DNA of 64,000 nt, from the IMG/VR virus record IMGVR_UViG_3300008110_010000, positions 155,356 through 219,355 of that record; one strand, 5' to 3'. Positions 1 through 64,000 of the stretch are shown piece after piece. A program made the translations under genes and the position numbers. How positions within the stretch are numbered: position 1 is the stretch's first letter; each line of letters opens with the position of its first letter. The notes beneath the pieces were generated by a model. It was not told where the DNA came from. It was given only the letters and a program-made list of their open reading frames with translations, and searched no databases.

Positions 1-19
1 AGGAATCACACCAAGTCAA

Positions 20-1201
20 ATGATAAGAGAAGGAGCAGCACTTCCTATGGCACAGGCTGTTACTTTTTTTGGAACAGATACCGGAAATAATCTTGAAACA
101 ATATTAGGAATAGACACGGGTTTAAAATGGGATCAACCGCAACAGAAATCAAGAGTAGATCTTCAGGGAAATGATAGAGGATTATTAAATAGCACTTTAG
201 GAAAATATATTGAAGGGATTCTTTCCACTGAAGCAAATGATAATCTCAGAGGAATTAGTAATTTGCTTGGAACTTTTACAGATCCAGATAACCAAGAACT
301 CCAATTAAGAAGACAATTATTCGATAAATTAACATCTGGTGATGGTCCACTAAGTAGAAAGATTTTTGTCGACGTTAACACAGTTAATAAAATGTGGGTA
401 AGAGATGTTGGACTTTCAGGAGGAGAGCAATCTTTCACACTTAAGTTTACTTACAGTTTAACTAGTGTAGGTGAAGTAAACAGCAGAATGTTATTTTTAG
501 ATTTATTTGCTAATTTATTAGCACTTGGAACGGATTATGGAAAATTTTTAACACCGCAGCTTTTAGTTAATTCTAATAGACAGGGGCTAGGATTTCCTAT
601 GGGTAACAAAGGTTATATTCAGCACCTAACACATCCTGTTGAATTTATAAATTCGATGCTGAAACTCAATTTTAGTGCAGAGGTTAAATCCAAAATAGAA
701 AGTTTAAAAGGTGACGTTGAAAAAGCAAAGGAAGAGTTGGAAGGAATAAAAAAAGGAACACCATTAAGTAAGGATGGGAAAATTTATAAGACCCTAACAG
801 CTATGCTTACTAGTGACCTGATAAATCAATTGTATTATGAACCCATTATGCTTTCTGGATATCCCACCGGTGAATGGCACGTAACAGTAGGAAATCCACT
901 CAATCCTATTGCTATGATGGGTAACATGATCTGCGATACCGTAAAGATACGCCTTAATAATGTTTTAGGACCTGATGATTTTCCTACAGAGTTAACTGCT
1001 GAATATTCTATGAAATCTGCTAGACAAAAACATAGGGGTGATTTTGAAAGTATGTTTAACAGAGGAAACGGAAGACTTTATCTTGGTAAATTTGAAATTT
1101 CTGACGCTTCTAAAGGAGCACAGATAGGTGCAAAAAGCGGACTGGATATTAACACACCAACGGGAGATTCTAGAGATTCATCTGCAGCATTTGCGTCTTG
1201 A
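20..1201 (+). CDS. Putative baseplate/tail structural protein, probably 5'-truncated by the window edge
   Basis: The frame is open from position 2 to the stop at 1201. It lies directly upstream of gp53-like and hub genes. No motif confidently recognised. Confidence 0.5.
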   Translation: MIREGAALPMAQAVTFFGTDTGNNLETILGIDTGLKWDQPQQKSRVDLQGNDRGLLNSTLGKYIEGILSTEANDNLRGISNLLGTFTDPDNQELQLRRQLFDKLTSGDGPLSRKIFVDVNTVNKMWVRDVGLSGGEQSFTLKFTYSLTSVGEVNSRMLFLDLFANLLALGTDYGKFLTPQLLVNSNRQGLGFPMGNKGYIQHLTHPVEFINSMLKLNFSAEVKSKIESLKGDVEKAKEELEGIKKGTPLSKDGKIYKTLTAMLTSDLINQLYYEPIMLSGYPTGEWHVTVGNPLNPIAMMGNMICDTVKIRLNNVLGPDDFPTELTAEYSMKSARQKHRGDFESMFNRGNGRLYLGKFEISDASKGAQIGAKSGLDINTPTGDSRDSSAAFAS

Positions 1202-1215
1202 TATAATGGAATGAT

Positions 1216-1803
1216 ATGATAACAATAGACACCTTAGAAAATAAACCAGTTAAACTAGTTAGAGGTGAAGAAATAGTAGATTTTACTTATAAGTCAATTA
1301 ACAGTGACACTATCCCTGGATATTCTAGAGTTATTCTAGTTACCAGGGAAATGACTATGAGGCCAGATCTAATTGCTCATATGTATTGTGGATCACAGAA
1401 CAAGGTAGGAAGTCTTTTAAAGATAAATTCTATTTCCAATCCTTTTTCCCTAGATGAGGGAGACATACTTTATATTCCAGATTCTGAAACGATGAGCAAT
1501 ATTATTGCTAAACCAATAGAGGCTGATGCTTCGGAAGCTAGAAAATCCTTTAGAAAACAATTACAAGAAAGAATATCCAAGGTTTCTGATCAAAGAAAAG
1601 AGTATTTAAATTCAGTAGATATCAGTGCTTCTACCATACTACCTCCCAACGTAGTAAAAGATGGAGACGAACAATTTAAAGTACTAGACGGAAAATTAAT
1701 ATTCGGATCTGATATTGGAGTATGTAGAACAAAAATTCAGCAGAATAAATCTGTTGCAACAATAAAATCAAGATTTGCTCAAAGACAAATTTTTGAAACA
1801 TGA
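1216..1803 (+). CDS. Baseplate wedge protein, T4 gp53 / LysM-like
   Basis: RPDLIAHMYCGSQNKVGSLLKINSISNPFSLDEGDILYIP matches the gp53/P2-X LysM-like pattern, and the baseplate context agrees. Confidence 0.75.
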   Translation: MITIDTLENKPVKLVRGEEIVDFTYKSINSDTIPGYSRVILVTREMTMRPDLIAHMYCGSQNKVGSLLKINSISNPFSLDEGDILYIPDSETMSNIIAKPIEADASEARKSFRKQLQERISKVSDQRKEYLNSVDISASTILPPNVVKDGDEQFKVLDGKLIFGSDIGVCRTKIQQNKSVATIKSRFAQRQIFET

Positions 1804-3326
1804 TAGATCCTAAAAAAACAATTCTCCAGCTTGAAAAGGAAACAATAGTATTAGACGAACTTTCTGTTGTTGATGAGATGAATGCTGGGGACAGTTCAAG
1901 TGTAAATGCATCACAAAGTAGGGAAGAAATTGATATAGGATACGGATTACCCCTGATTAAAATAAACTCTTATGTTGTAAAGAATTTAAAATTTTTCAGA
2001 CTGGATTTATCAAATAAAATTCCAGATCTAATATTCAGATTTACAACAGAGGATGAAACATTTCTTTATACTTCATTTCCTAAGGATGGAGATATTGTTT
2101 GTCTTTATATAAGATCAACATCTGAACTCTATAAACCGATAAGAATGGATTTATTAGTTACTGAAGTAATAAACTCTTTTCCCATGCTAGAGGACGAAAT
2201 AGGCGGTGAAGATAATAGAGCTAATGCTACTAGCACAACTTTTACTATAAAGGCTCAGATGAGAATTCCTGGAATTTATCAGCACCAATCCAAATCTTAC
2301 AAAGATCTGACATCTTTTGAGGTTCTAAGATCTGTTGCCAAAGATCTAGGTTTAGGATTTGCATCTAACGAGAGTGGAACCGATGATAAGATGAGTTGGA
2401 TCTGTCCTAACAAAACCTTTTATAAATTCATAGATGATGTTGCTAATAGCTCATGGAAGGGTGAAGAAGATTTTTTTGATTGGTGGATAGATCAATATTA
2501 TGTTTTAAATTTTATCAATCTAAGAAAACAACTTCTAGAAAAAAGTAAAGACGAAACAAAGATATTAACTGCAATTGGACCGGAGAGGGGAATAGCGGGA
2601 GGATTAACTAGTGATGTAAAACCCTCTGAAATCGATTTACCGCTTTTCTTTACCAATGATTTCTATTATAAAAAATATCCATTTTTTATTAACGCTTATT
2701 CTGTTAAGAATGAATCTGGTTATATTGTGAGTAGATTCGGATATTCCAGGGATCTTCAATTTTACGACACAAAATTAGTTAGTGATAGACCAATTAATAA
2801 GTATGTTAGCTATAAAGTTGAATATGTAACCGAGAAAGATTTAGGTCCTAGTAGCATATTGTTTAAAGGGAGGGTAAACGAAGAGGTTTATAAAAAGGAG
2901 AACAAGAAAACATGGATAGGAACTCAATATGGAGAAAATCAGCATAAAAATATTCAACAGGCTCAGATACAAAACAAGATAAACAAATATGAGAATTTTA
3001 AAGTTTATCTGGAAACCCAAATGCATTCTTATGTTCCGTGGGTCTATAGAGGACAGAATGTACCAACTAAGATCGTACATGCTAGTGCTAGACAAGCAGC
3101 AGTAAATTCTCAGGAGTATAAAGGAGGTGGACAGAAAGATCCAGACCAGTTCCGAGCAGGTGCAAAGGTTGACAATAAATTTCTAAGTGGTGTTTATATG
3201 GTCATGGGATCGTATATTGAGTATATAGAGGGTAGGATCAAGCAGTCGTTTATCCTAGGAAAGAGAGAATGGGTATTAAACGACGGAAGAGGATCAGACC
3301 CAGAACCTAAAGTATCTAAAACGTAA
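1800..3326 (+). CDS. Baseplate hub protein (gp27 / late-control-D-like)
   Basis: 508 aa between the gp53-like and gp5-like genes. Contains TSFEVLRSVAKDLGLGF and a C-terminal LSGVYMVMG...QSFILGKRE pattern typical of hub proteins. Confidence 0.6.
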   Translation: MIDPKKTILQLEKETIVLDELSVVDEMNAGDSSSVNASQSREEIDIGYGLPLIKINSYVVKNLKFFRLDLSNKIPDLIFRFTTEDETFLYTSFPKDGDIVCLYIRSTSELYKPIRMDLLVTEVINSFPMLEDEIGGEDNRANATSTTFTIKAQMRIPGIYQHQSKSYKDLTSFEVLRSVAKDLGLGFASNESGTDDKMSWICPNKTFYKFIDDVANSSWKGEEDFFDWWIDQYYVLNFINLRKQLLEKSKDETKILTAIGPERGIAGGLTSDVKPSEIDLPLFFTNDFYYKKYPFFINAYSVKNESGYIVSRFGYSRDLQFYDTKLVSDRPINKYVSYKVEYVTEKDLGPSSILFKGRVNEEVYKKENKKTWIGTQYGENQHKNIQQAQIQNKINKYENFKVYLETQMHSYVPWVYRGQNVPTKIVHASARQAAVNSQEYKGGGQKDPDQFRAGAKVDNKFLSGVYMVMGSYIEYIEGRIKQSFILGKREWVLNDGRGSDPEPKVSKT

Positions 3327-5455
3327 TGGCCTTTTTAAGCGATATAAAAGATAATGCTACATCGATAGGTAATTCTTCGGATATCCTAAATAGAGGCGTA
3401 GACAAAATGAGAACCCAGTTTTTAAGTGGGTTAAAAACAACTACGTCAGGGCAAAAGGAGGATCCAACTTATACTGGATTTAGACTTATGTTTGATATGG
3501 GATATGGAGGATTAGTTGATCCAGAAACATTTTTACCCGTGAGTCCTTTATTGTCTAAAGGAAGTCTCCAGGTTAGCCCCGGAGGACCTAGAGGTATGAA
3601 GCTAGATTCCCCTGTAGATTTTTTCCATCTTTCTAGAAATAAAATGATGCCTTTTCCAAACTACACTGAAAGACTTCATTATATGACCGCGGAAGCTTTT
3701 TTAAGAGAAAGAAGAAGTGCAGCAGAAAATGGTTTAAATGGTCCTTTTACTGACAACACTGGAAAAGAGATTCCTTTTGATTCATCCCAACTTTCATCAG
3801 GAACAGTTTCCCACAGAGCTGACTCGTTATCAGGATTTAGAAATATTCTAACCTCGATCAATGAAAAAAGTCCTTGGTTTATTCAATCAATAGACGGATT
3901 GGATCAAATTCTTAAAGTTCCCCTAGCTAGACAAATAGGGGGTGGTACAGGAAGGGATCAAAGATCTGGTGTTTTAACTTTTGATTGTTTGGATTCAATA
4001 GATCTTAGAGTTAATGCTATGGCTGAACTCTATAGAAAAGCGACATATGATTTTCAGTATCACAGGGAAATGCTACCTGCGAATCTTAGAAAATTTAGAA
4101 TGTGGATAATAGTAACAGAGATTAGACAAATGGATTTGCAGAGAAATCTTGCAGATGTTCTAAATCCTTTTAATCTATCTGGTGTTAGAAGCGCAGCTCA
4201 AACTATATCTCAAATTGCTCAATCTGCAGGAATTTTAAAAAATAGTGCGACAGAATCAGAAAATCCTAGGAGAGATTTAGAATCTTTGGTTAAATCCTTT
4301 GAAAGATTACAACCCTATGTTTTAATTTATCAATTAGATTTATGCGAATTTAATTTTGACGAAACCTATGCTTTTAGTAGGCTCACAAACAGTAGAAATG
4401 AATCTGCTGTGAATGCTAAATTTAAAATTCATGTTGGAGCTGCTAAGGAGTATAAATTACAGTATAATATTTTATCAGATTTAATTAAAAACCAGTCAAG
4501 TCTTTCTCCTATTTTAATTCAGGATAGCTGGAATTTATTAGGATCTAAAATTCTAATGGAAGGAGTAACATTGGACAATAATCCAAACCTTTTTTCTAGA
4601 CTTGCTAATAACTTCATAAACAATTCTATTGCTTCGGTTATTCAACAAAAAGTAAGTCCTTTGGTGACCGGAGCTCAGTTAGGAAATGCCTACGGATTTA
4701 GATTAAGTGATGCAGTTAGATCCTTAAATTCACTTCCTGATATGATAAACGGGATCAAGACCATAAAAAGTCCTTTTCAAGATTATCGTCCGCAATCTAA
4801 AGGTTTAGGTGGTCCGGAGGAACGACAGTATCCAACTATAAAAGAGGATCTTTATCCTAACACAAGGGTCGCTCCTGGACAGGTTATAGATAACGTGTTT
4901 GGAGAAACCCCAGGGAGAGGTGAGATTCTAAGGGGTGATGTGTATCCGGATAATCCGGGAAAAGATCTCGGTTTGCCTACTAGGATGTATCCTACGATAA
5001 AGGATGACGAATACAGAAACACCGGTGGAGATTTAAGTAATCAAGATTTAGGGGTTCCTGATAGGGTTTATCAAAAAGTAAACGATGACATATACAAAGA
5101 ATCTCCAGGTTTAGATCTTGGATTACCCAAAAGAGTTTATCAAAAAGTAGATGACGACGTCTATACCGGGGTACCAGGGAATGATTTAGGAGTACCTGAA
5201 AGAGTTTATAGAACTAATGATGGAGAGAAAGATGTTTATAACGATGTTCCCGGAAGAGACTTAGGTTTACCCCAAAGAACTTATGCTAGAAACAATGATG
5301 ATGTCTATCCGAATGTATCTGGTTCTGATTTAGGTGCACCTGAGAGGGTTTATCCGAATCTAGACGGTGTTGACACATACAATAATGTTCCTGGATCAGA
5401 TTTAGGACTTCCAAAAAGAAACTATCCAAGTATAGACGAAAACGTTTACAAATAG
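3326..5455 (+). CDS. Tail-tube-initiator-like baseplate protein (gp48/gp54-like N-terminal part) with C-terminal 23-27 aa repeats
   Basis: Tube-like segment LTFDCLDSIDLRV...LPANLRKFRMWIIVTE, baseplate context, and DLGxPxRxY repeats at the C-terminus. Confidence 0.5.
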   Translation: MAFLSDIKDNATSIGNSSDILNRGVDKMRTQFLSGLKTTTSGQKEDPTYTGFRLMFDMGYGGLVDPETFLPVSPLLSKGSLQVSPGGPRGMKLDSPVDFFHLSRNKMMPFPNYTERLHYMTAEAFLRERRSAAENGLNGPFTDNTGKEIPFDSSQLSSGTVSHRADSLSGFRNILTSINEKSPWFIQSIDGLDQILKVPLARQIGGGTGRDQRSGVLTFDCLDSIDLRVNAMAELYRKATYDFQYHREMLPANLRKFRMWIIVTEIRQMDLQRNLADVLNPFNLSGVRSAAQTISQIAQSAGILKNSATESENPRRDLESLVKSFERLQPYVLIYQLDLCEFNFDETYAFSRLTNSRNESAVNAKFKIHVGAAKEYKLQYNILSDLIKNQSSLSPILIQDSWNLLGSKILMEGVTLDNNPNLFSRLANNFINNSIASVIQQKVSPLVTGAQLGNAYGFRLSDAVRSLNSLPDMINGIKTIKSPFQDYRPQSKGLGGPEERQYPTIKEDLYPNTRVAPGQVIDNVFGETPGRGEILRGDVYPDNPGKDLGLPTRMYPTIKDDEYRNTGGDLSNQDLGVPDRVYQKVNDDIYKESPGLDLGLPKRVYQKVDDDVYTGVPGNDLGVPERVYRTNDGEKDVYNDVPGRDLGLPQRTYARNNDDVYPNVSGSDLGAPERVYPNLDGVDTYNNVPGSDLGLPKRNYPSIDENVYK
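4946..5452 (+). repeat. Seven in-frame peptide repeats, consensus PGxDLG(L/V)PxRxYxxxxDDVY, plus one degenerate copy near 4799
   Basis: Read directly from the translation; the DNA copies are diverged. Confidence 0.9.
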
Positions 5456-5471
5456 GGTTTTTATATACTCA

Positions 5472-5479
5472 GATAAATA
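5472..5479 (+). promoter_or_regulatory. Putative late promoter GATAAATA
   Basis: One mismatch from T4 late TATAAATA, 15 nt before the gp5-like ATG. Confidence 0.55.
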
Positions 5480-5494
5480 GAAAAAACCCTTTTT

Positions 5495-6280
5495 ATGTCT
5501 GTACAGAATATTCAAGAATCAAATATTGAAAGAGCCCAGCATTTCTTGGGTGTTGTTGTGGATAACAAAGATCCGGAATTTAGGGCAAGATGTAAAGTTA
5601 AGGTTTTTGGAGTATTTGACGATGTTGCAGATACGGATCTACCATGGGCGTTCCAAAGATTTGATATTTCATTTGGTGACAATGGTGGATCTGGAAGGGT
5701 TAGTATACCTAAATTAGGTGCAGTTGTCCATGTCCAATTCAATAACGGGAACTACTATGCCCCCGAATACAAAGCAGTACAAGAATTATCTTCCGATTTA
5801 ATAGAAGAAATAAAAGCATCTTATGAAGGTGCTCATTCTCTAATCTATGACGGAATAGAACAGCTAAAAATATATTACACTGTTGCTAAAGGACTCGTAA
5901 TAGATTTAAAAGAGTCAACTGTGGTAATTTCTAATGATAATTCAATAACAATAACACATGCTGGCCAAACATCTACCCTTGAATTTAGAGGTGGTAAAAT
6001 TACAGAGTATGCAAATTCTGAAATAGAAAGCACTGCAGTAACTAGAATTAAACAAAGCAGCAACGAAGTTTGGGCAGACGGTAAAACAACAAAGCTTGGT
6101 CATTCCCCTGTTTATTCTGCAGTTTTAGCGGAACCTTTATGGATGTTTTTAAAACAACTCGCAGCAGCGGTAGATGCTAAAGTTCCTTCCTGTCCTGGGT
6201 GTATGGCTACCCTTGCAGAAAGCTACGAACAGCTCTCTACGTCCGATGTGGTTAAGTTAACTAAGAGTAATGAGCAATAA
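5495..6280 (+). CDS. Baseplate central spike, gp5/VgrG-type OB-fold protein without a lysozyme domain
   Basis: LGVVVDNKDPEFRARCKVKVFG...LPWA...IPKLGAVVHVQF is the gp5 N-terminal OB-fold signature, followed by a short beta-rich region. Confidence 0.85.
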   Translation: MSVQNIQESNIERAQHFLGVVVDNKDPEFRARCKVKVFGVFDDVADTDLPWAFQRFDISFGDNGGSGRVSIPKLGAVVHVQFNNGNYYAPEYKAVQELSSDLIEEIKASYEGAHSLIYDGIEQLKIYYTVAKGLVIDLKESTVVISNDNSITITHAGQTSTLEFRGGKITEYANSEIESTAVTRIKQSSNEVWADGKTTKLGHSPVYSAVLAEPLWMFLKQLAAAVDAKVPSCPGCMATLAESYEQLSTSDVVKLTKSNEQ

Positions 6281-9200
6281 TTTAGAAAACCTTGATAAGT
6301 GGGTAAAAGATCTCGAAAACGGTACTATAACTGTTGAAGAGTTAGCTGCAAGATTGTCTTCCATTCCTGATCCTCTCGGGAAGGAGGAAGATATAATTAA
6401 CGCTGGGGAAGAAATTAATAATTCATTAAATCCTGAAGATTTAATACTTACTGATAATGAGATAAATGATATTATATGTAAATACGAGGGCGAGGAATTA
6501 GGAAATAGATTAATCTGGAAAATTTTAGAAAAACTTAATTTAACTTCAGATCTTAAAGAAATTCCGGATTTTTCTAATAATGACTCATTTGAGAAATATT
6601 TTGAAAGAATTTCTTTGCAAGATAGATTACAAAGAGCCAAGGAAATGCTTTTTGATAATCTTGATTTAGATCTTATAGGCATCAAAGTTAAAAGCCCTAA
6701 TTTAAAAAAAAGAAATTTTAAAATTCTAGGCTTTAATTTTCCTCTCAATATCATAACATATAAGGGTAAGCCCTTGTTTTTTCATATAGCTCCTCCTAAG
6801 GTCAACCTCTCCAAAATACTTCAAAGACTAAGAGACAGAATAAAATCTAAAAAGGTAAAGAGCTGCGAAAAGAAAGGAACTTATATAGATGAGGATGATC
6901 TTTTAAAAAAGTTAGAGAATCTTCTAAACGACGAAAAGGAAGAATATAACAATGTATTTGAAATCGCTGATGAGGTTTTTTGTGAGCCTGATATTCCAAT
7001 TAATCCTGAAACGGGGGAATCGCTTTTCACAAAAAACGACTTAACTCAGTTTTTGAAAGAAATATGTGAGCCCGAAATTCCTTCTCCAGAAACACCTATC
7101 GATCCTGAACCTGATATAGAAGATATTTCAGACACTATTAATTCGTGCTTAAAGCAAACTAAATCCATATTTAATGAAGTTAGGGAAAAGAATGAAGAAA
7201 AAGCTAGACTTCAAAAAGCAGAAAAAGAGCTGGAGGAGGTTTTGTTTTATTATAAAATAATTCATAATTATTATGACGAATTATATTCCCAATTTGAAAA
7301 GAAAAGCAAAGCGGGTAAAAAAGGAGATCCATTAAAATTAGCAATCAATTTAGTACTTGGAACCGGAGCTGACGATTATATAAAGAAATTAAATCAATTT
7401 TCTTCAAGATTTCAGTCTACTAAAAAAATAATACTTCCTGGTAGTAAATACATTGGAATATCATTTGGAATAGATTTTCCACACGGCTTAGGGAAAAAAA
7501 TTCCGTATGAGAGAGTAAAAATGGAGGTTAATAACGATCTGATGAGTCAAGATTATCAAAAGGTCGACACATCTAAACTCCAGGTAGGAATGGAGTACAG
7601 CAAGGGTGGATTATTAGGAGGGCAGGATACCTCATTTTTCAAAGATTTTGAATCTTTTTTAAAAATCAAGGATGAAAATCCTAAGAATAAAACAGACTAC
7701 TATAGTTTCGTTAGCGATATAGAAAACTCTAACAAAAGCAAGGGTCAAATTATTAAATCAATAGAATCTGATCATGGATTTTTATTTTCCAATCTAATAG
7801 AGACATCTGCAAGTCCTTGGATATTTTTTACTGCTCAGGAAAGAGGAGATAATGATGCTAGAAAATCTGCCGATATAAAACCAGCAAAAACCGACAAGGA
7901 AGGAAATCCAAACAAGGAATTTGAAGAATTCTGGCAAGACTTTAAAACAAAATGGGACCAAAAGTATAACGATAGAAAGAAAACAATAGAGGATAAAATA
8001 CTGGATTTAAAAAAATCTTCGGATGCCTTAGCAGAAAAAATAGCGGATTATTATTTTACGATCAGCGTGTCTTCTGTAAAGAAAAATAGTGAACTTCTTA
8101 AAGAAGCTTCAGATGGAATAAAATCAAGGGTTACTGCAATTGAAAATTCTTTAATGTCAATAGCTGAGAAGATAACTAAGTTAGATCAGGAGAATTCTCC
8201 AGAGGGACTTTCCACCAAAGCTAATTCCATAAGTTGTGCCACTAAAAAAGAAGAGAAATGCCCAACAGAATGTTGCGGTCCTGCTGGGCAGAGTTTAAAA
8301 TTAAAAGATACATGTGCTTCACATCGATCTCCGGATTGTCCAAATCTTTTTACCAAATGCTATTGGAAAGAGTTTTGTAAAAATTTAAATAAAGTGGGAT
8401 TACTCCCCCTCCCTGCTGGTCTTCCCCCTATAGAAAATCCCGCAAATTTTTTACCGAATCTGGGTTTAAAATATTGGCCGGTAGGTTATCTTCCGCCATC
8501 TTTTATACCTTTACCTCCACCGATAGTGAATCCATTAGACGGGTTACCTTTTATTAGAATTCCTATGCCAATGGTATGGACGAAGGTAGATCCTGTTGTT
8601 ATTCCGATAGGAATTGGGGTCATAGTTATATTCGTTCCTTTCATCGGGGGATTCATGCCTAGCCCCCTAGTTTTTTTCCATGATTTTTTAACTGGGAATA
8701 GTATGTTTCTTCTTGGACTCAGAGGGTTTAGGTTCATTCCTAGAAAATCTGATCCTGTTGCTAACGATCCTCTCGAAAATTACAAAAAGATGCTTTCTAA
8801 AGGAATACCAAACTTTCTTTTTCCTTTTTCCAACCTTGGAAAAGATGACGTTGATGATCCTAAAAGACTTTTCGGAGAAGTTGTTTCGAATCTTGAAAAG
8901 AGACTTGCAAATTATAGCAAGCCTGTAAACATGGAGAAAATCCAAAAATTACAAGACAAGATAACAAAAAAGAAAGAGGAGTCTCAATCTAAGATACTAG
9001 AAAAGAAAAGAAAAATGGCTTTAGAGGGTGGAGATATTAAAAAAGAGAAGGAGGAAATAGACAACTTTCTAAAATCTATAGACGGTGAAAAAATATCAGC
9101 CTTAAAAGATATTATGAAAGAATATTTGACGGGAGCGGTAGACATTCCAGATATTCAGTTCCCTAAAAAATCAAAAAATCTTTTAGTTGATCTGCCCCAG

Positions 9201-10574
9201 CCTATAAAATCTTTAAGGGATTTAGATGCTAAAAGAAAACTTGGTGTTATCCCGGATAAAATTCCCAAGATAAATCTTTTATCTAGGATCCTTAGAGGAG
9301 TAGATTCTATAAAAATTCCTACCCCAAAAGAATTAGACGATTTAAACAAAAATCTTCCTAATAATTCTAAGATAGTTGCTAAATTTAATAATAAACTGAA
9401 GGATCTTTCTAGTTCTCCCGAGGACGTAAAAAAATTAGAAGATTTAGTTAAGAAAAGTGCAACTGAGGTTTTTGAAGGTGAGGATTCTCCTTTAAGTAGT
9501 AAAAAACTTCTTTCGTTTAAAGCTAAAATAACACCCGCCCCTAGAATTTTAGGTGCAGGTGTACCTTTGCCTTCTGGAATAGAAGAAATACCAAATCCTG
9601 TTATTTCTCAATTAAAAAACTTTGCCACAAGTAGTATAAAATTAAATACAGATCAACTAACATCTATAGTAAGTAATTTAGCAATTTCTGAGAATAAGAT
9701 TATAAGACAGCGGGATCTTAAAATGATCACAAAGAACGTAATTAATAGTTCGCTATCAAAATTTCCTGTTGATTTAAAAAACTTTTCCATTCCTGATACT
9801 GCAAGCATGAAAAACATGCAGAAATCATTTACTAATTTGTCTTCTTCGTTAAACCTCCCTTCCATTCCTCCTAAGAAAAGCGCTTCACCTGTTTCTCCGA
9901 TTGGCCCTGGAGGTATTCCCCCTATAATCATTCCAGGAAAAGTGATTAGTAAATTCTTGGTTGATGGAGCAATGTCTTCTGTAAATCCTGAAATGATCAC
10001 TAAATTATTGCCAGGGGTTCTTGAAAACTTCGAAACGTTATCAGATAGTGACATTAAAACAATGTCAGATAATATTGTTAAGAATTTTACTAAAACAGCT
10101 AAGATACCTGCTTTGGATTCTATTCCAAAGATACCCATCCCTGCAAGGAATCAGGATTATATAGAATTCACTATGAATTTCTTACCAACTCATCCAGCCT
10201 CTGATATAGCATTTACCCAACTTTGGGATAAATTTAAAACCCCTCCAAGAATTCCTATCCCTGGTGAATTTCTTCAAAAGTATCTGGATATACAGGATGC
10301 AATATTCTCTAAGGTCCCTTGGCCTGTGGTAGTTGTACTGGGTAGAAATATTATTAATATCTTAAATCCTTTATGGAACAACGAAGATATCCCACGCTGG
10401 GACAGAATGAGTTTAAAGAATCCTTTTTATGTTGTTTTCATGGACGAGTTCTTAAGATCTGCTGTTGATATCTCAGGAGGCTTTAAATTCTTTGCCGGTG
10501 CGGGAAAATTATTTTATCCTCTGCCAGATTCTGAAATCTATCTAGGGTTTGGGACTAAAATATCAATAAATTAA
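6270..10574 (+). CDS. Large unknown protein (1434 aa), likely virion-associated
   Basis: Long ORF overlapping the gp5-like stop. Lys/Glu-rich helical regions flank a Cys cluster and a Pro-rich hydrophobic core. Confidence 0.6.
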   Translation: MSNNLENLDKWVKDLENGTITVEELAARLSSIPDPLGKEEDIINAGEEINNSLNPEDLILTDNEINDIICKYEGEELGNRLIWKILEKLNLTSDLKEIPDFSNNDSFEKYFERISLQDRLQRAKEMLFDNLDLDLIGIKVKSPNLKKRNFKILGFNFPLNIITYKGKPLFFHIAPPKVNLSKILQRLRDRIKSKKVKSCEKKGTYIDEDDLLKKLENLLNDEKEEYNNVFEIADEVFCEPDIPINPETGESLFTKNDLTQFLKEICEPEIPSPETPIDPEPDIEDISDTINSCLKQTKSIFNEVREKNEEKARLQKAEKELEEVLFYYKIIHNYYDELYSQFEKKSKAGKKGDPLKLAINLVLGTGADDYIKKLNQFSSRFQSTKKIILPGSKYIGISFGIDFPHGLGKKIPYERVKMEVNNDLMSQDYQKVDTSKLQVGMEYSKGGLLGGQDTSFFKDFESFLKIKDENPKNKTDYYSFVSDIENSNKSKGQIIKSIESDHGFLFSNLIETSASPWIFFTAQERGDNDARKSADIKPAKTDKEGNPNKEFEEFWQDFKTKWDQKYNDRKKTIEDKILDLKKSSDALAEKIADYYFTISVSSVKKNSELLKEASDGIKSRVTAIENSLMSIAEKITKLDQENSPEGLSTKANSISCATKKEEKCPTECCGPAGQSLKLKDTCASHRSPDCPNLFTKCYWKEFCKNLNKVGLLPLPAGLPPIENPANFLPNLGLKYWPVGYLPPSFIPLPPPIVNPLDGLPFIRIPMPMVWTKVDPVVIPIGIGVIVIFVPFIGGFMPSPLVFFHDFLTGNSMFLLGLRGFRFIPRKSDPVANDPLENYKKMLSKGIPNFLFPFSNLGKDDVDDPKRLFGEVVSNLEKRLANYSKPVNMEKIQKLQDKITKKKEESQSKILEKKRKMALEGGDIKKEKEEIDNFLKSIDGEKISALKDIMKEYLTGAVDIPDIQFPKKSKNLLVDLPQPIKSLRDLDAKRKLGVIPDKIPKINLLSRILRGVDSIKIPTPKELDDLNKNLPNNSKIVAKFNNKLKDLSSSPEDVKKLEDLVKKSATEVFEGEDSPLSSKKLLSFKAKITPAPRILGAGVPLPSGIEEIPNPVISQLKNFATSSIKLNTDQLTSIVSNLAISENKIIRQRDLKMITKNVINSSLSKFPVDLKNFSIPDTASMKNMQKSFTNLSSSLNLPSIPPKKSASPVSPIGPGGIPPIIIPGKVISKFLVDGAMSSVNPEMITKLLPGVLENFETLSDSDIKTMSDNIVKNFTKTAKIPALDSIPKIPIPARNQDYIEFTMNFLPTHPASDIAFTQLWDKFKTPPRIPIPGEFLQKYLDIQDAIFSKVPWPVVVVLGRNIINILNPLWNNEDIPRWDRMSLKNPFYVVFMDEFLRSAVDISGGFKFFAGAGKLFYPLPDSEIYLGFGTKISIN

Positions 10575-10596
10575 TTCATCTTTTAAAAAACAACTA

Positions 10597-11721
10597 ATGG
10601 CTAAAAAAAGAACCTATACTAGAGAAGAATACTCTCCAGAGGAAAGAGCAATAATGGATGCTTTGTATGAAGGTCATTTCAATTCAAATTTCACACAAAA
10701 ATCAATTCCATTCACATCAAAAGAACTTGAAGAAAATCAAGTTTTAAGAGTAAAGATAACAAGAATCAGAGACAACAGTGCAATTGGTGAATCCGTAAAT
10801 GGACAATCAGTTTCTATCGATATTCTTAAGGAAGAAAAAGCAATTAGGAGATTAGGTTATCCCCCTATGGATATCATGGAAGGAACCGAAATTGACGTTG
10901 TTGTATTCAAAGACCGCAGCGGCATTTATAATGGATCTCTTGCTGCAGGATATGAAAACTCCCTTAAGAATGAACTTTCTAAATCTATCAAAGATGAGAA
11001 GAGCGCATACACTGTAAGAATCGAATCAACTTGTCCTGGAGGATTTATGGTTAATCTCTCAGGAATTAAGTGTTTCTTACCTGGATCACTTGCAGCTGCA
11101 AATAGAATTATTGACTTCCAATCTTTTGTAGGGAAAACCATCAATGTGATGATTGAGACTTATGATGAAAGAAGAGATATTTTTGTAGTATCTTTCAAAA
11201 AATATCTAAAACACATCATAGATCAAAAAGTAGAGGAACTTTCGATAACACAGCAATACAGTGGAACCGTTACTGGAACATCACCTGCAGGAGTTTTTGT
11301 TGAATGGGACGAATATTACACAGGGTTAATTCCGGCGGAAGAATTTGAATCTGCGGGTTTAAAAATGCATATGGAACCAGGAAGCTCAGTTTCCTTCTAT
11401 GTTTCAGATTTTAGAAATCCAAACAGAATAGTTTTAAAATTAAACCCACCAGAGGGGAAAGAAAGGGAACTTCAGGAATTAAGGGACATATCTTTATCGG
11501 AAGACAAAGAAAATAAAATATATAGAGGAACCGTCTCTAAGATCAAGAATTTTGGAGTTTTTGTAAAACTCGAAAATGGGATCCCGGGACTGGTGGAAAA
11601 GGACAATTTAGCTAAGCCACCTAAAGAGTACGAAGTCGGTTCCGAAATTCTCTGTACTGTTTTAGATGTTGAGCTACAAAGTTCTAAATTATATCTAAAA
11701 CAGAAAATTGAGAATACTTGA
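10597..11721 (+). CDS. Ribosomal protein S1-like protein (about four S1/OB repeats)
   Basis: GGFMVNLSGIKCFLPGSLA, GTVTGTSPAGVFVEW and GTVSKIKNFGVFVKLENGIPGLV are S1-domain motifs. The N-terminus YSPEERAIMDALYE resembles Bacteroidota S1. Confidence 0.85.
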   Translation: MAKKRTYTREEYSPEERAIMDALYEGHFNSNFTQKSIPFTSKELEENQVLRVKITRIRDNSAIGESVNGQSVSIDILKEEKAIRRLGYPPMDIMEGTEIDVVVFKDRSGIYNGSLAAGYENSLKNELSKSIKDEKSAYTVRIESTCPGGFMVNLSGIKCFLPGSLAAANRIIDFQSFVGKTINVMIETYDERRDIFVVSFKKYLKHIIDQKVEELSITQQYSGTVTGTSPAGVFVEWDEYYTGLIPAEEFESAGLKMHMEPGSSVSFYVSDFRNPNRIVLKLNPPEGKERELQELRDISLSEDKENKIYRGTVSKIKNFGVFVKLENGIPGLVEKDNLAKPPKEYEVGSEILCTVLDVELQSSKLYLKQKIENT

Positions 11722-13168
11722 TCAAAATTTCTTCTACGCAGCAAAAATTGGATTTGAATTTGAGTTCATGTCCAATTTTTCGCGTTCGGAGATGGTGCAA
11801 AGAATAGGCGACGAGATTGGGAAGGAAATTAAGCTTTTCAAGAGATACCACTCCAGATTTAAGCCAACAAGGGACGTTTTTAAATTAGAACCAGATTTTT
11901 CTGGCGGTACCAAGATGGTAGAGCTAATTACTGGTCCGATGGATTACTTCGAGGCAATCCCCGTTTTAATTAGAATTCTAAAATGGATAGAAGAAAACGG
12001 ATACACGAATGAAAAATGCGCACTGCAATTTGGATTAAGCTTCGATCGTCTTAAATACCCAGATCTAATAGACCTTAAAAATTTAAATGCTTTAAAATTT
12101 GTTTTAGGGTATGATGAAGAGTATGTGTGGAGCAGATTTCCTGAAAGAAGAGGATCTCTCTATGCTAAATCTATAAAAAGAATAATTCCGGCTAACAAGT
12201 TCATTAGAAAATATGACGGAACTATTGCTGATAGAAATTCTTATGTTGTATACACTGAAAAAAACATGGGAATCAACCTTACTAAATTAGAAGAGGGTTA
12301 TATCGAGGTGAGATACATGGGAGGGACTGATTACCAGAAAAAATACACTGAGATAAAAGAAATTATAGATCACACCATAACTCATACTTTTAAAACCCTT
12401 TTACAGAACGACACCTTAAATCAAAAAGAAACATCGGATCTAAGCGCTCTAATTTCCAAATTATATAAAGAAACTGAGAGCTTTATTGACCCTGAAACGT
12501 TTGTTAGAAACTATCCAGATCTTCATGTAACTGTTGATTTAAGAGAAGATTTACAGATTATTAAAACATATTTTCACGACATTAGAGACATTCTTTACAA
12601 TTTAATAGTAGAGAATGAAATTACCTCTGGATTCCTAAATTATGACACACAAATTTCAAGATATCAGCTAAAAGACGGAAAAACTACAAGAGCTAATATT
12701 ATAAAAAATTTAGATCTTGTTGAGTGTGAAATTGAAGGAAACGTAGCTAAGTGTAGAGCTTTTGGATGTAAATTCAAAAATTGTCAAATAGAGGACACTG
12801 ATTTGGTAATGAATAATGAAATTGAAGATTCTAAAATTCTAGATTGTGATCTGGGTCTGGGAAACACTGTTAATAACTCTTATATAGATGCCAAAGATAA
12901 AGAAATAAGTTGTGAAATTACTGGGGGTATAATTAGATCAGGGTACATCACATCTCTTGCTCAGGTTTCTTCCACTACAGAAATTATAACAAATGATGCG
13001 GATGGAAAAAGCAAAGGCAAAGGCAAGGGGGAAAAATTCTTAAAGAATGTAGTATTTCCTGATCGTAATATTGAAGGACAAGTTGGCCCAAGCGACGATT
13101 TCAATAACCTTAATAATACAATTCCTTCTATTTCGATAAATAGATTGTATAAAAATAATGATCAATAA
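11708..13168 (+). CDS. Amidoligase-like (COOH-NH2 ligase type 2) protein with a C-terminal beta-helix-like region
   Basis: IGFEFEF, FKLEPDFSGG, VELITGP and IEVRYMGG motifs; TTG start; C-terminal Cys/Ile/Asn short-period repeats. Confidence 0.65.
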   Translation: MRILDQNFFYAAKIGFEFEFMSNFSRSEMVQRIGDEIGKEIKLFKRYHSRFKPTRDVFKLEPDFSGGTKMVELITGPMDYFEAIPVLIRILKWIEENGYTNEKCALQFGLSFDRLKYPDLIDLKNLNALKFVLGYDEEYVWSRFPERRGSLYAKSIKRIIPANKFIRKYDGTIADRNSYVVYTEKNMGINLTKLEEGYIEVRYMGGTDYQKKYTEIKEIIDHTITHTFKTLLQNDTLNQKETSDLSALISKLYKETESFIDPETFVRNYPDLHVTVDLREDLQIIKTYFHDIRDILYNLIVENEITSGFLNYDTQISRYQLKDGKTTRANIIKNLDLVECEIEGNVAKCRAFGCKFKNCQIEDTDLVMNNEIEDSKILDCDLGLGNTVNNSYIDAKDKEISCEITGGIIRSGYITSLAQVSSTTEIITNDADGKSKGKGKGEKFLKNVVFPDRNIEGQVGPSDDFNNLNNTIPSISINRLYKNNDQ

Positions 13169-13941
13169 TGGCTAATACTACGGAAGACCAATTAGTTCAA
13201 GAAATAAAGGATGATATCTCACATTCTTGCGCTTTACCATACGCTCTGAATGACGGGGAAATTAAAAGAATCATCAAAAGGGCCAAAGCATATTTTTATG
13301 ACAACTATCAATATGCTGTAGAGGATAGAATTTTTATTTTAGGTAAAGAACTTTTTTCACATCAATCATTTAGAGCAACTAGACAGGTTCAGCTACCTGA
13401 ATGCGTGATAAGTGTTTATGATGTAAGGGAGGTTGGTGGATCTGGTATAGTTGGAACACCCGATAAAGATTTTGGAGATTCCAAGCTATTAGGATCTGAA
13501 CTTATGTTAAGTCCCTTCGTGGGAGACAACCTTGTGTATAGAACCGTTTTATACTCATTTTTTGACCTCGCAAAAGCATACCTATTAGAAACATATGCTT
13601 TCAATTATAACAAGAATACGAAGAAGCTAACCATCCTAGGACGCGATCCTAGCCGAACATCCAGCACAGGTTTAGCCCTTGGAGGTAAGGATGTGGGAAT
13701 TAAGGCATGTATTGCCATTCCCGAGGAAAATCTATATTCTGATGAGCTTTTCGTTAGATATTGCCTTGCAGAAGCAAAAATTAATATCGGGAGACTTTTA
13801 GGAACTTTTGGTTACCAATTACCTGGTGGGGTTACCATAAACGCTAGTGCTATTTCAGCACAGGGAACCACAGAAAAGACTGAGGTAATGGATATGATTA
13901 AATCGGAAAACACCCCAAGCTATTTCTTACAGTGGAATTAA
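13168..13941 (+). CDS. Neck protein, T4 gp13-like
   Basis: C-terminal LGTFGYQLPGGVTINASAISAQG...E matches the gp13 LPGGVTxNG motif. Confidence 0.8.
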   Translation: MANTTEDQLVQEIKDDISHSCALPYALNDGEIKRIIKRAKAYFYDNYQYAVEDRIFILGKELFSHQSFRATRQVQLPECVISVYDVREVGGSGIVGTPDKDFGDSKLLGSELMLSPFVGDNLVYRTVLYSFFDLAKAYLLETYAFNYNKNTKKLTILGRDPSRTSSTGLALGGKDVGIKACIAIPEENLYSDELFVRYCLAEAKINIGRLLGTFGYQLPGGVTINASAISAQGTTEKTEVMDMIKSENTPSYFLQWN

Positions 13942-13968
13942 TCCTTAAATTATCTTCTGCTTATATTT

Positions 13969-13980
13969 TATAAATATATA
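13969..13980 (+). promoter_or_regulatory. Late promoter, exact TATAAATA overlapping AATATATA
   Basis: T4 late consensus at 13969-13976, 13 nt before the gp25-like ATG. Confidence 0.65.
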
Positions 13981-13989
13981 AGGGAGATA

Positions 13990-14361
13990 ATGATAAAGAT
14001 CACTGACATATACCCTAGAAATCCTGACGATCCCTTATACGTCCCGGACAAATTAGAAACCGACGATGTTGTGGAATCCTCTATAGGAATGATAAAGCAG
14101 ATCATGTTAACTAAACCTGGTTCTGTTTTAGGAGACCCATTCTTTGGTATAGATCTAGAATCTTTAATTTTCGATTTTGAGGTCAATCAGCAAGAATTAG
14201 AAGAGGCAATCAGCTTACAGCTTTATACCTACTGTCCTTTTGCTAGAGGAATACTCAAAATTGATTTTCAGGTGGGTTTTTTCAGAGGAGAAACCAGAGA
14301 TAGCTGTGTTATTGAATTCGCTATCAAAGGTAATCCTGTATTGGGAATAAAGGTAATTTAA
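13990..14361 (+). CDS. Baseplate wedge subunit gp25-like (GPW/gp25 family)
   Basis: IKQIMLTKPGSVLGDPFFGIDLESLIFD motif and 123 aa length. Confidence 0.85.
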   Translation: MIKITDIYPRNPDDPLYVPDKLETDDVVESSIGMIKQIMLTKPGSVLGDPFFGIDLESLIFDFEVNQQELEEAISLQLYTYCPFARGILKIDFQVGFFRGETRDSCVIEFAIKGNPVLGIKVI

Positions 14362-14362
14362 A

Positions 14363-16087
14363 ATGGATTTATTCAAAAAAAATCGGGCTAAAATTCAGGA
14401 TCTTCTTCAGGATACTCTTGAGATCATCCAGAAAAGATATAATCAAGCCAATCAATTATTTACAGTAGCTTCTGCTTGGGGACAAATATTATTTGTTCTG
14501 CAGAACCTTTCTCAGCTAATCCTTTACTTTATTGAGGATTCTATTACTGAGCTTGATATTAGAAAAGCAAGTAGGGAAAGTTCAATTTATGGACTTGCTG
14601 CTCTTGCTGGACATAACGCTTCCAGAAGTACTGCTGCAAGGGGCCAGGTGGAAATTATATGGAACGGAACAGATGCAACAACTGTAGGCGGTGGAGCAAT
14701 TCTAATTCCTAGATATGCTCAAATTAAATTTTCTAACGGTGGCGTTTCTTATGTTTTAAACTTTCCCCAGGAATATACTAGGATTAATCTAAATTCTTCT
14801 TCCAAGGTTTCTTGTGAAATATTAGAGGGAAGCATTAAAACTTCGACATTCACAGGAAACGGAAGATCACTACAAAGTTACAACGTGTCTGACAGGATTA
14901 CTTCCGCCATTGACAACTTTCAAGTTAAAGTTTTTGTAGACAGTGACGAATGGAAGGTTTATGATTCTTTATATGATATTCCATTTAATGCAGAGGGTGT
15001 TTTGGTTAGAACCGGTATCAGTAGTGGTATAGACGTAATTTTTGGAAATTTAAATTTTGGAAAAATCCCTCCTACTGGATCCACAATACAGGTACAATAT
15101 CTGGAAACCCTAGGGTCTGGAGGAAATATCAGTTCTCTTGAACCTGGAAAAATAGCATTTGAATTTAGCGACGACGGAACGGATTCTTTCGGTAATTCAG
15201 TTTCCCTTCAGGAGTATTTAAAAATAAACTGCACCGTTGCACCTCAGTTAGGAACCGATAAAGAATCCATAGAACTTACAAGAATTCTTGCTCCTAAAAC
15301 CTCAAGATCTTTTGTTTTAGCAAATCCCGATAATTATATTACATACTTTGAAAAATTTGGTATATTCTCAATTATTGAGGCTTTTTCAACCTTTGATGAT
15401 CAATATCTGGATGATGATAATATTATTTATGTTCTTTTAGTACCTGATATAACTCAGAAATTAAAAACTAATGAAACGTATTTTGATATTGCAGAGACAG
15501 AATTCAAGCTGACAGAATTCCAAAAAAATAGACTTCTTCAAGCAATCGAAGATAGCGGACAGAAAATTGTTACTACTGAAGTAAGAATATTAGATCCTAA
15601 AATTTCTAGGTATGTTTTAAATATACTCATAACTGTTTTTGAAGGTTATGATCCTGATACTATAAAAGGACAAATCATTGATTCTATTAGCAATTACTTT
15701 ATAGGTATTAGAAGAAGAGACAAAATCCCTAGATCTGATTTAATTTCAATTGTAGAATCTGTTCCGGGGGTAGATTCAGTTACTTTATTTTTTATATCTG
15801 AAAAAAATGAACTGTATGCTAAAAGTGTAGAATCTCTTCCTGATACAGATCCTAAAAAGAAAACGGTTTTAGGTTTAGATGATTTTGGAGATATTCTTTT
15901 TGATAAGGATGAAATAGTAATACTTACTGGCGGATGGTCAGACAGAGCTGGTTTATTTTATGATAAAGGAGCGGATTTAAACAAGTTATCTTCAATCAAT
16001 ATAGATATTAGAAAAACAGTTCCTGTTACCTACAACACAGAGGTAAATATGAAGAACAAGCAATTCATAAGAAATAGTAATTCATAA
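14363..16087 (+). CDS. Baseplate wedge protein gp6 / baseplate-J-like
   Basis: Follows gp25. Contains A...G.NASRSTAA, IFGNLNFGKIPPTGSTIQVQYLET.G..GN and a RSFVLANPDNY segment typical of gp6. Confidence 0.8.
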   Translation: MDLFKKNRAKIQDLLQDTLEIIQKRYNQANQLFTVASAWGQILFVLQNLSQLILYFIEDSITELDIRKASRESSIYGLAALAGHNASRSTAARGQVEIIWNGTDATTVGGGAILIPRYAQIKFSNGGVSYVLNFPQEYTRINLNSSSKVSCEILEGSIKTSTFTGNGRSLQSYNVSDRITSAIDNFQVKVFVDSDEWKVYDSLYDIPFNAEGVLVRTGISSGIDVIFGNLNFGKIPPTGSTIQVQYLETLGSGGNISSLEPGKIAFEFSDDGTDSFGNSVSLQEYLKINCTVAPQLGTDKESIELTRILAPKTSRSFVLANPDNYITYFEKFGIFSIIEAFSTFDDQYLDDDNIIYVLLVPDITQKLKTNETYFDIAETEFKLTEFQKNRLLQAIEDSGQKIVTTEVRILDPKISRYVLNILITVFEGYDPDTIKGQIIDSISNYFIGIRRRDKIPRSDLISIVESVPGVDSVTLFFISEKNELYAKSVESLPDTDPKKKTVLGLDDFGDILFDKDEIVILTGGWSDRAGLFYDKGADLNKLSSINIDIRKTVPVTYNTEVNMKNKQFIRNSNS

Positions 16088-16088
16088 A

Positions 16089-16343
16089 ATGTTTAATACT
16101 GAAAGAAAAAGTTATTATGACTACATAAATTCAACAAGAGATAATAGATCAAATGTTGGATTCAACTACGAGGGGCAGATATTTGAAAAAACCCTGTCCT
16201 CTATAACACTTGAAGGCGACAAAAACAGGAAAAGTATAATGTCGTATATCGAGAGGGTAGTTTATAGATTAATCGAGGCAACTAAGGGAATTAGAAATTT
16301 TGTTAACTACAGAGTTCCTAAAAATAATAAGTACGTTAGGTAA
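16089..16343 (+). CDS. Hypothetical protein (84 aa)
   Basis: Fills the operon gap; its stop overlaps the next start (TAATG). Confidence 0.6.
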   Translation: MFNTERKSYYDYINSTRDNRSNVGFNYEGQIFEKTLSSITLEGDKNRKSIMSYIERVVYRLIEATKGIRNFVNYRVPKNNKYVR

Positions 16344-19300
16344 TGAATTATAAAAATCTTCTATTTTTTAATAAAACTGGGCACCAATCAAATTTTGTTT
16401 GGAACGGAGAATTCTGGGAAACTAGATTAATGCTTCCTCAGGTATCTGTGGATCTTTTTGAAATAGAACACCTGTTTATAATTGAAAAATTTGAAGATCT
16501 AAACGGAAACACTGTTTATGGATATCCTCATATAACCCCAGAAATAAGTTCAACCTCTGCATCTGGAATATATGGATCTTTTAATTCTGGATCTAGAAAG
16601 GTTACATTAAACTCTGAACCTGTTGTGGATTTTATAGGATCTAAGGTTTTTTGTCAGCAGTTCCCTAACGGAAATCTTGTAACTGGTGTTAGTGTGGTGG
16701 ATAAGACAATTGAGCTTGAAAATGCTGCAACGTTTTCAGAAAATTCCGTCCCTTTGTTTTTTAATTTATGGAGAGTTAGTTTCGAGACAACTAGAAACGT
16801 TTTAGATTTTGATGCTTTTGATCCTATTAGAGCGAGTATAACTAAGGGATTAGATTATATCACGACTTCCTCTGATGTAAGTGCTATTTCGGAGAATGAC
16901 GAATTTTTAATGATTTTAGGAGACGGAATTCCTAAAGATGCTAGAATTACAAAAGTTTCTGGAAATAAAATATACTTAAACAAGAAGTGCGAAGTTACTC
17001 TTAATAACATCACGGTTTTTGTATATCCTGTCGAGGAAAGAAATAACATTTCTTCTTACATATATCAATACATCCTCACCGAAGATGGAACTCTGGATGC
17101 TCCTGTTTTAGAATCAATCAATACTAATTATTTAAAAATCGATTATGATCCAAATGAAACTGTAAATGATTACTTAAGAAGCTCGGGTGAAATATATTCG
17201 GGAAGTGCCTCTGTTAACATAGCTCTTAATTCTAAAGAGGAGGGAATATTCGGTAGAACATTAGTAATAGAGGATCTTTCATTAGGGTACCCAAAAACTG
17301 TAGCAAGGATAGAGATACACGGGGAAACAATAGGTGAAGATGAAAGATATAAAACAATTTTAAATAATTTTGGGAGAAGGTTAAATGCGGAAGACGCTTA
17401 TATATTAAGAGATTCTGATCCCAAAGAGCCATTCACAGATTATGAGATTTTAAATGATAAGAGAAAAGAGCTTTTATTAGAAGGACATGAAATATACTCT
17501 TATTTAGGATCTTATAAGGGTCTTGTTAATGCTATTAAATTTTTTGGGTACCAAGATCTAAGAATTAAAGAATATTGGTTAAATATTAAAAAATCTGAAT
17601 CTGAAACATCCGCTCTCAAACAAAATACGGATTTTTTAGAGAGGTGGAATGCTTTACCCGGAGGTCAACAAAATTTAATATCCAGTATAATTGACGATGA
17701 AAATTCTGGTAAGTATAAACAGGTAGAAATTTACGGAAAAAGAAACGACGGAACTTTTGGTTTAAAATCCTCGATGGAAAAATTATTTCCATCCTCAAGT
17801 TTTAAGAAAACTGCACTCTTTGGTTTATTCTATGATATCAACAGGGTAGTTGAGAACCAAGAGGACATTTATGAATATCCCGTTGTGGAAAATGCTTTTG
17901 TTTTTTCTCCGGAGGAGGTACTTATAAAACTGTTTGGCTTAAAAGAAAAATTAAAAAAAGATTATCTTCCTTTAAATGCGAGGATTATTGATATAACAGG
18001 AGAAGGTGTCTATTTTGGAATCTACAAAACCAGAGCATGGACAGATAATTTAAAGATAGATGAGTTAAATCAGGGAATTGACCTAGAGCTAGGATTTACC
18101 CCAGAATATGGTTACATAGAGGATTTAAGGCCCTTTTCAGTAAGACCCAATTCTGATATTCCGTATGTTCCTTATGTTGGGGTGGAACCTAACACCTACG
18201 ATTTTTCAACTTATGGAAATCTAGTAGATTTACCCCAGAACAATTTAAAACTCCCAGGTAAACAGTCCAAAGCTTTAGCTGATGCAATAAAGCTATTTTA
18301 TGATGAAAGAAACACGAAGGGAATAAAACCTTACAGACTAGGTGACGGAGATAATAAAAACGGGGGATACCGAAAACTATATGACGGGAAAGTTTATGAT
18401 GTCCCCGCAGGATTTCCGGTTACGATGGAAATAACATCTTTTGTTTTAACATGGGACGAAGTAAATAATCAGTGGGATTCTTTAGATAGAAATATTTCAA
18501 CATATTCTTCAACACTAGCATCTATTTCAGATGTTTCCGGATATAACGATCAGACCCTAATAGACTCTAGCTTAAATTTTGAATTTAATCTTTCTACCAT
18601 ATTTGGAACCTTGTTCAATATTAATCTCCAAACTGGTATATCAATTTTAAACCCAGCATCTGGTAAGGTTCAACTTAAATTTACTTCTAACACAGATTCC
18701 GATTGTCAGTTTCTATGTGAGGTTCAAAGCTATAGTACTCTCACTGGAATAGCTAATGTTAAACTTTTATGGGTTAAAAATGAAGGAATATTCGATGACT
18801 GGAAAGTAGAAATCGTTAACATTTTTAAAGACAATCTCGATTTATCCTATTATGATTATTCTTTCAATCCCGACGGATTTTATTCTTGGGATAATCTTAG
18901 ATTCGCGGGATTTTATGAGGTTGAATGGAAGATCACAAAGAAAGATGATAGACCTTATTATTATGATCTAAGAGGTAAAATAACTGATTATTATAAACTT
19001 CCCCTTGTTCTTCCATATGATGGAATATATTCGGTTCAATGCAGGGTTTGGGATGGATTTAACGACATCTGTTCTACACACTATGAGAATTGCTTGGAAG
19101 TTAAGAAGAGGGAAGTTGAAATTGTTAGTGTTTCTAGATTCAGAGAAGCTGAAGTTTATACCTGGGATCAGACAAAACAGCCTTGGGATAATTTTGAATC
19201 GATGTGGGTTTTTCCCGTTGAAAGAAGACCAGAAGAACCTAAACCATCTAATTTAATCCTAAATCCTGCTGAATATGGAAATCAATTTAACGAGGGTCAA

Positions 19301-22300
19301 AAATGCAAGATTTTAAAAGATTTTCCAGAAACTATAGGATCTTCTTTAGTTAGATTCGGTCTACAAAAAATACCTATGTCTAGCTTTACCAGTTCTTATA
19401 GTGGAACAGGTTCTGGTCCAGTGATTGCAACTTTAAATTCATCATATCTTCCACATTCTTTTATAAACGGGGAGAGAGTAACATTAATAGATGGATACAA
19501 CACTGGGGCAGGAAATCTTTCCGGGACTTATCTAATAAGTAACGTTACAGCTACAGGTTTCACCCTTCCGATTATACTCTCAGGTTCAGTAACACCTTCC
19601 CTTATAAGTGTGGTTAAATCCGGGAGCATTACTGTAAAGTACGAGGGATCTAATTATCATACTGTTGATTTTAATGGAAGATTGGATACTACACTGGGCA
19701 ATTTGATGAGTAAATTCAATGGGTTCACGAAAGATCCTGCTTTCGGGATTGATACTATAACTACTTCTCTTATTTCCACAGCTAACGTTCAAGAATGGAT
19801 GGATGTTGTTTTTAAAACACCGATAGGGAGGGGAGCATTATACAATGGTAAATCCCTCGAGTTTACTACGACCGGTGGCCTTTATCTATACGATGGAAGT
19901 TCTGCAGTTAAATCATATTCTTCACAATTCTCTGGAGGAATTAATGCTTACTCTGATTATGTTGATTATAATTTTGAAGGAGATCTTCCAACGGAAAATA
20001 CCAGATACTATGGAACCAAGGGATTAAACTGGGACTCTTTTGATTCTCTTTCTTGGAATAATTTATATTCTCAAACCTGGGGAATGTATGATTTTCATAA
20101 TGACTGGTTAGGTGGATTTTCCCTTTATAATCTACAAAGTGGAGATAAAATAAGGGTTAGTCAAAAGTCTAAAGGAATAATTCTAGGGAATGTTTCTTCC
20201 CCTGATGCAAGTCCAAATTATCTAGATTTAAGGGAAGCTGCTGATCAATTAAATGCGTCAACAGATCCGAATATTTCTAGATTCTATTATGAAGTTAGGG
20301 GATTTTCAAAATTGCCGGAATATTTTAAGAACACTGGGGATGTTATTTCCCCGGGTCTTACGTGTATAGCTAGGCCTTACAAAGAGGAAACCTTATCATA
20401 TGATTTACAAGTTGGATCGCCTGCAATGGGTGCTCCTTTATCTATAAAGCAAGATAGAGACGGTGATATAATCATGGGAGGAGTTACCTCTGTCAAGGTA
20501 ATGAAATCCCCAACAGATATAGATTATTATTATATAGGTACTGAATATCCCGGGTCTGTTCCAAGAAAAGTTTTACCTGATGAATATGGAAATTGGTGGT
20601 GTTATGGAGAAAGATGTGCTGTACCTCTAGTTATTTATAATAGACAAAAACCAGAGGAGACAATACTAGTTAGTTCTGTTCTCGTATCCGGATTCTCCAG
20701 ACCAGATCTCAATTATTTAGCTCCTGTCCCTGATTCTCAATTTCAAACAATATGCTTAGCCGTAGATGATAGGACTGAAAACTTTGTGATGTATGTTAAG
20801 TACATACAATCATATTCTGTTGGATCTCCAGAAGATTCCTATAGATTAATAGAGTTTAATGCTTCTTCTAAAGAATTCGTTGTTATTTCAACTCTAGGTC
20901 CTTCATGGAATGCTAGTAGAACATATAATGTTGGAAGTATTGTTAGTAAGAATGGATTATCATATAGATCCCTAGTTGGTAGTAATCTTTCTCAAAATCC
21001 GGAATCATCCACAGGATATTGGGAATTAATTCCTCAAGAAAATATTGGAATTATTGATACTACTCTGTATAGTATCAGACAGTTAAAGTATGAATATATT
21101 GGAAAGAAATCTAAACTTTGGATTGTTACTAATGGTGGATTAAAAACATACAACGGGATTAAAATTGATACACTGGATATCAGTAACAGTGGTCTCCATA
21201 CTAACGATCTTTATTCATTGGAAATAGATGAATCTGGAAGTAAGTGGATAGGAAGTTCTAATGGAATATGTTATTATGATAATATAAGATGGGGATGTTG
21301 GACGCCAACTACCAATCCAGAATTACCAGTCGGTAAAAGTAGAAACATAGTAAATCTTGGAAGTGGAAGGATATTCTTTATAGTACAAACAGGAACAGAA
21401 ATCTATGAATTAGTTTATTTTAACGGAATAACTTTTGTAGTTTATTCAGATGATCCTGGAACCATAAACACATTTGGACCTATCTACAGTTTAGATTATG
21501 ATTATGAAGATATTTATTTCTTTAAAAATAATGTAAAGTATATTGACGGGAATTTTACTAGGAACGTAGGTGATTTATTTTATTTGGGGGATGAACCAAG
21601 AATAGGATCTCCTTATGTTAATGCTAATTATTGGGATCAATCCAGCGTTGGGTCTTATCCAACACCGCAAAACATCCACGCGAGAAAAATTTCTTTTGTT
21701 ATTCCCTATATTCATGCATCGGCAAAAACCCCTGGAATTTCTGGATGGGATTTTATTTATCATTTATCATATAGACCAGTTCCAGATCCTATTTATGTAA
21801 GAGAAAAAGGTATCGGAGAAACAGAAGTAAATTTCAACTTTATTGTTGGTCCTTTATACACTTCTTCAATAAATATCGGTAAAGATCCCCAACTTCCTTA
21901 CGTTGATAGCAAATCGTGGAAAATCCCTAGCTGGATTAATTATGATTTTAGAGATGTAACAGATTCACATCCTGGAATTGATATTGACAATCTTTTCCTC
22001 GATGCACCGCTTAGAGATATTGCTTCTGGTGTTGCATTAAAGGAGTCATATTGGAGAAACAGCAATGTTATTAGAAGCTCCGATAGGGAGATTGGAAATC
22101 TTCTTGATAGATTTGAATGGGTTATTAAAATAGGAGATACCCAGGATGATAGAGGGATAAAAACATTTGTGGATGAAGAAGGGTATGTTTATGTTACTGG
22201 ATTTTTCTCAGGAACTATAAGTTTTGGATCTAAGAATAACCTACCAATAGGTGCAAATACAACTCTTGCTTCTAATAGCTGTAGATCAATATTTGTTGCT

Positions 22301-23872
22301 AAGTATAACCAATTTGGTGTTGTACAATGGGCGAGAAAATATGGAGATGCAAGCTTTAGTGGATTTGCGGATTATGATTTTACCCCAACCGGAATCAAGG
22401 TTGATAGGGTAGGTAACGTAGTTGTTGTCGGGTATAAGGAAAAAAATAGAAATAACACAACATCAGAACTTCCTACCAATATCTACTTAAAATGGAATTG
22501 GAATGCTGTTTTTGTTAGTGGTACTAATTTATTTTCGCCTTCCAGTGATACTGCTAGAGATTTGATAAAAGATCTTGCTATAGACCAGGTTGGTAACGTT
22601 TATGTTGCTGGAATATTTAGTGGAACACTTTCTGCTGGAAACTTCTCAATATCCAGTTCTGGATCAGACCCTGAAGTCTTTGTAGCTAGGATCGAGGGTG
22701 ACGGGAACGTAAAATGGCTTTATAAAGCAAATAGCGGAGGAATTGAAGAAAATCCTTCTATTCAAATAGGAAAGGATTATGAAGATCTTTATTTGGCATA
22801 CAGTTCCAGAGTAGGATCTGTTCAGAATTTAATTCTCTCAAAATTCATTAGCTATGATTTTCATATAGAGTGGACAAGATCCTATAGAAATAGTGATCAT
22901 TCGAATTATCACATAAGTCCAAGAATTAAAGTCTCAGGGAACGGAGAAATTGCTCTTGGTGCTACTTTTTCTGGATTTATCGAAGTAGAGGGTAACGTTA
23001 TATCTTCTAACGGGGACAAAGATATAGCAATCATGAAATTTAACGGATACAGAAATCTTTGGGCAAAATCTGTAGGATCTAAGGATGCAGATTATTGCCA
23101 GGACGTAGAAATAGATTCTGAAGGTAACCTTTATATTTTGGGATCATACGACGGACCTTTAATAGCTTCACCGGAATTTTCTTCCCCTAGCTATTATCCA
23201 TCCCCCGAAGGAAATAGCGACATTGTTTTATTTAAATATGATCATCACGGAATACTTCTTGATATAGTTGATGCTGGGGGTATTAATAGAGATGAGGGTA
23301 TATCTCTTTCACTAGATAAAGAAGATAATATTTATTTAACCGGATATATTTCAGGAGAATCGGAATTTTCAAACTGGATTGCTTCACCAAGTGGAGGAGA
23401 GGATGCATTTATTGGAAAAATTACAAATCTAAAATATAGAACCGGTAAAAATATAGGAGGAGTATATTCTTGGTTTGGTACTGGATCTTGGACATCTGGC
23501 GAAAGAAAAATCTCAAATAAAGAATTTGAAGTTCCTATGGGAACTACCGTTATTTTTAACCCGATAGATTCTTTAATACCTGGTCAGAAGAATATAGTTT
23601 ACACCCTAATTAACGATGATGATGACGAAAATCTGATTGAAATAAAAGATGCTCATGCTTTCATCTGGACATTTAATCAGCCAGGATTTTATACCCTACG
23701 AGCTAAGATCGAAGATACTAATGGAAATATTTATATCCACGATAAAAAAGGATACATTAGAGTTATAGATCACAAGAACCCACCCCCAGGAGAAATAGTT
23801 GAATACGTAAACAGCGAAACCTTTAGGAAAAGAGCGATCTACGAGAAAAAGACTATGCCTCAGATAATTTAA
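16343..23872 (+). CDS. Giant baseplate/wedge protein (gp7-like position) with CBM5/12-like, beta-propeller and PKD-like modules
   Basis: YLGSYKGLVNAIKFFGY wedge-like motif; WNASRTYNVGSIV...GYW module; LYSLEIDESGSKWIGS propeller; repeated DxxGNxYxxG (SBBP-type) motifs; C-terminal WTFNQPGFYTLRAKIED. Confidence 0.7.
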   Translation: MNYKNLLFFNKTGHQSNFVWNGEFWETRLMLPQVSVDLFEIEHLFIIEKFEDLNGNTVYGYPHITPEISSTSASGIYGSFNSGSRKVTLNSEPVVDFIGSKVFCQQFPNGNLVTGVSVVDKTIELENAATFSENSVPLFFNLWRVSFETTRNVLDFDAFDPIRASITKGLDYITTSSDVSAISENDEFLMILGDGIPKDARITKVSGNKIYLNKKCEVTLNNITVFVYPVEERNNISSYIYQYILTEDGTLDAPVLESINTNYLKIDYDPNETVNDYLRSSGEIYSGSASVNIALNSKEEGIFGRTLVIEDLSLGYPKTVARIEIHGETIGEDERYKTILNNFGRRLNAEDAYILRDSDPKEPFTDYEILNDKRKELLLEGHEIYSYLGSYKGLVNAIKFFGYQDLRIKEYWLNIKKSESETSALKQNTDFLERWNALPGGQQNLISSIIDDENSGKYKQVEIYGKRNDGTFGLKSSMEKLFPSSSFKKTALFGLFYDINRVVENQEDIYEYPVVENAFVFSPEEVLIKLFGLKEKLKKDYLPLNARIIDITGEGVYFGIYKTRAWTDNLKIDELNQGIDLELGFTPEYGYIEDLRPFSVRPNSDIPYVPYVGVEPNTYDFSTYGNLVDLPQNNLKLPGKQSKALADAIKLFYDERNTKGIKPYRLGDGDNKNGGYRKLYDGKVYDVPAGFPVTMEITSFVLTWDEVNNQWDSLDRNISTYSSTLASISDVSGYNDQTLIDSSLNFEFNLSTIFGTLFNINLQTGISILNPASGKVQLKFTSNTDSDCQFLCEVQSYSTLTGIANVKLLWVKNEGIFDDWKVEIVNIFKDNLDLSYYDYSFNPDGFYSWDNLRFAGFYEVEWKITKKDDRPYYYDLRGKITDYYKLPLVLPYDGIYSVQCRVWDGFNDICSTHYENCLEVKKREVEIVSVSRFREAEVYTWDQTKQPWDNFESMWVFPVERRPEEPKPSNLILNPAEYGNQFNEGQKCKILKDFPETIGSSLVRFGLQKIPMSSFTSSYSGTGSGPVIATLNSSYLPHSFINGERVTLIDGYNTGAGNLSGTYLISNVTATGFTLPIILSGSVTPSLISVVKSGSITVKYEGSNYHTVDFNGRLDTTLGNLMSKFNGFTKDPAFGIDTITTSLISTANVQEWMDVVFKTPIGRGALYNGKSLEFTTTGGLYLYDGSSAVKSYSSQFSGGINAYSDYVDYNFEGDLPTENTRYYGTKGLNWDSFDSLSWNNLYSQTWGMYDFHNDWLGGFSLYNLQSGDKIRVSQKSKGIILGNVSSPDASPNYLDLREAADQLNASTDPNISRFYYEVRGFSKLPEYFKNTGDVISPGLTCIARPYKEETLSYDLQVGSPAMGAPLSIKQDRDGDIIMGGVTSVKVMKSPTDIDYYYIGTEYPGSVPRKVLPDEYGNWWCYGERCAVPLVIYNRQKPEETILVSSVLVSGFSRPDLNYLAPVPDSQFQTICLAVDDRTENFVMYVKYIQSYSVGSPEDSYRLIEFNASSKEFVVISTLGPSWNASRTYNVGSIVSKNGLSYRSLVGSNLSQNPESSTGYWELIPQENIGIIDTTLYSIRQLKYEYIGKKSKLWIVTNGGLKTYNGIKIDTLDISNSGLHTNDLYSLEIDESGSKWIGSSNGICYYDNIRWGCWTPTTNPELPVGKSRNIVNLGSGRIFFIVQTGTEIYELVYFNGITFVVYSDDPGTINTFGPIYSLDYDYEDIYFFKNNVKYIDGNFTRNVGDLFYLGDEPRIGSPYVNANYWDQSSVGSYPTPQNIHARKISFVIPYIHASAKTPGISGWDFIYHLSYRPVPDPIYVREKGIGETEVNFNFIVGPLYTSSINIGKDPQLPYVDSKSWKIPSWINYDFRDVTDSHPGIDIDNLFLDAPLRDIASGVALKESYWRNSNVIRSSDREIGNLLDRFEWVIKIGDTQDDRGIKTFVDEEGYVYVTGFFSGTISFGSKNNLPIGANTTLASNSCRSIFVAKYNQFGVVQWARKYGDASFSGFADYDFTPTGIKVDRVGNVVVVGYKEKNRNNTTSELPTNIYLKWNWNAVFVSGTNLFSPSSDTARDLIKDLAIDQVGNVYVAGIFSGTLSAGNFSISSSGSDPEVFVARIEGDGNVKWLYKANSGGIEENPSIQIGKDYEDLYLAYSSRVGSVQNLILSKFISYDFHIEWTRSYRNSDHSNYHISPRIKVSGNGEIALGATFSGFIEVEGNVISSNGDKDIAIMKFNGYRNLWAKSVGSKDADYCQDVEIDSEGNLYILGSYDGPLIASPEFSSPSYYPSPEGNSDIVLFKYDHHGILLDIVDAGGINRDEGISLSLDKEDNIYLTGYISGESEFSNWIASPSGGEDAFIGKITNLKYRTGKNIGGVYSWFGTGSWTSGERKISNKEFEVPMGTTVIFNPIDSLIPGQKNIVYTLINDDDDENLIEIKDAHAFIWTFNQPGFYTLRAKIEDTNGNIYIHDKKGYIRVIDHKNPPPGEIVEYVNSETFRKRAIYEKKTMPQII

Positions 23873-24553
23873 TTATCTGTCTCTGTATTCAGTATAAACC
23901 CCAAGAATTTCTGGAACAATAGGATGCCTGTGATTTTTCTTGAGAGAAATGACTTTAACCCCATCTACCCTAGAAGACACTGTATTTAAAAAATCCAATC
24001 CAGAGTCTTTTTTGATTTTTAAGTCTATTTGGGAAATATCACCACAGATCATAATTTTAGAAGCTATACCAAGTCTTCCCAAAACCATTTCCATTTGTGA
24101 GTTAGTAACGTTTTGAGCTTCGTCAACAATGACACAGGCATGAAGAAATGTTCTACCTCTCATAAAAGGGAAGGGAAGAATTTCAATTATCTCGTCAGCA
24201 ACCATTTTATCTATTTTTTCTTTATCGTATAAAAGATAAAGATTGGAATAAATTGGAGCTAGCCAAGGGTCCATTTTTTCTTTAAGATCTCCGGGAAGAA
24301 ATCCTATATCTTCCTTAGCTACCGTTGGTCTTGTTATTATAACCTTTTCAACTTCCCGGTTAAAAAGAAGATCTAGAGCTATCTGACAAGCTAGAAGTGT
24401 TTTTCCCGATCCTGCCATACCCCTGATAACTGTTACTGGGTTTTCTAAAATTATAGATTTAGCTTCCTTTTGTTCCTCGTTAAGCTGAAGTTTAAACTTA
24501 ATAGGGCCCTTCACTTTCCCCTTGATAGGAGATTCCTTTGTTGTTTTTTCCAT
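23873..24553 (-). CDS. phoH: PhoH family ATPase
   Basis: GMAGSGKT, RPTV, GFLPGDLKEKMDPW, MRGRTF, DEAQN and GDISQIDL motifs. Confidence 0.95.
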   Translation of the reverse strand: MEKTTKESPIKGKVKGPIKFKLQLNEEQKEAKSIILENPVTVIRGMAGSGKTLLACQIALDLLFNREVEKVIITRPTVAKEDIGFLPGDLKEKMDPWLAPIYSNLYLLYDKEKIDKMVADEIIEILPFPFMRGRTFLHACVIVDEAQNVTNSQMEMVLGRLGIASKIMICGDISQIDLKIKKDSGLDFLNTVSSRVDGVKVISLKKNHRHPIVPEILGVYTEYRDR

Positions 24554-24575
24554 AAAATTTGGGATTAATTTGTGA

Positions 24576-24603
24576 GAAACTTAAGAATTTTTTACCGTAT
24601 GAT
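24576..24603 (+). promoter_or_regulatory. Putative GAAAC-N17-TATGAT promoter
   Basis: Same bipartite motif as at 45000, 57107 and 61079. Confidence 0.45.
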
Positions 24604-24642
24604 CTAAGCATGCAAGAATTATTTCTTCGTTCGGTCTTGTAT

Positions 24643-24654
24643 GATATATATATT
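24643..24654. promoter_or_regulatory. Late-promoter motif GATATATA within a self-complementary ATATATATAT run
   Basis: 22 nt before ATG 24673; reads AATATATA on the minus strand toward phoH. Confidence 0.55.
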
Positions 24655-24672
24655 CAGAATAAAAAATAACAA

Positions 24673-25617
24673 ATGATTACTATTCAGGAGATATTAGGCA
24701 CTGACTCGATCGCAGCCTCGAGACTTACCATTAATTCAAATTTCCTACTGGTTGAGAATGAAATAAATGATCTAGAGAACACATTCAATATTAATGTGGT
24801 AACGGGATCTATGGACATTTCTCAGGCCACCAGTGGACAATTAAAAGCCAAAACGTTTTTTGCTAACCAGGCAACTTTTCCAGCTTCTGGAACTGCTACT
24901 GTTAGTATTTACGGAACTGGTGCTAGCGCAGGAAATGCTTCATTTTCTGGAATCGTTTCATCCGGGCAAATTTCAGTTTCTGGAACAGGAACATTTAATC
25001 AGATCAATGCATCAGGAGCAGCAGTTTTTGGTTCCACTGCCAGATTTGATGGAGATGTTACTTTCAATGGATCTGTAATAATCGGAGCTACTGGATCTTA
25101 TATTGATAGAAATGCAACAGGTGCATCAGGGGCAACAAATGCTTTTCTTTCTCCTGGTAACGGAGGCGGCGGCATAACAGGTACATTTAGTAATCCCTAT
25201 GTTCTAACTTTTGATGAAAGCGTGGTCTTTGCAAATTGTAGCTATGTTAGTGGAGCAACAGGAGATTCCAGTAATCAAACAGGATTCTATTTTAGAGTTG
25301 CTACTGGGGACGGAGGATCTCTTAATCTACCAGCAGTTCCACAAGGTTTTAGACTTACTGTAGTAAATACCGGTCTTTATGCTGGATTAATAGGAACGGG
25401 GGTAAAAACACCTTTCACCGGTAATTATTATACTGGATTCAATACTGATAATAACGCAGGAAGATTCCCTTCTGAAATTACTGTACCGGCTAGTTTACCT
25501 TATAAAGCTTCAGTAACCCTACAGTGGGAAAATAGATTGGGAAAGGGATCAGCAACACAGAACGGATCTTGGGTAGTAATATCAACTGCTGGACTTAGCG
25601 CTAGTGATCTAAGTTAA
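24673..25617 (+). CDS. Gly/Ser/Thr-rich short fibre-like virion protein
   Basis: N-terminal ILGTDS...INSNF motif (gp9/gp10-like) followed by a beta-helix-like G/S/T-rich body. Confidence 0.6.
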   Translation: MITIQEILGTDSIAASRLTINSNFLLVENEINDLENTFNINVVTGSMDISQATSGQLKAKTFFANQATFPASGTATVSIYGTGASAGNASFSGIVSSGQISVSGTGTFNQINASGAAVFGSTARFDGDVTFNGSVIIGATGSYIDRNATGASGATNAFLSPGNGGGGITGTFSNPYVLTFDESVVFANCSYVSGATGDSSNQTGFYFRVATGDGGSLNLPAVPQGFRLTVVNTGLYAGLIGTGVKTPFTGNYYTGFNTDNNAGRFPSEITVPASLPYKASVTLQWENRLGKGSATQNGSWVVISTAGLSASDLS

Positions 25618-25636
25618 AAATAAATTATAAAGCTGG

Positions 25637-27820
25637 ATGGCAAAAACTCCATTTATTAGACCTCTTCAGACACAGGGCGGAACATTTTACACATTTAGCT
25701 CTGCGGCGGAAGATCTTGCCCTTACTTTTAACAACACTGTTAATAAGTTTAGATTTTCTAAGTATGTACTGTTAAACATCCCTGAATTTAGAGATCCTTT
25801 ATATGGAGAGAATTCTATCCAATTTGATACTGTAGATTCTTCTTTTCTAGATGTTGCGGAGGGAAGTTTTGATTTGGTCGATCCAAATAATTTAAGTCCT
25901 AATTTGGAGGTGTCTTTTCAAAACTATTGTCTTAACCTAGAGTCAAGATTATTGTCTGATGAGAATTATAATCCAACACTGAAAAGAAACGTTTCTGAAA
26001 GAGTATTTTGGAAATGGATGAAAGAGCTTGGAGCTGTTAGATTTAGACCAGCTAACTCTAATGAAGTAGCTCCTGGATTAAATCAGAACGCAACTGGATT
26101 ATCAGGGGGATTTCCTTTTTCTGACAAAAGATGGGTAGAGGAAGATGACTATTCCATAGGAAACGGATCAGTTAAACCTAGATATTCTAGAATAGTTAAG
26201 TATATTGGAGAATGTGATATTGTAAACTCTGTACAGCATAAAAATAATTCATACTCTGAAGTTTACATTCATGTTCCAACTGAGGATGGTCACACACCTC
26301 TTGTAATGTTTAAAACAACTGCGGATCAGAATTATTATCCTGGACAAATATTAACACACAAACCAACCGATCCTTTAGATACAGAATATCTTCAAGGAAG
26401 AAGTCATAATGACGGAAATTACGGTCCTAATACTCTTCCAACTTTTGCCATTTATGATCAGGATGTTTTAGGTCAACCTGGAATAACTGGAACGTCTGCT
26501 ACTGGAGCAACCTTTACTAATCAATGGTACTATCCAAGAAATACTGCAAACTCTTATTACACCGAATCATCATTCTTTGATTCAGATACTAATAGAATTA
26601 CGAAGTATTTAAAAAATGGGACATACCAGACAAATTATAGAAGATCTAATCTTGATGGTATTCAATTAGACTTTAATCCTGATAACTATAAACCTATTAT
26701 CGACAATCCTTCTATATCAACTATAGAAGAATTCAATTCTGTTTCAGATTCAGGTTCTTTTGATTTTAATGCTGTTTTAATTTATTATGATGTATACGAT
26801 CCTAATAATCCTGTCGATGCTGAAACTAATTTATATGGAATTTTATTTTTAGAAGATGTAGAACCTATTTCCAACTCTGCTGGTAAAATTCCAACGTTCA
26901 AAAAGTACAAGCCGGATCCTATTACCAAACTAAATGGTAATTCGTATGGCCTTAAAATTAACATTAAGTTTGATACTGATGTTGATAATACAGGAGTAGA
27001 ATTAGCAGTAAATGACTATTCTTCTTTCTCCCTTTCCATGTTTATGGATGCTGTAAATGTTTTACAGGATGCATCTAAAGCTTTAAATGATCAAACAACA
27101 GAGATCATTTCAATGAATACCAGAGTTACAACGCTTGAAGATTTAGTTGTCACTATGGATGACAATACATCTCTTTCTGCAAGGATTAAAGCTCTAGAAG
27201 ATGCAATGGTAGCTAATCAATCATTATTTAAAAATACACAGGATATCCTAGGATTAATTGAAAGAAATTACTTAATGGTTCAAAATATTCTAAACGGGAC
27301 TACCAACATCAAGCTTTCTTATGATCTGGATCTAATTAAAAGCGGAACGGGAATAAATGTAGATAGATCTACACCCAATAGATTGGTTTTAAACAATTCA
27401 GTTCAGGGATATTCTTTACCTGAGGAAAATGGGTATAATTTTACCATAAACCCAACTAACGGTAACACATTAGTTCTTAATCCTTTTAATAACTATTATA
27501 AGCATAAGAATTTTGGACTAACTATAAATTTAAATAACGATCTGGTATTTAAAATTGATGACACTAACAGTCACTGGAAAAAGGGACAATCATTTAGAAT
27601 TGTCTTTGATGACAAATTGGTTTTAAATGGAAATAATCTTCTAATATACACTGATGCAAAAGGCTCTTATCCTCTTAGTGCACCAGGGGGAATTCCTTAT
27701 GGAATATTAATTGGAGGATTCACCCAAACAAGTTTTAATTCATCAGACAATAAACCTATATTCGATATAGTTTGTGTTGACGAGAAAAACTTAGTTTTTG
27801 AAATAGATCAAATAAGATAA
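25637..27820 (+). CDS. Unknown virion structural protein (727 aa) with a coiled-coil segment
   Basis: Long ORF in the structural operon; heptads around DASKALNDQTTEII...RIKALEDAM. Confidence 0.6.
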   Translation: MAKTPFIRPLQTQGGTFYTFSSAAEDLALTFNNTVNKFRFSKYVLLNIPEFRDPLYGENSIQFDTVDSSFLDVAEGSFDLVDPNNLSPNLEVSFQNYCLNLESRLLSDENYNPTLKRNVSERVFWKWMKELGAVRFRPANSNEVAPGLNQNATGLSGGFPFSDKRWVEEDDYSIGNGSVKPRYSRIVKYIGECDIVNSVQHKNNSYSEVYIHVPTEDGHTPLVMFKTTADQNYYPGQILTHKPTDPLDTEYLQGRSHNDGNYGPNTLPTFAIYDQDVLGQPGITGTSATGATFTNQWYYPRNTANSYYTESSFFDSDTNRITKYLKNGTYQTNYRRSNLDGIQLDFNPDNYKPIIDNPSISTIEEFNSVSDSGSFDFNAVLIYYDVYDPNNPVDAETNLYGILFLEDVEPISNSAGKIPTFKKYKPDPITKLNGNSYGLKINIKFDTDVDNTGVELAVNDYSSFSLSMFMDAVNVLQDASKALNDQTTEIISMNTRVTTLEDLVVTMDDNTSLSARIKALEDAMVANQSLFKNTQDILGLIERNYLMVQNILNGTTNIKLSYDLDLIKSGTGINVDRSTPNRLVLNNSVQGYSLPEENGYNFTINPTNGNTLVLNPFNNYYKHKNFGLTINLNNDLVFKIDDTNSHWKKGQSFRIVFDDKLVLNGNNLLIYTDAKGSYPLSAPGGIPYGILIGGFTQTSFNSSDNKPIFDIVCVDEKNLVFEIDQIR

Positions 27821-27821
27821 A

Positions 27822-30800
27822 ATGGCAGGTACTAAAAATTCAATAAGTTCACTACTAGCTCAATTTCTAAGACTTCAAAAAAACTCTTTAGAAATTATCA
27901 ATAAGTTGAGTAACGCTACAACTTCGAAAGAAGATATTGTCAGCGTTGAATTTATTGATGAAAATAATAATGCTAGTACGATCTCGATTCCTTCTTGGGG
28001 TTATATTATAAACGAAATTAAGAGATTAGATTCTAATATTAAAAGATTAAGTGGATTAGAAGACGGTGATGCAAATGTTAGAAATGCAGACGGGACTGTT
28101 TCTAGAATTTACGAAGCTAAACCTCTATTAGATCCTATAGCCCCTGCTAATTTGCAGGTTCCCTCTAATTTTAAATTTAGAAGCAATCATTTTTTTGAAA
28201 GCTTTTTAAATCCCCTTCTATTTGTATCTTTCAATCTGGATGGACAGGTTGATTCTGAAACGAAAAGAGTTTTTGTAAAAAGAATTATAGCAAATACTTT
28301 TACTGACGCCCAAAAAAATTGGTTCGATACCAATTTAAAGGGTAGAAATGATATCAGTGACTCTGATTTAATGAGTGCTCTTACCGGGGAGGGAATAACT
28401 TACACTATAGACGAATCCCCAGAAGACTTACCTCTTAGGGTAATTAGATACAAGGGAAACTTTGCTGTTTTAAGAGTATTTGATACGATAGTTCCTGTGA
28501 CAATTGGTGGACAAGTTGTTAATCAAACTGTAAGGAAATATAAATTAGATACTATCACATACAAGGATCTAATTTCATCTGGATTAAATTCTGACCGACA
28601 AATTAAAGTAGGGGATCAATTAATGACTAAAGGAGGAAGTAAGCTAGAGGTTACTTCCATAGATCTTTCTGAATTAACCGTTGTATTAAAAAGAATTAGC
28701 GGATATGATCCAGTTCCAATTGGTGAGGGTGCACTAACCCTATCTTCTGATATACTTTCACCCCTTCAAGTTAATGTTAACATTGGACACGATGAAAGAC
28801 AGGGGGTTTTTATTAAAGCCATTAACGATAATCACCATGTTACCGGTTCTACGTATAGTAACGGCGTTATTTTTTATTCCAATGAAATGATTATCGGAAC
28901 TTCAAACGGAAACATGACACTTGATGAGTTTTATAAAACTCAAGTTGCAGATTTCGGGTCTCAATTTTTATCTAACACCAAAGAAAAGGTAATACCTTCG
29001 GTATATGGTTTAGTCCCAAATGTTCCAGTACTTAATTCTTCTAATTTTAAAGTTGTACAAATTAACAAGCAGATCACTCAGTCTACAACATCTGAAAAAT
29101 TTGCTGCAGCGGTTCAAAATAAGGTTAAGCTTCAAAACGAAATTGATGCAATTAATAAATCTATAGATCAAACAAGAAGTGAGCTTGCAGATTTAACTAT
29201 AACATCAGTCACAAAATCTACTGCATCATCTAGAGAAAGTTTAATAGCAAAAATTGACAGTTTAACTAGAGAAAAATCTACTAAGACCTCTTTGTTACAA
29301 ACTGTGATACAGGATCTAAATAATCTTTCTAGTGCTGCACCAGAAGTTACAGAAGCTCCTAAATATAGAGTAAGAGGATTTTGGCCAATTCCTTCCCCAA
29401 TAGAGGATGGAAAATCAGGATCTCAAAGTGTTATACAATTCAGAGTAAGATACAGATATTTAACTAAGCAGGGTAACGCTACTAATGCGGAAGAGATTAA
29501 ATTTTCGGATAACGACGGAACTGAAAGAAGAGCAACGTACAGTAACTGGATAGAGTATAAAACAGATATTAGAAAAAAGTCCTATGACTCTGTAACTAAA
29601 AAATATTTCTGGAAAGACGAAGATGTTCAAGATGCTGATCTTCCTAACATTAATCAAATAGATATTCCTGTAACATCTGGAGAAAAAGTTGAAATTAAGG
29701 TATCATCTATTTCTGAAGCTGGCTGGCCTATGAATCCTTTAGAATCTGATTTTTCTGGATCTGTTATAATAGATTTTCCAGAAGAGCTTTCTGTCGGAAA
29801 CACTAACGAACAGTATGTTACACAAAACTCGAATGACCAGGTTTTAGTTTCCCTTCAGCAGGATTTAACTTCTAGAGGATTAGATTCGCATCTATCAACA
29901 GCATTTAATAGTGGAGATAAATATTTTGCCCACGTAGCTGATACCATATCTTCAGGATTTTTTGATAGTACAGGAAGATCTCTGGATTTATATCAAAAAA
30001 TATTAGCTATGGATAAAGAGATAGCTTCATTAAAAGCATTAATATCTGTAGCTAAAGGAGTACTTACTGTTTATATTAAGAGCGGAAGCGATCTAATAAA
30101 AGTTAATAGAGGATCAGTTGTTGAACTATTTGCTGGATATTATGACGAGCTAATAGATTTAACTAACTTTTCAAATTATGGAAAAATAGTTTCTGTTCTG
30201 TATTCTATAGAACTTAGAAATGAAACTGCTTCACCATTAGAGCTTGCATCTATTATTCCAGGAGGTCAAAATGTTATGTCTCTTGATAACACTAGTACTA
30301 CTGCAACTCCGGATTATGCTACTAACAGAAAATATGATTTATCTCCTATTTCTTTAACAAGCATAAAACCCCTTGATGTAAGACCAAACCTAACAGGAAG
30401 AAATTCTTATATTCACGCATCTCCTTTCCAATCTGCGAATGCAAATTCTCAATTCATTTATCCTAGATTTAAATCGGTAGGATTTGATGATGATTTATAT
30501 TTCACTCCAAAAACAGGATTAACTTGGAATTCTGAAAGCGGGGTTAGTGGTGTTCCGGTAGATGGAGGAAGTTTAATTCCGTTTAAGCCCGGAGGTACTT
30601 CCACTCCTGGAACAGCTAATGCTAATATTTGGAACGGATCTTATGCATCCGGATCTCCTGTTGGAAACGGAAAGTTAAATGAGTTTTGCGTTCATATTTC
30701 GCATCCTACAATCGTGAATGAAGCTACAACAACATCTAAAAGTTTTGAGAATTTAATTCGTCCAATACAAGGAACCAGTGGATTTAATTACCCATCTTTT

Positions 30801-31355
30801 AGACATTCACTAGGATTTGAAGCTTCTTCTACCGATACATTGTTTGTTAATACAGTAACAAACCAGACCAAAAATTATCAGCAGCTTTCTTATAACCAGA
30901 TTGCTACAAACTCTTATGGAGCTACTGGTGCAAATACCTCATATCCAGAAAAGCTAGGATTTAGTTCAGATGATGAATATTTGGTCGGAAAATATTCTTG
31001 CGGATCATATCTATTTATGTCTCCTTCAAGTCACTCTACGATCCAAGTTGAGGGTTCAACAACTCTAGCAACAAAAACGCTTTCTTCTGGTGAAGAAAAT
31101 TCTATAGTTATACCCGTCTTATTCCAAATGAGATGTCAGGATAAACTTGGCTATATAGGAGGATTTAGAAATAGCGGAGCGATAAGAAATATTACCTACA
31201 CTAAAAAGATAGGGATAGATATAAAAGTAAATAATGAAGAGTTATTTTCTTTTGACTTGTCAGTCTCAGGAAGCTATACTAAATCAGCATTAGCTTCTCC
31301 AACATATTCAAGTTTTAGAGACAGACTAGGAATAAGAAGACTCATCGAGGCATAA
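27822..31355 (+). CDS. Unknown virion structural protein (1177 aa) with a central coiled coil
   Basis: Long ORF 1 nt after the previous stop; coiled coil KVKLQNEIDAINKSIDQTRSEL. Confidence 0.6.
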   Translation: MAGTKNSISSLLAQFLRLQKNSLEIINKLSNATTSKEDIVSVEFIDENNNASTISIPSWGYIINEIKRLDSNIKRLSGLEDGDANVRNADGTVSRIYEAKPLLDPIAPANLQVPSNFKFRSNHFFESFLNPLLFVSFNLDGQVDSETKRVFVKRIIANTFTDAQKNWFDTNLKGRNDISDSDLMSALTGEGITYTIDESPEDLPLRVIRYKGNFAVLRVFDTIVPVTIGGQVVNQTVRKYKLDTITYKDLISSGLNSDRQIKVGDQLMTKGGSKLEVTSIDLSELTVVLKRISGYDPVPIGEGALTLSSDILSPLQVNVNIGHDERQGVFIKAINDNHHVTGSTYSNGVIFYSNEMIIGTSNGNMTLDEFYKTQVADFGSQFLSNTKEKVIPSVYGLVPNVPVLNSSNFKVVQINKQITQSTTSEKFAAAVQNKVKLQNEIDAINKSIDQTRSELADLTITSVTKSTASSRESLIAKIDSLTREKSTKTSLLQTVIQDLNNLSSAAPEVTEAPKYRVRGFWPIPSPIEDGKSGSQSVIQFRVRYRYLTKQGNATNAEEIKFSDNDGTERRATYSNWIEYKTDIRKKSYDSVTKKYFWKDEDVQDADLPNINQIDIPVTSGEKVEIKVSSISEAGWPMNPLESDFSGSVIIDFPEELSVGNTNEQYVTQNSNDQVLVSLQQDLTSRGLDSHLSTAFNSGDKYFAHVADTISSGFFDSTGRSLDLYQKILAMDKEIASLKALISVAKGVLTVYIKSGSDLIKVNRGSVVELFAGYYDELIDLTNFSNYGKIVSVLYSIELRNETASPLELASIIPGGQNVMSLDNTSTTATPDYATNRKYDLSPISLTSIKPLDVRPNLTGRNSYIHASPFQSANANSQFIYPRFKSVGFDDDLYFTPKTGLTWNSESGVSGVPVDGGSLIPFKPGGTSTPGTANANIWNGSYASGSPVGNGKLNEFCVHISHPTIVNEATTTSKSFENLIRPIQGTSGFNYPSFRHSLGFEASSTDTLFVNTVTNQTKNYQQLSYNQIATNSYGATGANTSYPEKLGFSSDDEYLVGKYSCGSYLFMSPSSHSTIQVEGSTTLATKTLSSGEENSIVIPVLFQMRCQDKLGYIGGFRNSGAIRNITYTKKIGIDIKVNNEELFSFDLSVSGSYTKSALASPTYSSFRDRLGIRRLIEA

Positions 31356-31361
31356 CTATAA

Positions 31362-34300
31362 ATGGCTACAAAAAAAGGAAAATATAAGTCATCGTTCGGG
31401 GTACTTAGATCTAATCCTAGGATTTCTGGTAACCTGAAGATCAGCGTTGATTCATCAGGAAATCTATGGTTTAATTCTATAGATTCAAATGATGAAATGT
31501 CTAAAAACCAATACAAAGGATATAGAATATCCCCCGATGGAGATTTTGCTCAGGATGTTTATAATTTCTTTGATGAAGGAAAAACCCCCGGGGATTTTGT
31601 TTTTGGTCTAAAAAACGAAAAAAGCCCAAAAGATACTTATACCTCCACATTAAGCGATCAATTTGATGGATTTTATCACGCAGGAGCGAACCCCTTAATA
31701 TCTAATCTATACGAGGAAGAATTTTCATTCCTTGCTCCAATCAGAGTACAGAGGGATTTGCCTAAGTATTTTGTAATATTTAGAATAACCGATCCGATAG
31801 ATTTTTCATATCTAATACCGGTTACATCTTTAACAGTTGGAAAAACCTATAAGGTAGTTGAAAAATATGGACTTGATAAAAACTCTAATTCTTATCTTCC
31901 ATATAAAATAAAATCTAGCGGTACGGAATATTCCTCCGGGGAGATTTTTGTTGCTAGTTCTACTGGGTTTGATTTAGTTCAGGGTCAAGGCGATGTCATC
32001 CTTTTGGATTCAAATTATAACATACAATTCATAGGTGATGAGCAGGACCATTTTATAGAAAACATCTTACCAAAGTCCAGAATAGTTGCAACATATTCAT
32101 TGCAGGAAGATTCTAAATTGGGAAAATATCTTTCTAAAATAAGGTCTAATATAAACTATACCCAGTCATTAATCGATGTTAAATTTGAGAAAGATTCCCT
32201 AACTACATACAATGGGGTCTCTATAAAGGACGGGGTTTTCTGTAAAAAGGGAGAGTATCTAAATTCTGTTTTTTCTGCTGATGCACCCATTATTGAAACT
32301 GATGAACTAATAACTGATGGATTTAAAAGAAATGGGGTTATTTCCCATAGTATATTAAATCTAGAGTTTCTTTTTAATGATCCTGATGCAGACCTATACA
32401 GTATCAATAGATATTATGGATTTTACGTCGATGATATAAAAACGGGTACGTTTAGATTATCAGCGGATTTATTTTTTAATAATTCCGCATCTGTTAATAA
32501 TTTTCCGGAGCCAAAGTCACCTTATCAGATATCTGATAAAATGACATCTTCTTATTATCAGCAGAATGATAATGGATTAAGACTTTTCGTTGATCCTGAT
32601 TCTATATGGGGTTACGTTCCTACATCAGACGATGTTCACACAAACGAAAGATTGAAATCTTTTTATATCAAAGATAAGAATAGAAATTTTTATTCATATA
32701 AGCAGATAAAAAATTATTCAACGGATGCAACCAATTCTGATAAATGGGGAACAGGAACCACTCAAAACGATTTATTAATAATTAGTAATAAACTTGTTGA
32801 CCTCTCTGTTTTTTCTGGGCCAAATTCATTGAAAACAAAAGAATATAAGGGAGAAATTTCAGAAGAAACTGGTAGGTCATATTCCGTTATTAAAATTGAT
32901 GGTCAATTGCTACCAAATGACGCTATAGTTTTGTACCATCCTTTTGGAGTTAACCAAATCGGGAACAGAAGATTTGATTATTTTGTAGCATCAGAATTAA
33001 CATATGTCAGAGGAGGATGGGGACCTGGAAGTTTTACTGATGAAGGGGGAGTTTATTATTTTCATCCATTTGGAACCAAATCACAAATTGCTGAAGCAAT
33101 AGCAGGGGTTTTAAATAGTGTAAATTATAAATCATATAGAGCATTTGCAATAGGAAATGAAGTTATTATAAGAACTTCAGGTTCGGATGAAACTAACAAC
33201 AATCTTTTTTCTTTATTCTCGTATAGGGATTACTATAATAAACTTTCCTTCGACAGAAGGGGAAAGATTTTCTTTAATGATATAGATGTAAACGATCTAA
33301 CCACGGATTTAAAATTTATCGGGGGTTCTAAGTATTCCAATACAAGGATTAAAATTAAAAACGAGGACGCCTATAAACTTTCAGTTGATAGAAGTTACAT
33401 TAAGACGAACTTCGGCCTTTCAAAAGTTAAGTTTATAGGGAAGTGTGTTGACTATAGTGATTCAGAGCTTCAATACAATACCATAAAAGATTATTTAACA
33501 CACTCGATAGTTGAAATCCAGGATAACACCCATACAGTTTTAAGGGGATCCCTTGGAACTATTATAACTGAAGAATTAGTAGATATTGAGACTGGGGTAT
33601 TTTCTTTCTATCCAACGAAAGATCTTGATGTGGACTTCTGGAGTAGCACATACGGAAAAACCCCGACAGAAGAATACTATAGATATATTGATGTTCAACC
33701 TGACGGAATAACCCCGATTTACGAAGGAATTGATTATGCGGTTGCTAATGGATCAACTGTTTCTTATATGGGAAGCACATACGGTCCAACTGGCAGTTAC
33801 ATATTTAGAGGAGGAACTGCTTCTAATTACAGCTTAATTTCCGGTAATAATTCAGGGAAAGCAAATGTTGTTCCTTTGATGTATGTTAAAGATCTTAATC
33901 AGGCTAGGTTTTTTGGTTTCAATGATCCTCTTCCAGATTTAGATAGATTTCCCGGTTTTGCAGGATTGCAAGAAATTAAATATCTTGACGAAGCATCTCA
34001 GATCTCTTCAAAAAGGGATCAAATGAATTTTGGTAAGGTTGATAATGAGTATGACGTTTTAAAAGAAAATTATCTTAGATCACTGGTTACAAGATCGAGG
34101 GTAACACCATACATTACCAAATGGGTTTACGAGGGTGGAACTGATGTAAGAGGGAATGATTATAGATTAAATTCCAGTTCCGCTTTTACACCATTAAATT
34201 TTTCCCCTGGATTTTTCAGTCCAGGTAGAGATCCTTTATATTTTACAAATGAATGGTATGTATTGGAAACCCCTCCAATATCAGCTACTTCAAACCTGAT

Positions 34301-37160
34301 AAAGTCTTCTTCCAATTATTGTGCAGGTTCATTTTCTTTATCCTCTGTTCAAAACGCAGATCCTGCTAGCGAGGATTATTTCTTAAATTATTTTACTGTA
34401 GACGGGAAAGATTTCTACGATCTTGATAATGTTAGATTTAGTTCTGTTGAATCAAAACCAATAGAGCAAAGATATACATGGTTTACATATGATAATTCTT
34501 CAGGATTTTCCGAAACCCTCTACAGAGGGGTAAAAGTAAGAATCAAGGAAAGAACTGAAGCTTCTATCCAAACCAGAGAAACTAATTTGTTTAAAACTGG
34601 TGATCAGAAATTTAATGATTACAAATTCTCATGTATTTTAAGAGCTGTAGAGGATCCGGATCCTTATGGAGTAACCTCTCCAGTGACATTTCAAGTACAT
34701 CAGAACGAAGAATTTAAAACTGTCACATTCATAATTACCTTGATAGTATCTGATGTTAGATTTGTAGATCCTGAAAAGTTAAAAGATATTCTATATTTGG
34801 CATCAGGTCCAGCAGATGTATCTCAATCAAATTCAACTGGATCCTGGTATTTTAATCCTACTGGAATACACGGAGGTGCGGATTATTTTGGTCTATATTC
34901 TCTTTCTAATAAATTAAGACATAAGGTAACGGGAGGATCAGGAACTGATGAGTATTCTAGAATAACATCAAGTCCAGCTGGTCTGCTTAATTCAGATCTT
35001 TCCTATGTTAAGTTGAGTTCGGGATTGAATTTTTCCAGTCTTGCAACAATTGGAATTCAGTCAATAGTAAGTTCAACTACAGTGGACGGAACGGGTATAG
35101 CTGCAATAGCAACAAATCCAAATTATGATACAGATTTAAGGAATGAAGTTCAATTCTATTCCCCTACTACCCCAGTAAATTCTTTTTCACCAGGAAGCAG
35201 GCCTGCTAATTATCTTGACACGTTTACTCTTTTTTCTCCGAAATCCGGGGATCCTGGAGCTTATTGGTACAGAACCCCATGGATTACTGGTGCTGGAAAA
35301 AATTACGTAAACTTTAGCGAGATTAGCTATGTTGGGGGTTATTATTTTGATTTTTCTAATCTGGGATATACTCCCCCTAGTTTTACTTCTGTACCAGTTC
35401 CTGTCTCTTATAATATTTTTTCTGCGAGAGCAGTATATCAAGCAGGAGCAGGTCAAAGCTACTGGGATTCTGTTTTTGATAAGATAACGTTCCCTGAAAT
35501 CTATAAACTATTTTTGAATAATAGTCCATACATAAAATATACAAAATCTTATTGGAATACCACAACTCAAAGCACAGTGGTAACTTCAGATACCTTTGTT
35601 TTAGAATTCATAAAACCATCATCCTTCTTACAGACAAACAAATTAATTCCTGTGGAGGAAAATTATAAACCTGAATCTTTTTCCAATGTTAATGTTGGAT
35701 ATGATTTAGTTTCCGAAGATGATGTGACTGAATTTTTTAGATATGGCGGTGGATATACTCCGAAGTTTTTAGAAATAATACATTTTAAAAATACCAAGAA
35801 TGATTTCTTAGTTTCTGATAGAGATACACCAACTTCTCCTAGTTTACAAATAGATGTTTCTATTTCGGAAAAAATACCAGGATCCCCCTATTATGGTGTA
35901 GGATCTAGCTATGAAATATCAATCGATGGAAAAACCCGAAAAAAAATAAGATTAGTCAGGGGAAACACATATAACTTTGTTTTTACCAATTTTGTTAAAG
36001 ATAGTGTTCCCTCGTATTCAGGTTCTTCAACATATTCAGAAAATTCTGTGGTGGATTATCTGGGAAATCTTTATATCTCATTAGCAAATTCAAACACAGG
36101 AAACACCCCAACTTCTTCCCCACTTTGGTGGACATCTTATTCGGTTGTTGCAAGAAAGGATTTCGTTCTTTCCATTCTTAAAAATAGTGGGGAAAGCGCT
36201 GATGTATATTCGAAAGGATTTACATACTCGGGTGTAACTGGAGCAACTTTTATCGTTCCTCAAAATGCTCCCGATGAAATATATTATGAGTTAAAAGATG
36301 AAAGTTACTCTGGGGGATCCTCCTTAATTGCAGAAAGCTTAGAATATAAAAACGTAACATTTGGCTCCAATAAGGATAATTTTGGAAAAGTTAAAAATGT
36401 TAATTTCTATAAGTATGCAAAATCTAATCCCTTCCAAGTAGATCCGCAATCCGGATATAAAGCGGAATACCCGCTCATAGGAGAATCCCCTATAGGTATA
36501 AGAGACACGTTTATTTTTGAGAGCACGTGGGATCCTGGAAGATATAGAGAATACAGTACAGGAAATAGTTTTAGTTATATCCCAGGAACTAAAAATATGA
36601 TAGAACAGAAAAATTTCTTCGGTAGTAAGGTGATGAAAACACCAAACACCATAAGGGAAGATTTTCAACTAAAATATTCCTCTTCGATTTCTGATGTGTT
36701 TAGTGTTAACAAGGACCTTTATCCTAAGTATGAAATCCTTTGGGAAGAAACTGAAACCGAGATAAAGGCTCTTTTAATAGTTGAAAGAACCGCTATAAAG
36801 CATTTTCAAGAGGGGGGAATTGATAAAAAATTTAGTGAAATCTTGGTTCCTGAATTTGGTATCGGGGACGGAACTATCCTATCTGATGACATTGACGAAT
36901 ATTTAAAAAACAACGTTCTTCCCCAGTATGAAACTAAAGAGATAGTGGTTTATATTAAAAAGATTAGAAGAACTGAAGGAGTAGATTTGGATCCTATAAT
37001 TACAAATTTAAGCAATTATGAAAAGATATCTTCCGGATTTGTGAAGACAAATAACAATGATATTAAAAAACGTAGCCAGTTAGAATTTGAGTATAGGTTG
37101 CAGAAGGATCCAACATATGATTATTCTGTCGCCTTCTCTTTACTGGTCGGAAAGATATAA
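31362..37160 (+). CDS. Unknown virion structural protein (1932 aa) with nested cupredoxin-like and CBM-like modules
   Basis: IRLVRGNTYNF...TFIVPQNAPDEIYY interrupted by YSGSSTYSENSVV...PTSSPLWW. Confidence 0.6.
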   Translation: MATKKGKYKSSFGVLRSNPRISGNLKISVDSSGNLWFNSIDSNDEMSKNQYKGYRISPDGDFAQDVYNFFDEGKTPGDFVFGLKNEKSPKDTYTSTLSDQFDGFYHAGANPLISNLYEEEFSFLAPIRVQRDLPKYFVIFRITDPIDFSYLIPVTSLTVGKTYKVVEKYGLDKNSNSYLPYKIKSSGTEYSSGEIFVASSTGFDLVQGQGDVILLDSNYNIQFIGDEQDHFIENILPKSRIVATYSLQEDSKLGKYLSKIRSNINYTQSLIDVKFEKDSLTTYNGVSIKDGVFCKKGEYLNSVFSADAPIIETDELITDGFKRNGVISHSILNLEFLFNDPDADLYSINRYYGFYVDDIKTGTFRLSADLFFNNSASVNNFPEPKSPYQISDKMTSSYYQQNDNGLRLFVDPDSIWGYVPTSDDVHTNERLKSFYIKDKNRNFYSYKQIKNYSTDATNSDKWGTGTTQNDLLIISNKLVDLSVFSGPNSLKTKEYKGEISEETGRSYSVIKIDGQLLPNDAIVLYHPFGVNQIGNRRFDYFVASELTYVRGGWGPGSFTDEGGVYYFHPFGTKSQIAEAIAGVLNSVNYKSYRAFAIGNEVIIRTSGSDETNNNLFSLFSYRDYYNKLSFDRRGKIFFNDIDVNDLTTDLKFIGGSKYSNTRIKIKNEDAYKLSVDRSYIKTNFGLSKVKFIGKCVDYSDSELQYNTIKDYLTHSIVEIQDNTHTVLRGSLGTIITEELVDIETGVFSFYPTKDLDVDFWSSTYGKTPTEEYYRYIDVQPDGITPIYEGIDYAVANGSTVSYMGSTYGPTGSYIFRGGTASNYSLISGNNSGKANVVPLMYVKDLNQARFFGFNDPLPDLDRFPGFAGLQEIKYLDEASQISSKRDQMNFGKVDNEYDVLKENYLRSLVTRSRVTPYITKWVYEGGTDVRGNDYRLNSSSAFTPLNFSPGFFSPGRDPLYFTNEWYVLETPPISATSNLIKSSSNYCAGSFSLSSVQNADPASEDYFLNYFTVDGKDFYDLDNVRFSSVESKPIEQRYTWFTYDNSSGFSETLYRGVKVRIKERTEASIQTRETNLFKTGDQKFNDYKFSCILRAVEDPDPYGVTSPVTFQVHQNEEFKTVTFIITLIVSDVRFVDPEKLKDILYLASGPADVSQSNSTGSWYFNPTGIHGGADYFGLYSLSNKLRHKVTGGSGTDEYSRITSSPAGLLNSDLSYVKLSSGLNFSSLATIGIQSIVSSTTVDGTGIAAIATNPNYDTDLRNEVQFYSPTTPVNSFSPGSRPANYLDTFTLFSPKSGDPGAYWYRTPWITGAGKNYVNFSEISYVGGYYFDFSNLGYTPPSFTSVPVPVSYNIFSARAVYQAGAGQSYWDSVFDKITFPEIYKLFLNNSPYIKYTKSYWNTTTQSTVVTSDTFVLEFIKPSSFLQTNKLIPVEENYKPESFSNVNVGYDLVSEDDVTEFFRYGGGYTPKFLEIIHFKNTKNDFLVSDRDTPTSPSLQIDVSISEKIPGSPYYGVGSSYEISIDGKTRKKIRLVRGNTYNFVFTNFVKDSVPSYSGSSTYSENSVVDYLGNLYISLANSNTGNTPTSSPLWWTSYSVVARKDFVLSILKNSGESADVYSKGFTYSGVTGATFIVPQNAPDEIYYELKDESYSGGSSLIAESLEYKNVTFGSNKDNFGKVKNVNFYKYAKSNPFQVDPQSGYKAEYPLIGESPIGIRDTFIFESTWDPGRYREYSTGNSFSYIPGTKNMIEQKNFFGSKVMKTPNTIREDFQLKYSSSISDVFSVNKDLYPKYEILWEETETEIKALLIVERTAIKHFQEGGIDKKFSEILVPEFGIGDGTILSDDIDEYLKNNVLPQYETKEIVVYIKKIRRTEGVDLDPIITNLSNYEKISSGFVKTNNNDIKKRSQLEFEYRLQKDPTYDYSVAFSLLVGKI

Positions 37161-37161
37161 G

Positions 37162-37169
37162 GATATATA
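37162..37169 (+). promoter_or_regulatory. Late promoter GATATATA
   Basis: 18 nt before ATG 37188. Confidence 0.6.
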
Positions 37170-37187
37170 AAATTAATTTAGATAGAA

Positions 37188-40100
37188 ATGCCACTTATTA
37201 ATATTTTAAATGTTCTTCCGGGAGACTCCCAAACAATCTTGATAGACAAGATTAATTACAATTTTGATCAAATCTTGACGGCTGGTGGAGGACCCCAGGG
37301 ACCTCAGGGAATAAGAGGCGCTACTGGAGCTATCGGACCTCAAGGTATACAAGGACCAACCGGACCCCAGGGACTAAGAGGAGCTAGATGGTATGTCCAA
37401 CAAACAGCACCAGCAATCGGGAATCTTTATAATACTCCTTGGGGAGAGCCTGAACTTGGAGACTATTGGCTTTCAGATAGTACAGATACAAATCCTTATG
37501 GGATCTATGTCTATGATGAAACTTCCCCGGGAAGTGGATCGTTAACTTGGCAATATTCTGGCGTATTTTTTTCTAACACGTCCGCATTTGTTCCTGTTGA
37601 TAATACGAATTTAACTGACGATAGAGTATTAATTCATGATACTAATTTTAGCCACAAATATGGATTATTATTAAGCGATAGAGGGGGGACAGGTGCAGAT
37701 CCTAGTTATCAATATACTGAACTTAATAAGTTTGGATTAAATGGCGAAAGAGCTAAACTTAAAATTGCAACGGATCCTAGTTCTAATATAGCTTCATTGA
37801 TATCTTTCGGAAGAGCTAATCAAGACGAAGCTAATAGAACAAGTGCAGGTTTTAGCCAGAGCAGAAATCCAAGATTTAGATGGAAAAATCCAGGAGCTGT
37901 TACAACTGATTATGATATTGAATTTTTTAGCCCCGGAGGCAGTGTGTCTTTTCTAGCTGCTTCAAATAGTTTTGACGTTCAAGCATCAAGAGTTAATATT
38001 ACAGGTGCTAACTGGATCAATGCTACAGGAGGATCTATAAGACTTAGAAGATCCTCAGGAAGCTTTGTTAACAGTGGAGTCGGTACATACTTTGCCGATG
38101 GGACGGAAATGAGGTATTCTCCAGATTATACCAACAGTGTCGGTAATTTTATAGTTGGTGATGCTATTACAACTCAAGGAAACAAAGGAATAATTCTTTC
38201 CAATTCAGGAGCTACTAACGGAAGAAATGTTATCTTCAAAAGTGGGAACACTGCAGTTGGTAGTGTTTTTGGTGGACTAATGGCGGAGAAGGCAGCGGAT
38301 AGCGTTGCTATTGCAGGAGTTTCATTTGCTCTTGACGGCTCTGCCTCAACCGAAACAAGAATCGATTTATCAGTAAGTAATACTTCAGGTAATAATGTTA
38401 CGAGACTCAGATTAGACAAAGATGGTAATTTACAATTTAGATTTGGGATTTTTACCGGATCTACGAGAGATGGATTAGTTTACATGCAGGATTCTGCATC
38501 AGGGGAATCTGGTGCTAATCTAACCATCAAATCTGGAGCTGGTACTGCAGCTCCTGGCGGAAATCTTTATCTATATGGTGGATTAGGAGCAGCAGGAAGC
38601 ACAGGGGGTAATGTAGTAATCCATCCCGGTCCAGTCCTATCTGGCGGTGGATCTAAAGGAGGAAATATTTATTTACATCCTAGTCAATCTAATAAGACTA
38701 ATGTTACTGGTGTTGCTATAGGAATTTCAGATAGTGTATCAGTAGACGCTGCTTTAGTTGTTGCTGACACTAACAATGGAATATCTGGTGGTGACATTCT
38801 TCAATTAAAAACGTATGCACAAAATGCAACAGGAGCTCACTTCTTTGGATTTGATAGTGATGGATATTTAACAAAAGGCCTTCCTTTCAATGAAACAACA
38901 ATTCCTCTTCAAACAAGTCCTAATAATTTAGATTACTATGAAGAGGGAGATTGGTCTGGAACATTGGCATTAAATCCAAGAGTAGCACAAACAGGATGGA
39001 ACTCAACCAAATATAAAATAGTTAAATCCAAATACACAAGGGTTGGTGATACAGTTGATATTGATTTTGTAATTAAGATTGATTCTCTTTCTACATCTAT
39101 ACCAGCACCAGCAACTGCTAGTAATGGCTATATGTACATAACAGGGTTTCCTTATTCTGCTGACTTCTCTAATGTTAGACTGGGAACATCTGTAACTGAC
39201 TTTCTGACACCAGCAATGCCGGTTGTTGGTTTAAAAGCAACAGGTTTTGCTGGTATCGGATCAACTCCAGCTGGTACTATAATGCCTTGGCCTTCTTTAG
39301 ATTTACCTAATGGATGGTTAGAATGTAATGGACAAGCGGTTTCTAGGTCTACTTATTCTTCTCTTTTTGGAGTTATTGGAACTACCTACGGATCTGGGGA
39401 TGGAACCACAACATTTAATTTACCAGATTTAGGTGGTAAGTTCATCAGAGGCCTTGGAGGAAATGCATCATCACTAGGAACAACACAGAATGATGAAATA
39501 AAATCACACACACACTCCTTAGAAACCAATCGAAGATTAGTTGGAACTGAAGATAGAGGAACCTCTTTATCAGGCAGTGGATCTGATGCTGTTTCTTCTA
39601 ACAATCAAGCAAACGTCTTTGCTAATGGTATAGCATCAACTGGAGGCACTGAAACCCGTCCTGTAAACATGGCGATGAACTATATAATTTACGCTGGTTC
39701 ATCCTCTGCTATACAGGAGTTAGGAGGAGCGTTTATCAGTGAAAGTTCTGATTCTAGACTTTATATTTATAGCAGTGGAGGAAACTTAGGAATTAATTCA
39801 ATCCCTGGGGGATCTACTTCTTATATACATGGAAGCTTCAGGTATTTTACTACAAGTTCAACTAAATATACTGCAGCTCCACCTCCTAGTCCAACACCTA
39901 CACCTACGCCGACTCCAACACCGACACCTACACCGACGCCAACACCGACGCCGACGCCGACACCGACACCTACACCGACGCCTGCTCCAACGCCTGCTCC
40001 TGTTTGTTTATTTAATAGCGGAACAACGACGATTAACCAGGCATCTCCTGGACCTGTTAATTCCTCTTGGATAATTAATTCTCCGGGTGCTTATTTACAA

Positions 40101-40322
40101 TTAACTGCGTTCGGTGGAAGTTCTTTTGCTGGTGAGGCTGATACTTTCCTACAGATTACTGGTATTACTGTTCCTGATCCTTCACCAAATATTATTAGTG
40201 CTTATTCTATTGGTGCAAATCCAGTTTCCCAAACAATTTGGTTGGATCCTGGAAATTACGTTGCTTCTCTATATGGTTCCTTCACTATTAGTAGTGGATC
40301 TGGAACAGTAAGTTGTGTTTAA
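37188..40322 (+). CDS. Tail fibre protein (collagen segment, tail-collar domain, Pro-Thr linker, C-terminal domain)
   Basis: [13 protein letters not shown] collagen; PAGTIMPW...[40 protein letters not shown] collar; [12 protein letters not shown]. Confidence 0.85.
39891..40001 (+). repeat. (Pro-Thr)15 + PAPTPAP linker
   Basis: CCN-ACN dicodon repeat with varied third positions. Confidence 0.95.
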
Positions 40323-40339
40323 TTTAAACTATCGAGAAT

Positions 40340-40621
40340 ATGAAGATGTCTTTTAAGGAGATTGAAAAAATAAAATCTATAATGACTAATTATAGGGAGA
40401 TTCATGATGAGCTTTCCTCATACGAAAAAGAATTGGACAGAATGAGCGAGAACGAATCTGAAAAAAATGAAAATAGGATCATCCATTTAGGAAATAAGAT
40501 AAAATCGTGTATTAAATCCTTAAACATCCAAAGGACAGATGAAAAAAGTATGTATGTTGAGCTAGAAAAAAAATACGGGCCTGGACAAATAGACGTTAAA
40601 ACGTTCGAATATAAAAGATAG
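40340..40621 (+). CDS. Small coiled-coil hypothetical protein
   Basis: 93 aa ending LEKKYGPGQID, a pattern seen in small phage coiled-coil proteins. Confidence 0.6.
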   Translation: MKMSFKEIEKIKSIMTNYREIHDELSSYEKELDRMSENESEKNENRIIHLGNKIKSCIKSLNIQRTDEKSMYVELEKKYGPGQIDVKTFEYKR

Positions 40622-40623
40622 CT

Positions 40624-41391
40624 ATGAAAAAAATAAAAGAAGAAGTACAACAAGAGATTGAAAAAAAGGTCGAATCTGTACAAAATTTTAAAAATAATAA
40701 TAAGAAACTACTAATAGGAGCAGGATTACTAATATTAGCATTCCTGATATATGGTACATTTAGTAACGATTATCACAAAAAAGAAATTAAAGCTTTAGAA
40801 AGTGAGATCAGCGAAGTTCAAGAAAAATTTGAAGCAGCAGTAGAGGAGAAAGAAAGGCTCAGAGATTCTTCTGAAGTTTATGAGAATCTGGCTGAGCAAG
40901 CAGGAGAAGAGGCTGACAAATTTAGAGCAAAGGCCGCAAAAGAAAAGAAAGACAAGGAAGCAGCTTTAGCAGCTTTACAAAATCTACCAAAGGATGTAAT
41001 TGACACATTTTTCATAAAAAGATATGCAGAAGTTCCTAAATCCGATGTAGGACTAGAACTAGATAAAAATGTCGGTAATGCGATAGTTATAGAGCTAGTC
41101 GAAAAGGATCACTTAGTTGGAGAATTAAAGACAGCAGGAGACCTAACTAATTCTCTAACAACTCAAGTTAATACGTTACAAACCTCTTTAAATTTTTCCA
41201 AATCTGCTCTTGTGAGTGCTGATTCAGCAATTATAGCAAGATCTAAGCAATTTGAATTACAGCAGCAGGTATCAGATCTACTTAAGCAGGATCTAAAAAC
41301 TGCCAAGAAAAAAGCATTCTGGAACAAGATCAAGGGAACTGCTGTTGGCGTGGTAATTGGATTAACAGTCGGTTTGATTGCAGTTAAATAA
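40624..41391 (+). CDS. Membrane-anchored coiled-coil protein, spanin-like candidate
   Basis: Hydrophobic LLIGAGLLILAFLIYGTF near the N-terminus, a long coiled coil, and C-terminal KKKAFW...AVGVVIGLTVGLIAVK. Confidence 0.5.
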   Translation: MKKIKEEVQQEIEKKVESVQNFKNNNKKLLIGAGLLILAFLIYGTFSNDYHKKEIKALESEISEVQEKFEAAVEEKERLRDSSEVYENLAEQAGEEADKFRAKAAKEKKDKEAALAALQNLPKDVIDTFFIKRYAEVPKSDVGLELDKNVGNAIVIELVEKDHLVGELKTAGDLTNSLTTQVNTLQTSLNFSKSALVSADSAIIARSKQFELQQQVSDLLKQDLKTAKKKAFWNKIKGTAVGVVIGLTVGLIAVK

Positions 41392-41450
41392 TGGGGGATA
41401 TAAAAATCTCCGGAAGGCGTGATGTGATATTATCACTCTGTAATAAACTT

Positions 41451-41458
41451 GATATATA
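41451..41458 (+). promoter_or_regulatory. Late promoter GATATATA
   Basis: 7 nt before ATG 41466. Confidence 0.5.
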
Positions 41459-41465
41459 AGAGGAT

Positions 41466-43781
41466 ATGTCAAGTTTTAACTATACTAGCAAATTTTTTAG
41501 TCTATCTCCATATTTACTTATGGAGTATAGATATGGTGTTCAGCCAAATCCCGAATACCATCAGGTTATTTTTGGGCCCTCTGTAGTTGGCTTTGAAAAA
41601 ATGGTAAACGGATATTTTAATAATGCCGTACAGATAACAAACAGAAACGAGGACACACAAACAACTGGTAATGTTAGGGACAGAAGTTCTGTACAAATAT
41701 CACAAAACACGTTTGTTAAGCTTGACATTGATCGATTAGTACAGTATTTAGACTATGATGATAAATTAACGGATCCTGCGAATCTTCCAGTTACGTTTGA
41801 TACCAATTTAAATGTTTATTACGATACTATCAGATACCACTTTTTAAGTGGATTTGATTTCGGTTTAAGTGATGGAGTAATCATGCAAGTCCAGTTCCAG
41901 GAAAGAAATGGTAAAAAGTGCACAGTATCGCAGGTAACTTATGAAACTGGAGATTTAGACATAACAACACCCAATCCGAATCCCATATACTTTAATGCAG
42001 GAATTTATGATAATTATGTAGAGGTTAAAATACCTTCTTATTCAAGTATAACATATGAGTATGACACTCAAGCTGGATCTGGATTAGAAAGTGGAACAGT
42101 AGCAGCAAAGATCAGCTCAGACGGTAAGGGATTTATTAGAAATCAGCCTTTCACCGTTAGTCTTTATGAAATAGAGAATACGCAAGAATTAAATGGCTTC
42201 TATTATTTCTATACAGCTTTAAATAGTATTGCAACAGTTACTCCTTTTGATGAATACGGTGATTTAGCTGCTAATGTTGTTGAAGATAACGACTTTGATT
42301 ATTTTAAATATTATCCAACTTGGAAAGAAAACTTCATTGAGGATTTTATTTATACCGAAAGTTCTCTAGGTAATATTTATTACATCATACATGATTTAGA
42401 AGTAAAAGAGCAGGTAGGACAAAGACAAATATCAACACAAAAATTACAGCTTCTTCAGGATAAAGATTTTAATTCACCTTATATCTATAGGCCTGTAATT
42501 GTAAATCCTAAAGCAACCAGCTTTAGTATTATTTACACTATGAGATTGGTGAACAAGTTCAGTAATGTTTCTATCATGAGGATAGCATCGGTTACAAGCA
42601 CTGAAGTTGATAAGTATGGACCTTCAATAAAGAAAATAAATCTTTTACATCAGCCTTATCCTCAAAAAGTTTATAACAAAGTAACAGAGCCTGTTGTATC
42701 TAAAGCATATACATTAAATGTAAATCCAATTGAAAGGGTAATTACGAAATATGTTCCTGCTTTCTTTGAAAGAGAATCTGTAAACATTTCTCAAGAGGAT
42801 TTGACAATTGATAATTTAGGAGGATTAACACAATCAACAACTACTGATGCAACTATTGCATATGGACAGGGAAAATCCAAAATAGTTGTTAACCCTTATG
42901 ATAATTATTATAAGTTTAGAATATTCATCAAAAATGAAGGAAAAGAAAATACTGTTTTAGATCTTGGATCTAATTCTGATTTTTATCTTGTTTTTGAAGG
43001 AGGCGATAATAAAACTGTTAAAATATCAAGTATGACTGACAGTACTTTCCAAAATCCAAGCAAGGGAGAATTAGTTTTTAAACTTGTAGAATCTGAATCT
43101 AAAAAAATATCTGCATTTAGTTCACGCGATTTTCATATAGTTTCTAAAACAAACAATGGAATAGAAACATCTGTTTATCACGGAACTTGGATATTACCTT
43201 CTGAGAGAGATCAAAAACCAGTTGCAACCACAACCGCTACTCCTGCACCTGCACCTGCAGTTGTTGAAATAGCTCCTTCCGTTATAACGCAAGAACCGGT
43301 AGTCGATATAATTCCTCAACAGCCTAAAGATTACTTTGATATAGAAAAAGATCAGGTTGTTTTAAATGTTGAGCCCGTAGTTAAACCAATATTAACAGTC
43401 GAAGAACCCGTTATTAAACCTAAACAACCAATCAGATATAACATCGACACTCTATCCAATTTAATCAGTATGGACGAAACAGCGGGTAAGAGTGTTCAGG
43501 AAATTGCTGATTATTATACAATACCAGGAAGACCTGGGAATGATCTGTTTGAGGGAATGAATAATAAATTCTTCTTAAATGCAGTCAGATTAGTTCATCC
43601 AGATTCTAATGGAATCAGAAGCTCAATGTTTAACCAATACTCTTCTTATCTTGGAGAAATTTACGAGCCTTATGAATCTGTTAGATATCCAGTTGGCGGG
43701 GGAGGAGGAAGTAGATTTATTGATTATGATCAGATGGGTTTAAAACCTAGTAATGATATGGGACAACAGTTCTATTTATAA
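41466..43781 (+). CDS. Unknown protein (771 aa), probably structural
   Basis: Late motif upstream, precedes the gp3-like gene, and has an internal T/P/A linker. Confidence 0.55.
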   Translation: MSSFNYTSKFFSLSPYLLMEYRYGVQPNPEYHQVIFGPSVVGFEKMVNGYFNNAVQITNRNEDTQTTGNVRDRSSVQISQNTFVKLDIDRLVQYLDYDDKLTDPANLPVTFDTNLNVYYDTIRYHFLSGFDFGLSDGVIMQVQFQERNGKKCTVSQVTYETGDLDITTPNPNPIYFNAGIYDNYVEVKIPSYSSITYEYDTQAGSGLESGTVAAKISSDGKGFIRNQPFTVSLYEIENTQELNGFYYFYTALNSIATVTPFDEYGDLAANVVEDNDFDYFKYYPTWKENFIEDFIYTESSLGNIYYIIHDLEVKEQVGQRQISTQKLQLLQDKDFNSPYIYRPVIVNPKATSFSIIYTMRLVNKFSNVSIMRIASVTSTEVDKYGPSIKKINLLHQPYPQKVYNKVTEPVVSKAYTLNVNPIERVITKYVPAFFERESVNISQEDLTIDNLGGLTQSTTTDATIAYGQGKSKIVVNPYDNYYKFRIFIKNEGKENTVLDLGSNSDFYLVFEGGDNKTVKISSMTDSTFQNPSKGELVFKLVESESKKISAFSSRDFHIVSKTNNGIETSVYHGTWILPSERDQKPVATTTATPAPAPAVVEIAPSVITQEPVVDIIPQQPKDYFDIEKDQVVLNVEPVVKPILTVEEPVIKPKQPIRYNIDTLSNLISMDETAGKSVQEIADYYTIPGRPGNDLFEGMNNKFFLNAVRLVHPDSNGIRSSMFNQYSSYLGEIYEPYESVRYPVGGGGGSRFIDYDQMGLKPSNDMGQQFYL

Positions 43782-43798
43782 ATTTTGTTTGAAAACTT

Positions 43799-44350
43799 AT
43801 GTTATTAAATTCAAGACAGAATGCTTTTATATTTAACCTCCCAAAGGGATTTTATTCGTCCAAACTGGAAGAAAAGTATTTAGCTTACGTTAAAAGAATG
43901 CCAATTCCTTATGACACACTGAAGGATTTTATGAATTCAACAATTCAACAGGTATCTTTTCCGACATTTCAAACCATTGATACTGTCGAACAAACTAGAC
44001 CTGGTGGATATAAGCAGAACTACAAAAGTGCAACCACTATACAAAATCTAATCAGAAGAGATTTCAACGTCACATTTAAGCTTGGGGAGGGATTCATCAA
44101 TTATTGGATTATGTATGAAAGCATAGTAGATTTTTTAGATTTTCAAAACGAGAACGAATACCTACCAGATTTAACTCTTCATTTGTTAGACCATGAGGGC
44201 ATTATTATGTCCACTGTGAAATTTCAGCAGCCGATATATACATCGCTATCTGAAGTACAATTGAACTATTCTAGCACGACACCTCAGTTCTCCACTTTTA
44301 GTGTGGGCTTTAGATGTAACTACGTCGATATAAAATTAGAAATTGGGTAA
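43799..44350 (+). CDS. Tail tube terminator/completion protein, T4 gp3 / gp19-like fold
   Basis: TIQQVSFP...FNVTFKLGEGFINYW...DLTLHLLD...YTSLSEVQLNY...FSVGFRCN pattern. Confidence 0.7.
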   Translation: MLLNSRQNAFIFNLPKGFYSSKLEEKYLAYVKRMPIPYDTLKDFMNSTIQQVSFPTFQTIDTVEQTRPGGYKQNYKSATTIQNLIRRDFNVTFKLGEGFINYWIMYESIVDFLDFQNENEYLPDLTLHLLDHEGIIMSTVKFQQPIYTSLSEVQLNYSSTTPQFSTFSVGFRCNYVDIKLEIG

Positions 44351-45011
44351 AAACATTATTGGGGTGGATTTTTCTTTAAATTCCCCAGCCTGGTGCTCCC
44401 TTAGCGAGCATGGGGCAAACTGGGGATCTTGCCACAGAACAACCAAAAAGATTGGGAATATTCTTGCAAAGGAGGGATCTCCTTTTAAAATATTCGGGGA
44501 AGATTCTAATTTTACCCTTACTGTAAGGGAAAAAAGCAAGATTGAAGGTGAATATTGGGAGATAGAAAGGATCAAACTGGAAAACTTTTCTATCATAGCT
44601 GATAATTTCATGATGACTCTTATACCCTTTATAACTGACGAATCTGTGGTATTCATGGAGGGTATTTCATTCGGAAGCTCTGGAAATTCTCTTATTGATA
44701 TTTCCATGTGTACTGCTTTGGTAAGAGAGAGGATAGCTGAATTGGTAGGATACAAGAATCTTTATGTTTATTCTCCTACCGCAATTAAAAAATTTGCCCT
44801 CAAGGGTAATGCAAAAAAGGACGAACTTTATTTAGCTCTTATAGATAAATACGGTGAGGATAATCTCCTAAGTCCTCTTGTTTCTCCGTTGAAACAAAAC
44901 AAGGATATCTGGATTAAAAAAAACAAGGAAGTGGAGACCCCGTGTTCAGATTTGATAGATGCCACTTGGATTAGTTTATACGGAAAACAAATTTTAGGGG
45001 AAACTTTTTGA
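44343..45011 (+). CDS. RuvC-like Holliday junction resolvase
   Basis: IIGVDFSLNSP, VFMEG, PTAIKKFALKGNAKKDEL and DLIDATWI give the RuvC acidic catalytic set. Confidence 0.85.
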   Translation: MGKNIIGVDFSLNSPAWCSLSEHGANWGSCHRTTKKIGNILAKEGSPFKIFGEDSNFTLTVREKSKIEGEYWEIERIKLENFSIIADNFMMTLIPFITDESVVFMEGISFGSSGNSLIDISMCTALVRERIAELVGYKNLYVYSPTAIKKFALKGNAKKDELYLALIDKYGEDNLLSPLVSPLKQNKDIWIKKNKEVETPCSDLIDATWISLYGKQILGETF

Positions 45012-45028
45012 GACACTTAGGTATAACT
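45000..45028 (+). promoter_or_regulatory. Putative GAAAC-N17-TATAAC promoter for gp32
   Basis: Bipartite motif repeated in front of the polymerase and Hc1 genes. Confidence 0.5.
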
Positions 45029-45070
45029 TAGGAATCAATTTTAGTTAATTTAAAAAAATTTAGAAAAAAC

Positions 45071-46051
45071 ATGGAAAATTTTGACATTTTTAGTTTGGAC
45101 AATGAGGACTTTCTGAAACCAGAACCCCAAGCTCAAGGCGGCGACGCTAACATTTACAAACCCTATCCAGAACTTGGAAAGGATGGAGTTTATAAATCTT
45201 TGATTAGATTCCTCCCAAACATCGCAAATCCCAAAAAATCTAAAATCCACAAATATTATGTGTGGTTGAAAGATCCAGTAGACAACAGTAACTTTGTTGC
45301 TGACTGTCCATCAACTGTAGGTAAAAAATCAATACTAAAAGACATCTTCTGGAAGTTAAAAAACTCTCCATCTGCTAAGGATCAAGAGCTTGCTAAGTCT
45401 TTCTCGCGTAAGGAGGATTACTATGCATTGATTCAAGTAGTTAAGGATCCAAGCAAACCTGAATTGGAAGGCAAAATTATGGTTTTCAAATTCGGTAAAA
45501 AGGTTGCTGATATGATCGAGCAACAAATTAAGCCAGAATATGGTACTCCATGCAACCCTTTCGATCTGTTTGAAGGTAAGAATTTTGGTGTGCATGTTAG
45601 AAAAGTAGGGGATTGGAACAATTACGATCTTTGCCAATTTGTTGGTGAGAAAGGGCCAATTTCCATCGGAGGATCTCCTGTTGAAAAAAGCGAAGCTGAT
45701 CAAAAAAGAATCGTTGAATACTTAAAAGCAGGTCCACAGGATCTAGTTGAAAAATACGATTACAAAGAATGGAGCGACGAAGACAGGGAAAAAATTAACT
45801 CAATTATTCGCAACACCATTCCAGACGGAAGAATGTTATCTGAAATCTTCTCAGGATCTCCGGATTCCAAACCATCTGCATCAAGTGCCAATCCAAACCC
45901 GATGAAAAAGGAGGTCAAAAAGTCTGCTGAAGCAGATTTCTTCTCCGATACAGAAAGTCTAGAAGAAGCTGAAGCAATGCAACCAGCATCACCTGCTAAG
46001 AAGACTTCTGCATCTTCTGGAAGCTTGGATGATTTGTATAACGATCTCTAA
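45071..46051 (+). CDS. Single-stranded DNA-binding protein, T4 gp32-like
   Basis: IRFLP, YYALIQVVKDP..PELEGKIMVFKFGKKV, NPFDLFEGKNF, NYD motifs and an acidic C-terminal tail. Confidence 0.9.
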   Translation: MENFDIFSLDNEDFLKPEPQAQGGDANIYKPYPELGKDGVYKSLIRFLPNIANPKKSKIHKYYVWLKDPVDNSNFVADCPSTVGKKSILKDIFWKLKNSPSAKDQELAKSFSRKEDYYALIQVVKDPSKPELEGKIMVFKFGKKVADMIEQQIKPEYGTPCNPFDLFEGKNFGVHVRKVGDWNNYDLCQFVGEKGPISIGGSPVEKSEADQKRIVEYLKAGPQDLVEKYDYKEWSDEDREKINSIIRNTIPDGRMLSEIFSGSPDSKPSASSANPNPMKKEVKKSAEADFFSDTESLEEAEAMQPASPAKKTSASSGSLDDLYNDL

Positions 46052-46069
46052 TAACATTTATGAGATCTT

Positions 46070-47122
46070 ATGCAAAAATTAGGTTTAGAAAAGGTCAAGG
46101 ATCTTGTATCCAAAGCTTTGGAGGTTGCCTTTCCCGGAAATCTCCAGAAGCAAAAAATCTATACTTCACATAATAGATTAAACTTTTCCTGTCCCTACTG
46201 CGGAGACTCAAATGATCCAAGAAAAAAGAGAGGCAATCTATACGTAGATAGCCTCTCTTTTAAGTGTTATAATGGTGGATGTGGTAAATTCAGAGATTTA
46301 ATTGGTTTCCTTTTCGATCATGAGCTTGCTCGGGAATTAACCCATGAGCAAATAGAGGAGGCTAAGAATACCATAAATCTGAAGAAAACATCTAGAAGAG
46401 TTTCTGCCAGTGTTGATGTGTTTATCTTGGAAAACTATCGGGATGTTCTGGTTTCAAGAGAGGATTACAAAGCTAAATTAAAGCTCATAGAAGTCCCTAG
46501 ACCGGTCCAGGAATATTTAGTGCAGAGAAATCAGACTGTTGACGAAAAGTACTTGTATGACCCCGTAAAACGGTCTATACACATACTTAATTTGACTTCG
46601 GATGGAAAGTTCATATTAGGATTACAATTGAGAAATATGAACAAGAATGCAGTGAATAAGTATTACACTTATAAGCTTAGTGGTATTCATAAAAATCTTT
46701 TAAGGAGCAAAGATGCGGACCTTCTTCAAAAAGCAGAAGAGCTAGATCCGATTTCTTTAGTTTTTGGATTTTCCACAGTGGATTTAGATCAACCGGTTAC
46801 TATTTTTGAAGGACCCTTTGATTCCTTTCTTTTTCCGAATGCAGTCGCTCTCTGTTCGATCAACAATCCTTTTCCCTTTGATATCACTAACAAGAGATGG
46901 TTTTATGATGGAGACGATCCAGGAAAGGAAGAGCTAAGAAAGAAGATATGTAGTGGAGAGAGTGTTTTCTTATGGAAGAAATTTCTAGACGAAAACAATT
47001 TACCCGACAGGGACAAGTGGGATCTAAATGATGTGGTTGATTATGTTAGATCCAATAAGATCAAAATAAAAAGATTCGAAAAATATTTTTCTAGCGAGAA
47101 ATGGGACATGATTTTGATTTAA
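46070..47122 (+). CDS. DNA primase, T4 gp61-like
   Basis: Zn finger FSCPYCGDS...KCYNGGC; TOPRIM IFEGPFDSFL and YDGD. Confidence 0.9.
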   Translation: MQKLGLEKVKDLVSKALEVAFPGNLQKQKIYTSHNRLNFSCPYCGDSNDPRKKRGNLYVDSLSFKCYNGGCGKFRDLIGFLFDHELARELTHEQIEEAKNTINLKKTSRRVSASVDVFILENYRDVLVSREDYKAKLKLIEVPRPVQEYLVQRNQTVDEKYLYDPVKRSIHILNLTSDGKFILGLQLRNMNKNAVNKYYTYKLSGIHKNLLRSKDADLLQKAEELDPISLVFGFSTVDLDQPVTIFEGPFDSFLFPNAVALCSINNPFPFDITNKRWFYDGDDPGKEELRKKICSGESVFLWKKFLDENNLPDRDKWDLNDVVDYVRSNKIKIKRFEKYFSSEKWDMILI

Positions 47123-47322
47123 CAAAAGAGGAATTAGAAAGGTATAATAGGAAGAAATTCTTATTGAAAGTTCCTGTTTCTTATATGGCTAGTGAGGATT
47201 TAGAACTCCCTCAACTGGAGTTTAACTTTACCCCAGAGGAAGTAAAGTTAAACAAGAAGATAGTTACTGAGGTAGTTGATATAAAAAAAGAAAAAAAGAA
47301 TAAAAGCAATAAGCTTCTATGA
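47101..47322 (+). CDS. Hypothetical protein (73 aa)
   Basis: Fills the operon gap and overlaps both neighbours. Confidence 0.45.
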   Translation: MGHDFDLTKEELERYNRKKFLLKVPVSYMASEDLELPQLEFNFTPEEVKLNKKIVTEVVDIKKEKKNKSNKLL

Positions 47323-47762
47323 GTGATACTATAAGCAATTTCGAAGCACAATTCCAGGAAGAAAGAGAAACATGGACAGAAAGAATTCGTGAACTTTCTG
47401 TCAGAATGAGAAACATCAGAGAAATCGGAGAGGTTCAGGTTGAGCTTTATTCGGATAGACAAAAGTTATTGGAATACTCTTTTAAGTTAGGACAAGCTCT
47501 AAGTAGAATAAATTCTAATTATCGTTCTGAAAAGAAAAATAAAATGATGTATTACTCAGAGGAACACAACATTAGATATGGCTCTAATGAAAAAACCCAC
47601 CTCATCGATGGAGATCTGAGTGAAATTAAACACAGGATAGATCTGATTGATAATCACACTAGCTTTATGAATGAGACAATCAAAACTGTTGACCATATGT
47701 TATATGGGATAAAGGCAAGGATATCTCTAGAGGAGTTTATGCGAGGCGGTGGGGTTAAATAA
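47319..47762 (+). CDS. uvsY: Recombination mediator UvsY-like
   Basis: Helical 147 aa protein immediately before UvsW; C-terminus IKTVDHMLYGIKARI...F..GG. Confidence 0.7.
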   Translation: MSDTISNFEAQFQEERETWTERIRELSVRMRNIREIGEVQVELYSDRQKLLEYSFKLGQALSRINSNYRSEKKNKMMYYSEEHNIRYGSNEKTHLIDGDLSEIKHRIDLIDNHTSFMNETIKTVDHMLYGIKARISLEEFMRGGGVK

Positions 47763-47773
47763 GAAAATTTTAG

Positions 47774-49300
47774 ATGCTTAAATTTATAGTTTCAGAAGAT
47801 TTACAATGGTTACTTTTACAAGACTATGACGAGGAAGTTGAAAGAAAACAACTAGAGATTTCGTTGACTCGTAAAATACACAATCATTTTTTCCATCCTT
47901 TAGTGAAAAAGAAACATTGGGATGGAGCTATTTGTTTTGTGGATAAAAGAGGGCCACTCTGGAAAGTTCCTATTGGTCTATGGAGTGAGGTTTTTGATAT
48001 TGGCGAGAAGTATAAAATAGATGTTGATATCGTAGGTCTAGATCAAATCATAGAAAATGATCTTACATTAGAAGAATTTACCCAGTGGGCCAAAGAATTT
48101 TTTGCTGATAAAGAACTGAAGCCCAGAGATTACCAAATAGAGGCTGCGTGGAGAATTATAAAATTCAGATATTCCTGCCTAGAAATTGCGACTTCTTCGG
48201 GTAAGACCCTGATTGCATTTATCGTTCTGGCTTATCTTAAGATGGTTAAGCAAGTAAATAAATTCTTAATGATTGTTCCAAACACCACGCTGATTCTTCA
48301 AGGATCTGAGGATTTTGAAAGCTATGGATTAAAAGAACTTGATAATTGCGAAATGCAACTAATCCACGGGGGTAATAAAAACAAGATATCATCCGGGCTT
48401 ATGATAGGCACATATCAGTCATTGGTTAAGCAGGATGAATCTTTCTTTGACGGGGTTGAAGCTGTGTTTGTCGACGAATCACATCAAAGTCATTCTAAGT
48501 CGATTAAAGAAGTAGTTTCTAAATGTAAAGAATCTAAATATAGATTTGGTCTTTCGGGAACATTGACCAATAGAAACACTGCAGAGCATCTAACAATTCA
48601 GCAATATCTTGGACCATTGGTAATGGAGATCAGTCCTAAATTTTTGTTTGATAATAACTATGCTACTCCTGTTTCCATTAAGGTAGTTAAGATGAATTGG
48701 CTTTCCGACGATCTAAAGGAAAAGCTTTATGATCTAAGAACTAACAAGCAAGATTTAGAAGGCAGTGAAATCTTTAATGTGGAAAGAAAGTTAGTTATTT
48801 CATCGGATAAAAGAATCAATTATATAGTGGACTTCATTTCTAAAACTAGCAAAAATTCCCTGGTTTTATTCCAATCCGTTGGAGAGGGATATGGAAAAAG
48901 AATGTATGACATGCTTAGAGAAATTCAGGCAGATAAAGAGATCTTTTATGTCGACGGAGACACTGAACCTGAAAGAAGAGATTTTTATAAGGGTAAAATG
49001 GAAGAGGGTACTAATAAGGTTCTAGTGGCCAGTTTTGGAACCCTTAGTACCGGAGTCTCTGTGAAAAATATTCACAACATTTTCTTGACAGAATCTTACA
49101 AATCTGAGGTATTGATCAAACAAAGTCTTGGAAGGGGAATGAGACTTTACGAGGGAAAGGAGAAGGTTAATGTTATTGACTTTGTCGACGACTTTACCTG
49201 GAAAGCTTCTGCAAACTACCTAATAAAGCATTCTAATGAGCGTATAGAGATCTACAAGAGGGAAAAGTTCGAATATAAGGTTTATGAGGTTACTCTCTAA
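47774..49300 (+). CDS. uvsW: UvsW-like SF2 DNA helicase
   Basis: PRDYQ, ATSSGKT, VDESH, GLSGT, ASFGTLSTGVS and QSLGRGMR motifs. Confidence 0.92.
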   Translation: MLKFIVSEDLQWLLLQDYDEEVERKQLEISLTRKIHNHFFHPLVKKKHWDGAICFVDKRGPLWKVPIGLWSEVFDIGEKYKIDVDIVGLDQIIENDLTLEEFTQWAKEFFADKELKPRDYQIEAAWRIIKFRYSCLEIATSSGKTLIAFIVLAYLKMVKQVNKFLMIVPNTTLILQGSEDFESYGLKELDNCEMQLIHGGNKNKISSGLMIGTYQSLVKQDESFFDGVEAVFVDESHQSHSKSIKEVVSKCKESKYRFGLSGTLTNRNTAEHLTIQQYLGPLVMEISPKFLFDNNYATPVSIKVVKMNWLSDDLKEKLYDLRTNKQDLEGSEIFNVERKLVISSDKRINYIVDFISKTSKNSLVLFQSVGEGYGKRMYDMLREIQADKEIFYVDGDTEPERRDFYKGKMEEGTNKVLVASFGTLSTGVSVKNIHNIFLTESYKSEVLIKQSLGRGMRLYEGKEKVNVIDFVDDFTWKASANYLIKHSNERIEIYKREKFEYKVYEVTL

Positions 49301-49309
49301 CGCGTTTCA

Positions 49310-49317
49310 GATATATA
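49310..49317 (+). promoter_or_regulatory. Late promoter GATATATA
   Basis: 12 nt before ATG 49330, followed by an A-rich leader. Confidence 0.6.
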
Positions 49318-49329
49318 AAATAAAAAAAA

Positions 49330-49941
49330 ATGAAATATATCCGTTCATATGCTTTATATGAGAGTAGTTTGAAGATATTTGAAAAGTACGATTCTTCAAA
49401 ATACACTAAATATACTGGCCAGTCCGCCGAGCCTGGATGGCAGGATTGGATTTACAATTTTTTCAAAAGCATGCAAAGCAGATTTGAGGGGTTTGATCGT
49501 TTTTACCAAAGAGAGATAGCAGTAAAGAAAACTGGAGGTGGTGTAATAGACACCGGCATGGGATGGCTAATTGGAAAAACTGGATCTCTTGCTACTGAGC
49601 TAATGGCTAAAATATTTGAGCCAAATAAATTTGCTACTCTGACCGGTCAGGGTTTGCTTGCTCCAAAATCTCCTGCTGATGTGTCTGGAATTAAATCCGC
49701 TAAAGACGTTACTCCTGAGCATCATAGATTGCTGAACGATCAGTTTGTTAAAAACGATCTTCCCACAATTTCTAATGATGACCAAATGAAAGATTATATC
49801 TTTAATTACTATAAGAAAATAGGGGTTCCTCCTAATTATAATAAAGTTGCTGATGAAGTAGCTGCAACGTATGCAACCACATACTTTAACAATAAAAAAT
49901 CGCAAGGTATGCTCGCCCAGGGTTTACCTTCTACATTTTAA
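49330..49941 (+). CDS. Hypothetical protein with capsid-targeting-like leader (MKYIRSYALYE)
   Basis: ORF with late promoter; leader pattern shared with its neighbours. Confidence 0.6.
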   Translation: MKYIRSYALYESSLKIFEKYDSSKYTKYTGQSAEPGWQDWIYNFFKSMQSRFEGFDRFYQREIAVKKTGGGVIDTGMGWLIGKTGSLATELMAKIFEPNKFATLTGQGLLAPKSPADVSGIKSAKDVTPEHHRLLNDQFVKNDLPTISNDDQMKDYIFNYYKKIGVPPNYNKVADEVAATYATTYFNNKKSQGMLAQGLPSTF

Positions 49942-49955
49942 TAGAAACAAAAAAA

Positions 49956-50222
49956 ATGAAAAAAATAACACAGATTCAAGAAAGCCTTAAGATAGAAAAA
50001 GCCAAGGTTATTTCCAAATTAGAGGAAACAAACAAATACCTAACTTTTGCAAAAGGCTATTACAAAAAGCATGGAGTATCTGGTCCTTTTGACGAGAAGT
50101 TTAAAAGTGACAAGAAAGCTCAAAAGAAATTTATGGATGACCTAGGTAAAGCTTGGGATGAGCACAAAGAAAAACATGGAATTGTAACCAGCTCAGAAAA
50201 GCCCTGGGGTAAGAAAAAATAA
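49956..50222 (+). CDS. Small basic hypothetical protein (leader MKKITQIQE)
   Basis: 88 aa, Lys-rich, in operon. Confidence 0.55.
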   Translation: MKKITQIQESLKIEKAKVISKLEETNKYLTFAKGYYKKHGVSGPFDEKFKSDKKAQKKFMDDLGKAWDEHKEKHGIVTSSEKPWGKKK

Positions 50223-50226
50223 CCTA

Positions 50227-50655
50227 ATGATCGTAGATATTCTTTACCCCATAATCGAGCATTACATTGGAGATGGAGTAGCGGGGGTTAAAAGAGGACA
50301 TGATGAAGTTTCCTTTTTAACTATAATGGGTAAGGATGGTAGAATTGAAAAGAATGAAGAAGGCGATTGGGATTTGTTAGTAGAGGAGGAAAAAGTTGCC
50401 GAGATAGAGGATTCTTTATTTTCTATTTTCTGTGAGGCAAAGAAACAACCCCCAATAGATGTCTATTATAAAAAACTATTAAAAGTAAAAAGAAAAAAAC
50501 TAAATTATAGATCTAGCATTTTGGTAGAACAACTCGTTAAATCTTTGGAAATGCTAATGCTTAACATGGAAGTTAAATTGAAGAATCCAATAGCAATAGG
50601 ACCATTTTTAGTTTTTACTTCTATGGGAAGAAAAGACATTATCGTATTAAATTAA
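50227..50655 (+). CDS. Hypothetical protein (142 aa)
   Basis: In operon with 3-4 nt gaps. Confidence 0.55.
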   Translation: MIVDILYPIIEHYIGDGVAGVKRGHDEVSFLTIMGKDGRIEKNEEGDWDLLVEEEKVAEIEDSLFSIFCEAKKQPPIDVYYKKLLKVKRKKLNYRSSILVEQLVKSLEMLMLNMEVKLKNPIAIGPFLVFTSMGRKDIIVLN

Positions 50656-50658
50656 TAT

Positions 50659-52662
50659 ATGGCAGGGATTAAACAACTAAGTGAAGTTTATAAAAAGCAA
50701 GGAGCAGAATTCATTGACAATTTATTTGGAGATGAAGTTACAGTTTCTGAAAAATTGAATGGTATGTCTTTCTCCTTCGAGAAAAGCATAGGAGACGGAA
50801 CTATGTTCTTTTATAAAAGAGATCAGGTTAATCCCATTTCTAAAATTGATAGAGTTCTGATGAACTATTATGATGGACCTATTACATACGTGCAGGGGTT
50901 ACCAGATCTTACGAAAAATGAAATTCCTCCTGGTTGGAGATTTGGAACTGAATTTTTTATTAACGAAAGTCCAGTTTTATTGTCATACAACAGAGTCCCT
51001 AAGAATGGACTTGTTCTAACCCATATCATTGTTAAAAATCAATATGGGGATATCGAGAGAACTATTGTTGAAAAGGAGGAATTAGATTATTGGGCAGATC
51101 TATTAGATATTGAAAGATCCCCAATTATTTTTCAGGGAAAATTATCAGACCAACAAAAAGCCTCAATTAATGATTTTGTTAATTCTCCGTTTGATAGCTT
51201 AAAATCGTCTCATGGAACACAGAGCTTTGCTAAGTACTTAGTGAAAACTTTAAATCCGGATTTAGATAAAACATTACTTAATGATGATTTAGATCGTCCC
51301 ATAGAGGGTATAGTTTTCAGATTTGGACCAATCAGCGGAACTGGTGAATCTTTTTCTGCAAAAATTATTGATCCAGTTTTTGAAGACATCACAAGACAAA
51401 ACAATGTTAAAAAAGCCAGTTATTTCCCAAGCGACATCTACGGAATAACACTCCTGGAAGTAATGAATTATATCCTAGATAAAGGTATAGAGAGTTTTGA
51501 ATTTGCCGGGGAAGATCCACAGGACAGATACATTTCTTTTATCTCTGGTGTTTTCAATTCCTTCATAGAAGATAATGGTGAAAAATACTTGGGTCTCGAT
51601 TTTCAAGAGCCCGAATTTTTAAAACAAGACGGATTTGAATCTAATTTAGATCTGATTAGTAACGATCAGACTAAACAATTAGTTGCTCAAGATGAAAGCT
51701 ATGAATCTCTTTTTAAATTGATCTTATCAGCATTTAGAAAGATTAAGAAAAAATCTGGTGGTTTTTTTACTCCTGGAGTTATAGAGCAATTTAATTTATT
51801 AGTTAGAGAGATATCAGATTATCTCAATAGAAAACCTGTAATTGCGGAATCATTGATTCCAACATTTAGTGAGTTTAGAAAGGTTAAAAAATCTTTTGTA
51901 CCCGATGAAGAACAGGATGATGAAGACGAGGAAGAACCTATGGAAGAACCCGAGGATGAAATTATAGGGGAGCCTATAGAAACCCCTCAAGAAAATCCTG
52001 AAGATGTTGAAGAAGAACCTGAAGAGGTTCAAGAAGAACCACAGAAAGATCCAGAAGAAATCCAGGTTAAAGAAATAGATCCTGAAATTGCCTTTAAAAT
52101 GCAAGCTGCTTTAGGACAGATGGATCCTATTTCAGATCCTGCTGTCAATCCTGAATCACAGAATGTAAATGTAATTATTGGTAAGTTTCAACCATTTAAT
52201 AACGGTCATCTTAAAATGATCAAAAAAGCAAATCAGGTAAATGGAAATCCTGTTGCCTTGATGGTGGTTAATAATTCCAAGAGCTTCATTAATAGGGAAA
52301 TAATGAATAAGATGATGAAGATCATTTCTGATGAAATGTCTGATCTAATTCATTCGGTAAATTACGTTCCTGATGATCTACTTTCTACTTCTATTGAAAA
52401 AATTAAAGATAAATGTAACCCTAAGAGCTTAACAGTGGGATCTAAAAAGCTAGACAATTATTTGATCCAGAGCCGCACTCTTAAGAAAAGAAAAAAATTA
52501 CCCCAGGATTTCCAAATCCAAACTTCTCCGGAGTGGGTTATTTCCAGAGAGGTAATGAAGACTCTAGAAGATAAAGATTACATGCAATTCAAAAAGCATG
52601 TCCCTAAATCTCTTTCTTCTCTTTGGGAGGAATTACATCGCTGCTACGAATCAGCTAAATAG
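50659..52662 (+). CDS. Fusion of an RNA-ligase-type (Rnl2-like) nucleotidyltransferase, an acidic linker and a cytidylyltransferase-like Rossmann domain
   Basis: EKLNG (motif I), FGTEF (III), IEGIVFR (IV), AKIIDPVF (V); C-terminal IGKFQPFNNGH (HxGH variant). Confidence 0.7.
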   Translation: MAGIKQLSEVYKKQGAEFIDNLFGDEVTVSEKLNGMSFSFEKSIGDGTMFFYKRDQVNPISKIDRVLMNYYDGPITYVQGLPDLTKNEIPPGWRFGTEFFINESPVLLSYNRVPKNGLVLTHIIVKNQYGDIERTIVEKEELDYWADLLDIERSPIIFQGKLSDQQKASINDFVNSPFDSLKSSHGTQSFAKYLVKTLNPDLDKTLLNDDLDRPIEGIVFRFGPISGTGESFSAKIIDPVFEDITRQNNVKKASYFPSDIYGITLLEVMNYILDKGIESFEFAGEDPQDRYISFISGVFNSFIEDNGEKYLGLDFQEPEFLKQDGFESNLDLISNDQTKQLVAQDESYESLFKLILSAFRKIKKKSGGFFTPGVIEQFNLLVREISDYLNRKPVIAESLIPTFSEFRKVKKSFVPDEEQDDEDEEEPMEEPEDEIIGEPIETPQENPEDVEEEPEEVQEEPQKDPEEIQVKEIDPEIAFKMQAALGQMDPISDPAVNPESQNVNVIIGKFQPFNNGHLKMIKKANQVNGNPVALMVVNNSKSFINREIMNKMMKIISDEMSDLIHSVNYVPDDLLSTSIEKIKDKCNPKSLTVGSKKLDNYLIQSRTLKKRKKLPQDFQIQTSPEWVISREVMKTLEDKDYMQFKKHVPKSLSSLWEELHRCYESAK

Positions 52663-52704
52663 ACTCATCGCATTATTTTTTTCCTACCGTTTGTTTTATA
52701 TTTG

Positions 52705-52712
52705 GATATATA
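52705..52712 (+). promoter_or_regulatory. Late promoter GATATATA, preceded by TATATTTG
   Basis: 12 nt before ATG 52725. Confidence 0.6.
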
Positions 52713-52724
52713 AAATAAAAATTA

Positions 52725-53570
52725 ATGGGAAAGCTCTCAAATTTTGAAAACAGTCAAAAATCTCCTCTTTTAGAAAACTCTGATAAAAGCAAAGCTGCTT
52801 TTGATAAAATAGTGGATTGTAAAATTAGACTTATTGCAGGATCTAATACTTTCTTTGGAAAGTTTTCTTTAAGCCTTGAATTTATTGAGGATCTTAATCT
52901 TCAATACAAAACTATGGCCACCGATGGTATGAAAATATACTATGACCCAGATTTTGTATTAAAACACAGCGAGGAAGAAATTAGATGGGTAATCTGTCAT
53001 GAAATCATGCATTGTGCTCTTTTTCATTTCATTAGAAGGCAAGCAAATCCCACAGCGTGGAACGCAGCTGCCGATTATGCCCTAAATCAATTAATAGACC
53101 CGGAATCTTACACAATTCCCCCAGGGGATCCACAGAGCCCTGAAGTAAGAAAAGCTAAAATATTTTTAGGTGCTTTGGGAAAAATGATACCAGGATGCTT
53201 AAATACTAGACCAGCTACCCCGGACAATCCTTACGGAAAACCAGAGTATAAGGGTTGGTCTGCAGAGCAAATTTATGACCATATAATAGAAAACAACGTT
53301 CAGCTTCCTCCAGAAGAAGGATGGAATTACGGAGGCGTTACACCCCCAGAATTTACTGGTTCTTCTAAGAAAAAATCTGCAGGGGCAACAGGTCCTTCTG
53401 GTCCTATCGCTAAAATTGGCGATTTCGTAAAAATAAAAAGCGGAGGGTTTGGTCGAATAACATCAATAGATGCAAATACTGGGGAAGCAATGGTTGACCC
53501 ATACTCTGAGGCTGATGCTATAGCACAGATAGAAAAACAATCCGGAAGAAAGGTTATATCAATAAAATAA
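52725..53570 (+). CDS. Zinc metallopeptidase domain protein (DUF2201 N-terminal-like) with a C-terminal KOW/SH3-like motif
   Basis: TMATDGMKIYYDPDFV, VICHEIMHCALFH and WNAAADYALN match this family; KIGDFVKIKSGGFGRITSID is KOW-like. Confidence 0.8.
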   Translation: MGKLSNFENSQKSPLLENSDKSKAAFDKIVDCKIRLIAGSNTFFGKFSLSLEFIEDLNLQYKTMATDGMKIYYDPDFVLKHSEEEIRWVICHEIMHCALFHFIRRQANPTAWNAAADYALNQLIDPESYTIPPGDPQSPEVRKAKIFLGALGKMIPGCLNTRPATPDNPYGKPEYKGWSAEQIYDHIIENNVQLPPEEGWNYGGVTPPEFTGSSKKKSAGATGPSGPIAKIGDFVKIKSGGFGRITSIDANTGEAMVDPYSEADAIAQIEKQSGRKVISIK

Positions 53571-53576
53571 ACTTCG

Positions 53577-54497
53577 ATGAAAATAGATATTAATGAATTA
53601 AGGAAGGTATCAGTAAAATTTGAACCGGAACCACCCCCACCACCACCTCCCCCTGGGACCCCACCGTCTCCTCCTCCCCCTAAGATTGAGGATTTTCCTG
53701 TTCCCCCTTCCCCTGATAAACCCTGGGACGACGAGGACGGAGGAGACGCCGGAGGAGCAGGAAACCAAGCTGGTGAAAAACCTAGGGTAATTGACGTTGA
53801 TCCGGAAAACATAGATGAATTAAAGGAAAAATGGAGAAGGGAGGTCGAAAAGGCAAGAAGATCTGGTGGACTTCCCCCAGAATTACAAAAATCTCTGGAC
53901 AAATTCAACGCAGGTAAAGTTGATTGGAAGGGTGATTTGAAGAGATTTGTTACCGGCCTTTCCGCTAAAAGAGAATATTTTTTACCTAACAAAAGGTTCC
54001 TAAGTAGAGGACAGGTTTTATGGGGTACCAAAAGAGTTAAAGAAGGTTTTGATGTTCTAACCCTGATCGTGGATACTTCAGGATCCATCTCCCAAAAAGA
54101 ATTGGAGGTATTTATTAACGAGGCTTATGCAATCGTAGAGGAATTTAATCCAAGAAAAACTTACGTTCTTTTCTTTGATACTAAGGTATATGAACCGGTG
54201 ACTGAAGTAGAAAGAGGTGAAAACATTAAGGTTAATAAAGCATACGGAGGAGGAGGAACTAGCTTTCTTGAACCTTTCCAATGGATAGAGAAGAATCTAT
54301 TAGGTCAGGTAAATATGGGCCCAGTTGTATTCTTTACTGACGGTTATCCAACATCAGGAGGATGGCCATCATCGAATGATTATGGAATCAGCACCTATGA
54401 TAAAAAAGTGATGTGGATTATAATACATCAGGATTACCCAAACAACGATCCTAATGTTGTAGTTCCGTTTGGAAATAGAACCGATCTAGTTTACTAA
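53577..54497 (+). CDS. vWA domain protein (DUF2201 C-terminal-like) with a Pro-rich N-terminal linker
   Basis: MIDAS motif IVDTSGSIS, GGGGTSF, VFFTDGY; VDWKGDLKRF; poly-Pro stretch. Confidence 0.85.
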   Translation: MKIDINELRKVSVKFEPEPPPPPPPPGTPPSPPPPKIEDFPVPPSPDKPWDDEDGGDAGGAGNQAGEKPRVIDVDPENIDELKEKWRREVEKARRSGGLPPELQKSLDKFNAGKVDWKGDLKRFVTGLSAKREYFLPNKRFLSRGQVLWGTKRVKEGFDVLTLIVDTSGSISQKELEVFINEAYAIVEEFNPRKTYVLFFDTKVYEPVTEVERGENIKVNKAYGGGGTSFLEPFQWIEKNLLGQVNMGPVVFFTDGYPTSGGWPSSNDYGISTYDKKVMWIIIHQDYPNNDPNVVVPFGNRTDLVY

Positions 54498-54500
54498 AAA

Positions 54501-54508
54501 GATATATA
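54501..54508 (+). promoter_or_regulatory. Late promoter GATATATA
   Basis: 24 nt before ATG 54533. Confidence 0.55.
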
Positions 54509-54532
54509 GAAAAAAGAATATAAGATTAATAA

Positions 54533-56161
54533 ATGCCAAGCATTAAAAAATTTGACCAATATGTAAACGAGGATTATTCATTAAAAAGTATGATATCTGG
54601 TGTTGGAAGCTGGATTAAAAATCTCGTAAGCAAGATTAAAGGTGGAGGAATAGAGAAAGTTCCCAACACGCCCGAAGCACACGTGAAAGCTGGAAAGCCC
54701 ATGGTAAATTATTATAGCTGTGCACGTGGCGGCGGTAAATCTGTGGAGCAACAAGTTGAAGACACTTATGGTATTAAGTTTGAATCTAAAGCATTCGAAG
54801 ACTATGAGATTGATGAGGCAACTATGAAGGATTACGGAGATATTGAAATGTTAAAATATCCTGATAAAGAAGCTGGAATTTCAAACATGAAAGGAGATGC
54901 TCTGAAGAGCATGATACTTAAAAGATTTGATAGTTTAGTTAGAGGCGGCTACGATAAGCCAATCTTTATTTATGGAGCTCCTGGTATAGGTAAAACCGAG
55001 ATAGTTGCTAGCGTAGCTTCCCAACTTTGTATAGATCTTATAACGGTTGATCTTCAGTTCATGGATCCTACTGACTTCTTGGGTATTCCATCAACTGATG
55101 ATATCCCGAAAGAATTTTTCACTGAAAAAGATATAGAAAAAAGAATTGGAATTCTAAGTAAGCTCGGAAAGGGAATAACTAGATCTAACCCTCCATCTTG
55201 GCTTCCATTAGACAATGGCGAACCAATCACAGTGGTTGGTGGAGACGGCAATGAGGAAAAATCCGACGGACCTGGTGGAATTATTTTCTTTGACGAAATG
55301 AACAGGGCAAACCCTCCAGTTATTGCTGCAATGATGGTACTTCTTCAACAGAGAAGAGTTGGTACCGAGTATAATCTTCCTAGTAAATGGTTGATTGTAG
55401 CAGCGGGAAATAGAAAGGAAGACGATTTACCTGGTGAGATCAATGATTTAGGTTCAGCTCTTATTAACCGTTGTGAGGTAGTAAACTACCTTGCTAGTCC
55501 TAAAGAATGGATCGAATGGGTTAAAACCTCTCCAATAAAATTGAAGGGTGCATTTGGAAGAACTGCCAATGAAATTGTACTTCCTGAATTGATAGCATTT
55601 ATGGAATTTTCTAAAGATTATTTCTACACTTTAAATGCAGGAAAAAAAGGAAGAGTATTTGCATCCCCAAGATCTTGGATCGATGCTTCTAAGGCTCTTT
55701 ACTCAGAAATGGATTACCTCAGAAGACAAGGAACCAATTCAATTTCTAAAGAAGAGATGATTGATATTTTTTCTAGAAACGTGGGTCCAGAACCTGCACA
55801 GGCATTCGTTGAATTTTATACAGAATCACAGAATACCAAAATGGAAGATGTTGTTAAGGTTTTTGACGATCCTGATAACGCTCCTCTTCCAGAAAAAATT
55901 GGTGGACAATACAAGCCAGATAAATCTTACTATTTAATAGCTGCTATAGTTGATAAATCTAGACAAATCAGTCCTGATGGGAAACTTACTGCAAGCCAAT
56001 TCTCTAATGCGATAGATTGGTCTATTAGATTAGATTCTGCTGAATATGGAACTGCTTTTGTAAGCTTATTACTTTCTAAGCACCCTTACATAACAAAATC
56101 TGGTATCGAATACATTAAACACATGGAAAGATACACTGACAGATACATGCCAGACAAATAA
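54533..56161 (+). CDS. MoxR/AAA_5-type AAA+ ATPase with a long N-terminal extension
   Basis: Walker A IYGAPGIGKT, Walker B IIFFDEMNRA, VAAGNR, ALINR and ASPRSW motifs. Confidence 0.9.
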   Translation: MPSIKKFDQYVNEDYSLKSMISGVGSWIKNLVSKIKGGGIEKVPNTPEAHVKAGKPMVNYYSCARGGGKSVEQQVEDTYGIKFESKAFEDYEIDEATMKDYGDIEMLKYPDKEAGISNMKGDALKSMILKRFDSLVRGGYDKPIFIYGAPGIGKTEIVASVASQLCIDLITVDLQFMDPTDFLGIPSTDDIPKEFFTEKDIEKRIGILSKLGKGITRSNPPSWLPLDNGEPITVVGGDGNEEKSDGPGGIIFFDEMNRANPPVIAAMMVLLQQRRVGTEYNLPSKWLIVAAGNRKEDDLPGEINDLGSALINRCEVVNYLASPKEWIEWVKTSPIKLKGAFGRTANEIVLPELIAFMEFSKDYFYTLNAGKKGRVFASPRSWIDASKALYSEMDYLRRQGTNSISKEEMIDIFSRNVGPEPAQAFVEFYTESQNTKMEDVVKVFDDPDNAPLPEKIGGQYKPDKSYYLIAAIVDKSRQISPDGKLTASQFSNAIDWSIRLDSAEYGTAFVSLLLSKHPYITKSGIEYIKHMERYTDRYMPDK

Positions 56162-56177
56162 TAAAATTAAAACAATT

Positions 56178-56203
56178 AAACCCCCGGCTTTCGGGGGTTT
56201 TTT
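56178..56203 (+). terminator. Rho-independent terminator
   Basis: AAACCCCCG-gcttt-CGGGGGTTT stem followed by a T tract, after the AAA gene. Confidence 0.9.
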
Positions 56204-56226
56204 GTTTCCTTTCGGGTTTAAATTTG

Positions 56227-56234
56227 AATATATA
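56227..56234 (+). promoter_or_regulatory. Late promoter AATATATA, preceded by TAAATTTG
   Basis: 13 nt before ATG 56248. Confidence 0.55.
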
Positions 56235-56247
56235 AAATAAAAAAAGA

Positions 56248-56814
56248 ATGAAATTCATAAACAAATTTGGAGATCACTTTCCCAAGCCTGTAAATAATTT
56301 AAATAAAGTAAATGAAGATGCTGGTTATGGAAACGACTATTTTGCAGACGAAAAGGTTGAAAAATCTCAGCACTACTTCTTTAAAATTAGTGAGGGAGAC
56401 GAAGAGATTGGATTAATCTTAAAAATTGGAAAATTTTCTAAGTCTGGAGTTATCTCCGAGAATGAAAAAAATTACGGCGTGCTTCATTTAGAGATTATGA
56501 ATCCCGATGATATGGATGATTATTTAGTAAATGATAGTGAATACAGATCTAGGGAAGATGAAGGATTCTCCCTTTCAAACGAGGTATTAAGTCAGGCATT
56601 TTTTATTATTACCAAATCAATGGATAATTATTTACAAAAAAATCCGAAGGTTACTAAGTTTTATGATGAGATTCTAGAAAATCTTGGCATGGATAGAGAA
56701 GAATATTCAGATTTCATTTCCCCGAGAATCAGAACGTGGTCCAGGGGAAGATGGAAGATTCAGGAAGGAAATTCAGAGAAATCATTAATTTACACTAAGA
56801 CCTCACATGAGTAA
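56248..56814 (+). CDS. Acidic hypothetical protein (leader ending VNE-D)
   Basis: 188 aa with a late promoter. Confidence 0.6.
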   Translation: MKFINKFGDHFPKPVNNLNKVNEDAGYGNDYFADEKVEKSQHYFFKISEGDEEIGLILKIGKFSKSGVISENEKNYGVLHLEIMNPDDMDDYLVNDSEYRSREDEGFSLSNEVLSQAFFIITKSMDNYLQKNPKVTKFYDEILENLGMDREEYSDFISPRIRTWSRGRWKIQEGNSEKSLIYTKTSHE

Positions 56815-57124
56815 TCTTAAAAAATATAGCGAATTCATTAATGAATCATTAACACCGGTAATGTTTATGAGTGTTAAAAATGAATTGAAGAATTCGATTG
56901 TTAAATTCCTACACGAAAAAGGACAGGCAACTAGAAAGGAAATTTTAGAATTTGCCTCCACCCTAGGAGAGAATGGATCTGTTGTGGACAGAAGATGGAT
57001 CTCCAGAAATAAACAATTGATTAAGTGTTTGGTTTCAGAGGAAGGACCAAATCTTTATACCCTTACAAAATTGGGAAAAAGATTTGCCAAAAGTCTTTCG
57101 GTAAATGAAACAAAAAACCTTTAA
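56807..57124 (+). CDS. Small protein with capsid-targeting-like leader and a possible winged-helix fold
   Basis: Leader MSNLKKYSEFINE; IVKFLHEKGQATRKEIL...YTLTKLGKRF resembles a winged helix-turn-helix. Confidence 0.6.
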   Translation: MSNLKKYSEFINESLTPVMFMSVKNELKNSIVKFLHEKGQATRKEILEFASTLGENGSVVDRRWISRNKQLIKCLVSEEGPNLYTLTKLGKRFAKSLSVNETKNL

Positions 57125-57137
57125 TTTTGTATAAATA
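57107..57137 (+). promoter_or_regulatory. Composite promoter: GAAAC-N18-TATAAA, TAATTTTG and exact TATAAATA
   Basis: All three motifs overlap 12-43 nt before ATG 57150. Confidence 0.55.
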
Positions 57138-57149
57138 ATAAACATTTTT

Positions 57150-57335
57150 ATGGAAAACTACGAAAAATTAGTTGCTCTTGTAGAATCAATGAGAGAAAAT
57201 GTGGATAAGTTTTTTGATAAGGGTAATAAGTCTGCTGGAACCAGAGTTAGAACTCAGTGTCAAGAATTAAAAAAATTAGCACAAGAACTTCGCTTAGATG
57301 TTCAAAATGCTAAAAAATCCACTACAGAGCAATAA
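57150..57335 (+). CDS. Histone H1-like Hc1 family small DNA-binding protein
   Basis: KGNKSAGTRVR...ELKKLAQELR matches the Bacteroidota Hc1-like motif KGNKAAGTRAR. Confidence 0.8.
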   Translation: MENYEKLVALVESMRENVDKFFDKGNKSAGTRVRTQCQELKKLAQELRLDVQNAKKSTTEQ

Positions 57336-57361
57336 TAATATCGAAAAGATATTTAGTTACT

Positions 57362-57388
57362 AAAACCAGCCAATGCGCTGGTTTTTTT
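57362..57388 (+). terminator. Rho-independent terminator
   Basis: AAAACCAGC-caatgc-GCTGGTTTT plus a T tract. Confidence 0.85.
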
Positions 57389-57396
57389 GTTTTCAA

Positions 57397-57404
57397 AATA
57401 TATA
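57397..57404 (+). promoter_or_regulatory. Late promoter AATATATA
   Basis: 17 nt before ATG 57422. Confidence 0.5.
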
Positions 57405-57421
57405 GAAGTAAATTTTATCTC

Positions 57422-58435
57422 ATGTCTACATCAAGACCATTTGCATATAATACGGGATCCGCTATAGCAGGTACCGATCAGGTAGGAAATCTAGCAATCG
57501 GATTTCCCACCTCCGGATTTGGATCTACCGGACTAGAATGGTGGAACGGACCTGACGAAGACCTTGGATATGTCATCGCCTGTCAGGTTCCTGATGAAAG
57601 TCAGCCTACCCCAGAAATGGGAAATTTAGCTTCTGTTGGCTTTTATAGAACCGGTCTTTTCACTGATGAATCTTTTATAGATCTGGCAGAATATATTGCT
57701 AGAGTGGTTTCAAACAATCCCCAAAATTTTGCAAACGGATCCGATGCTAAAACTTGGCTCAATAATAATGGGTATTGGACATCTTACACTTCACCATTGG
57801 TAACTTCTGGTTTGGTTCTTAGATTAAATGCATCTGATCCTGCCTCCTATTCAGGATCTGGGTCTACCTGGGTGGATCTGGCGGGAACCCAACAAAATGT
57901 AACATTATATAATTCCCCTTCATACACATCAGGACCTCCCTCATATTTTACTTTTAATGGATCTAGTCAATATGGACTGGGGTCTGGATCTGTTCTTCCT
58001 ACGACATCTTATACTAAATCCGTTTGGTTTTACCTAAATGGATATGCTGACAATAACATAGTTAGCGGAGATGGACATTTCATGTATATGGGGCCAGCGG
58101 GATCAACTCAGAAGATATATTGCGGACATTCAAATTGGGGAAATTATGTGGCATTTCCTTCCTCTGCAACTATAAATCTAAACACCTGGTATTATGCTGC
58201 TTTAACTTTCAACACTTCCGATGGCATGAAGCTTTATATTAATGGTGTATTGGACAGCACATACACCGCTAACAAAGGTGCACACCCAGGAACTGGTACG
58301 ATAAATCTGGCTACATTTAACGGAGGCAATCTAATGAATGGTAGAATTTCTAAAGTTTATTGCTATAATACCAGTTTAACCGGGCCTGAGGTTCTTCAAA
58401 ACTTTAATGCGGATAAATCAGAATTTGGCCTTTAG
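57422..58435 (+). CDS. LamG / concanavalin A-like lectin domain virion protein
   Basis: GLVLRLNASDPASYSGSGSTWVDL, YTKSVWF, WYYAALTF, MKLYINGV and GRISKVYCYNTSL motifs. Confidence 0.85.
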   Translation: MSTSRPFAYNTGSAIAGTDQVGNLAIGFPTSGFGSTGLEWWNGPDEDLGYVIACQVPDESQPTPEMGNLASVGFYRTGLFTDESFIDLAEYIARVVSNNPQNFANGSDAKTWLNNNGYWTSYTSPLVTSGLVLRLNASDPASYSGSGSTWVDLAGTQQNVTLYNSPSYTSGPPSYFTFNGSSQYGLGSGSVLPTTSYTKSVWFYLNGYADNNIVSGDGHFMYMGPAGSTQKIYCGHSNWGNYVAFPSSATINLNTWYYAALTFNTSDGMKLYINGVLDSTYTANKGAHPGTGTINLATFNGGNLMNGRISKVYCYNTSLTGPEVLQNFNADKSEFGL

Positions 58436-58478
58436 TATCAATTTTTCCGAAACAACCAGTGATCTTATTGCTTTAATC

Positions 58479-58486
58479 GATATATA
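58479..58486 (+). promoter_or_regulatory. Late promoter GATATATA
   Basis: 12 nt before ATG 58499; a GAAAC lies upstream at 58449. Confidence 0.55.
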
Positions 58487-58498
58487 AAACAACAAATT

Positions 58499-58717
58499 AT
58501 GGCTTATTATCAATGTAAAGTGACTTTTGACACAGGTGAGGTCAACAAGCAAGGAAAACCACAAATCACCAAAACAGTGATGCTGGTAGAGGCAACGGGG
58601 GTAACCGAAGCAGAAGCTAGAATCACGGAACACCTTAAATCCGATATTATGGATTTTGAAGTGACCTCGGTTGCTCTTTCCAATATCGAATCGGTGTTGC
58701 AAGAAAAAGACAAGTAA
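58499..58717 (+). CDS. DUF4494-like small protein
   Basis: YYQCKV...LVEATGVTEAEARI...DFEVTSV resembles Bacteroidota DUF4494. Confidence 0.65.
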   Translation: MAYYQCKVTFDTGEVNKQGKPQITKTVMLVEATGVTEAEARITEHLKSDIMDFEVTSVALSNIESVLQEKDK

Positions 58718-58719
58718 CA

Positions 58720-58920
58720 ATGAAAAACCAAAAATCTCCTGTAGACGAAAACAAAAAAGACGGTGGAGCAGCGGACACTTCCAATTATGAACCACCAATC
58801 AGTCCTGTTAAAATTCCAGATAATGATACTGGATTCAAAACAGTAAAAAAAGCCTACAGGAGATTTATTTGGACCTTAGATCAACATTCTGAGAAAAAGA
58901 TAAGAGGAAAGGATAAATAG
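58720..58920 (+). CDS. Hypothetical protein (66 aa)
   Basis: In operon; leader ends VDE-N. Confidence 0.5.
   Translation: MKNQKSPVDENKKDGGAADTSNYEPPISPVKIPDNDTGFKTVKKAYRRFIWTLDQHSEKKIRGKDK
58912..58919 (+). promoter_or_regulatory. Late promoter GATAAATA
   Basis: 13 nt before ATG 58933. Confidence 0.45.
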
Positions 58921-58932
58921 TAATAAAAAACT

Positions 58933-59289
58933 ATGCCTTCCCTTTCAAGAACACAACAAAGGCTTTTCGGTCAAGCATACGGGGTAAAGCTCTGGAAAAA
59001 GTCAGGGGGTAAAAGAGGTATTAATCCTAAAGACCTCAATCCTAAGTACAAAAAAGAAATTGAAAAATTAGCAGACAGTATGTCTATGGCTAAACTTAAA
59101 GATTTCGCGGAAACCAAACACAAAAGAATTCCCGAAGAAGTAAATGAGAAAGTGATCAAAGCATTATTTTTTAAACTTGATCCGGACTCTCAATACGATT
59201 CGTCTAAAGAGAAAGCAAGAAGGCTTGCTAATCTATCAGATTATAGAGAATTTTTACATAAGAAAAAAAGAGATAAAAATGCAAACTAA
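58933..59289 (+). CDS. DUF3008-like protein
   Basis: MPSLSRTQQRLFGQA...SMSMAKLKDFAETKHKRIPE pattern. Confidence 0.65.
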   Translation: MPSLSRTQQRLFGQAYGVKLWKKSGGKRGINPKDLNPKYKKEIEKLADSMSMAKLKDFAETKHKRIPEEVNEKVIKALFFKLDPDSQYDSSKEKARRLANLSDYREFLHKKKRDKNAN

Positions 59290-59746
59290 TCCTGTTAATG
59301 AAGGCTGTGGATGTGGCAAAAAAGCACAGTCTGAAACCGTTATTCAAAAAACCATCCAACAAGATCCTAATCTAGGAAAAATGGCGGATGTCTTAGATGG
59401 CAGAAGGGGTACTATTAACGATTCTATTAGAAACTCTAGAGGTGAGGTTATTGGATATGTTCTTAATAATGACAATGGTACTTTCAGAGTGTTTAAAGAT
59501 AAAGTCTCCAACATTTATGAAAGTGAAGGATCAATGGCAACCCTGCCTAATGTTTCCGGTATGGGTGAAGTACAAGCACCAACTAGAGACTCAGCAGGAT
59601 CTGGAGATCAGTTTCCAAGTTTAACTGCTGGAACCCCAGCTGCTAAAAAATCAAAGGGAAAGAAAGCAAAAGACGAGCCATCCCTTGCTAGTTCTGTTAT
59701 GGACTGGAAAAATTTTAGAAAAGCAATGCTTAAAAATCAGGGGTGA
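59279..59746 (+). CDS. Hypothetical protein (start revised to ATG 59279)
   Basis: MQTNPVNE leader, an SH3-like segment and a TLPNVSGMGEV...GSGDQF motif. Confidence 0.55.
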   Translation: MQTNPVNEGCGCGKKAQSETVIQKTIQQDPNLGKMADVLDGRRGTINDSIRNSRGEVIGYVLNNDNGTFRVFKDKVSNIYESEGSMATLPNVSGMGEVQAPTRDSAGSGDQFPSLTAGTPAAKKSKGKKAKDEPSLASSVMDWKNFRKAMLKNQG

Positions 59747-59830
59747 CAAAATTCCGGAATTTTTAAAAAATTCCGCCAAGATTGCTTGTTTATTTTCACT
59801 AATATGACTAAAATGCCTATTAATTCTAAT

Positions 59831-59846
59831 GGGCATTTTTATTGCA
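59831..59846 (+). promoter_or_regulatory. Putative sigma54-type (-24/-12) promoter
   Basis: GGGCATTTTTATTGCA has GG-N10-GC spacing and resembles TGGCACNNNNNTTGCW, 27 nt before the HSP20 ATG. Confidence 0.55.
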
Positions 59847-59873
59847 TATATGCGGTGAATATAATCAATAACT

Positions 59874-60233
59874 ATGTTAAAACTTTATTCGTCGCCTGCT
59901 TCAAGACTTTTAGATCTGTACAACGACATGGATGTTTTTCTAGGGAATCCAATTCCTTTGGAAAATGGAACACTAACACTCGATGTTCCTGGATTCTCCA
60001 AAAAAGACCTAATTGTTGAGATTGATCAGAATGAAAATCTTTTAACCATCAAAGGGGAAAAGGAAATTAACGGTAAATCCAGAAAGATCAGCAAGAGCAT
60101 CAGAGATTACAGACTGAGGAACATAGATCTTAAAAAGGTAGAAGCTAAAGTTGAGGACGGCGTTCTCTATATCGATTTTAAAGATGTCGAGGACAAGCTA
60201 AAAGAAACTAAAAGAGTCATTTCTTTAAATTAA
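59874..60233 (+). CDS. Small heat shock protein (HSP20 / alpha-crystallin)
   Basis: LDVPGFSKKDLIVEI...LTIKGEK...VEAKVEDGVLYIDF. Confidence 0.9.
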   Translation: MLKLYSSPASRLLDLYNDMDVFLGNPIPLENGTLTLDVPGFSKKDLIVEIDQNENLLTIKGEKEINGKSRKISKSIRDYRLRNIDLKKVEAKVEDGVLYIDFKDVEDKLKETKRVISLN

Positions 60234-60255
60234 TTTAGTTTCTTAAATTTGGTGT

Positions 60256-60642
60256 GTGGAAAAAATAGATTTGATTCAGACTCATTATTTAGGAGACCCA
60301 TGGAAGATAATGATCTCATGCATTCTCCTTAATCAAACTACTAACGTGCAAGTTAGACCGGTTGTCCGCCAGCTCTTTGAACGTTTTCCCACACCAGATT
60401 CTTTTAATTTGAATCACCATTTAGAAATAGCTAACATTCTTAAGCCCTGTGGATTTCAAAACATCAAAGCAAAGAGGATTATAGATTTCACAAGGGTTTG
60501 GAACTCTGGGGAAAGAGACCCAAATAAATTTCCTGGTATTGGTCCTTATGCTAGAGACGCATGGAAGATTTTTGTGGAAGGTAAGAAGGATTTTATTGCC
60601 TGTGATAAAAAGCTGAATCTATATCTTCAGCAATGTAACTAA
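60256..60642 (+). CDS. HhH-GPD DNA glycosylase, MBD4-like
   Basis: DPWKIMISCILLNQT, LKPCG, PGIGPYARDAWKIF and DKKLNLY parallel MBD4 DPWKLLIATIFLN, HGIGKYGNDSYRIF and DHKLNKY. GTG start. Confidence 0.85.
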   Translation: MEKIDLIQTHYLGDPWKIMISCILLNQTTNVQVRPVVRQLFERFPTPDSFNLNHHLEIANILKPCGFQNIKAKRIIDFTRVWNSGERDPNKFPGIGPYARDAWKIFVEGKKDFIACDKKLNLYLQQCN

Positions 60643-60664
60643 CGGGGATTCCTTGATATAATGT

Positions 60665-60696
60665 AACCAGTAAATGGTTCGGAACCTGGTTTTTTA
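60665..60696 (+). terminator. Possible terminator between convergent genes
   Basis: AACCAG...CTGGTT outer stem, GGTT-cgg-AACC inner stem and a T tract. Confidence 0.45.
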
Positions 60697-61059
60697 AGAA
60701 GAAGTAATTTTTAATCTATCCTCAATTATTTTTCTAAATCTTCTTGGGATCATTTTAATTCTATTGCCTGTGATTTTTTCTAACATTTTGATTGTTGAAA
60801 GATAAAATAAAGAGCTTCCTGGAATTGGTGAAGAAACAAAAATAACTATCAGGGGAGCAACCCTGGGAATATCAATTAGACTCTGTATGGCTTCTTTAAT
60901 CTCTTCCTCTGTTGGCTTAACTGCTTTTGAATTCACTACACTATTAATAGGATAAAAAAGAATTTCTGCAATTCCCCCCAAATCTTTACCTTCTAATTTC
61001 CACGCCTCAACCACTTCTTTTCCCAGGTCCTTTATCTCGTCTAATTTTAATTTAGTCAT
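60694..61059 (-). CDS. Hypothetical protein with a LETM1-like motif
   Basis: EEIKEAIQSLIDIPRVAPLIVIF..PIPGSSL...MIPRRF. It has its own AATATATA motif at 61066-61073 on the minus strand. Confidence 0.5.
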   Translation of the reverse strand: MTKLKLDEIKDLGKEVVEAWKLEGKDLGGIAEILFYPINSVVNSKAVKPTEEEIKEAIQSLIDIPRVAPLIVIFVSSPIPGSSLFYLSTIKMLEKITGNRIKMIPRRFRKIIEDRLKITSS

Positions 61060-61078
61060 ACTCTTTATATATTAATGC

Positions 61079-61106
61079 GAAACTAAGGCGGTTTCTTATG
61101 TATAAG
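61079..61106 (+). promoter_or_regulatory. Putative GAAAC-N17-TATAAG promoter for the DNA polymerase
   Basis: Same spacing as at 45000. Confidence 0.5.
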
Positions 61107-61113
61107 AATAGCT

Positions 61114-62523
61114 ATGATAATTGACGTTGAGAATTTAGGGGAGAATCTAAGAGTATCCCATTACACTGAAGAAGGAGATTTAGCCTATCTCGATTTAAAA
61201 ATTCCTCAAGCGGAAAGATATGTCTGGCGCAAATGTTCTGCTGCCGATAGGAGTCGTGAAAAGGGTTGGGCTTCTTGGGACGGTTTTCCTGTTAAGAAAC
61301 AGTCCACTTTGAAATACGACAAATATCGGTTAGTTGAACTTTTAGAATATTTTGATAAAGAGAAAACCAAACCCCTTTGGGATACACAAACTCCTAAAAA
61401 ATACTTTGTTGATATTGAGGTGGAGATCACAGACAATCGTGCTGATTCCCTAGACACTGTTAGAGCAAATAATAAAGTGCTCACTATTGCGATTGCATCA
61501 TCTCAAGGTAAAATTCTAATTCTTGGACTAGATAAATTGGATTCACCAAAGATCTTAAAAATAGAGCAGAGAGTCAATGAACATTTTAAAACACTTCCTT
61601 ACGATTTAAAATGGACTTTCAACTATAGATCCTTTGAGAGTGAGTTTGACATGATTTATACCTTTATGTCCAAACTCATGCATAAGATGCCTTTAATCAC
61701 AGGATGGAACTGGTTTGGATATGACTGGCCTTATCTGCTTAATCGTGCTAAGAAATTGGGTATTGATCCTAAGATTGCTTCACCTAGTGGAATTTTATTA
61801 GGTAAGGACCAAATTCCGATGCATGTGTTAATGGTCGATTACTTACAGATTTATAAAAAATGGGATAGAGTAATTAAGATCAGGGAATCAGATTCTCTGG
61901 ATTATGTTTCTAATGCTGCTTTAGGTGTAAGAAAAATTCATTACCAAGGCACATTGAAAGATCTATATGAATCTGATTTTGAGACGTATATCTTCTATAA
62001 CGCAATTGACTCTTGTCTAGTACATTATATTGATCAGAAGCTAAACACATTAGCTACTTTCTTTAAAATAGCAAACGTAAGTGGTGTAGAGATTAATAGA
62101 GCTCTTTCTCCTGTTTGGACAACAGAAGTCCTTATGTCAAGAAAATTTCTGGCTAGAAACAGAGTGATAGTTTGGGAAAGAACTGAGGAGGAACACACAA
62201 AATTCGAAGGAGCTTATGTGAAGCAACCTATTAAAGGATTACATGAATGGGTAGTTTGTTTTGACTTTGCTTCTCTGTATCCTAATACTATGATGCAATG
62301 GGGTTTATCTCCTGAGATCTTTATTGGTAAGAATCTAGCAAATCCTCCAGAAGGAGCAATTAAGACTGCGGGAGGAGCTTATTTTCATTCCAAGAATGGG
62401 GAAGAACCAGTTTTAAGAGACGTATTAACCACACTATATGCAATGAGAAAATCAGCCAAGAAAAAATACTTGGAATGCGAAATTAAAATCACAGAATTAG
62501 AAGAAATATTAAAATCAAGATAA
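61114..62523 (+). CDS. Family B DNA polymerase, N-terminal subunit only (T4 gp43A-like: exonuclease, motif A, first fingers helix)
   Basis: ExoI FVDIE, ExoII GWNWFGYDWPYL, ExoIII YNAID and motif A CFDFASLYP are present. KxxxNSxYG and YxDTDS are absent. Confidence 0.9.
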   Translation: MIIDVENLGENLRVSHYTEEGDLAYLDLKIPQAERYVWRKCSAADRSREKGWASWDGFPVKKQSTLKYDKYRLVELLEYFDKEKTKPLWDTQTPKKYFVDIEVEITDNRADSLDTVRANNKVLTIAIASSQGKILILGLDKLDSPKILKIEQRVNEHFKTLPYDLKWTFNYRSFESEFDMIYTFMSKLMHKMPLITGWNWFGYDWPYLLNRAKKLGIDPKIASPSGILLGKDQIPMHVLMVDYLQIYKKWDRVIKIRESDSLDYVSNAALGVRKIHYQGTLKDLYESDFETYIFYNAIDSCLVHYIDQKLNTLATFFKIANVSGVEINRALSPVWTTEVLMSRKFLARNRVIVWERTEEEHTKFEGAYVKQPIKGLHEWVVCFDFASLYPNTMMQWGLSPEIFIGKNLANPPEGAIKTAGGAYFHSKNGEEPVLRDVLTTLYAMRKSAKKKYLECEIKITELEEILKSR

Positions 62524-62524
62524 T

Positions 62525-63004
62525 ATGGCAAACGTAGATAATTCATGCGCACATTTAGAAGTTGAAGATGTATTTACAGAGTCTTCAAATACCTTAGAAG
62601 ATCTTTATAACCTGCAGAAAGACATTCAGGAAAATGTTTATGGATACAACTTCGAAGAATTAAGAAATAAACCTCTGAATGAATTTAGACAATTTTTTGA
62701 TTGGAACTATCACGCCATTCAGGATGAATTAAGGGAAACTTTCGATGCACTAGGTGGAATCAAGGATGGTATTGGTAACGGTGTATGGAAACCGTGGAAG
62801 AAAGCATATCACGAAAAAGCACCCAATATGACTTTCAATGAGCTCTCAGATTCTGATAAAAAAGAATTACAAATGGAATTAATTGATATTCAGCACTTTC
62901 TTTTTAATATGATGCTTGCTGCTGGATTAGATCCTAAAGACTTGATGAACATGTATTTTGCCAAGAACAAGGAGAACAGAGAGCGTCAAAAAAGAGGATA
63001 TTAA
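62525..63004 (+). CDS. Dimeric all-alpha dUTPase/dCTPase (dUTPase_2 / T4 gp56-like)
   Basis: QDELRE, WKPWKK, MELIDIQHFL and KNKENRERQKRGY motifs. Confidence 0.85.
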   Translation: MANVDNSCAHLEVEDVFTESSNTLEDLYNLQKDIQENVYGYNFEELRNKPLNEFRQFFDWNYHAIQDELRETFDALGGIKDGIGNGVWKPWKKAYHEKAPNMTFNELSDSDKKELQMELIDIQHFLFNMMLAAGLDPKDLMNMYFAKNKENRERQKRGY

Positions 63005-63028
63005 GATCCAATATTCCGCGTTTTTTTG

Positions 63029-63054
63029 AAAGAAGATCGTTGATCTTCTTTTTT
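63029..63054 (+). terminator. Rho-independent terminator
   Basis: AAAGAAGATC-gtt-GATCTTCTTT plus a T tract. Confidence 0.8.
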
Positions 63055-63087
63055 GTTGTGTATTTACACCGTAACCTAAATAATGAT

Positions 63088-63095
63088 GATATATA
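63088..63095 (+). promoter_or_regulatory. Late promoter GATATATA
   Basis: 22 nt before TTG 63118. Confidence 0.55.
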
Positions 63096-63117
63096 GGGAG
63101 AATAAAAGTATTTAGAG

Positions 63118-64000
63118 TTGGCACAAAAAACCAGACCGGAACTTAAGATACGTTTCCAAACCGGGGACATCCCAACACAGCAGGATTTTGAAGATTTAAT
63201 TGATAGTCAGTTCAATCTGATAGAAGATGCCCTAGTTACCGGACCTACCGGAGCTACTGGACCTCAAGGTCCTCAGGGTTACACTGGTGCAACCGGTGCA
63301 ACAGGAGAAACCGGAACATCAGGAACATCAGGTGTTAATGGTACTTCTGGGACTTCAGGAGCTAACGGAGCTGCTGGAGCTACTGGTGCAACTGGGGCAA
63401 CTGGTGCCGCTGGTGCCGCTGGATTAAATGGTGCCGCTGGGCCAACTGGTGCTACTGGTGCTACTGGTTTAAATGGAGCTATCGGTGCTACCGGGGAAGC
63501 TGGTACTTCAGGTACTTCTGGTGCAGCTGGTGCAGCTGGTGCTACAGGTAATCCTGGGTCTTCTGGAACCTCTGGGGTTTCAGGAACCTCCGGTGAATCT
63601 GGTGCTGCTGGTTCTTCTGGTACTTCTGGCGTTGGTATACCCTCAGGGGGAAATATAGGTCAGGTTTTAGCTAAAGCAAGCTCTACTAGTTATGATGTAG
63701 CCTGGGTAGATCAAACTGGAGGTGGCGGAGGAGGTTCTAATGGAACATCCGGTACATCTGGTAACTCTGGATCTTCTGGTACTTCCGGTAACTCTGGATC
63801 TTCTGGTACATCTGGAACTGATGGACAATCTGGTTCTTCTGGTACATCTGGAACTGACGGACAATCTGGTTCTTCTGGTACATCTGGTGAGTCTGGAGCA
63901 TCTGGTTCTTCTGGTACTTCTGGAACTGACGGACAATCTGGTTCTTCTGGTACATCTGGAACTGACGGACAATCTGGTTCTTCTGGTACTTCCGGTAACT
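63118..64000 (+). CDS. Collagen-like (Gly-X-Y) fibre protein, 3'-truncated, absent from the supplied ORF track
   Basis: The TTG start gives MAQKTRPELKIRFQTGDIPTQQDFEDLIDS, then about 44 GXY triplets (63241-63636), a PSGGNIGQVLAK...W knob, and more GXY to the window end. Confidence 0.85.
   Translation, partial: MAQKTRPELKIRFQTGDIPTQQDFEDLIDSQFNLIEDALVTGPTGATGPQGPQGYTGATGATGETGTSGTSGVNGTSGTSGANGAAGATGATGATGAAGAAGLNGAAGPTGATGATGLNGAIGATGEAGTSGTSGAAGAAGATGNPGSSGTSGVSGTSGESGAAGSSGTSGVGIPSGGNIGQVLAKASSTSYDVAWVDQTGGGGGGSNGTSGTSGNSGSSGTSGNSGSSGTSGTDGQSGSSGTSGTDGQSGSSGTSGESGASGSSGTSGTDGQSGSSGTSGTDGQSGSSGTSGN
63802..63981 (+). repeat. 36-bp tandem repeat x5 (four near-identical SGTSGTDGQSGS copies and one variant)
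   Basis: Unit tctggtacatctggaactgacggacaatctggttct. Confidence 0.9.

What the first reader, a model, noticed from the sequence alone, without database searches (positions are those of the whole stretch)
50659..52662. RNA-ligase-type domain fused to a degenerate HxGH nucleotidyltransferase through a possibly cleavable acidic linker
Seen: ligase motifs I (EKLNG), III, IV and V are intact. An internal VIAE-SLIPTFSEFRK (51838-51880) resembles the leader motif and is followed by an Asp/Glu-rich linker (about 51900-52080). The C-terminal GKFQPFNNGH has Asn in place of the first His. Known: phage RNA ligases repair tRNA cut by anticodon nucleases, and HxGH enzymes include NMN adenylyltransferases used by phages to rebuild NAD+. 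Inference: a two-module anti-defence or nucleotide-handling protein, possibly processed into two parts in the head. Similar fusions may already be annotated simply as cytidyltransferase.
Basis: partly seen in the sequence, partly recalled or inferred. Interest (0 to 1): 0.66.

Follow-up and report, generated by a model that had tools for sequence, protein, structure and literature searches.

The report
Phage RNA ligase fused to nucleotidyltransferase
An uncultured jumbo phage encodes an RNA-ligase-like enzyme joined by an acidic tether, which carries a T4-style capsid-targeting and cleavage signal, to a second nucleotide-transfer domain; hundreds of phage lineages keep this pairing, I found no paper describing it, and it may be enzyme cargo injected with the DNA.

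Summary

The C-domain is not a true NMN adenylyltransferase. It scores far below the NadM and PPAT cut-offs, and no NadV gene is in the record. It has Asn for the first His and also Met for the arginine of the second signature motif.

The ligase module defines a large family restricted to uncultured phages (634 clusters at 50% identity). About two thirds of sampled clusters carry the fusion. One lineage has the two modules as adjacent genes. About 21% of clusters have lost the ligase lysine, through at least 14 separate changes.

The conserved segment between the modules follows the same pattern as N-terminal leaders in this genome, which closely resemble the T4 capsid-targeting sequence. The genome also encodes a T4-type prohead protease.

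The gene lies in a conserved block: gp32, UvsY, helicase, this gene, polB. Verdict: a new domain architecture built from known folds. Interest is moderate to high.

The parts
50659..52662 (+). Whole ORF, 667 aa (P0001): ligase module, tail element, acidic linker, HIGH nucleotidyltransferase
50659..51402 (+). RNA-ligase-type adenylyltransferase domain, residues 1-248
50749..50763 (+). Ligase motif I, EKLNG; K32 is the predicted AMP-accepting lysine
   Evidence: hhalign register places E31-K32 opposite E34-K35 of T4 Rnl2. K is present in 86 of 111 close homologues and 114 of 145 cluster representatives.
50815..50820 (+). Motif Ia-like K53-R54 within FYKRDQ
   Evidence: Aligned with K54-R55 of T4 Rnl2; conservation
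50944..50955 (+). Motif III, GTEF (E98)
   Evidence: Aligned with GEF (E99) of T4 Rnl2; E in 98 of 116 homologues
51301..51321 (+). Motif IV, IEGIVFR (E216, R221)
   Evidence: Pattern match to EGYVLK of T4 Rnl2; predicted strand 217-222; E or D in all 116
51355..51375 (+). Motif V with a single lysine, SAKIIDP (K235 and D238 invariant)
   Evidence: predicted strand 232-237
51406..51834 (+). All-helical C-terminal domain of the ligase module, residues 250-392
   Evidence: Secondary structure. The Rnl2 full-length alignment reaches model residue 327. The domain was not folded or searched alone.
51838..51882 (+). Conserved tail element: V-I-A-E397 then S398-L-I-P-T-F403-S-E-F406-R-K. It combines a possible prohead-protease site with a capsid-targeting-like aromatic pair.
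   Evidence: E397, F403 and F406 are invariant; S398 and P401 are at least 90% conserved. pLDDT is below 50. It is the extreme C-terminus of ligase-only homologues. It has the same pattern as the genome's N-terminal leaders and the T4 IPII/IPIII leader.
51895..52143 (+). Acidic, proline-rich linker, residues 413-495
   Evidence: Composition. Family linker length is 12-167 residues (median 62), with median Asp/Glu fraction 0.30. The linker was not included in either structure model, so its disorder was not tested.
52144..52659 (+). HIGH-superfamily (HxGH) Rossmann nucleotidyltransferase domain, residues 496-667
   Evidence: AF2 model pLDDT 94.7. Foldseek matches NadD 8aih at 6.5e-8, many PPAT chains, and NMNAT 1f9a. 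Profile search of the PDB gives NMNAT 1f9a at 1.4e-5 and NadM 2qjt.
52180..52209 (+). First signature motif, GKFQPFNNGH: Asn514 replaces the first His; His517 is kept
52540..52560 (+). Second signature motif region, ISREVMK: Met633 stands where PPAT and relatives have the Arg of ISxTxxR
   Evidence: Family alignment, profile alignment to H. pylori PPAT, state counts

Best explanation
The gene encodes a two-module nucleotidyl-transfer protein that is a syntenic core gene of a lineage of uncultured T4-like jumbo and huge phages. Module 1 (residues 1-392) is an Rnl2-type ATP-dependent polynucleotide ligase: an adenylyltransferase domain with K32 (in EKLNG), R54, E98, E216 and K235, followed by a helical domain. 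I infer the classic three-step path. K32 takes AMP from ATP, AMP passes to a 5'-phosphate end, and the 3'-OH attacks to seal a break in RNA or in a duplex with RNA on the 3'-OH side. Module 2 (residues 496-667) is a HIGH-superfamily nucleotidyltransferase of a separate, phage-specific branch. It is nearest to NadM-type NMNAT and PPAT but is a member of neither. In this phage it lacks the first His and the motif-2 Arg, so it is probably weakened or repurposed, perhaps only binding a nucleotide. Its substrate is unknown. The two modules work as a unit: they are fused in most lineages and are adjacent genes in one. They are joined by a conserved tail element and an acidic tether. Shown: the folds, motifs, family size, synteny and residue states. 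Inferred: ligase activity, RNA as the substrate, and weakened C-domain catalysis. I read the inter-domain element most simply as a capsid-targeting and processing signal, at about 35-40% probability; it is listed separately as the first rival or extension.
For: Folds. All top matches for the N-domain are RNA ligases, ranking above DNA ligases. Motif register against T4 Rnl2. Ligase-only relative P0183 passes the Pfam RNA_ligase cut-off (33.2 against 27). The phage has a separate ATP-dependent DNA ligase, so this is not the replicative ligase. C-domain: profile hits to NMNAT, NadM and PPAT, but only the generic TIGR00125 model is approached, at 24.3-26.9 against 27.7; relatives with intact motifs pass it. 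Functional coupling: 96 of 151 cluster representatives are fusions. In L016 and L017, from two samples, a 392-aa ligase gene overlaps by 4 nt a gene that starts with the NT domain (E 1e-24). Core-gene status: the order gp32, UvsY-sized ORF, SF2 helicase, small ORFs, this gene, polB is kept in relatives at 40% and 50% identity.
Against: No biochemistry exists for any member. Motif V has one lysine instead of two. The window protein is below the Pfam cut-off for RNA_ligase, and the profile found no PDB sequence match. About 21% of clusters lack the motif I lysine, through at least 14 changes on the tree. One clade lacks both the lysine and the second His. So catalysis cannot be the only conserved function of the family. 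No RNA-healing partner was identified among the neighbours.
Confidence: 0.55

Rival explanations
1. Packaged, protease-processed cargo. This extends the best explanation and is the reader's idea. The inter-domain element acts as an internal or C-terminal capsid-targeting sequence. The chain enters the prohead, and the T4-type prohead protease cuts after E397 and probably within the Glu-rich linker. The separated ligase and NT modules are then ejected with the DNA, so RNA repair is available at the start of infection.
For: T4 IPII and IPIII begin MKTYQEFIAE. In T4, leader residues 4 and 7 (the aromatic pair) direct targeting, residues 8 and 10 (I and E) direct processing, and the packaged enzyme Alt is also cut at its C-terminus (PMC9026906). 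This genome has leaders such as MKKYSEFISES, MSNLKKYSEFINES and MPSIKKFDQYVNED. The strict pattern occurs in 8 of 229 N-termini against 0.36% of internal 24-residue windows. The protease and major head protein were identified, and a leader-bearing ORF lies 1.2 kb downstream of the head protein gene. The major head protein has ...SLNE then SAG at residues 40-46, just before its PHROG match starts. In the ligase family, E397, F403 and F406 are invariant and the segment is disordered. 53 of 95 motif-bearing representatives (about 60 after hand correction of parser misses) have (I/L/V)xE 1-7 residues upstream, with 15 different P2 residues and mostly S, G or A at P1'. Other clades carry a second leader-type motif just before the NT domain, for example FYSYNEFISALE-T and NFKEFTNISKVNINE-AL. 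Motif density is 3.3 times higher between the domains than within the folds. Neighbouring genes in this and related phages also carry leaders.
Against: All known T4 targeting sequences are N-terminal; this one is internal. The gene sits between a helicase and polB, not in the head module. No TATAAATA late-promoter motif lies upstream of its operon, though two leader genes have one 19-21 nt upstream. A single (I/L)xE site is unremarkable on its own, since the protein has seven. One clade (KTFEDYL) lacks the upstream site. No proteomic data exist.
Confidence: 0.35
2. Replisome- or recombination-associated nick sealer. The protein stays intact. The tail element is a docking peptide for a replication or recombination partner such as gp32, the helicase or a clamp, and the acidic tether acts as a flexible or DNA-mimicking spacer.
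For: The position between the gp32/UvsY/helicase genes and polB is conserved. The motif is the extreme C-terminus of ligase-only homologues, as with the partner-binding tails of replication proteins (the analogy is from general knowledge). In T4, rnlB lies 3 kb from uvsW.
Against: No clamp gene was recognised; the only PF09116 hit (E 0.006) falls inside polB. The phage has its own DNA ligase. The motif pattern matches the N-terminal leaders of unrelated proteins, which a replisome peptide would not explain.
Confidence: 0.2
3. Largely non-catalytic protein. The conserved job is structural, chaperone-like or nucleotide sensing, as with the tail-fibre attachment role of T4 RNA ligase 1. Enzyme chemistry is dispensable and is decaying.
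For: The motif I lysine has been lost repeatedly: 31 of 145 clusters, at least 14 changes. Only 18 of 116 close homologues keep K, both His and the Arg. The P0072-P0078 clade lacks both K and the second His yet keeps synteny, and its relatives lie on contigs up to 474 kb. The N-domain still shows 68% mean column identity.
Against: The window protein itself keeps K32, R54, E98, E216 and K235. 79% of clusters keep the lysine, and E31 and K235 are almost invariant, which indicates selection on the active site in most lineages.
Confidence: 0.12
4. NAD+ salvage. The C-domain is an NMN adenylyltransferase that rebuilds NAD+ after host NADase defence.
For: The best sequence matches are archaeal and NadM-type NMNATs, with GKFQPFNNGH aligned to GRFQPFHKGH. 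JGI names several homologues NMNAT.
Against: The scores are 18-21 bits against NMNAT model cut-offs of 127-181. Relatives with intact motifs reach only 36-38 bits, and the match is confined to the first ~50 residues. No NAPRTase/NadV was found, whereas every NadM phage surveyed carries NadV (PMC9503650). There is no Nudix or kinase partner domain. Asn514 and Met633 replace hallmark residues. The commonest first-position residue in the wider family is Thr, as in PPAT.
Confidence: 0.07

Closest known systems
T4 RNA ligase 2 (RnlB, gp24.1) and the Rnl2/REL1 group
   Different: About 15% identity. No sequence-level PDB match. One motif V lysine instead of two. A longer helical domain (about 140 residues). 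Carries the tail element, acidic linker and a second enzyme domain. Below the Pfam cut-off.
Naegleria/Deinococcus nick-sealing RNA ligase (Rnl5) and T4 Rnl1
NadM / archaeal NMN adenylyltransferase (1f9a, 2qjt)
   Same: Rossmann fold. The G-(K/R)-F-Q-P-F-x-x-G-H signature is nearly identical. The helical C-terminal part contains ...VPK....
   Different: Fails the NMNAT model cut-offs by about 100 bits or more (18-21 bits against 127-181). No Nudix domain and no NadV in the genome. First His is Asn and the motif-2 Arg is Met.
Phosphopantetheine adenylyltransferase (CoaD)
   Same: The fold matches over the whole domain (Foldseek E about 1e-7; profile alignment covers positions 6-148). PPAT also lacks the first His (T-N-G-H), so position 514 need not be His for activity. 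Thr is the commonest residue there in the wider family.
   Different: TIGR01510 score is 22-24 bits against a cut-off of 103. PPAT keeps the ISSxxVR arginine, which is Met here.
T4 capsid-targeting sequence of IPII/IPIII, and gp21-processed packaged enzymes such as Alt
   Same: An aromatic pair three residues apart around an acidic residue, plus an (I/L/V)xE site. An S77 protease is present. Alt shows that an enzyme can be packaged and cut at its C-terminal side.
   Different: The element is internal, or C-terminal in ligase-only forms, rather than N-terminal. The putative cut precedes the aromatic pair instead of following it. Packaging is untested.
Polyvalent proteins of phages and conjugative elements (PMC5512222)
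   Same: Several enzyme domains in one chain, in a phage (paper abstract).
   Different: Only two catalytic domains, and none of the hallmark polyvalent-protein domains was seen. The comparison is conceptual only.

Membership tests
ATP-dependent RNA ligase, Rnl2-like (covalent nucleotidyltransferase superfamily; Pfam PF09414) | Adenylyltransferase fold | tested here: met
ATP-dependent RNA ligase, Rnl2-like (covalent nucleotidyltransferase superfamily; Pfam PF09414) | Motif I lysine nucleophile in K-x-(D/N)-G | tested here: met
   K32 in EKLNG is aligned with K35 of T4 Rnl2. It is absent in 31 of 145 family clusters.
ATP-dependent RNA ligase, Rnl2-like (covalent nucleotidyltransferase superfamily; Pfam PF09414) | Motifs Ia, III and IV with Arg, Glu and Glu | tested here: met
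   R54 and E98 are placed by hhalign, though the alignment is weak (E 0.07). E216 is placed by pattern and predicted strand.
ATP-dependent RNA ligase, Rnl2-like (covalent nucleotidyltransferase superfamily; Pfam PF09414) | Motif V with two lysines (K-x-K) | tested here: not met
   Only K235 is present, in SAKIID; T4 Rnl2 has K225-C-K227.
ATP-dependent RNA ligase, Rnl2-like (covalent nucleotidyltransferase superfamily; Pfam PF09414) | Pfam gathering score | tested here: not met
   20.4 bits against 27 for the window protein. Ligase-only relative P0183 scores 33.2, so the link to the family is transitive.
ATP-dependent RNA ligase, Rnl2-like (covalent nucleotidyltransferase superfamily; Pfam PF09414) | Self-adenylylation and sealing of 3'-OH/5'-PO4 RNA nicks | not testable with these tools
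   Needs purified protein.
HIGH (HxGH) nucleotidyltransferase superfamily (PF01467 / TIGR00125) | Rossmann-like fold of the cytidylyl/adenylyltransferases | tested here: met
   Model pLDDT 94.7. Foldseek matches NadD, PPAT and NMNAT at E 1e-7 to 1e-5, TM 0.6-0.73.
HIGH (HxGH) nucleotidyltransferase superfamily (PF01467 / TIGR00125) | H-x-G-H signature | tested here: inconclusive
   The motif is N514-N-G-H517: the Gly and second His are kept and the first His is lost. PPAT works with T-x-G-H.
HIGH (HxGH) nucleotidyltransferase superfamily (PF01467 / TIGR00125) | Second motif I-S-x-T-x-x-R (arginine) | tested here: not met
   Met633 is at the position of the PPAT arginine. Arg is present in 53 of 116 homologues.
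HIGH (HxGH) nucleotidyltransferase superfamily (PF01467 / TIGR00125) | Curated score cut-off | tested here: inconclusive
   PF01467 scores 20.9 against 21 by hmmscan and 23.3 in the six-frame genome search. TIGR00125 scores 24.3-26.9 against 27.7.
NMN adenylyltransferase (NadM / archaeal type) | Equivalog or subfamily model score | tested here: not met
   NF002243 scores 18.5-21.3 against 127; TIGR01527 scores 16-19 against 181. Relatives with intact motifs score 36-38.
NMN adenylyltransferase (NadM / archaeal type) | Co-occurrence with NadV (nicotinamide phosphoribosyltransferase) in phages | tested here: not met
   No PF04095 match in the 219-kb record, which is 79% complete. The rule is from PMC9503650.
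Phosphopantetheine adenylyltransferase | Equivalog model score | tested here: not met
   TIGR01510 scores 21.9-24.4 against 103.3.
T4-type capsid-targeted, gp21-processed head proteins | (I/L)-x-E cleavage site and aromatic pair at i, i+3 | tested here: met
   I395-A-E397 followed by F403-S-E-F406. These positions are conserved across the family. The T4 rule is from PMC9026906.
T4-type capsid-targeted, gp21-processed head proteins | Leader at the N-terminus of the precursor | tested here: not met
   The element is at residues 394-408 of 667. The N-terminus (MAGIKQLSEV...) was included in the ligase-domain model (residues 1-412), at lower confidence: mean pLDDT 64 for residues 1-10.
T4-type capsid-targeted, gp21-processed head proteins | Cognate S77 prohead protease in the genome | tested here: met
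   PF03420 at 35.2 bits, and phrog_207 at E 2.9e-37, at C1:128801-130042.
T4-type capsid-targeted, gp21-processed head proteins | Presence in virions and observed cleavage | not testable with these tools
   The phage is uncultured and no proteome exists.

The most novel reading that the evidence does not exclude
The HIGH-family domain uses a polynucleotide 5'-phosphate as its acceptor, giving pN + ATP -> AppN + PPi. This is the same chemistry that all HIGH transferases perform on small phosphate acceptors. It would hand pre-adenylylated ends to the fused ligase fold, which then only needs to carry out step 3. That would explain why the two modules stay together and why the ligase lysine can be lost repeatedly. 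From recalled work on T4 Rnl2, lysine-less Rnl2 still seals pre-adenylylated ends.
Probability: 0.07. Interest if true: 0.85.

Novelty: new variant of a known kind. Interest (0 to 1): 0.62.

Why it matters
Both folds are textbook, but I found no description of their fusion in the literature I could search. Databases name the protein only by its weaker C-domain. The ligase module defines at least 634 sequence clusters, and the fusion is a fixed, syntenic gene of a widespread lineage of uncultured jumbo and huge phages.

Three questions become directly testable:
- Can a T4-type capsid-targeting signal work from an internal or C-terminal position, loading repair enzymes into the capsid for delivery with the DNA? 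That would make RNA repair an immediate-early, injected counter-defence.
- What does a HIGH-family transferase do next to an RNA ligase? A nucleic-acid acceptor would be new enzymology.
- Why is the ligase nucleophile lost again and again while the protein is kept?

The family could also supply new RNA ligases for laboratory use.

Tried and rejected
- **PDB sequence search, ligase profile (A1):** no match even at E 10. The assignment rests on fold search and a weak hhalign to T4 Rnl2 (E 0.07). A local pairwise alignment of the motif IV/V region gave nothing usable.
- **Complex prediction, ligase module against NT module:** score 0.00, no verdict. This is not evidence either way.
- **Complementary loss test:** if the NT domain supplied adenylylated ends, lysine-less proteins should keep the NT second His. 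They do in 21 of 22 cases, against 55 of 66 for lysine-bearing proteins, but Fisher p = 0.28. The P0072-P0078 clade lacks both residues. Not supported.
- **Early argument against cleavage, dropped:** ligase-only homologues end just after the motif, which I first took as evidence against a cleavage site. A removable C-terminal targeting peptide fits the same observation, and T4 Alt is cut at its C-terminus.
- **Sliding clamp search (PF09116):** only a spurious weak hit inside polB, so clamp docking could not be tested.
- **C-terminal extensions of long relatives (300-650 aa):** no Pfam family.
- **TATAAATA scan:** not enriched genome-wide and absent upstream of this operon. Inconclusive for expression timing.
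- **Literature:** Burroughs and Aravind 2016 (RNA repair systems) is not held in the library. Two Aravind-lab surveys and a keyword search mention no such fusion.
- **Genetic code:** only table 11 was used.
Full report
**Observation.** The window holds one long open frame at 50659-52662 (+), 667 aa, kept as P0001.
- EKLNG is residues 31-35.
- VIAE-SLIPTFSEFRK is residues 394-408 (nt 51838-51882).
- The Asp/Glu-rich stretch is residues 413-495, with 42% Asp/Glu and 14% Pro.
- GKFQPFNNGH is residues 508-517.

Pfam sees both domains, each just under its cut-off: RNA_ligase covers 25-235 at 20.4 bits against 27, and CTP_transf_like covers 506-555 at 20.9 against 21. PHROGs, NCBIfam and the PDB see only the first ~50 residues of the C-domain.

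**Folds.** I built alignments of 44 diverse homologues for each module (A1 and A2) and folded them.
- The N-module model (pLDDT 83.6) has a mixed alpha/beta domain to about residue 248, a helical domain to about 392, and a low-confidence (pLDDT below 50), probably disordered tail at 394-412.
- Foldseek ranks T4 RNA ligase 2 first (E 1.5e-8), then the fungal Trl1 ligase domain, REL1, archaeal Rnl3, Rnl1 and NgrRnl.
- The C-module model (pLDDT 94.7) is a five-stranded Rossmann-type domain. It matches NadD, many PPAT chains and archaeal NMNAT at E 1e-7 to 1e-5.

**Ligase active site.**
- A profile-to-sequence alignment with T4 Rnl2, taken from the T4 record, is weak (E 0.07) but in a sensible register. 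E31-K32 falls on E34-K35, K53-R54 on K54-R55, and G-T-E98 on G-E99.
- Motif IV (EGIVFR, E216) and motif V (SAK235IID) are recognisable by pattern and by predicted strands.
- Motif V has one lysine where Rnl2 has K225 and K227.
- That these Rnl2 residues are essential is recalled from the Shuman laboratory's mutational work, not tested here.

**C-domain.**
- Profile A2 finds NMNAT 1f9a (1.4e-5), NadM 2qjt, and PPATs over nearly the full length.
- The PPAT alignment shows that the family's consensus Arg lies on the ISSxxVR arginine. P0001 has Met633 there.
- PPAT itself has T-N-G-H, so Asn514 alone need not abolish activity.
- The domain does not belong to any characterised enzyme family. NMNAT models score 16-21 bits against cut-offs of 127-181, and PPAT scores 22-24 against 103. 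Relatives with intact H-N-G-H and S-x-T-x-V-R reach only 36-38 bits, and only the generic TIGR00125 domain model is passed.
- The record has no NAPRTase/NadV and no other PF01467 gene. A survey of viral NAD systems found that every NadM phage also has NadV (PMC9503650).
- The NAD+-salvage reading is therefore unlikely.

**Family.**
- The word-indexed search found more than 400 full-length homologues at 39-89% identity on contigs up to 474 kb. They are named hypothetical, cytidyltransferase-like, NMNAT or PPAT.
- The exhaustive profile search with the ligase module found 634 clusters at 50% identity (E at most 1e-3), 243 of them below 1e-30.
- Of the 151 representatives examined, 96 carry the NT domain. 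Of those, 24 also have an unassigned tail of more than 150 residues, up to about 665. Thirty-five are ligase-only proteins of about 400 aa.
- In INPHARED only six uncultured huge phages (462-735 kb) match. BFVD's best matches are an uncultured Caudovirales 'cytidyltransferase-like' protein and an uncultured marine phage protein.
- One ligase-only member (P0245) is followed, with a 4-nt overlap, by a gene whose first 180 residues are the NT domain (E 1e-24). This is seen in two samples. It shows a natural fission at the linker and ties the two modules functionally.
- Another ligase-only member (P0183) passes the Pfam RNA_ligase cut-off and is followed by a second ligase-like paralogue.

**Catalytic residues vary by lineage.**
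- Among 116 close homologues, the motif I position is K in 86, N in 18 and M in 7.
- The first His position is N in 89, H in 23 and S in 4. The second His is H in 110.
- The motif-2 position is R in 53, with L, N, M or S in the rest.
- Only 18 of the 116 keep all four residues. The window protein is K, N, H, M.
- Across cluster representatives, 31 of 145 lack the lysine, requiring at least 14 changes on a FastTree. Thr is the commonest first-position residue, as in PPAT.
- Active-site loss is therefore recurrent. Even so, E31, K235 and D238 and the overall sequence stay conserved.

**Inter-domain element.** E397, F403 and F406 are invariant, and S398 and P401 nearly so, in a segment the model leaves disordered. 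Ligase-only homologues end 3-13 residues after it.

- Several ORFs of this genome begin with sequences such as MKKYSEFISES, MSNLKKYSEFINES (window 56807), MPSIKKFDQYVNED (window 54533) and MRKIQSFSQFVSEA.
- The strict pattern, an aromatic pair three residues apart around an acidic residue followed by (I/L/V)xE, occurs in 8 of 229 N-termini against 0.36% of internal 24-residue windows.
- T4 IPII and IPIII begin MKTYQEFIAE (read from the T4 record).
- In T4, leader residues 4 and 7 direct capsid targeting and residues 8 and 10 direct processing by gp21. The packaged enzyme Alt is also trimmed at its C-terminus (PMC9026906).
- This genome has the S77 prohead protease and a major head protein. The head protein reads ...SLNE then SAG just before its PHROG match begins, and a leader-bearing ORF lies 1.2 kb downstream of it.
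- In the ligase family, my parser found (I/L/V)xE 1-7 residues upstream in 53 of 95 motif-bearing representatives; checking the misses by hand raises this to about 60. P2 is highly variable and P1' is mostly S, G or A.
- Other clades carry a second leader-type motif directly before the NT domain. Examples are FYSYNEFISALE-T in the clade with intact motifs, and KTFEDYLKLKQMNE-E followed by NFKEFTNISKVNINE-AL in another.
- Motif density between the modules is 0.0127 per residue, against 0.0039 within the ligase folds.

This is real comparative support for processing, but it is not proof. The element is internal rather than N-terminal. No T4-type late-promoter motif precedes the operon. There are no proteomic data.

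**Genome context.**
- The window is C1:155356-219355 of a 219,355-bp IMG/VR virus record that is 79% complete.
- Upstream of the gene lie a gp32-like protein (45071-46051), a UvsY-like protein (47319-47762), an SF2 helicase (47774-49300) and three small ORFs.
- Downstream lie a DUF2201 metallopeptidase/VWA pair, an AAA_5 ATPase and, further on, polB (61114-62523).
- The same order holds in relatives at 40% and 50% identity.
- The phage has a separate ATP-dependent DNA ligase and no NAD-dependent one.

**Mechanism and rivals.**
- I commit to an Rnl2-type ligase module that is probably active in this phage (K32-AMP, then App-end, then sealing), coupled to a divergent HIGH-family module with unknown acceptor that is probably weakened here (confidence 0.55).
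- The most attractive extension is capsid targeting and cleavage at the inter-domain element (0.35).
- Other readings are an intact replisome-tethered nick sealer (0.2), a mainly non-catalytic role (0.12) and NAD+ salvage (0.07).
- The most novel reading not excluded is that the HIGH domain adenylylates polynucleotide 5'-phosphates for the ligase fold (0.07). The predicted complementary-loss pattern goes in the right direction but is not significant (p = 0.28).

**Limits.**
- The two-module complex prediction gave no verdict.
- A key RNA-repair survey is not in the library.

Noticed in passing
window 54533-56161, 56807-57124; genome C1:58107, 62492, 68645, 69618, 133762, 140447, 141411: At least 8-12 ORFs start with a T4 capsid-targeting-like leader: an aromatic pair around an acidic residue, then (I/V)-x-E. 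Among them are the AAA_5 (MoxR-like) ATPase next to the ligase gene and a 105-aa ORF. The AAA_5 leader is kept in a relative (L008: MSKVYNFKNYVKEE...). Neighbours of the fusion gene in L007 and L013 also carry leaders.
   Followed up: partly
window 52725-53570 and 53577-54497: The DUF2201 metallopeptidase/VWA gene is a single 455-460 aa ORF in relatives (L008-L010). Here it is two ORFs of 281 and 306 aa, split inside the DUF2201_N domain. Extra material lies at the junction, including an SH3-like piece and a Pro-run (PPPPPPPP). A 253-aa ORF lies on the opposite strand at 53327-54088.
   Followed up: no
P0124, P0125, P0128, P0145, P0151, P0152 and others: About a quarter of fusion clusters carry a further C-terminal extension after the NT domain (the ten scanned were 365-677 aa). 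Some ligase-only forms carry other long tails. None has a Pfam match.
   Followed up: partly
L014:6001-7892: Tandem paralogues: a 387-aa ligase-only gene that passes the Pfam RNA_ligase cut-off is followed directly by a second ligase-like ORF, which is cut off by the contig end.
   Followed up: partly
L016:6001-8855, L017:1078-3932: Natural split form: a ligase gene and an NT-domain gene overlap by 4 nt, in two samples. The NT copy has D-Y-F-H-P-V-N-K-S-H in place of the G-x-F-x-P-x-x-x-G-H signature.
   Followed up: partly
genome C1:140428, 141390, 169324 (window 13969), 212485 (window 57130) and others: TATAAATA, the T4 late-promoter consensus, lies 10-56 nt upstream of a same-strand start in 9 of its 25 occurrences, two of them before leader-bearing genes. 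The motif is not enriched genome-wide.
   Followed up: partly
genome C1:130806-132545 (L018:4807-6546): The major head protein has ...SLNE then SAGAY at residues 40-48, just before its PHROG match starts at residue 49. This is a likely propeptide cleavage site with the same x-N-E-S signature as the leaders.
   Followed up: partly
window 16343-23872, 31362-37160, 6270-10574, 27822-31355: Very large ORFs (2509, 1932, 1434 and 1177 aa) have only unknown-function PHROG matches or none. The ORF at 37188-40322 is a tail-fibre or collar protein.
   Followed up: no
window 49330-50655: Three small ORFs (203, 88 and 142 aa) lie between the helicase and the ligase gene. They match no family but keep their position and size in L008. 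The last one ends 3 nt before the ligase start codon.
   Followed up: no

What the first reader, a model, noticed from the sequence alone, without database searches (positions are those of the whole stretch)
52725..56203. Metallopeptidase + vWA + MoxR AAA trio with an in-frame split and separate late promoters
Seen: the HEIMH peptidase ORF ends with TAA at 53568-53570. After only ACT TCG, the vWA ORF starts in the same frame at 53577. A MoxR-type ATPase with about 110 extra N-terminal residues follows, then a strong terminator. A KOW-like motif and a poly-Pro linker flank the junction. Known: DUF2201-type proteins usually carry the peptidase and vWA domains in one chain next to a MoxR ATPase, and MoxR-vWA pairs act as remodelling chaperones. 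Inference: this is either a true two-subunit version or a stop-readthrough product, forming an ATP-driven remodelling/proteolysis machine. With the leaders above it could act in head maturation or on a host target just after injection.
Basis: partly seen in the sequence, partly recalled or inferred. Interest (0 to 1): 0.78.

Follow-up and report, generated by a model that had tools for sequence, protein, structure and literature searches.

The report
Split peptidase–vWA–MoxR phage operon
A freshwater jumbo phage carries a known kind of ATP-driven chaperone/protease gene set in which the usual single peptidase-vWA protein is truly and anciently split into two genes; the same-frame look is coincidence, and tag-like N-termini suggest the enzymes are loaded into the phage head.

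Summary
A 281-aa HEIMH zincin ORF ends at TAA 53568-53570. Six bases later, in the same frame, a 306-aa vWA ORF starts. A 542-aa MoxR-type ATPase and a strong terminator follow.

The TAA is real. Three independent metagenome assemblies and one RNA-library contig carry it.

The split is conserved in about 48 protein clusters down to 36% identity. The frame relation is not: 3 of 11 lineages are in frame, which is what chance gives. The stop is always TAA and the junction RNA is unstructured. Readthrough is therefore rejected; this is a two-gene form.

The split lies in the linker of the usually fused DUF2201 protein, just after an SH3-like insert. Every stand-alone vWA subunit has a conserved N-terminal element, which may be a docking piece (inferred).

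The GATATATA promoter-like core before the peptidase and ATPase genes also precedes the sheath, portal, fibre and prohead-protease genes, so it marks a late class.

The peptidase and ATPase begin with propeptides like the T4 capsid-targeting sequence, and the genome encodes a gp21-type protease. Head packaging is likely but not shown.

A second trio in the same genome has a dead peptidase.

The MoxR plus peptidase-vWA pair was already described in T4-like jumbo phages, so this is a new variant of a known kind.

The parts
52706..52720 (+). Promoter-like element ATATATAAAATAAAA, the extended form of the GATATATA late-class core, 4 nt before the peptidase ATG
   Evidence: There are three exact copies in the window, at 49311, 52706 and 56228. 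On the + strand, 37 of 57 copies of the ATATATA core lie within 45 nt upstream of an ORF start, although only 4.2% of positions qualify. The same core precedes the sheath, portal, fibre and protease genes.
52725..53570 (+). Zincin peptidase subunit, 281 aa. Leader residues 1-17 (52725-52775); core residues 17-205; HEIMH 52998-53012 with a third His at 53025-53027; disordered linker 53349-53399.
   Evidence: DUF2201_N positions 16-135, 80.2 bits. AF2 model with pLDDT 83 overall and above 90 in the core. Foldseek hits to selecase, jannalysin and SPRTN and to AFDB 'putative metallopeptidase domain' clusters.
53406..53567 (+). C-terminal SH3/Tudor-like tail of the peptidase subunit (residues 228-281): three strands and a helix
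   Evidence: It is present in all 48 short homologues and absent from the 5 closest fused ones. It aligns with an insert in the fused protein P0342.
53568..53576 (+). Junction: TAA stop plus the 6-nt spacer ACTTCG
   Evidence: The TAA is intact in contigs of three independent DNA runs and one RNA-library contig. Junction table of relatives. The RNA here is less structured than shuffles, z +2.1.
53577..54497 (+). vWA co-chaperone subunit, 306 aa. Conserved N-terminal element 53577-53627; Pro-rich/acidic linker 53628-53762; helical part (C-terminal half of the DUF2201_N model) 53763-54005; vWA-like domain 54057-54479; MIDAS DTSGS 54072-54086.
   Evidence: D166, S168, S170, T254 and D255 are invariant in 39 sequences.
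54502..54508 (+). Second, weaker promoter-like core (within GATATATAG), 24 nt before the ATPase ATG
54533..56161 (+). MoxR-type AAA+ ATPase, 542 aa. Leader residues 1-13 (54533-54571, ending VNE); N-terminal extension to about residue 140; Walker A 54974-54997; Walker B DE 55292-55297; conserved Arg 55469-55471; SPRSW motif 55664-55678.
   Evidence: AAA_5 33.8 bits and AAA_3 28.4 bits, both over their cut-offs. phrog_1297, E 1.7e-50. Invariant columns. The best full-domain match among solved structures is midasin. The leader is conserved in 106 of 120 homologues.
56178..56200 (+). Intrinsic terminator closing the operon
   Evidence: 10-bp stem, 6 G-C pairs, T run.

Best explanation
This is a late operon of an uncultivated freshwater jumbo phage related to T4 in its head-maturation genes. 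It encodes the MoxR AAA+ ATPase plus metallopeptidase-vWA co-chaperone system already noted in T4-like jumbo phages. Here the usually single peptidase-vWA polypeptide has undergone gene fission.

Shown:
- The two halves are separate genes. Each peptidase gene ends with TAA and the vWA gene starts 1-23 nt later, in any frame.
- The cut lies in the variable linker, just after an SH3-like insert.
- Every stand-alone vWA subunit carries a conserved N-terminal element of about 16 residues.
- Both catalytic signatures are intact (HExxH plus a further His; MIDAS).
- The promoter-like core is the one used by virion genes.
- The peptidase and ATPase, but not the vWA subunit, begin with a propeptide. 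It matches the T4 capsid-targeting sequence in its aromatic P7/P4, aliphatic P3 and Glu P1 positions.
- The genome encodes a gp21-type prohead protease.

Inferred:
- The vWA gene is translated by restart coupled to the peptidase gene.
- The SH3-like tail and the vWA N-terminal element dock the two subunits together.
- The ATPase hexamer engages the vWA domain as NorQ engages NorD. It remodels a target held at the MIDAS site so that the zincin can cut it.
- The tagged proteins are loaded into the prohead core and trimmed after Glu. They then act either during head maturation or in the next host after ejection.

My confidence by layer: real two-gene split about 0.95; late-class operon about 0.75; head packaging about 0.55; remodelling-plus-cleavage mechanism about 0.5.
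For: Split is real:
- Searches show the ORFs and the junction.
- An identical contig comes from another sample.
- 18 runs from 13 studies hold the sequence.
- The TAA is intact in three DNA runs, one of them a strain with 12 differences and a 3-nt deletion, and in one RNA-library contig.

Split is conserved:
- 48 short peptidase clusters were found and many stand-alone vWA proteins of 300-360 aa.
- The same syntenic slot holds the split forms and the fused P0044.
- A second split trio lies in the same genome.

Not readthrough.

Family:
- The family has 15,291 representative clusters, mostly fused.
- The system is described in the literature (PMC7824862).

Late class: plus a weak gp55 homologue.

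Leaders:
- The T4 IPIII, IPII and IPI N-termini were read from the T4 record.
- The T4 targeting and processing positions are taken from PMC9026906.
- 7 ORF N-termini score at least 10 bits against 0.23 expected.
- The leader is conserved in 106 of 120 ATPase homologues.
- Peptidase and ATPase carry the leader together in 11 loci and lack it together in 2.
- The genome encodes a gp21-type protease.
- A CHAP-domain enzyme carries the same leader.

NorQD mechanism: PMC13036017.
Against: - No tool result shows that the three proteins bind each other. No complex model could be run.
- The vWA subunit has no leader, so packaging it needs piggy-backing.
- One related lineage (L008) and cyanophage S-TIM5 lack the leaders on both proteins, so packaging is not essential to the system.
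- The paralogous trio has QGISH in place of HEIMH, so proteolysis is not always needed.
- The likeness to the T4 capsid-targeting sequence is a short motif and could be convergent.
- Promoter class and timing rest on motif association only.
- The target is unknown.
Confidence: 0.6

Rival explanations
1. Programmed stop-codon readthrough (or recoding) joins the two ORFs into one DUF2201-type chain of about 590 aa.
For: In this genome the two ORFs are in frame, separated by only TAA plus two sense codons. The same holds in L008 and L020.
Against: The frame is shared in only 3 of 11 lineages, which is the chance rate, and the 61%-identical relative L024 is out of frame. The stop is always TAA, here followed by A. 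L010 has a second in-frame stop in its 4-nt gap. The junction RNA is less structured than shuffles. The own-genome paralogue is out of frame. Every vWA ORF has its own ATG and a conserved N-terminus.
Confidence: 0.03
2. The TAA is a sequencing or assembly error, or the gene is a recent pseudogene.
For: None beyond the unusual in-frame layout.
Against: The junction is identical in independent assemblies from different studies and years, including a diverged strain. The split is conserved down to 36% identity, with intact motifs on both halves.
Confidence: 0.01
3. The trio is a cytoplasmic assembly chaperone/protease that helps build virions late in infection, as proposed for T4-like jumbo phages. 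It is not packaged, and the shared N-terminal motif serves another purpose, such as binding the scaffold only transiently or helping expression.
For: This role was proposed by PMC7824862. There is a precedent in ATV p618/p892 (cited in PMC7159879 and PMC7824862). The promoters are of the late class. Lineages without leaders keep the trio. S-TIM5 places it next to Hsp20.
Against: The leader matches the T4 capsid-targeting sequence at exactly the positions shown to matter in T4 (PMC9026906). It ends in the protease-type (L/I/V)-x-E site. It is shared with a CHAP cell-wall enzyme and with genes next to the capsid gene.
Confidence: 0.3
4. The split serves differential dosage or localisation. The peptidase subunit alone is packaged, while the vWA subunit stays in the cell or is made in a different amount, so the two need not form a stable complex.
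For: Only the peptidase and ATPase carry leaders. Stand-alone metallopeptidase-domain proteins also exist in cellular genomes.
Against: The gap between stop and start is 1-23 nt and there is no promoter core in between, which suggests coupled synthesis. The SH3-like tail and the vWA N-terminal element are conserved in all split forms examined.
Confidence: 0.1

Closest known systems
MoxR AAA+ ATPase plus vWA co-chaperone fused to an N-terminal metallopeptidase, in group 2.2 (T4-like) jumbo phages (Iyer et al. 2021, PMC7824862)
   Same: The same three domains and the same adjacency, in phages with a gp21-type prohead protease. A virion-related role was proposed.
   Different: Here the peptidase and vWA parts are separate genes. 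The peptidase has an SH3-like tail and the vWA subunit a conserved N-terminal element. The peptidase and ATPase carry leaders like the T4 capsid-targeting sequence, and the ATPase has an N-terminal extension of about 110 aa. There are two paralogous sets per genome.
Cyanophage S-TIM5 Hsp20 / ATPase / 'HNH endonuclease' cluster, where the last is a fused DUF2201 protein (phrog_1314)
   Same: Homologous ATPase (26% identity) and homologous DUF2201 protein, encoded side by side.
   Different: The S-TIM5 DUF2201 protein is a fused 382-aa chain and the ATPase has 331 aa. Neither has a leader, an extension or an SH3-like insert. The 'HNH endonuclease' label looks like a misannotation of the HExxH...H motif.
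NorQ/NorD, and likewise RavA/ViaA and CbbQ/CbbO: bacterial MoxR-vWA remodelling pairs
   Same: An AAA_5/AAA_3-type ATPase with a MIDAS-bearing vWA partner. In NorQD the ATPase pulls on a linker of the vWA protein (PMC13036017).
   Different: Those pairs insert metals or repair enzymes and have no peptidase. Sequence similarity to the window's proteins is limited to the generic domains.
Acidianus two-tailed virus p618 (MoxR) and p892 (vWA)
   Same: A virus-encoded MoxR-vWA pair tied to virion morphogenesis (cited in PMC7159879 and PMC7824862).
   Different: It is an archaeal virus with no peptidase domain and no T4-type leader. Homology to the window's proteins was not tested here.
T4 internal proteins IPI, IPII and IPIII, and Alt, with their capsid-targeting sequence
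   Same: An N-terminal propeptide of 10-19 residues with aromatic residues at the targeting positions and an (L/I)-x-E cleavage site (PMC9026906). Compare T4 IPIII MKTYQEFIAE with this phage's MKKYSEFISE and the ATPase's MPSIKKFDQYVNE.
   Different: The cargo here would be a large ATPase and a zincin rather than small basic proteins. Packaging and cleavage are not shown.

Membership tests
DUF2201-type metallopeptidase-vWA co-chaperone (Pfam PF13203 + PF09967) | Zincin motif HExxH with a further conserved His | tested here: met
   HEIMH plus H101. H96 and H101 are invariant and H92 and E93 nearly invariant in 55 sequences.
DUF2201-type metallopeptidase-vWA co-chaperone (Pfam PF13203 + PF09967) | Both Pfam models matched above their curated cut-offs | tested here: met
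   PF13203 scores 80.2 bits (N-terminal half, on the peptidase ORF) and 23.2 bits (C-terminal half, on the vWA ORF), against a cut-off of 23.2. PF09967 scores 49.6 against 26.4.
DUF2201-type metallopeptidase-vWA co-chaperone (Pfam PF13203 + PF09967) | MIDAS residues in the vWA domain (DxSxS ... T ... D) | tested here: met
   D166, S168, S170, T254 and D255 are invariant in 39 sequences.
DUF2201-type metallopeptidase-vWA co-chaperone (Pfam PF13203 + PF09967) | Peptidase and vWA domains in one polypeptide | tested here: not met
   They are two ORFs separated by TAA plus 6 nt. The split is conserved in relatives. The locus is therefore a split variant, not a standard member.
DUF2201-type metallopeptidase-vWA co-chaperone (Pfam PF13203 + PF09967) | Encoded next to a MoxR-type ATPase | tested here: met
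   The ATPase gene starts 35 nt after the vWA stop. The same holds in 12 related loci.
MoxR-class AAA+ ATPase | Walker A and Walker B motifs, and AAA_5/AAA_3 models above cut-off | tested here: met
   GAPGIGKT and FFDE are present. AAA_5 scores 33.8 against 22 and AAA_3 scores 28.4 against 27. The motifs are invariant in 37 sequences.
MoxR-class AAA+ ATPase | Arginine finger before strand 5 and a sensor-2 Arg (the LDRF-like and SPR motifs, as recalled for MoxR proteins) | tested here: inconclusive
   R313 (in ALINRC) and P379-R-x-W382 are invariant. Their assignment as finger and sensor rests on recalled family knowledge, not on a structure.
MoxR-class AAA+ ATPase | Hexamer formation, ATP hydrolysis and binding of the vWA partner | not testable with these tools
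   No complex prediction or assay was available.
Cargo carrying a T4-type capsid-targeting sequence | N-terminal propeptide of 10-19 residues with hydrophobic or aromatic targeting residues and an (L/I/V)-x-E processing site | tested here: met
   The ATPase starts MPSIKKFDQYVNE. The peptidase starts MGKLSNF...PLLE, a long form like T4 IPI. The T4 sequences were read, and the important positions come from PMC9026906. Enrichment is 7 ORF N-termini against 0.23 expected.
Cargo carrying a T4-type capsid-targeting sequence | A gp21-type prohead protease in the same genome | tested here: met
   PF03420 scores 35.2 bits against a cut-off of 27. phrog_207, E 2.9e-37.
Cargo carrying a T4-type capsid-targeting sequence | Protein present in virions with the propeptide removed | not testable with these tools
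   The phage is uncultivated and no proteome exists.
Programmed stop-codon readthrough | Reading-frame relation conserved among relatives | tested here: not met
   3 of 11 lineages are in frame.
Programmed stop-codon readthrough | Leaky stop context or a stimulating downstream RNA structure | tested here: not met
   The stop is TAA in all 14 junctions. The fold z-score is +2.1, so there is no structure. No Rfam match reaches a gathering score.
Late (virion-gene) promoter class of this phage | Upstream motif shared with structural genes | tested here: met
   The GATATATA core precedes 41 ORFs. These include the sheath, portal, two fibre genes, the prohead protease and a tube-like gene.
Late (virion-gene) promoter class of this phage | Late timing of transcription and a dedicated late sigma factor | tested here: inconclusive
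   Only a weak T4 gp55 homologue was found (E 3.6e-6). No time-course data exist.

The most novel reading that the evidence does not exclude
A large family of uncultivated aquatic jumbo phages loads a complete ATP-driven remodelling protease (MoxR hexamer, vWA adaptor, zincin) into the capsid through T4-type targeting propeptides. The phage then ejects it with the DNA, so it works in the new host before any phage gene is expressed, for example against defence or nucleoid proteins. On this reading the fission of the peptidase-vWA chain, with its SH3-like tail and N-terminal element acting as a snap-together joint, lets the cargo travel as smaller pieces and reassemble after ejection.
Probability: 0.25. 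Interest if true: 0.75.

Novelty: new variant of a known kind. Interest (0 to 1): 0.45.

Why it matters
MoxR-vWA systems are widespread but poorly understood, and the phage versions have only been predicted.

- This locus gives a natural two-piece version of the peptidase-vWA protein, which marks the domain boundary and a likely docking module.
- It ties the system to virion genes through a shared promoter class.
- It attaches head-targeting-like tags to a large enzyme pair.

If the tags work as in T4, phages would be delivering an ATP-powered protease along with their DNA. That would also give a ready test system, because the expected mature N-termini can be stated.

Finally, the common database label 'HNH endonuclease' for these proteins looks wrong.

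Tried and rejected
- Readthrough and sequencing error were rejected.
- I considered SH3 binding to the poly-Pro tract as the general docking mode. I dropped it because many relatives replace the Pro tract with acidic or Gly-rich linkers, while the N-terminal element stays.
- I first reported no promoter inside the trio, on the basis of the 15-mer alone. I corrected this after the shorter core was found at 54502.
- The number of fission or fusion events could not be settled. The tree needs 3 changes, but well-supported branches force only 1. The AU test does not reject one clade of fused forms (p 0.28).
- PADLOC and NCBIfam gave only generic AAA hits.
- DNA search of cultured phages found nothing.
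- Sequence and profile searches of solved structures gave only selecase (weak), midasin and generic AAA or vWA hits.
- The Atlas search of the ATPase extension scored 0.56, a lead to CobS_N only.
How the two halves pack therefore remains unmodelled.
Full report
**Observation.**
- The window lies at 155356-219355 of a 219-kb IMG/VR virus record, 35% G+C, estimated 79% complete.
- ORF 52725-53570 (281 aa) carries HEIMH and ends in TAA at 53568-53570.
- After the spacer ACTTCG, an ATG at 53577 opens a 306-aa ORF in the same frame.
- A 542-aa ORF (54533-56161) follows, and then a terminator with a 10-bp stem at 56178-56200.
- Pfam places the first ORF on positions 16-135 of DUF2201_N.
- It places the second on positions 171-257 of the same model plus the DUF2201 vWA-like domain.
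- It places the third on AAA_5 and AAA_3, both over their cut-offs.
- PHROGs puts the two halves on positions 7-168 and 168-386 of a single family, phrog_1314. That family is labelled 'HNH endonuclease', which looks like a mislabel of the HExxH...H motif.

**Is the stop real?**
- An identical stretch sits on an independent IMG/VR contig.
- Eighteen public runs from 13 studies hold 89-100% of its words.
- Contigs of three DNA runs from different studies span the junction with the TAA unchanged. One of them is a strain with 12 substitutions and a 3-nt deletion in the Pro tract.
- A contig from an RNA library (53420-53583) also spans the junction unchanged, although DNA carry-over cannot be excluded.

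**Split or readthrough?**
- A homologue search returned 48 clusters of 227-295 aa with the peptidase part only, down to 36% identity, and five fused proteins of 434-487 aa.
- The vWA ORF likewise has many stand-alone relatives of 300-360 aa.
- I tabulated 14 junctions, which represent 11 lineages. The stop is always TAA and the gap is 1-23 nt.
- The two ORFs share a frame in only three lineages: the window, L008 and L020. The 61%-identical L024 is out of frame, and L010 has a second stop in its gap.
- The junction RNA folds worse than 197 of 200 shuffles, and no Rfam family reaches its gathering score.
- The in-frame layout is therefore chance, and the two-gene form is the functional state.
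- The fused relative P0044 occupies exactly the same syntenic slot. That block runs: helicase, three small genes, a protein of about 660 aa, the peptidase/vWA gene(s), the ATPase, proteins of 179 and 108 aa, and Hc1. Split and fused forms are therefore orthologues.
- The family as a whole is overwhelmingly fused. It has 15,291 representative clusters, and the best hits are mostly 360-610 aa.
- How many fission or fusion events occurred could not be resolved.

**Anatomy of the cut.**
- The AF2 model of the peptidase subunit has a mean pLDDT of 83.
- It shows a disordered leader (residues 1-15), a confident compact core (17-205) and a disordered linker (209-225).
- It ends in a small three-strand-plus-helix domain (230-275).
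- The core resembles the minimal zincins selecase and jannalysin, and SPRTN. It also matches AFDB 'putative metallopeptidase domain' clusters, some of them stand-alone proteins of cellular organisms.
- The tail gives weak SH3-type hits in 10 of 55 homologues. It aligns with an insert in the fused 606-aa protein P0342.
- Other long fused relatives carry Zn-ribbon or CxxCxGxG inserts, or low-complexity runs, at the same place. The linker is thus a hot spot for insertions, and here the gene was cut just after an SH3-like insert.
- All stand-alone vWA subunits start with a conserved element, MK-x-x-[VI]-x-[DE]-[LI]-[RK]-K-[VI]-x-[VI]. A Pro-rich or acidic linker follows.
- I infer, but could not test, that this element and the SH3-like tail hold the subunits together.

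**Expression.**
- The 15-mer ATATATAAAATAAAA occurs exactly at 49311, 52706 and 56228.
- Its core ATATATA is 15-fold enriched just upstream of ORF starts. It precedes 41 ORFs.
- These include the tail sheath (E 5e-117), the portal (E 6e-64), two fibre proteins, the prohead protease and a tube-like protein.
- A core copy (within GATATATAG) lies at 54502, 24 nt before the ATPase ATG. There is none before the vWA gene.
- A weak homologue of the T4 late sigma factor gp55 exists.
- The trio is thus a late-class unit with two promoter-like sites and one terminator.

**Leaders.**
- The ATPase begins MPSIKKFDQYVNE and the peptidase begins MGKLSNFENSQKSPLLE.
- T4 IPIII and IPII begin MKTYQEFIAE, and IPI begins with a 19-residue form that ends ITE.
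- In T4, residues 4 and 7 target the protein to the head, and residues 8 and 10 direct cleavage by gp21 (PMC9026906).
- The phage's leaders keep aromatic residues at P7 and P4, an aliphatic residue at P3 and Glu at P1.
- A matrix built from ATPase homologues finds 7 ORF N-termini at 10 bits or more, against 0.23 expected.
- One gene beside the capsid gene starts MKKYSEFISE, and a CHAP-domain enzyme carries the leader.
- The genome encodes a gp21-type protease.
- 106 of the 120 best ATPase homologues carry the leader. The forms of about 400 aa lack both the leader and the 110-aa extension.
- Peptidase and ATPase have leaders together in 11 loci and lack them together in two, the L008 lineage and S-TIM5.
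- Packaging into the head is therefore likely, but it is not shown.

**Second trio.**
- The genome holds exactly two DUF2201 vWA genes, each with its own ATPase.
- The second set lies at C1:66.8-71.2 kb on the minus strand, in the order ATPase, peptidase, vWA. It is also split and is out of frame.
- Its peptidase linker carries a long Gly-Glu repeat, and it reads QGISH where the first peptidase reads HEIMH.
- It is syntenic with L010 and L011, where the motif is intact.

**What is known.**
- Iyer et al. 2021 (PMC7824862) described a MoxR ATPase with a vWA co-chaperone fused to an N-terminal metallopeptidase in T4-like jumbo phages. They proposed a role in virion assembly and processing, and cited the ATV p618/p892 precedent.
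- NorQD shows how a MoxR ring pulls on a linker of its vWA partner (PMC13036017).
- The present locus is a split, tagged variant of that kind.

**Limits.**
- There is no evidence here for physical interaction, for a substrate, for timing of expression or for presence in virions.

Noticed in passing
G000:C1:66800-72030 (minus strand; L013:5826-10023): A second, paralogous operon. It encodes a 273-aa leader-bearing protein, a 522-aa MoxR ATPase, a 323-aa peptidase subunit and a 272-aa vWA subunit. The peptidase has a Gly-Glu repeat of about 45 units and reads QGISH in place of HExxH. A nuclease-like 201-aa gene follows. The peptidase and vWA genes are again split, with 1 nt between stop and ATG and in different frames.
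   Followed up: partly
window 49330, 52725, 54533, 56248, 56807 (ORF starts); elsewhere in G000, e.g. C1:905, 58107, 62492, 72022, 133762: Many ORFs share an N-terminal leader, M-x-x-[IL]-x-x-[FYW]-x-x-[FY]-[VIL]-x-E, that resembles the T4 capsid-targeting sequence. Carriers include a CHAP-domain enzyme and genes next to the capsid gene. The capsid protein itself has ...SLNE followed by SAG near residue 43.
   Followed up: partly
window 50659-52662: A 667-aa protein with a weak RNA-ligase-like N-terminal part and a cytidylyl/adenylyl-transferase-like C-terminal part, joined by a long acidic linker. It always sits just upstream of the trio in related phages.
   Followed up: no
window 57150-57335: A 61-aa gene for an Hc1 histone H1-like protein (Pfam E 1.6e-23), conserved downstream of the trio in relatives.
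   Followed up: partly
window 53327-54088 (minus strand): The 253-aa ORF opposite the junction is a shadow of the Pro/Gly-rich coding stretch, not a likely gene.
   Followed up: no
window 53666 (run X17): A natural strain has a 3-nt deletion and two substitutions inside the poly-Pro tract, so the linker length varies within the population.
   Followed up: no
L024:4854-5697; L020:5798-8882: In one relative (61% identity) the vWA gene is further broken into 142-aa and 149-aa pieces. This may be a frameshift or an assembly error. Another relative has two ATPase genes in tandem after the vWA gene.
   Followed up: no
P0303, P0308, P0309, P0312 (fused relatives): Fused DUF2201 proteins of 520-600 aa carry Zn-ribbon or DnaJ-like CxxCxGxG inserts at the same linker where this phage has the SH3-like module and the split.
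   Followed up: no
G000:C1:115479-115727: A third, shorter AAA_5-type ATPase frame (317 aa) lies between the portal and fibre genes. It is unrelated to the two trios.
   Followed up: no
NC_019516 (S-TIM5) 157963-159111 and phrog_1314: Fused DUF2201 peptidase-vWA proteins are annotated as 'HNH endonuclease' in phage records and in PHROGs. This is probably a misannotation.
   Followed up: partly
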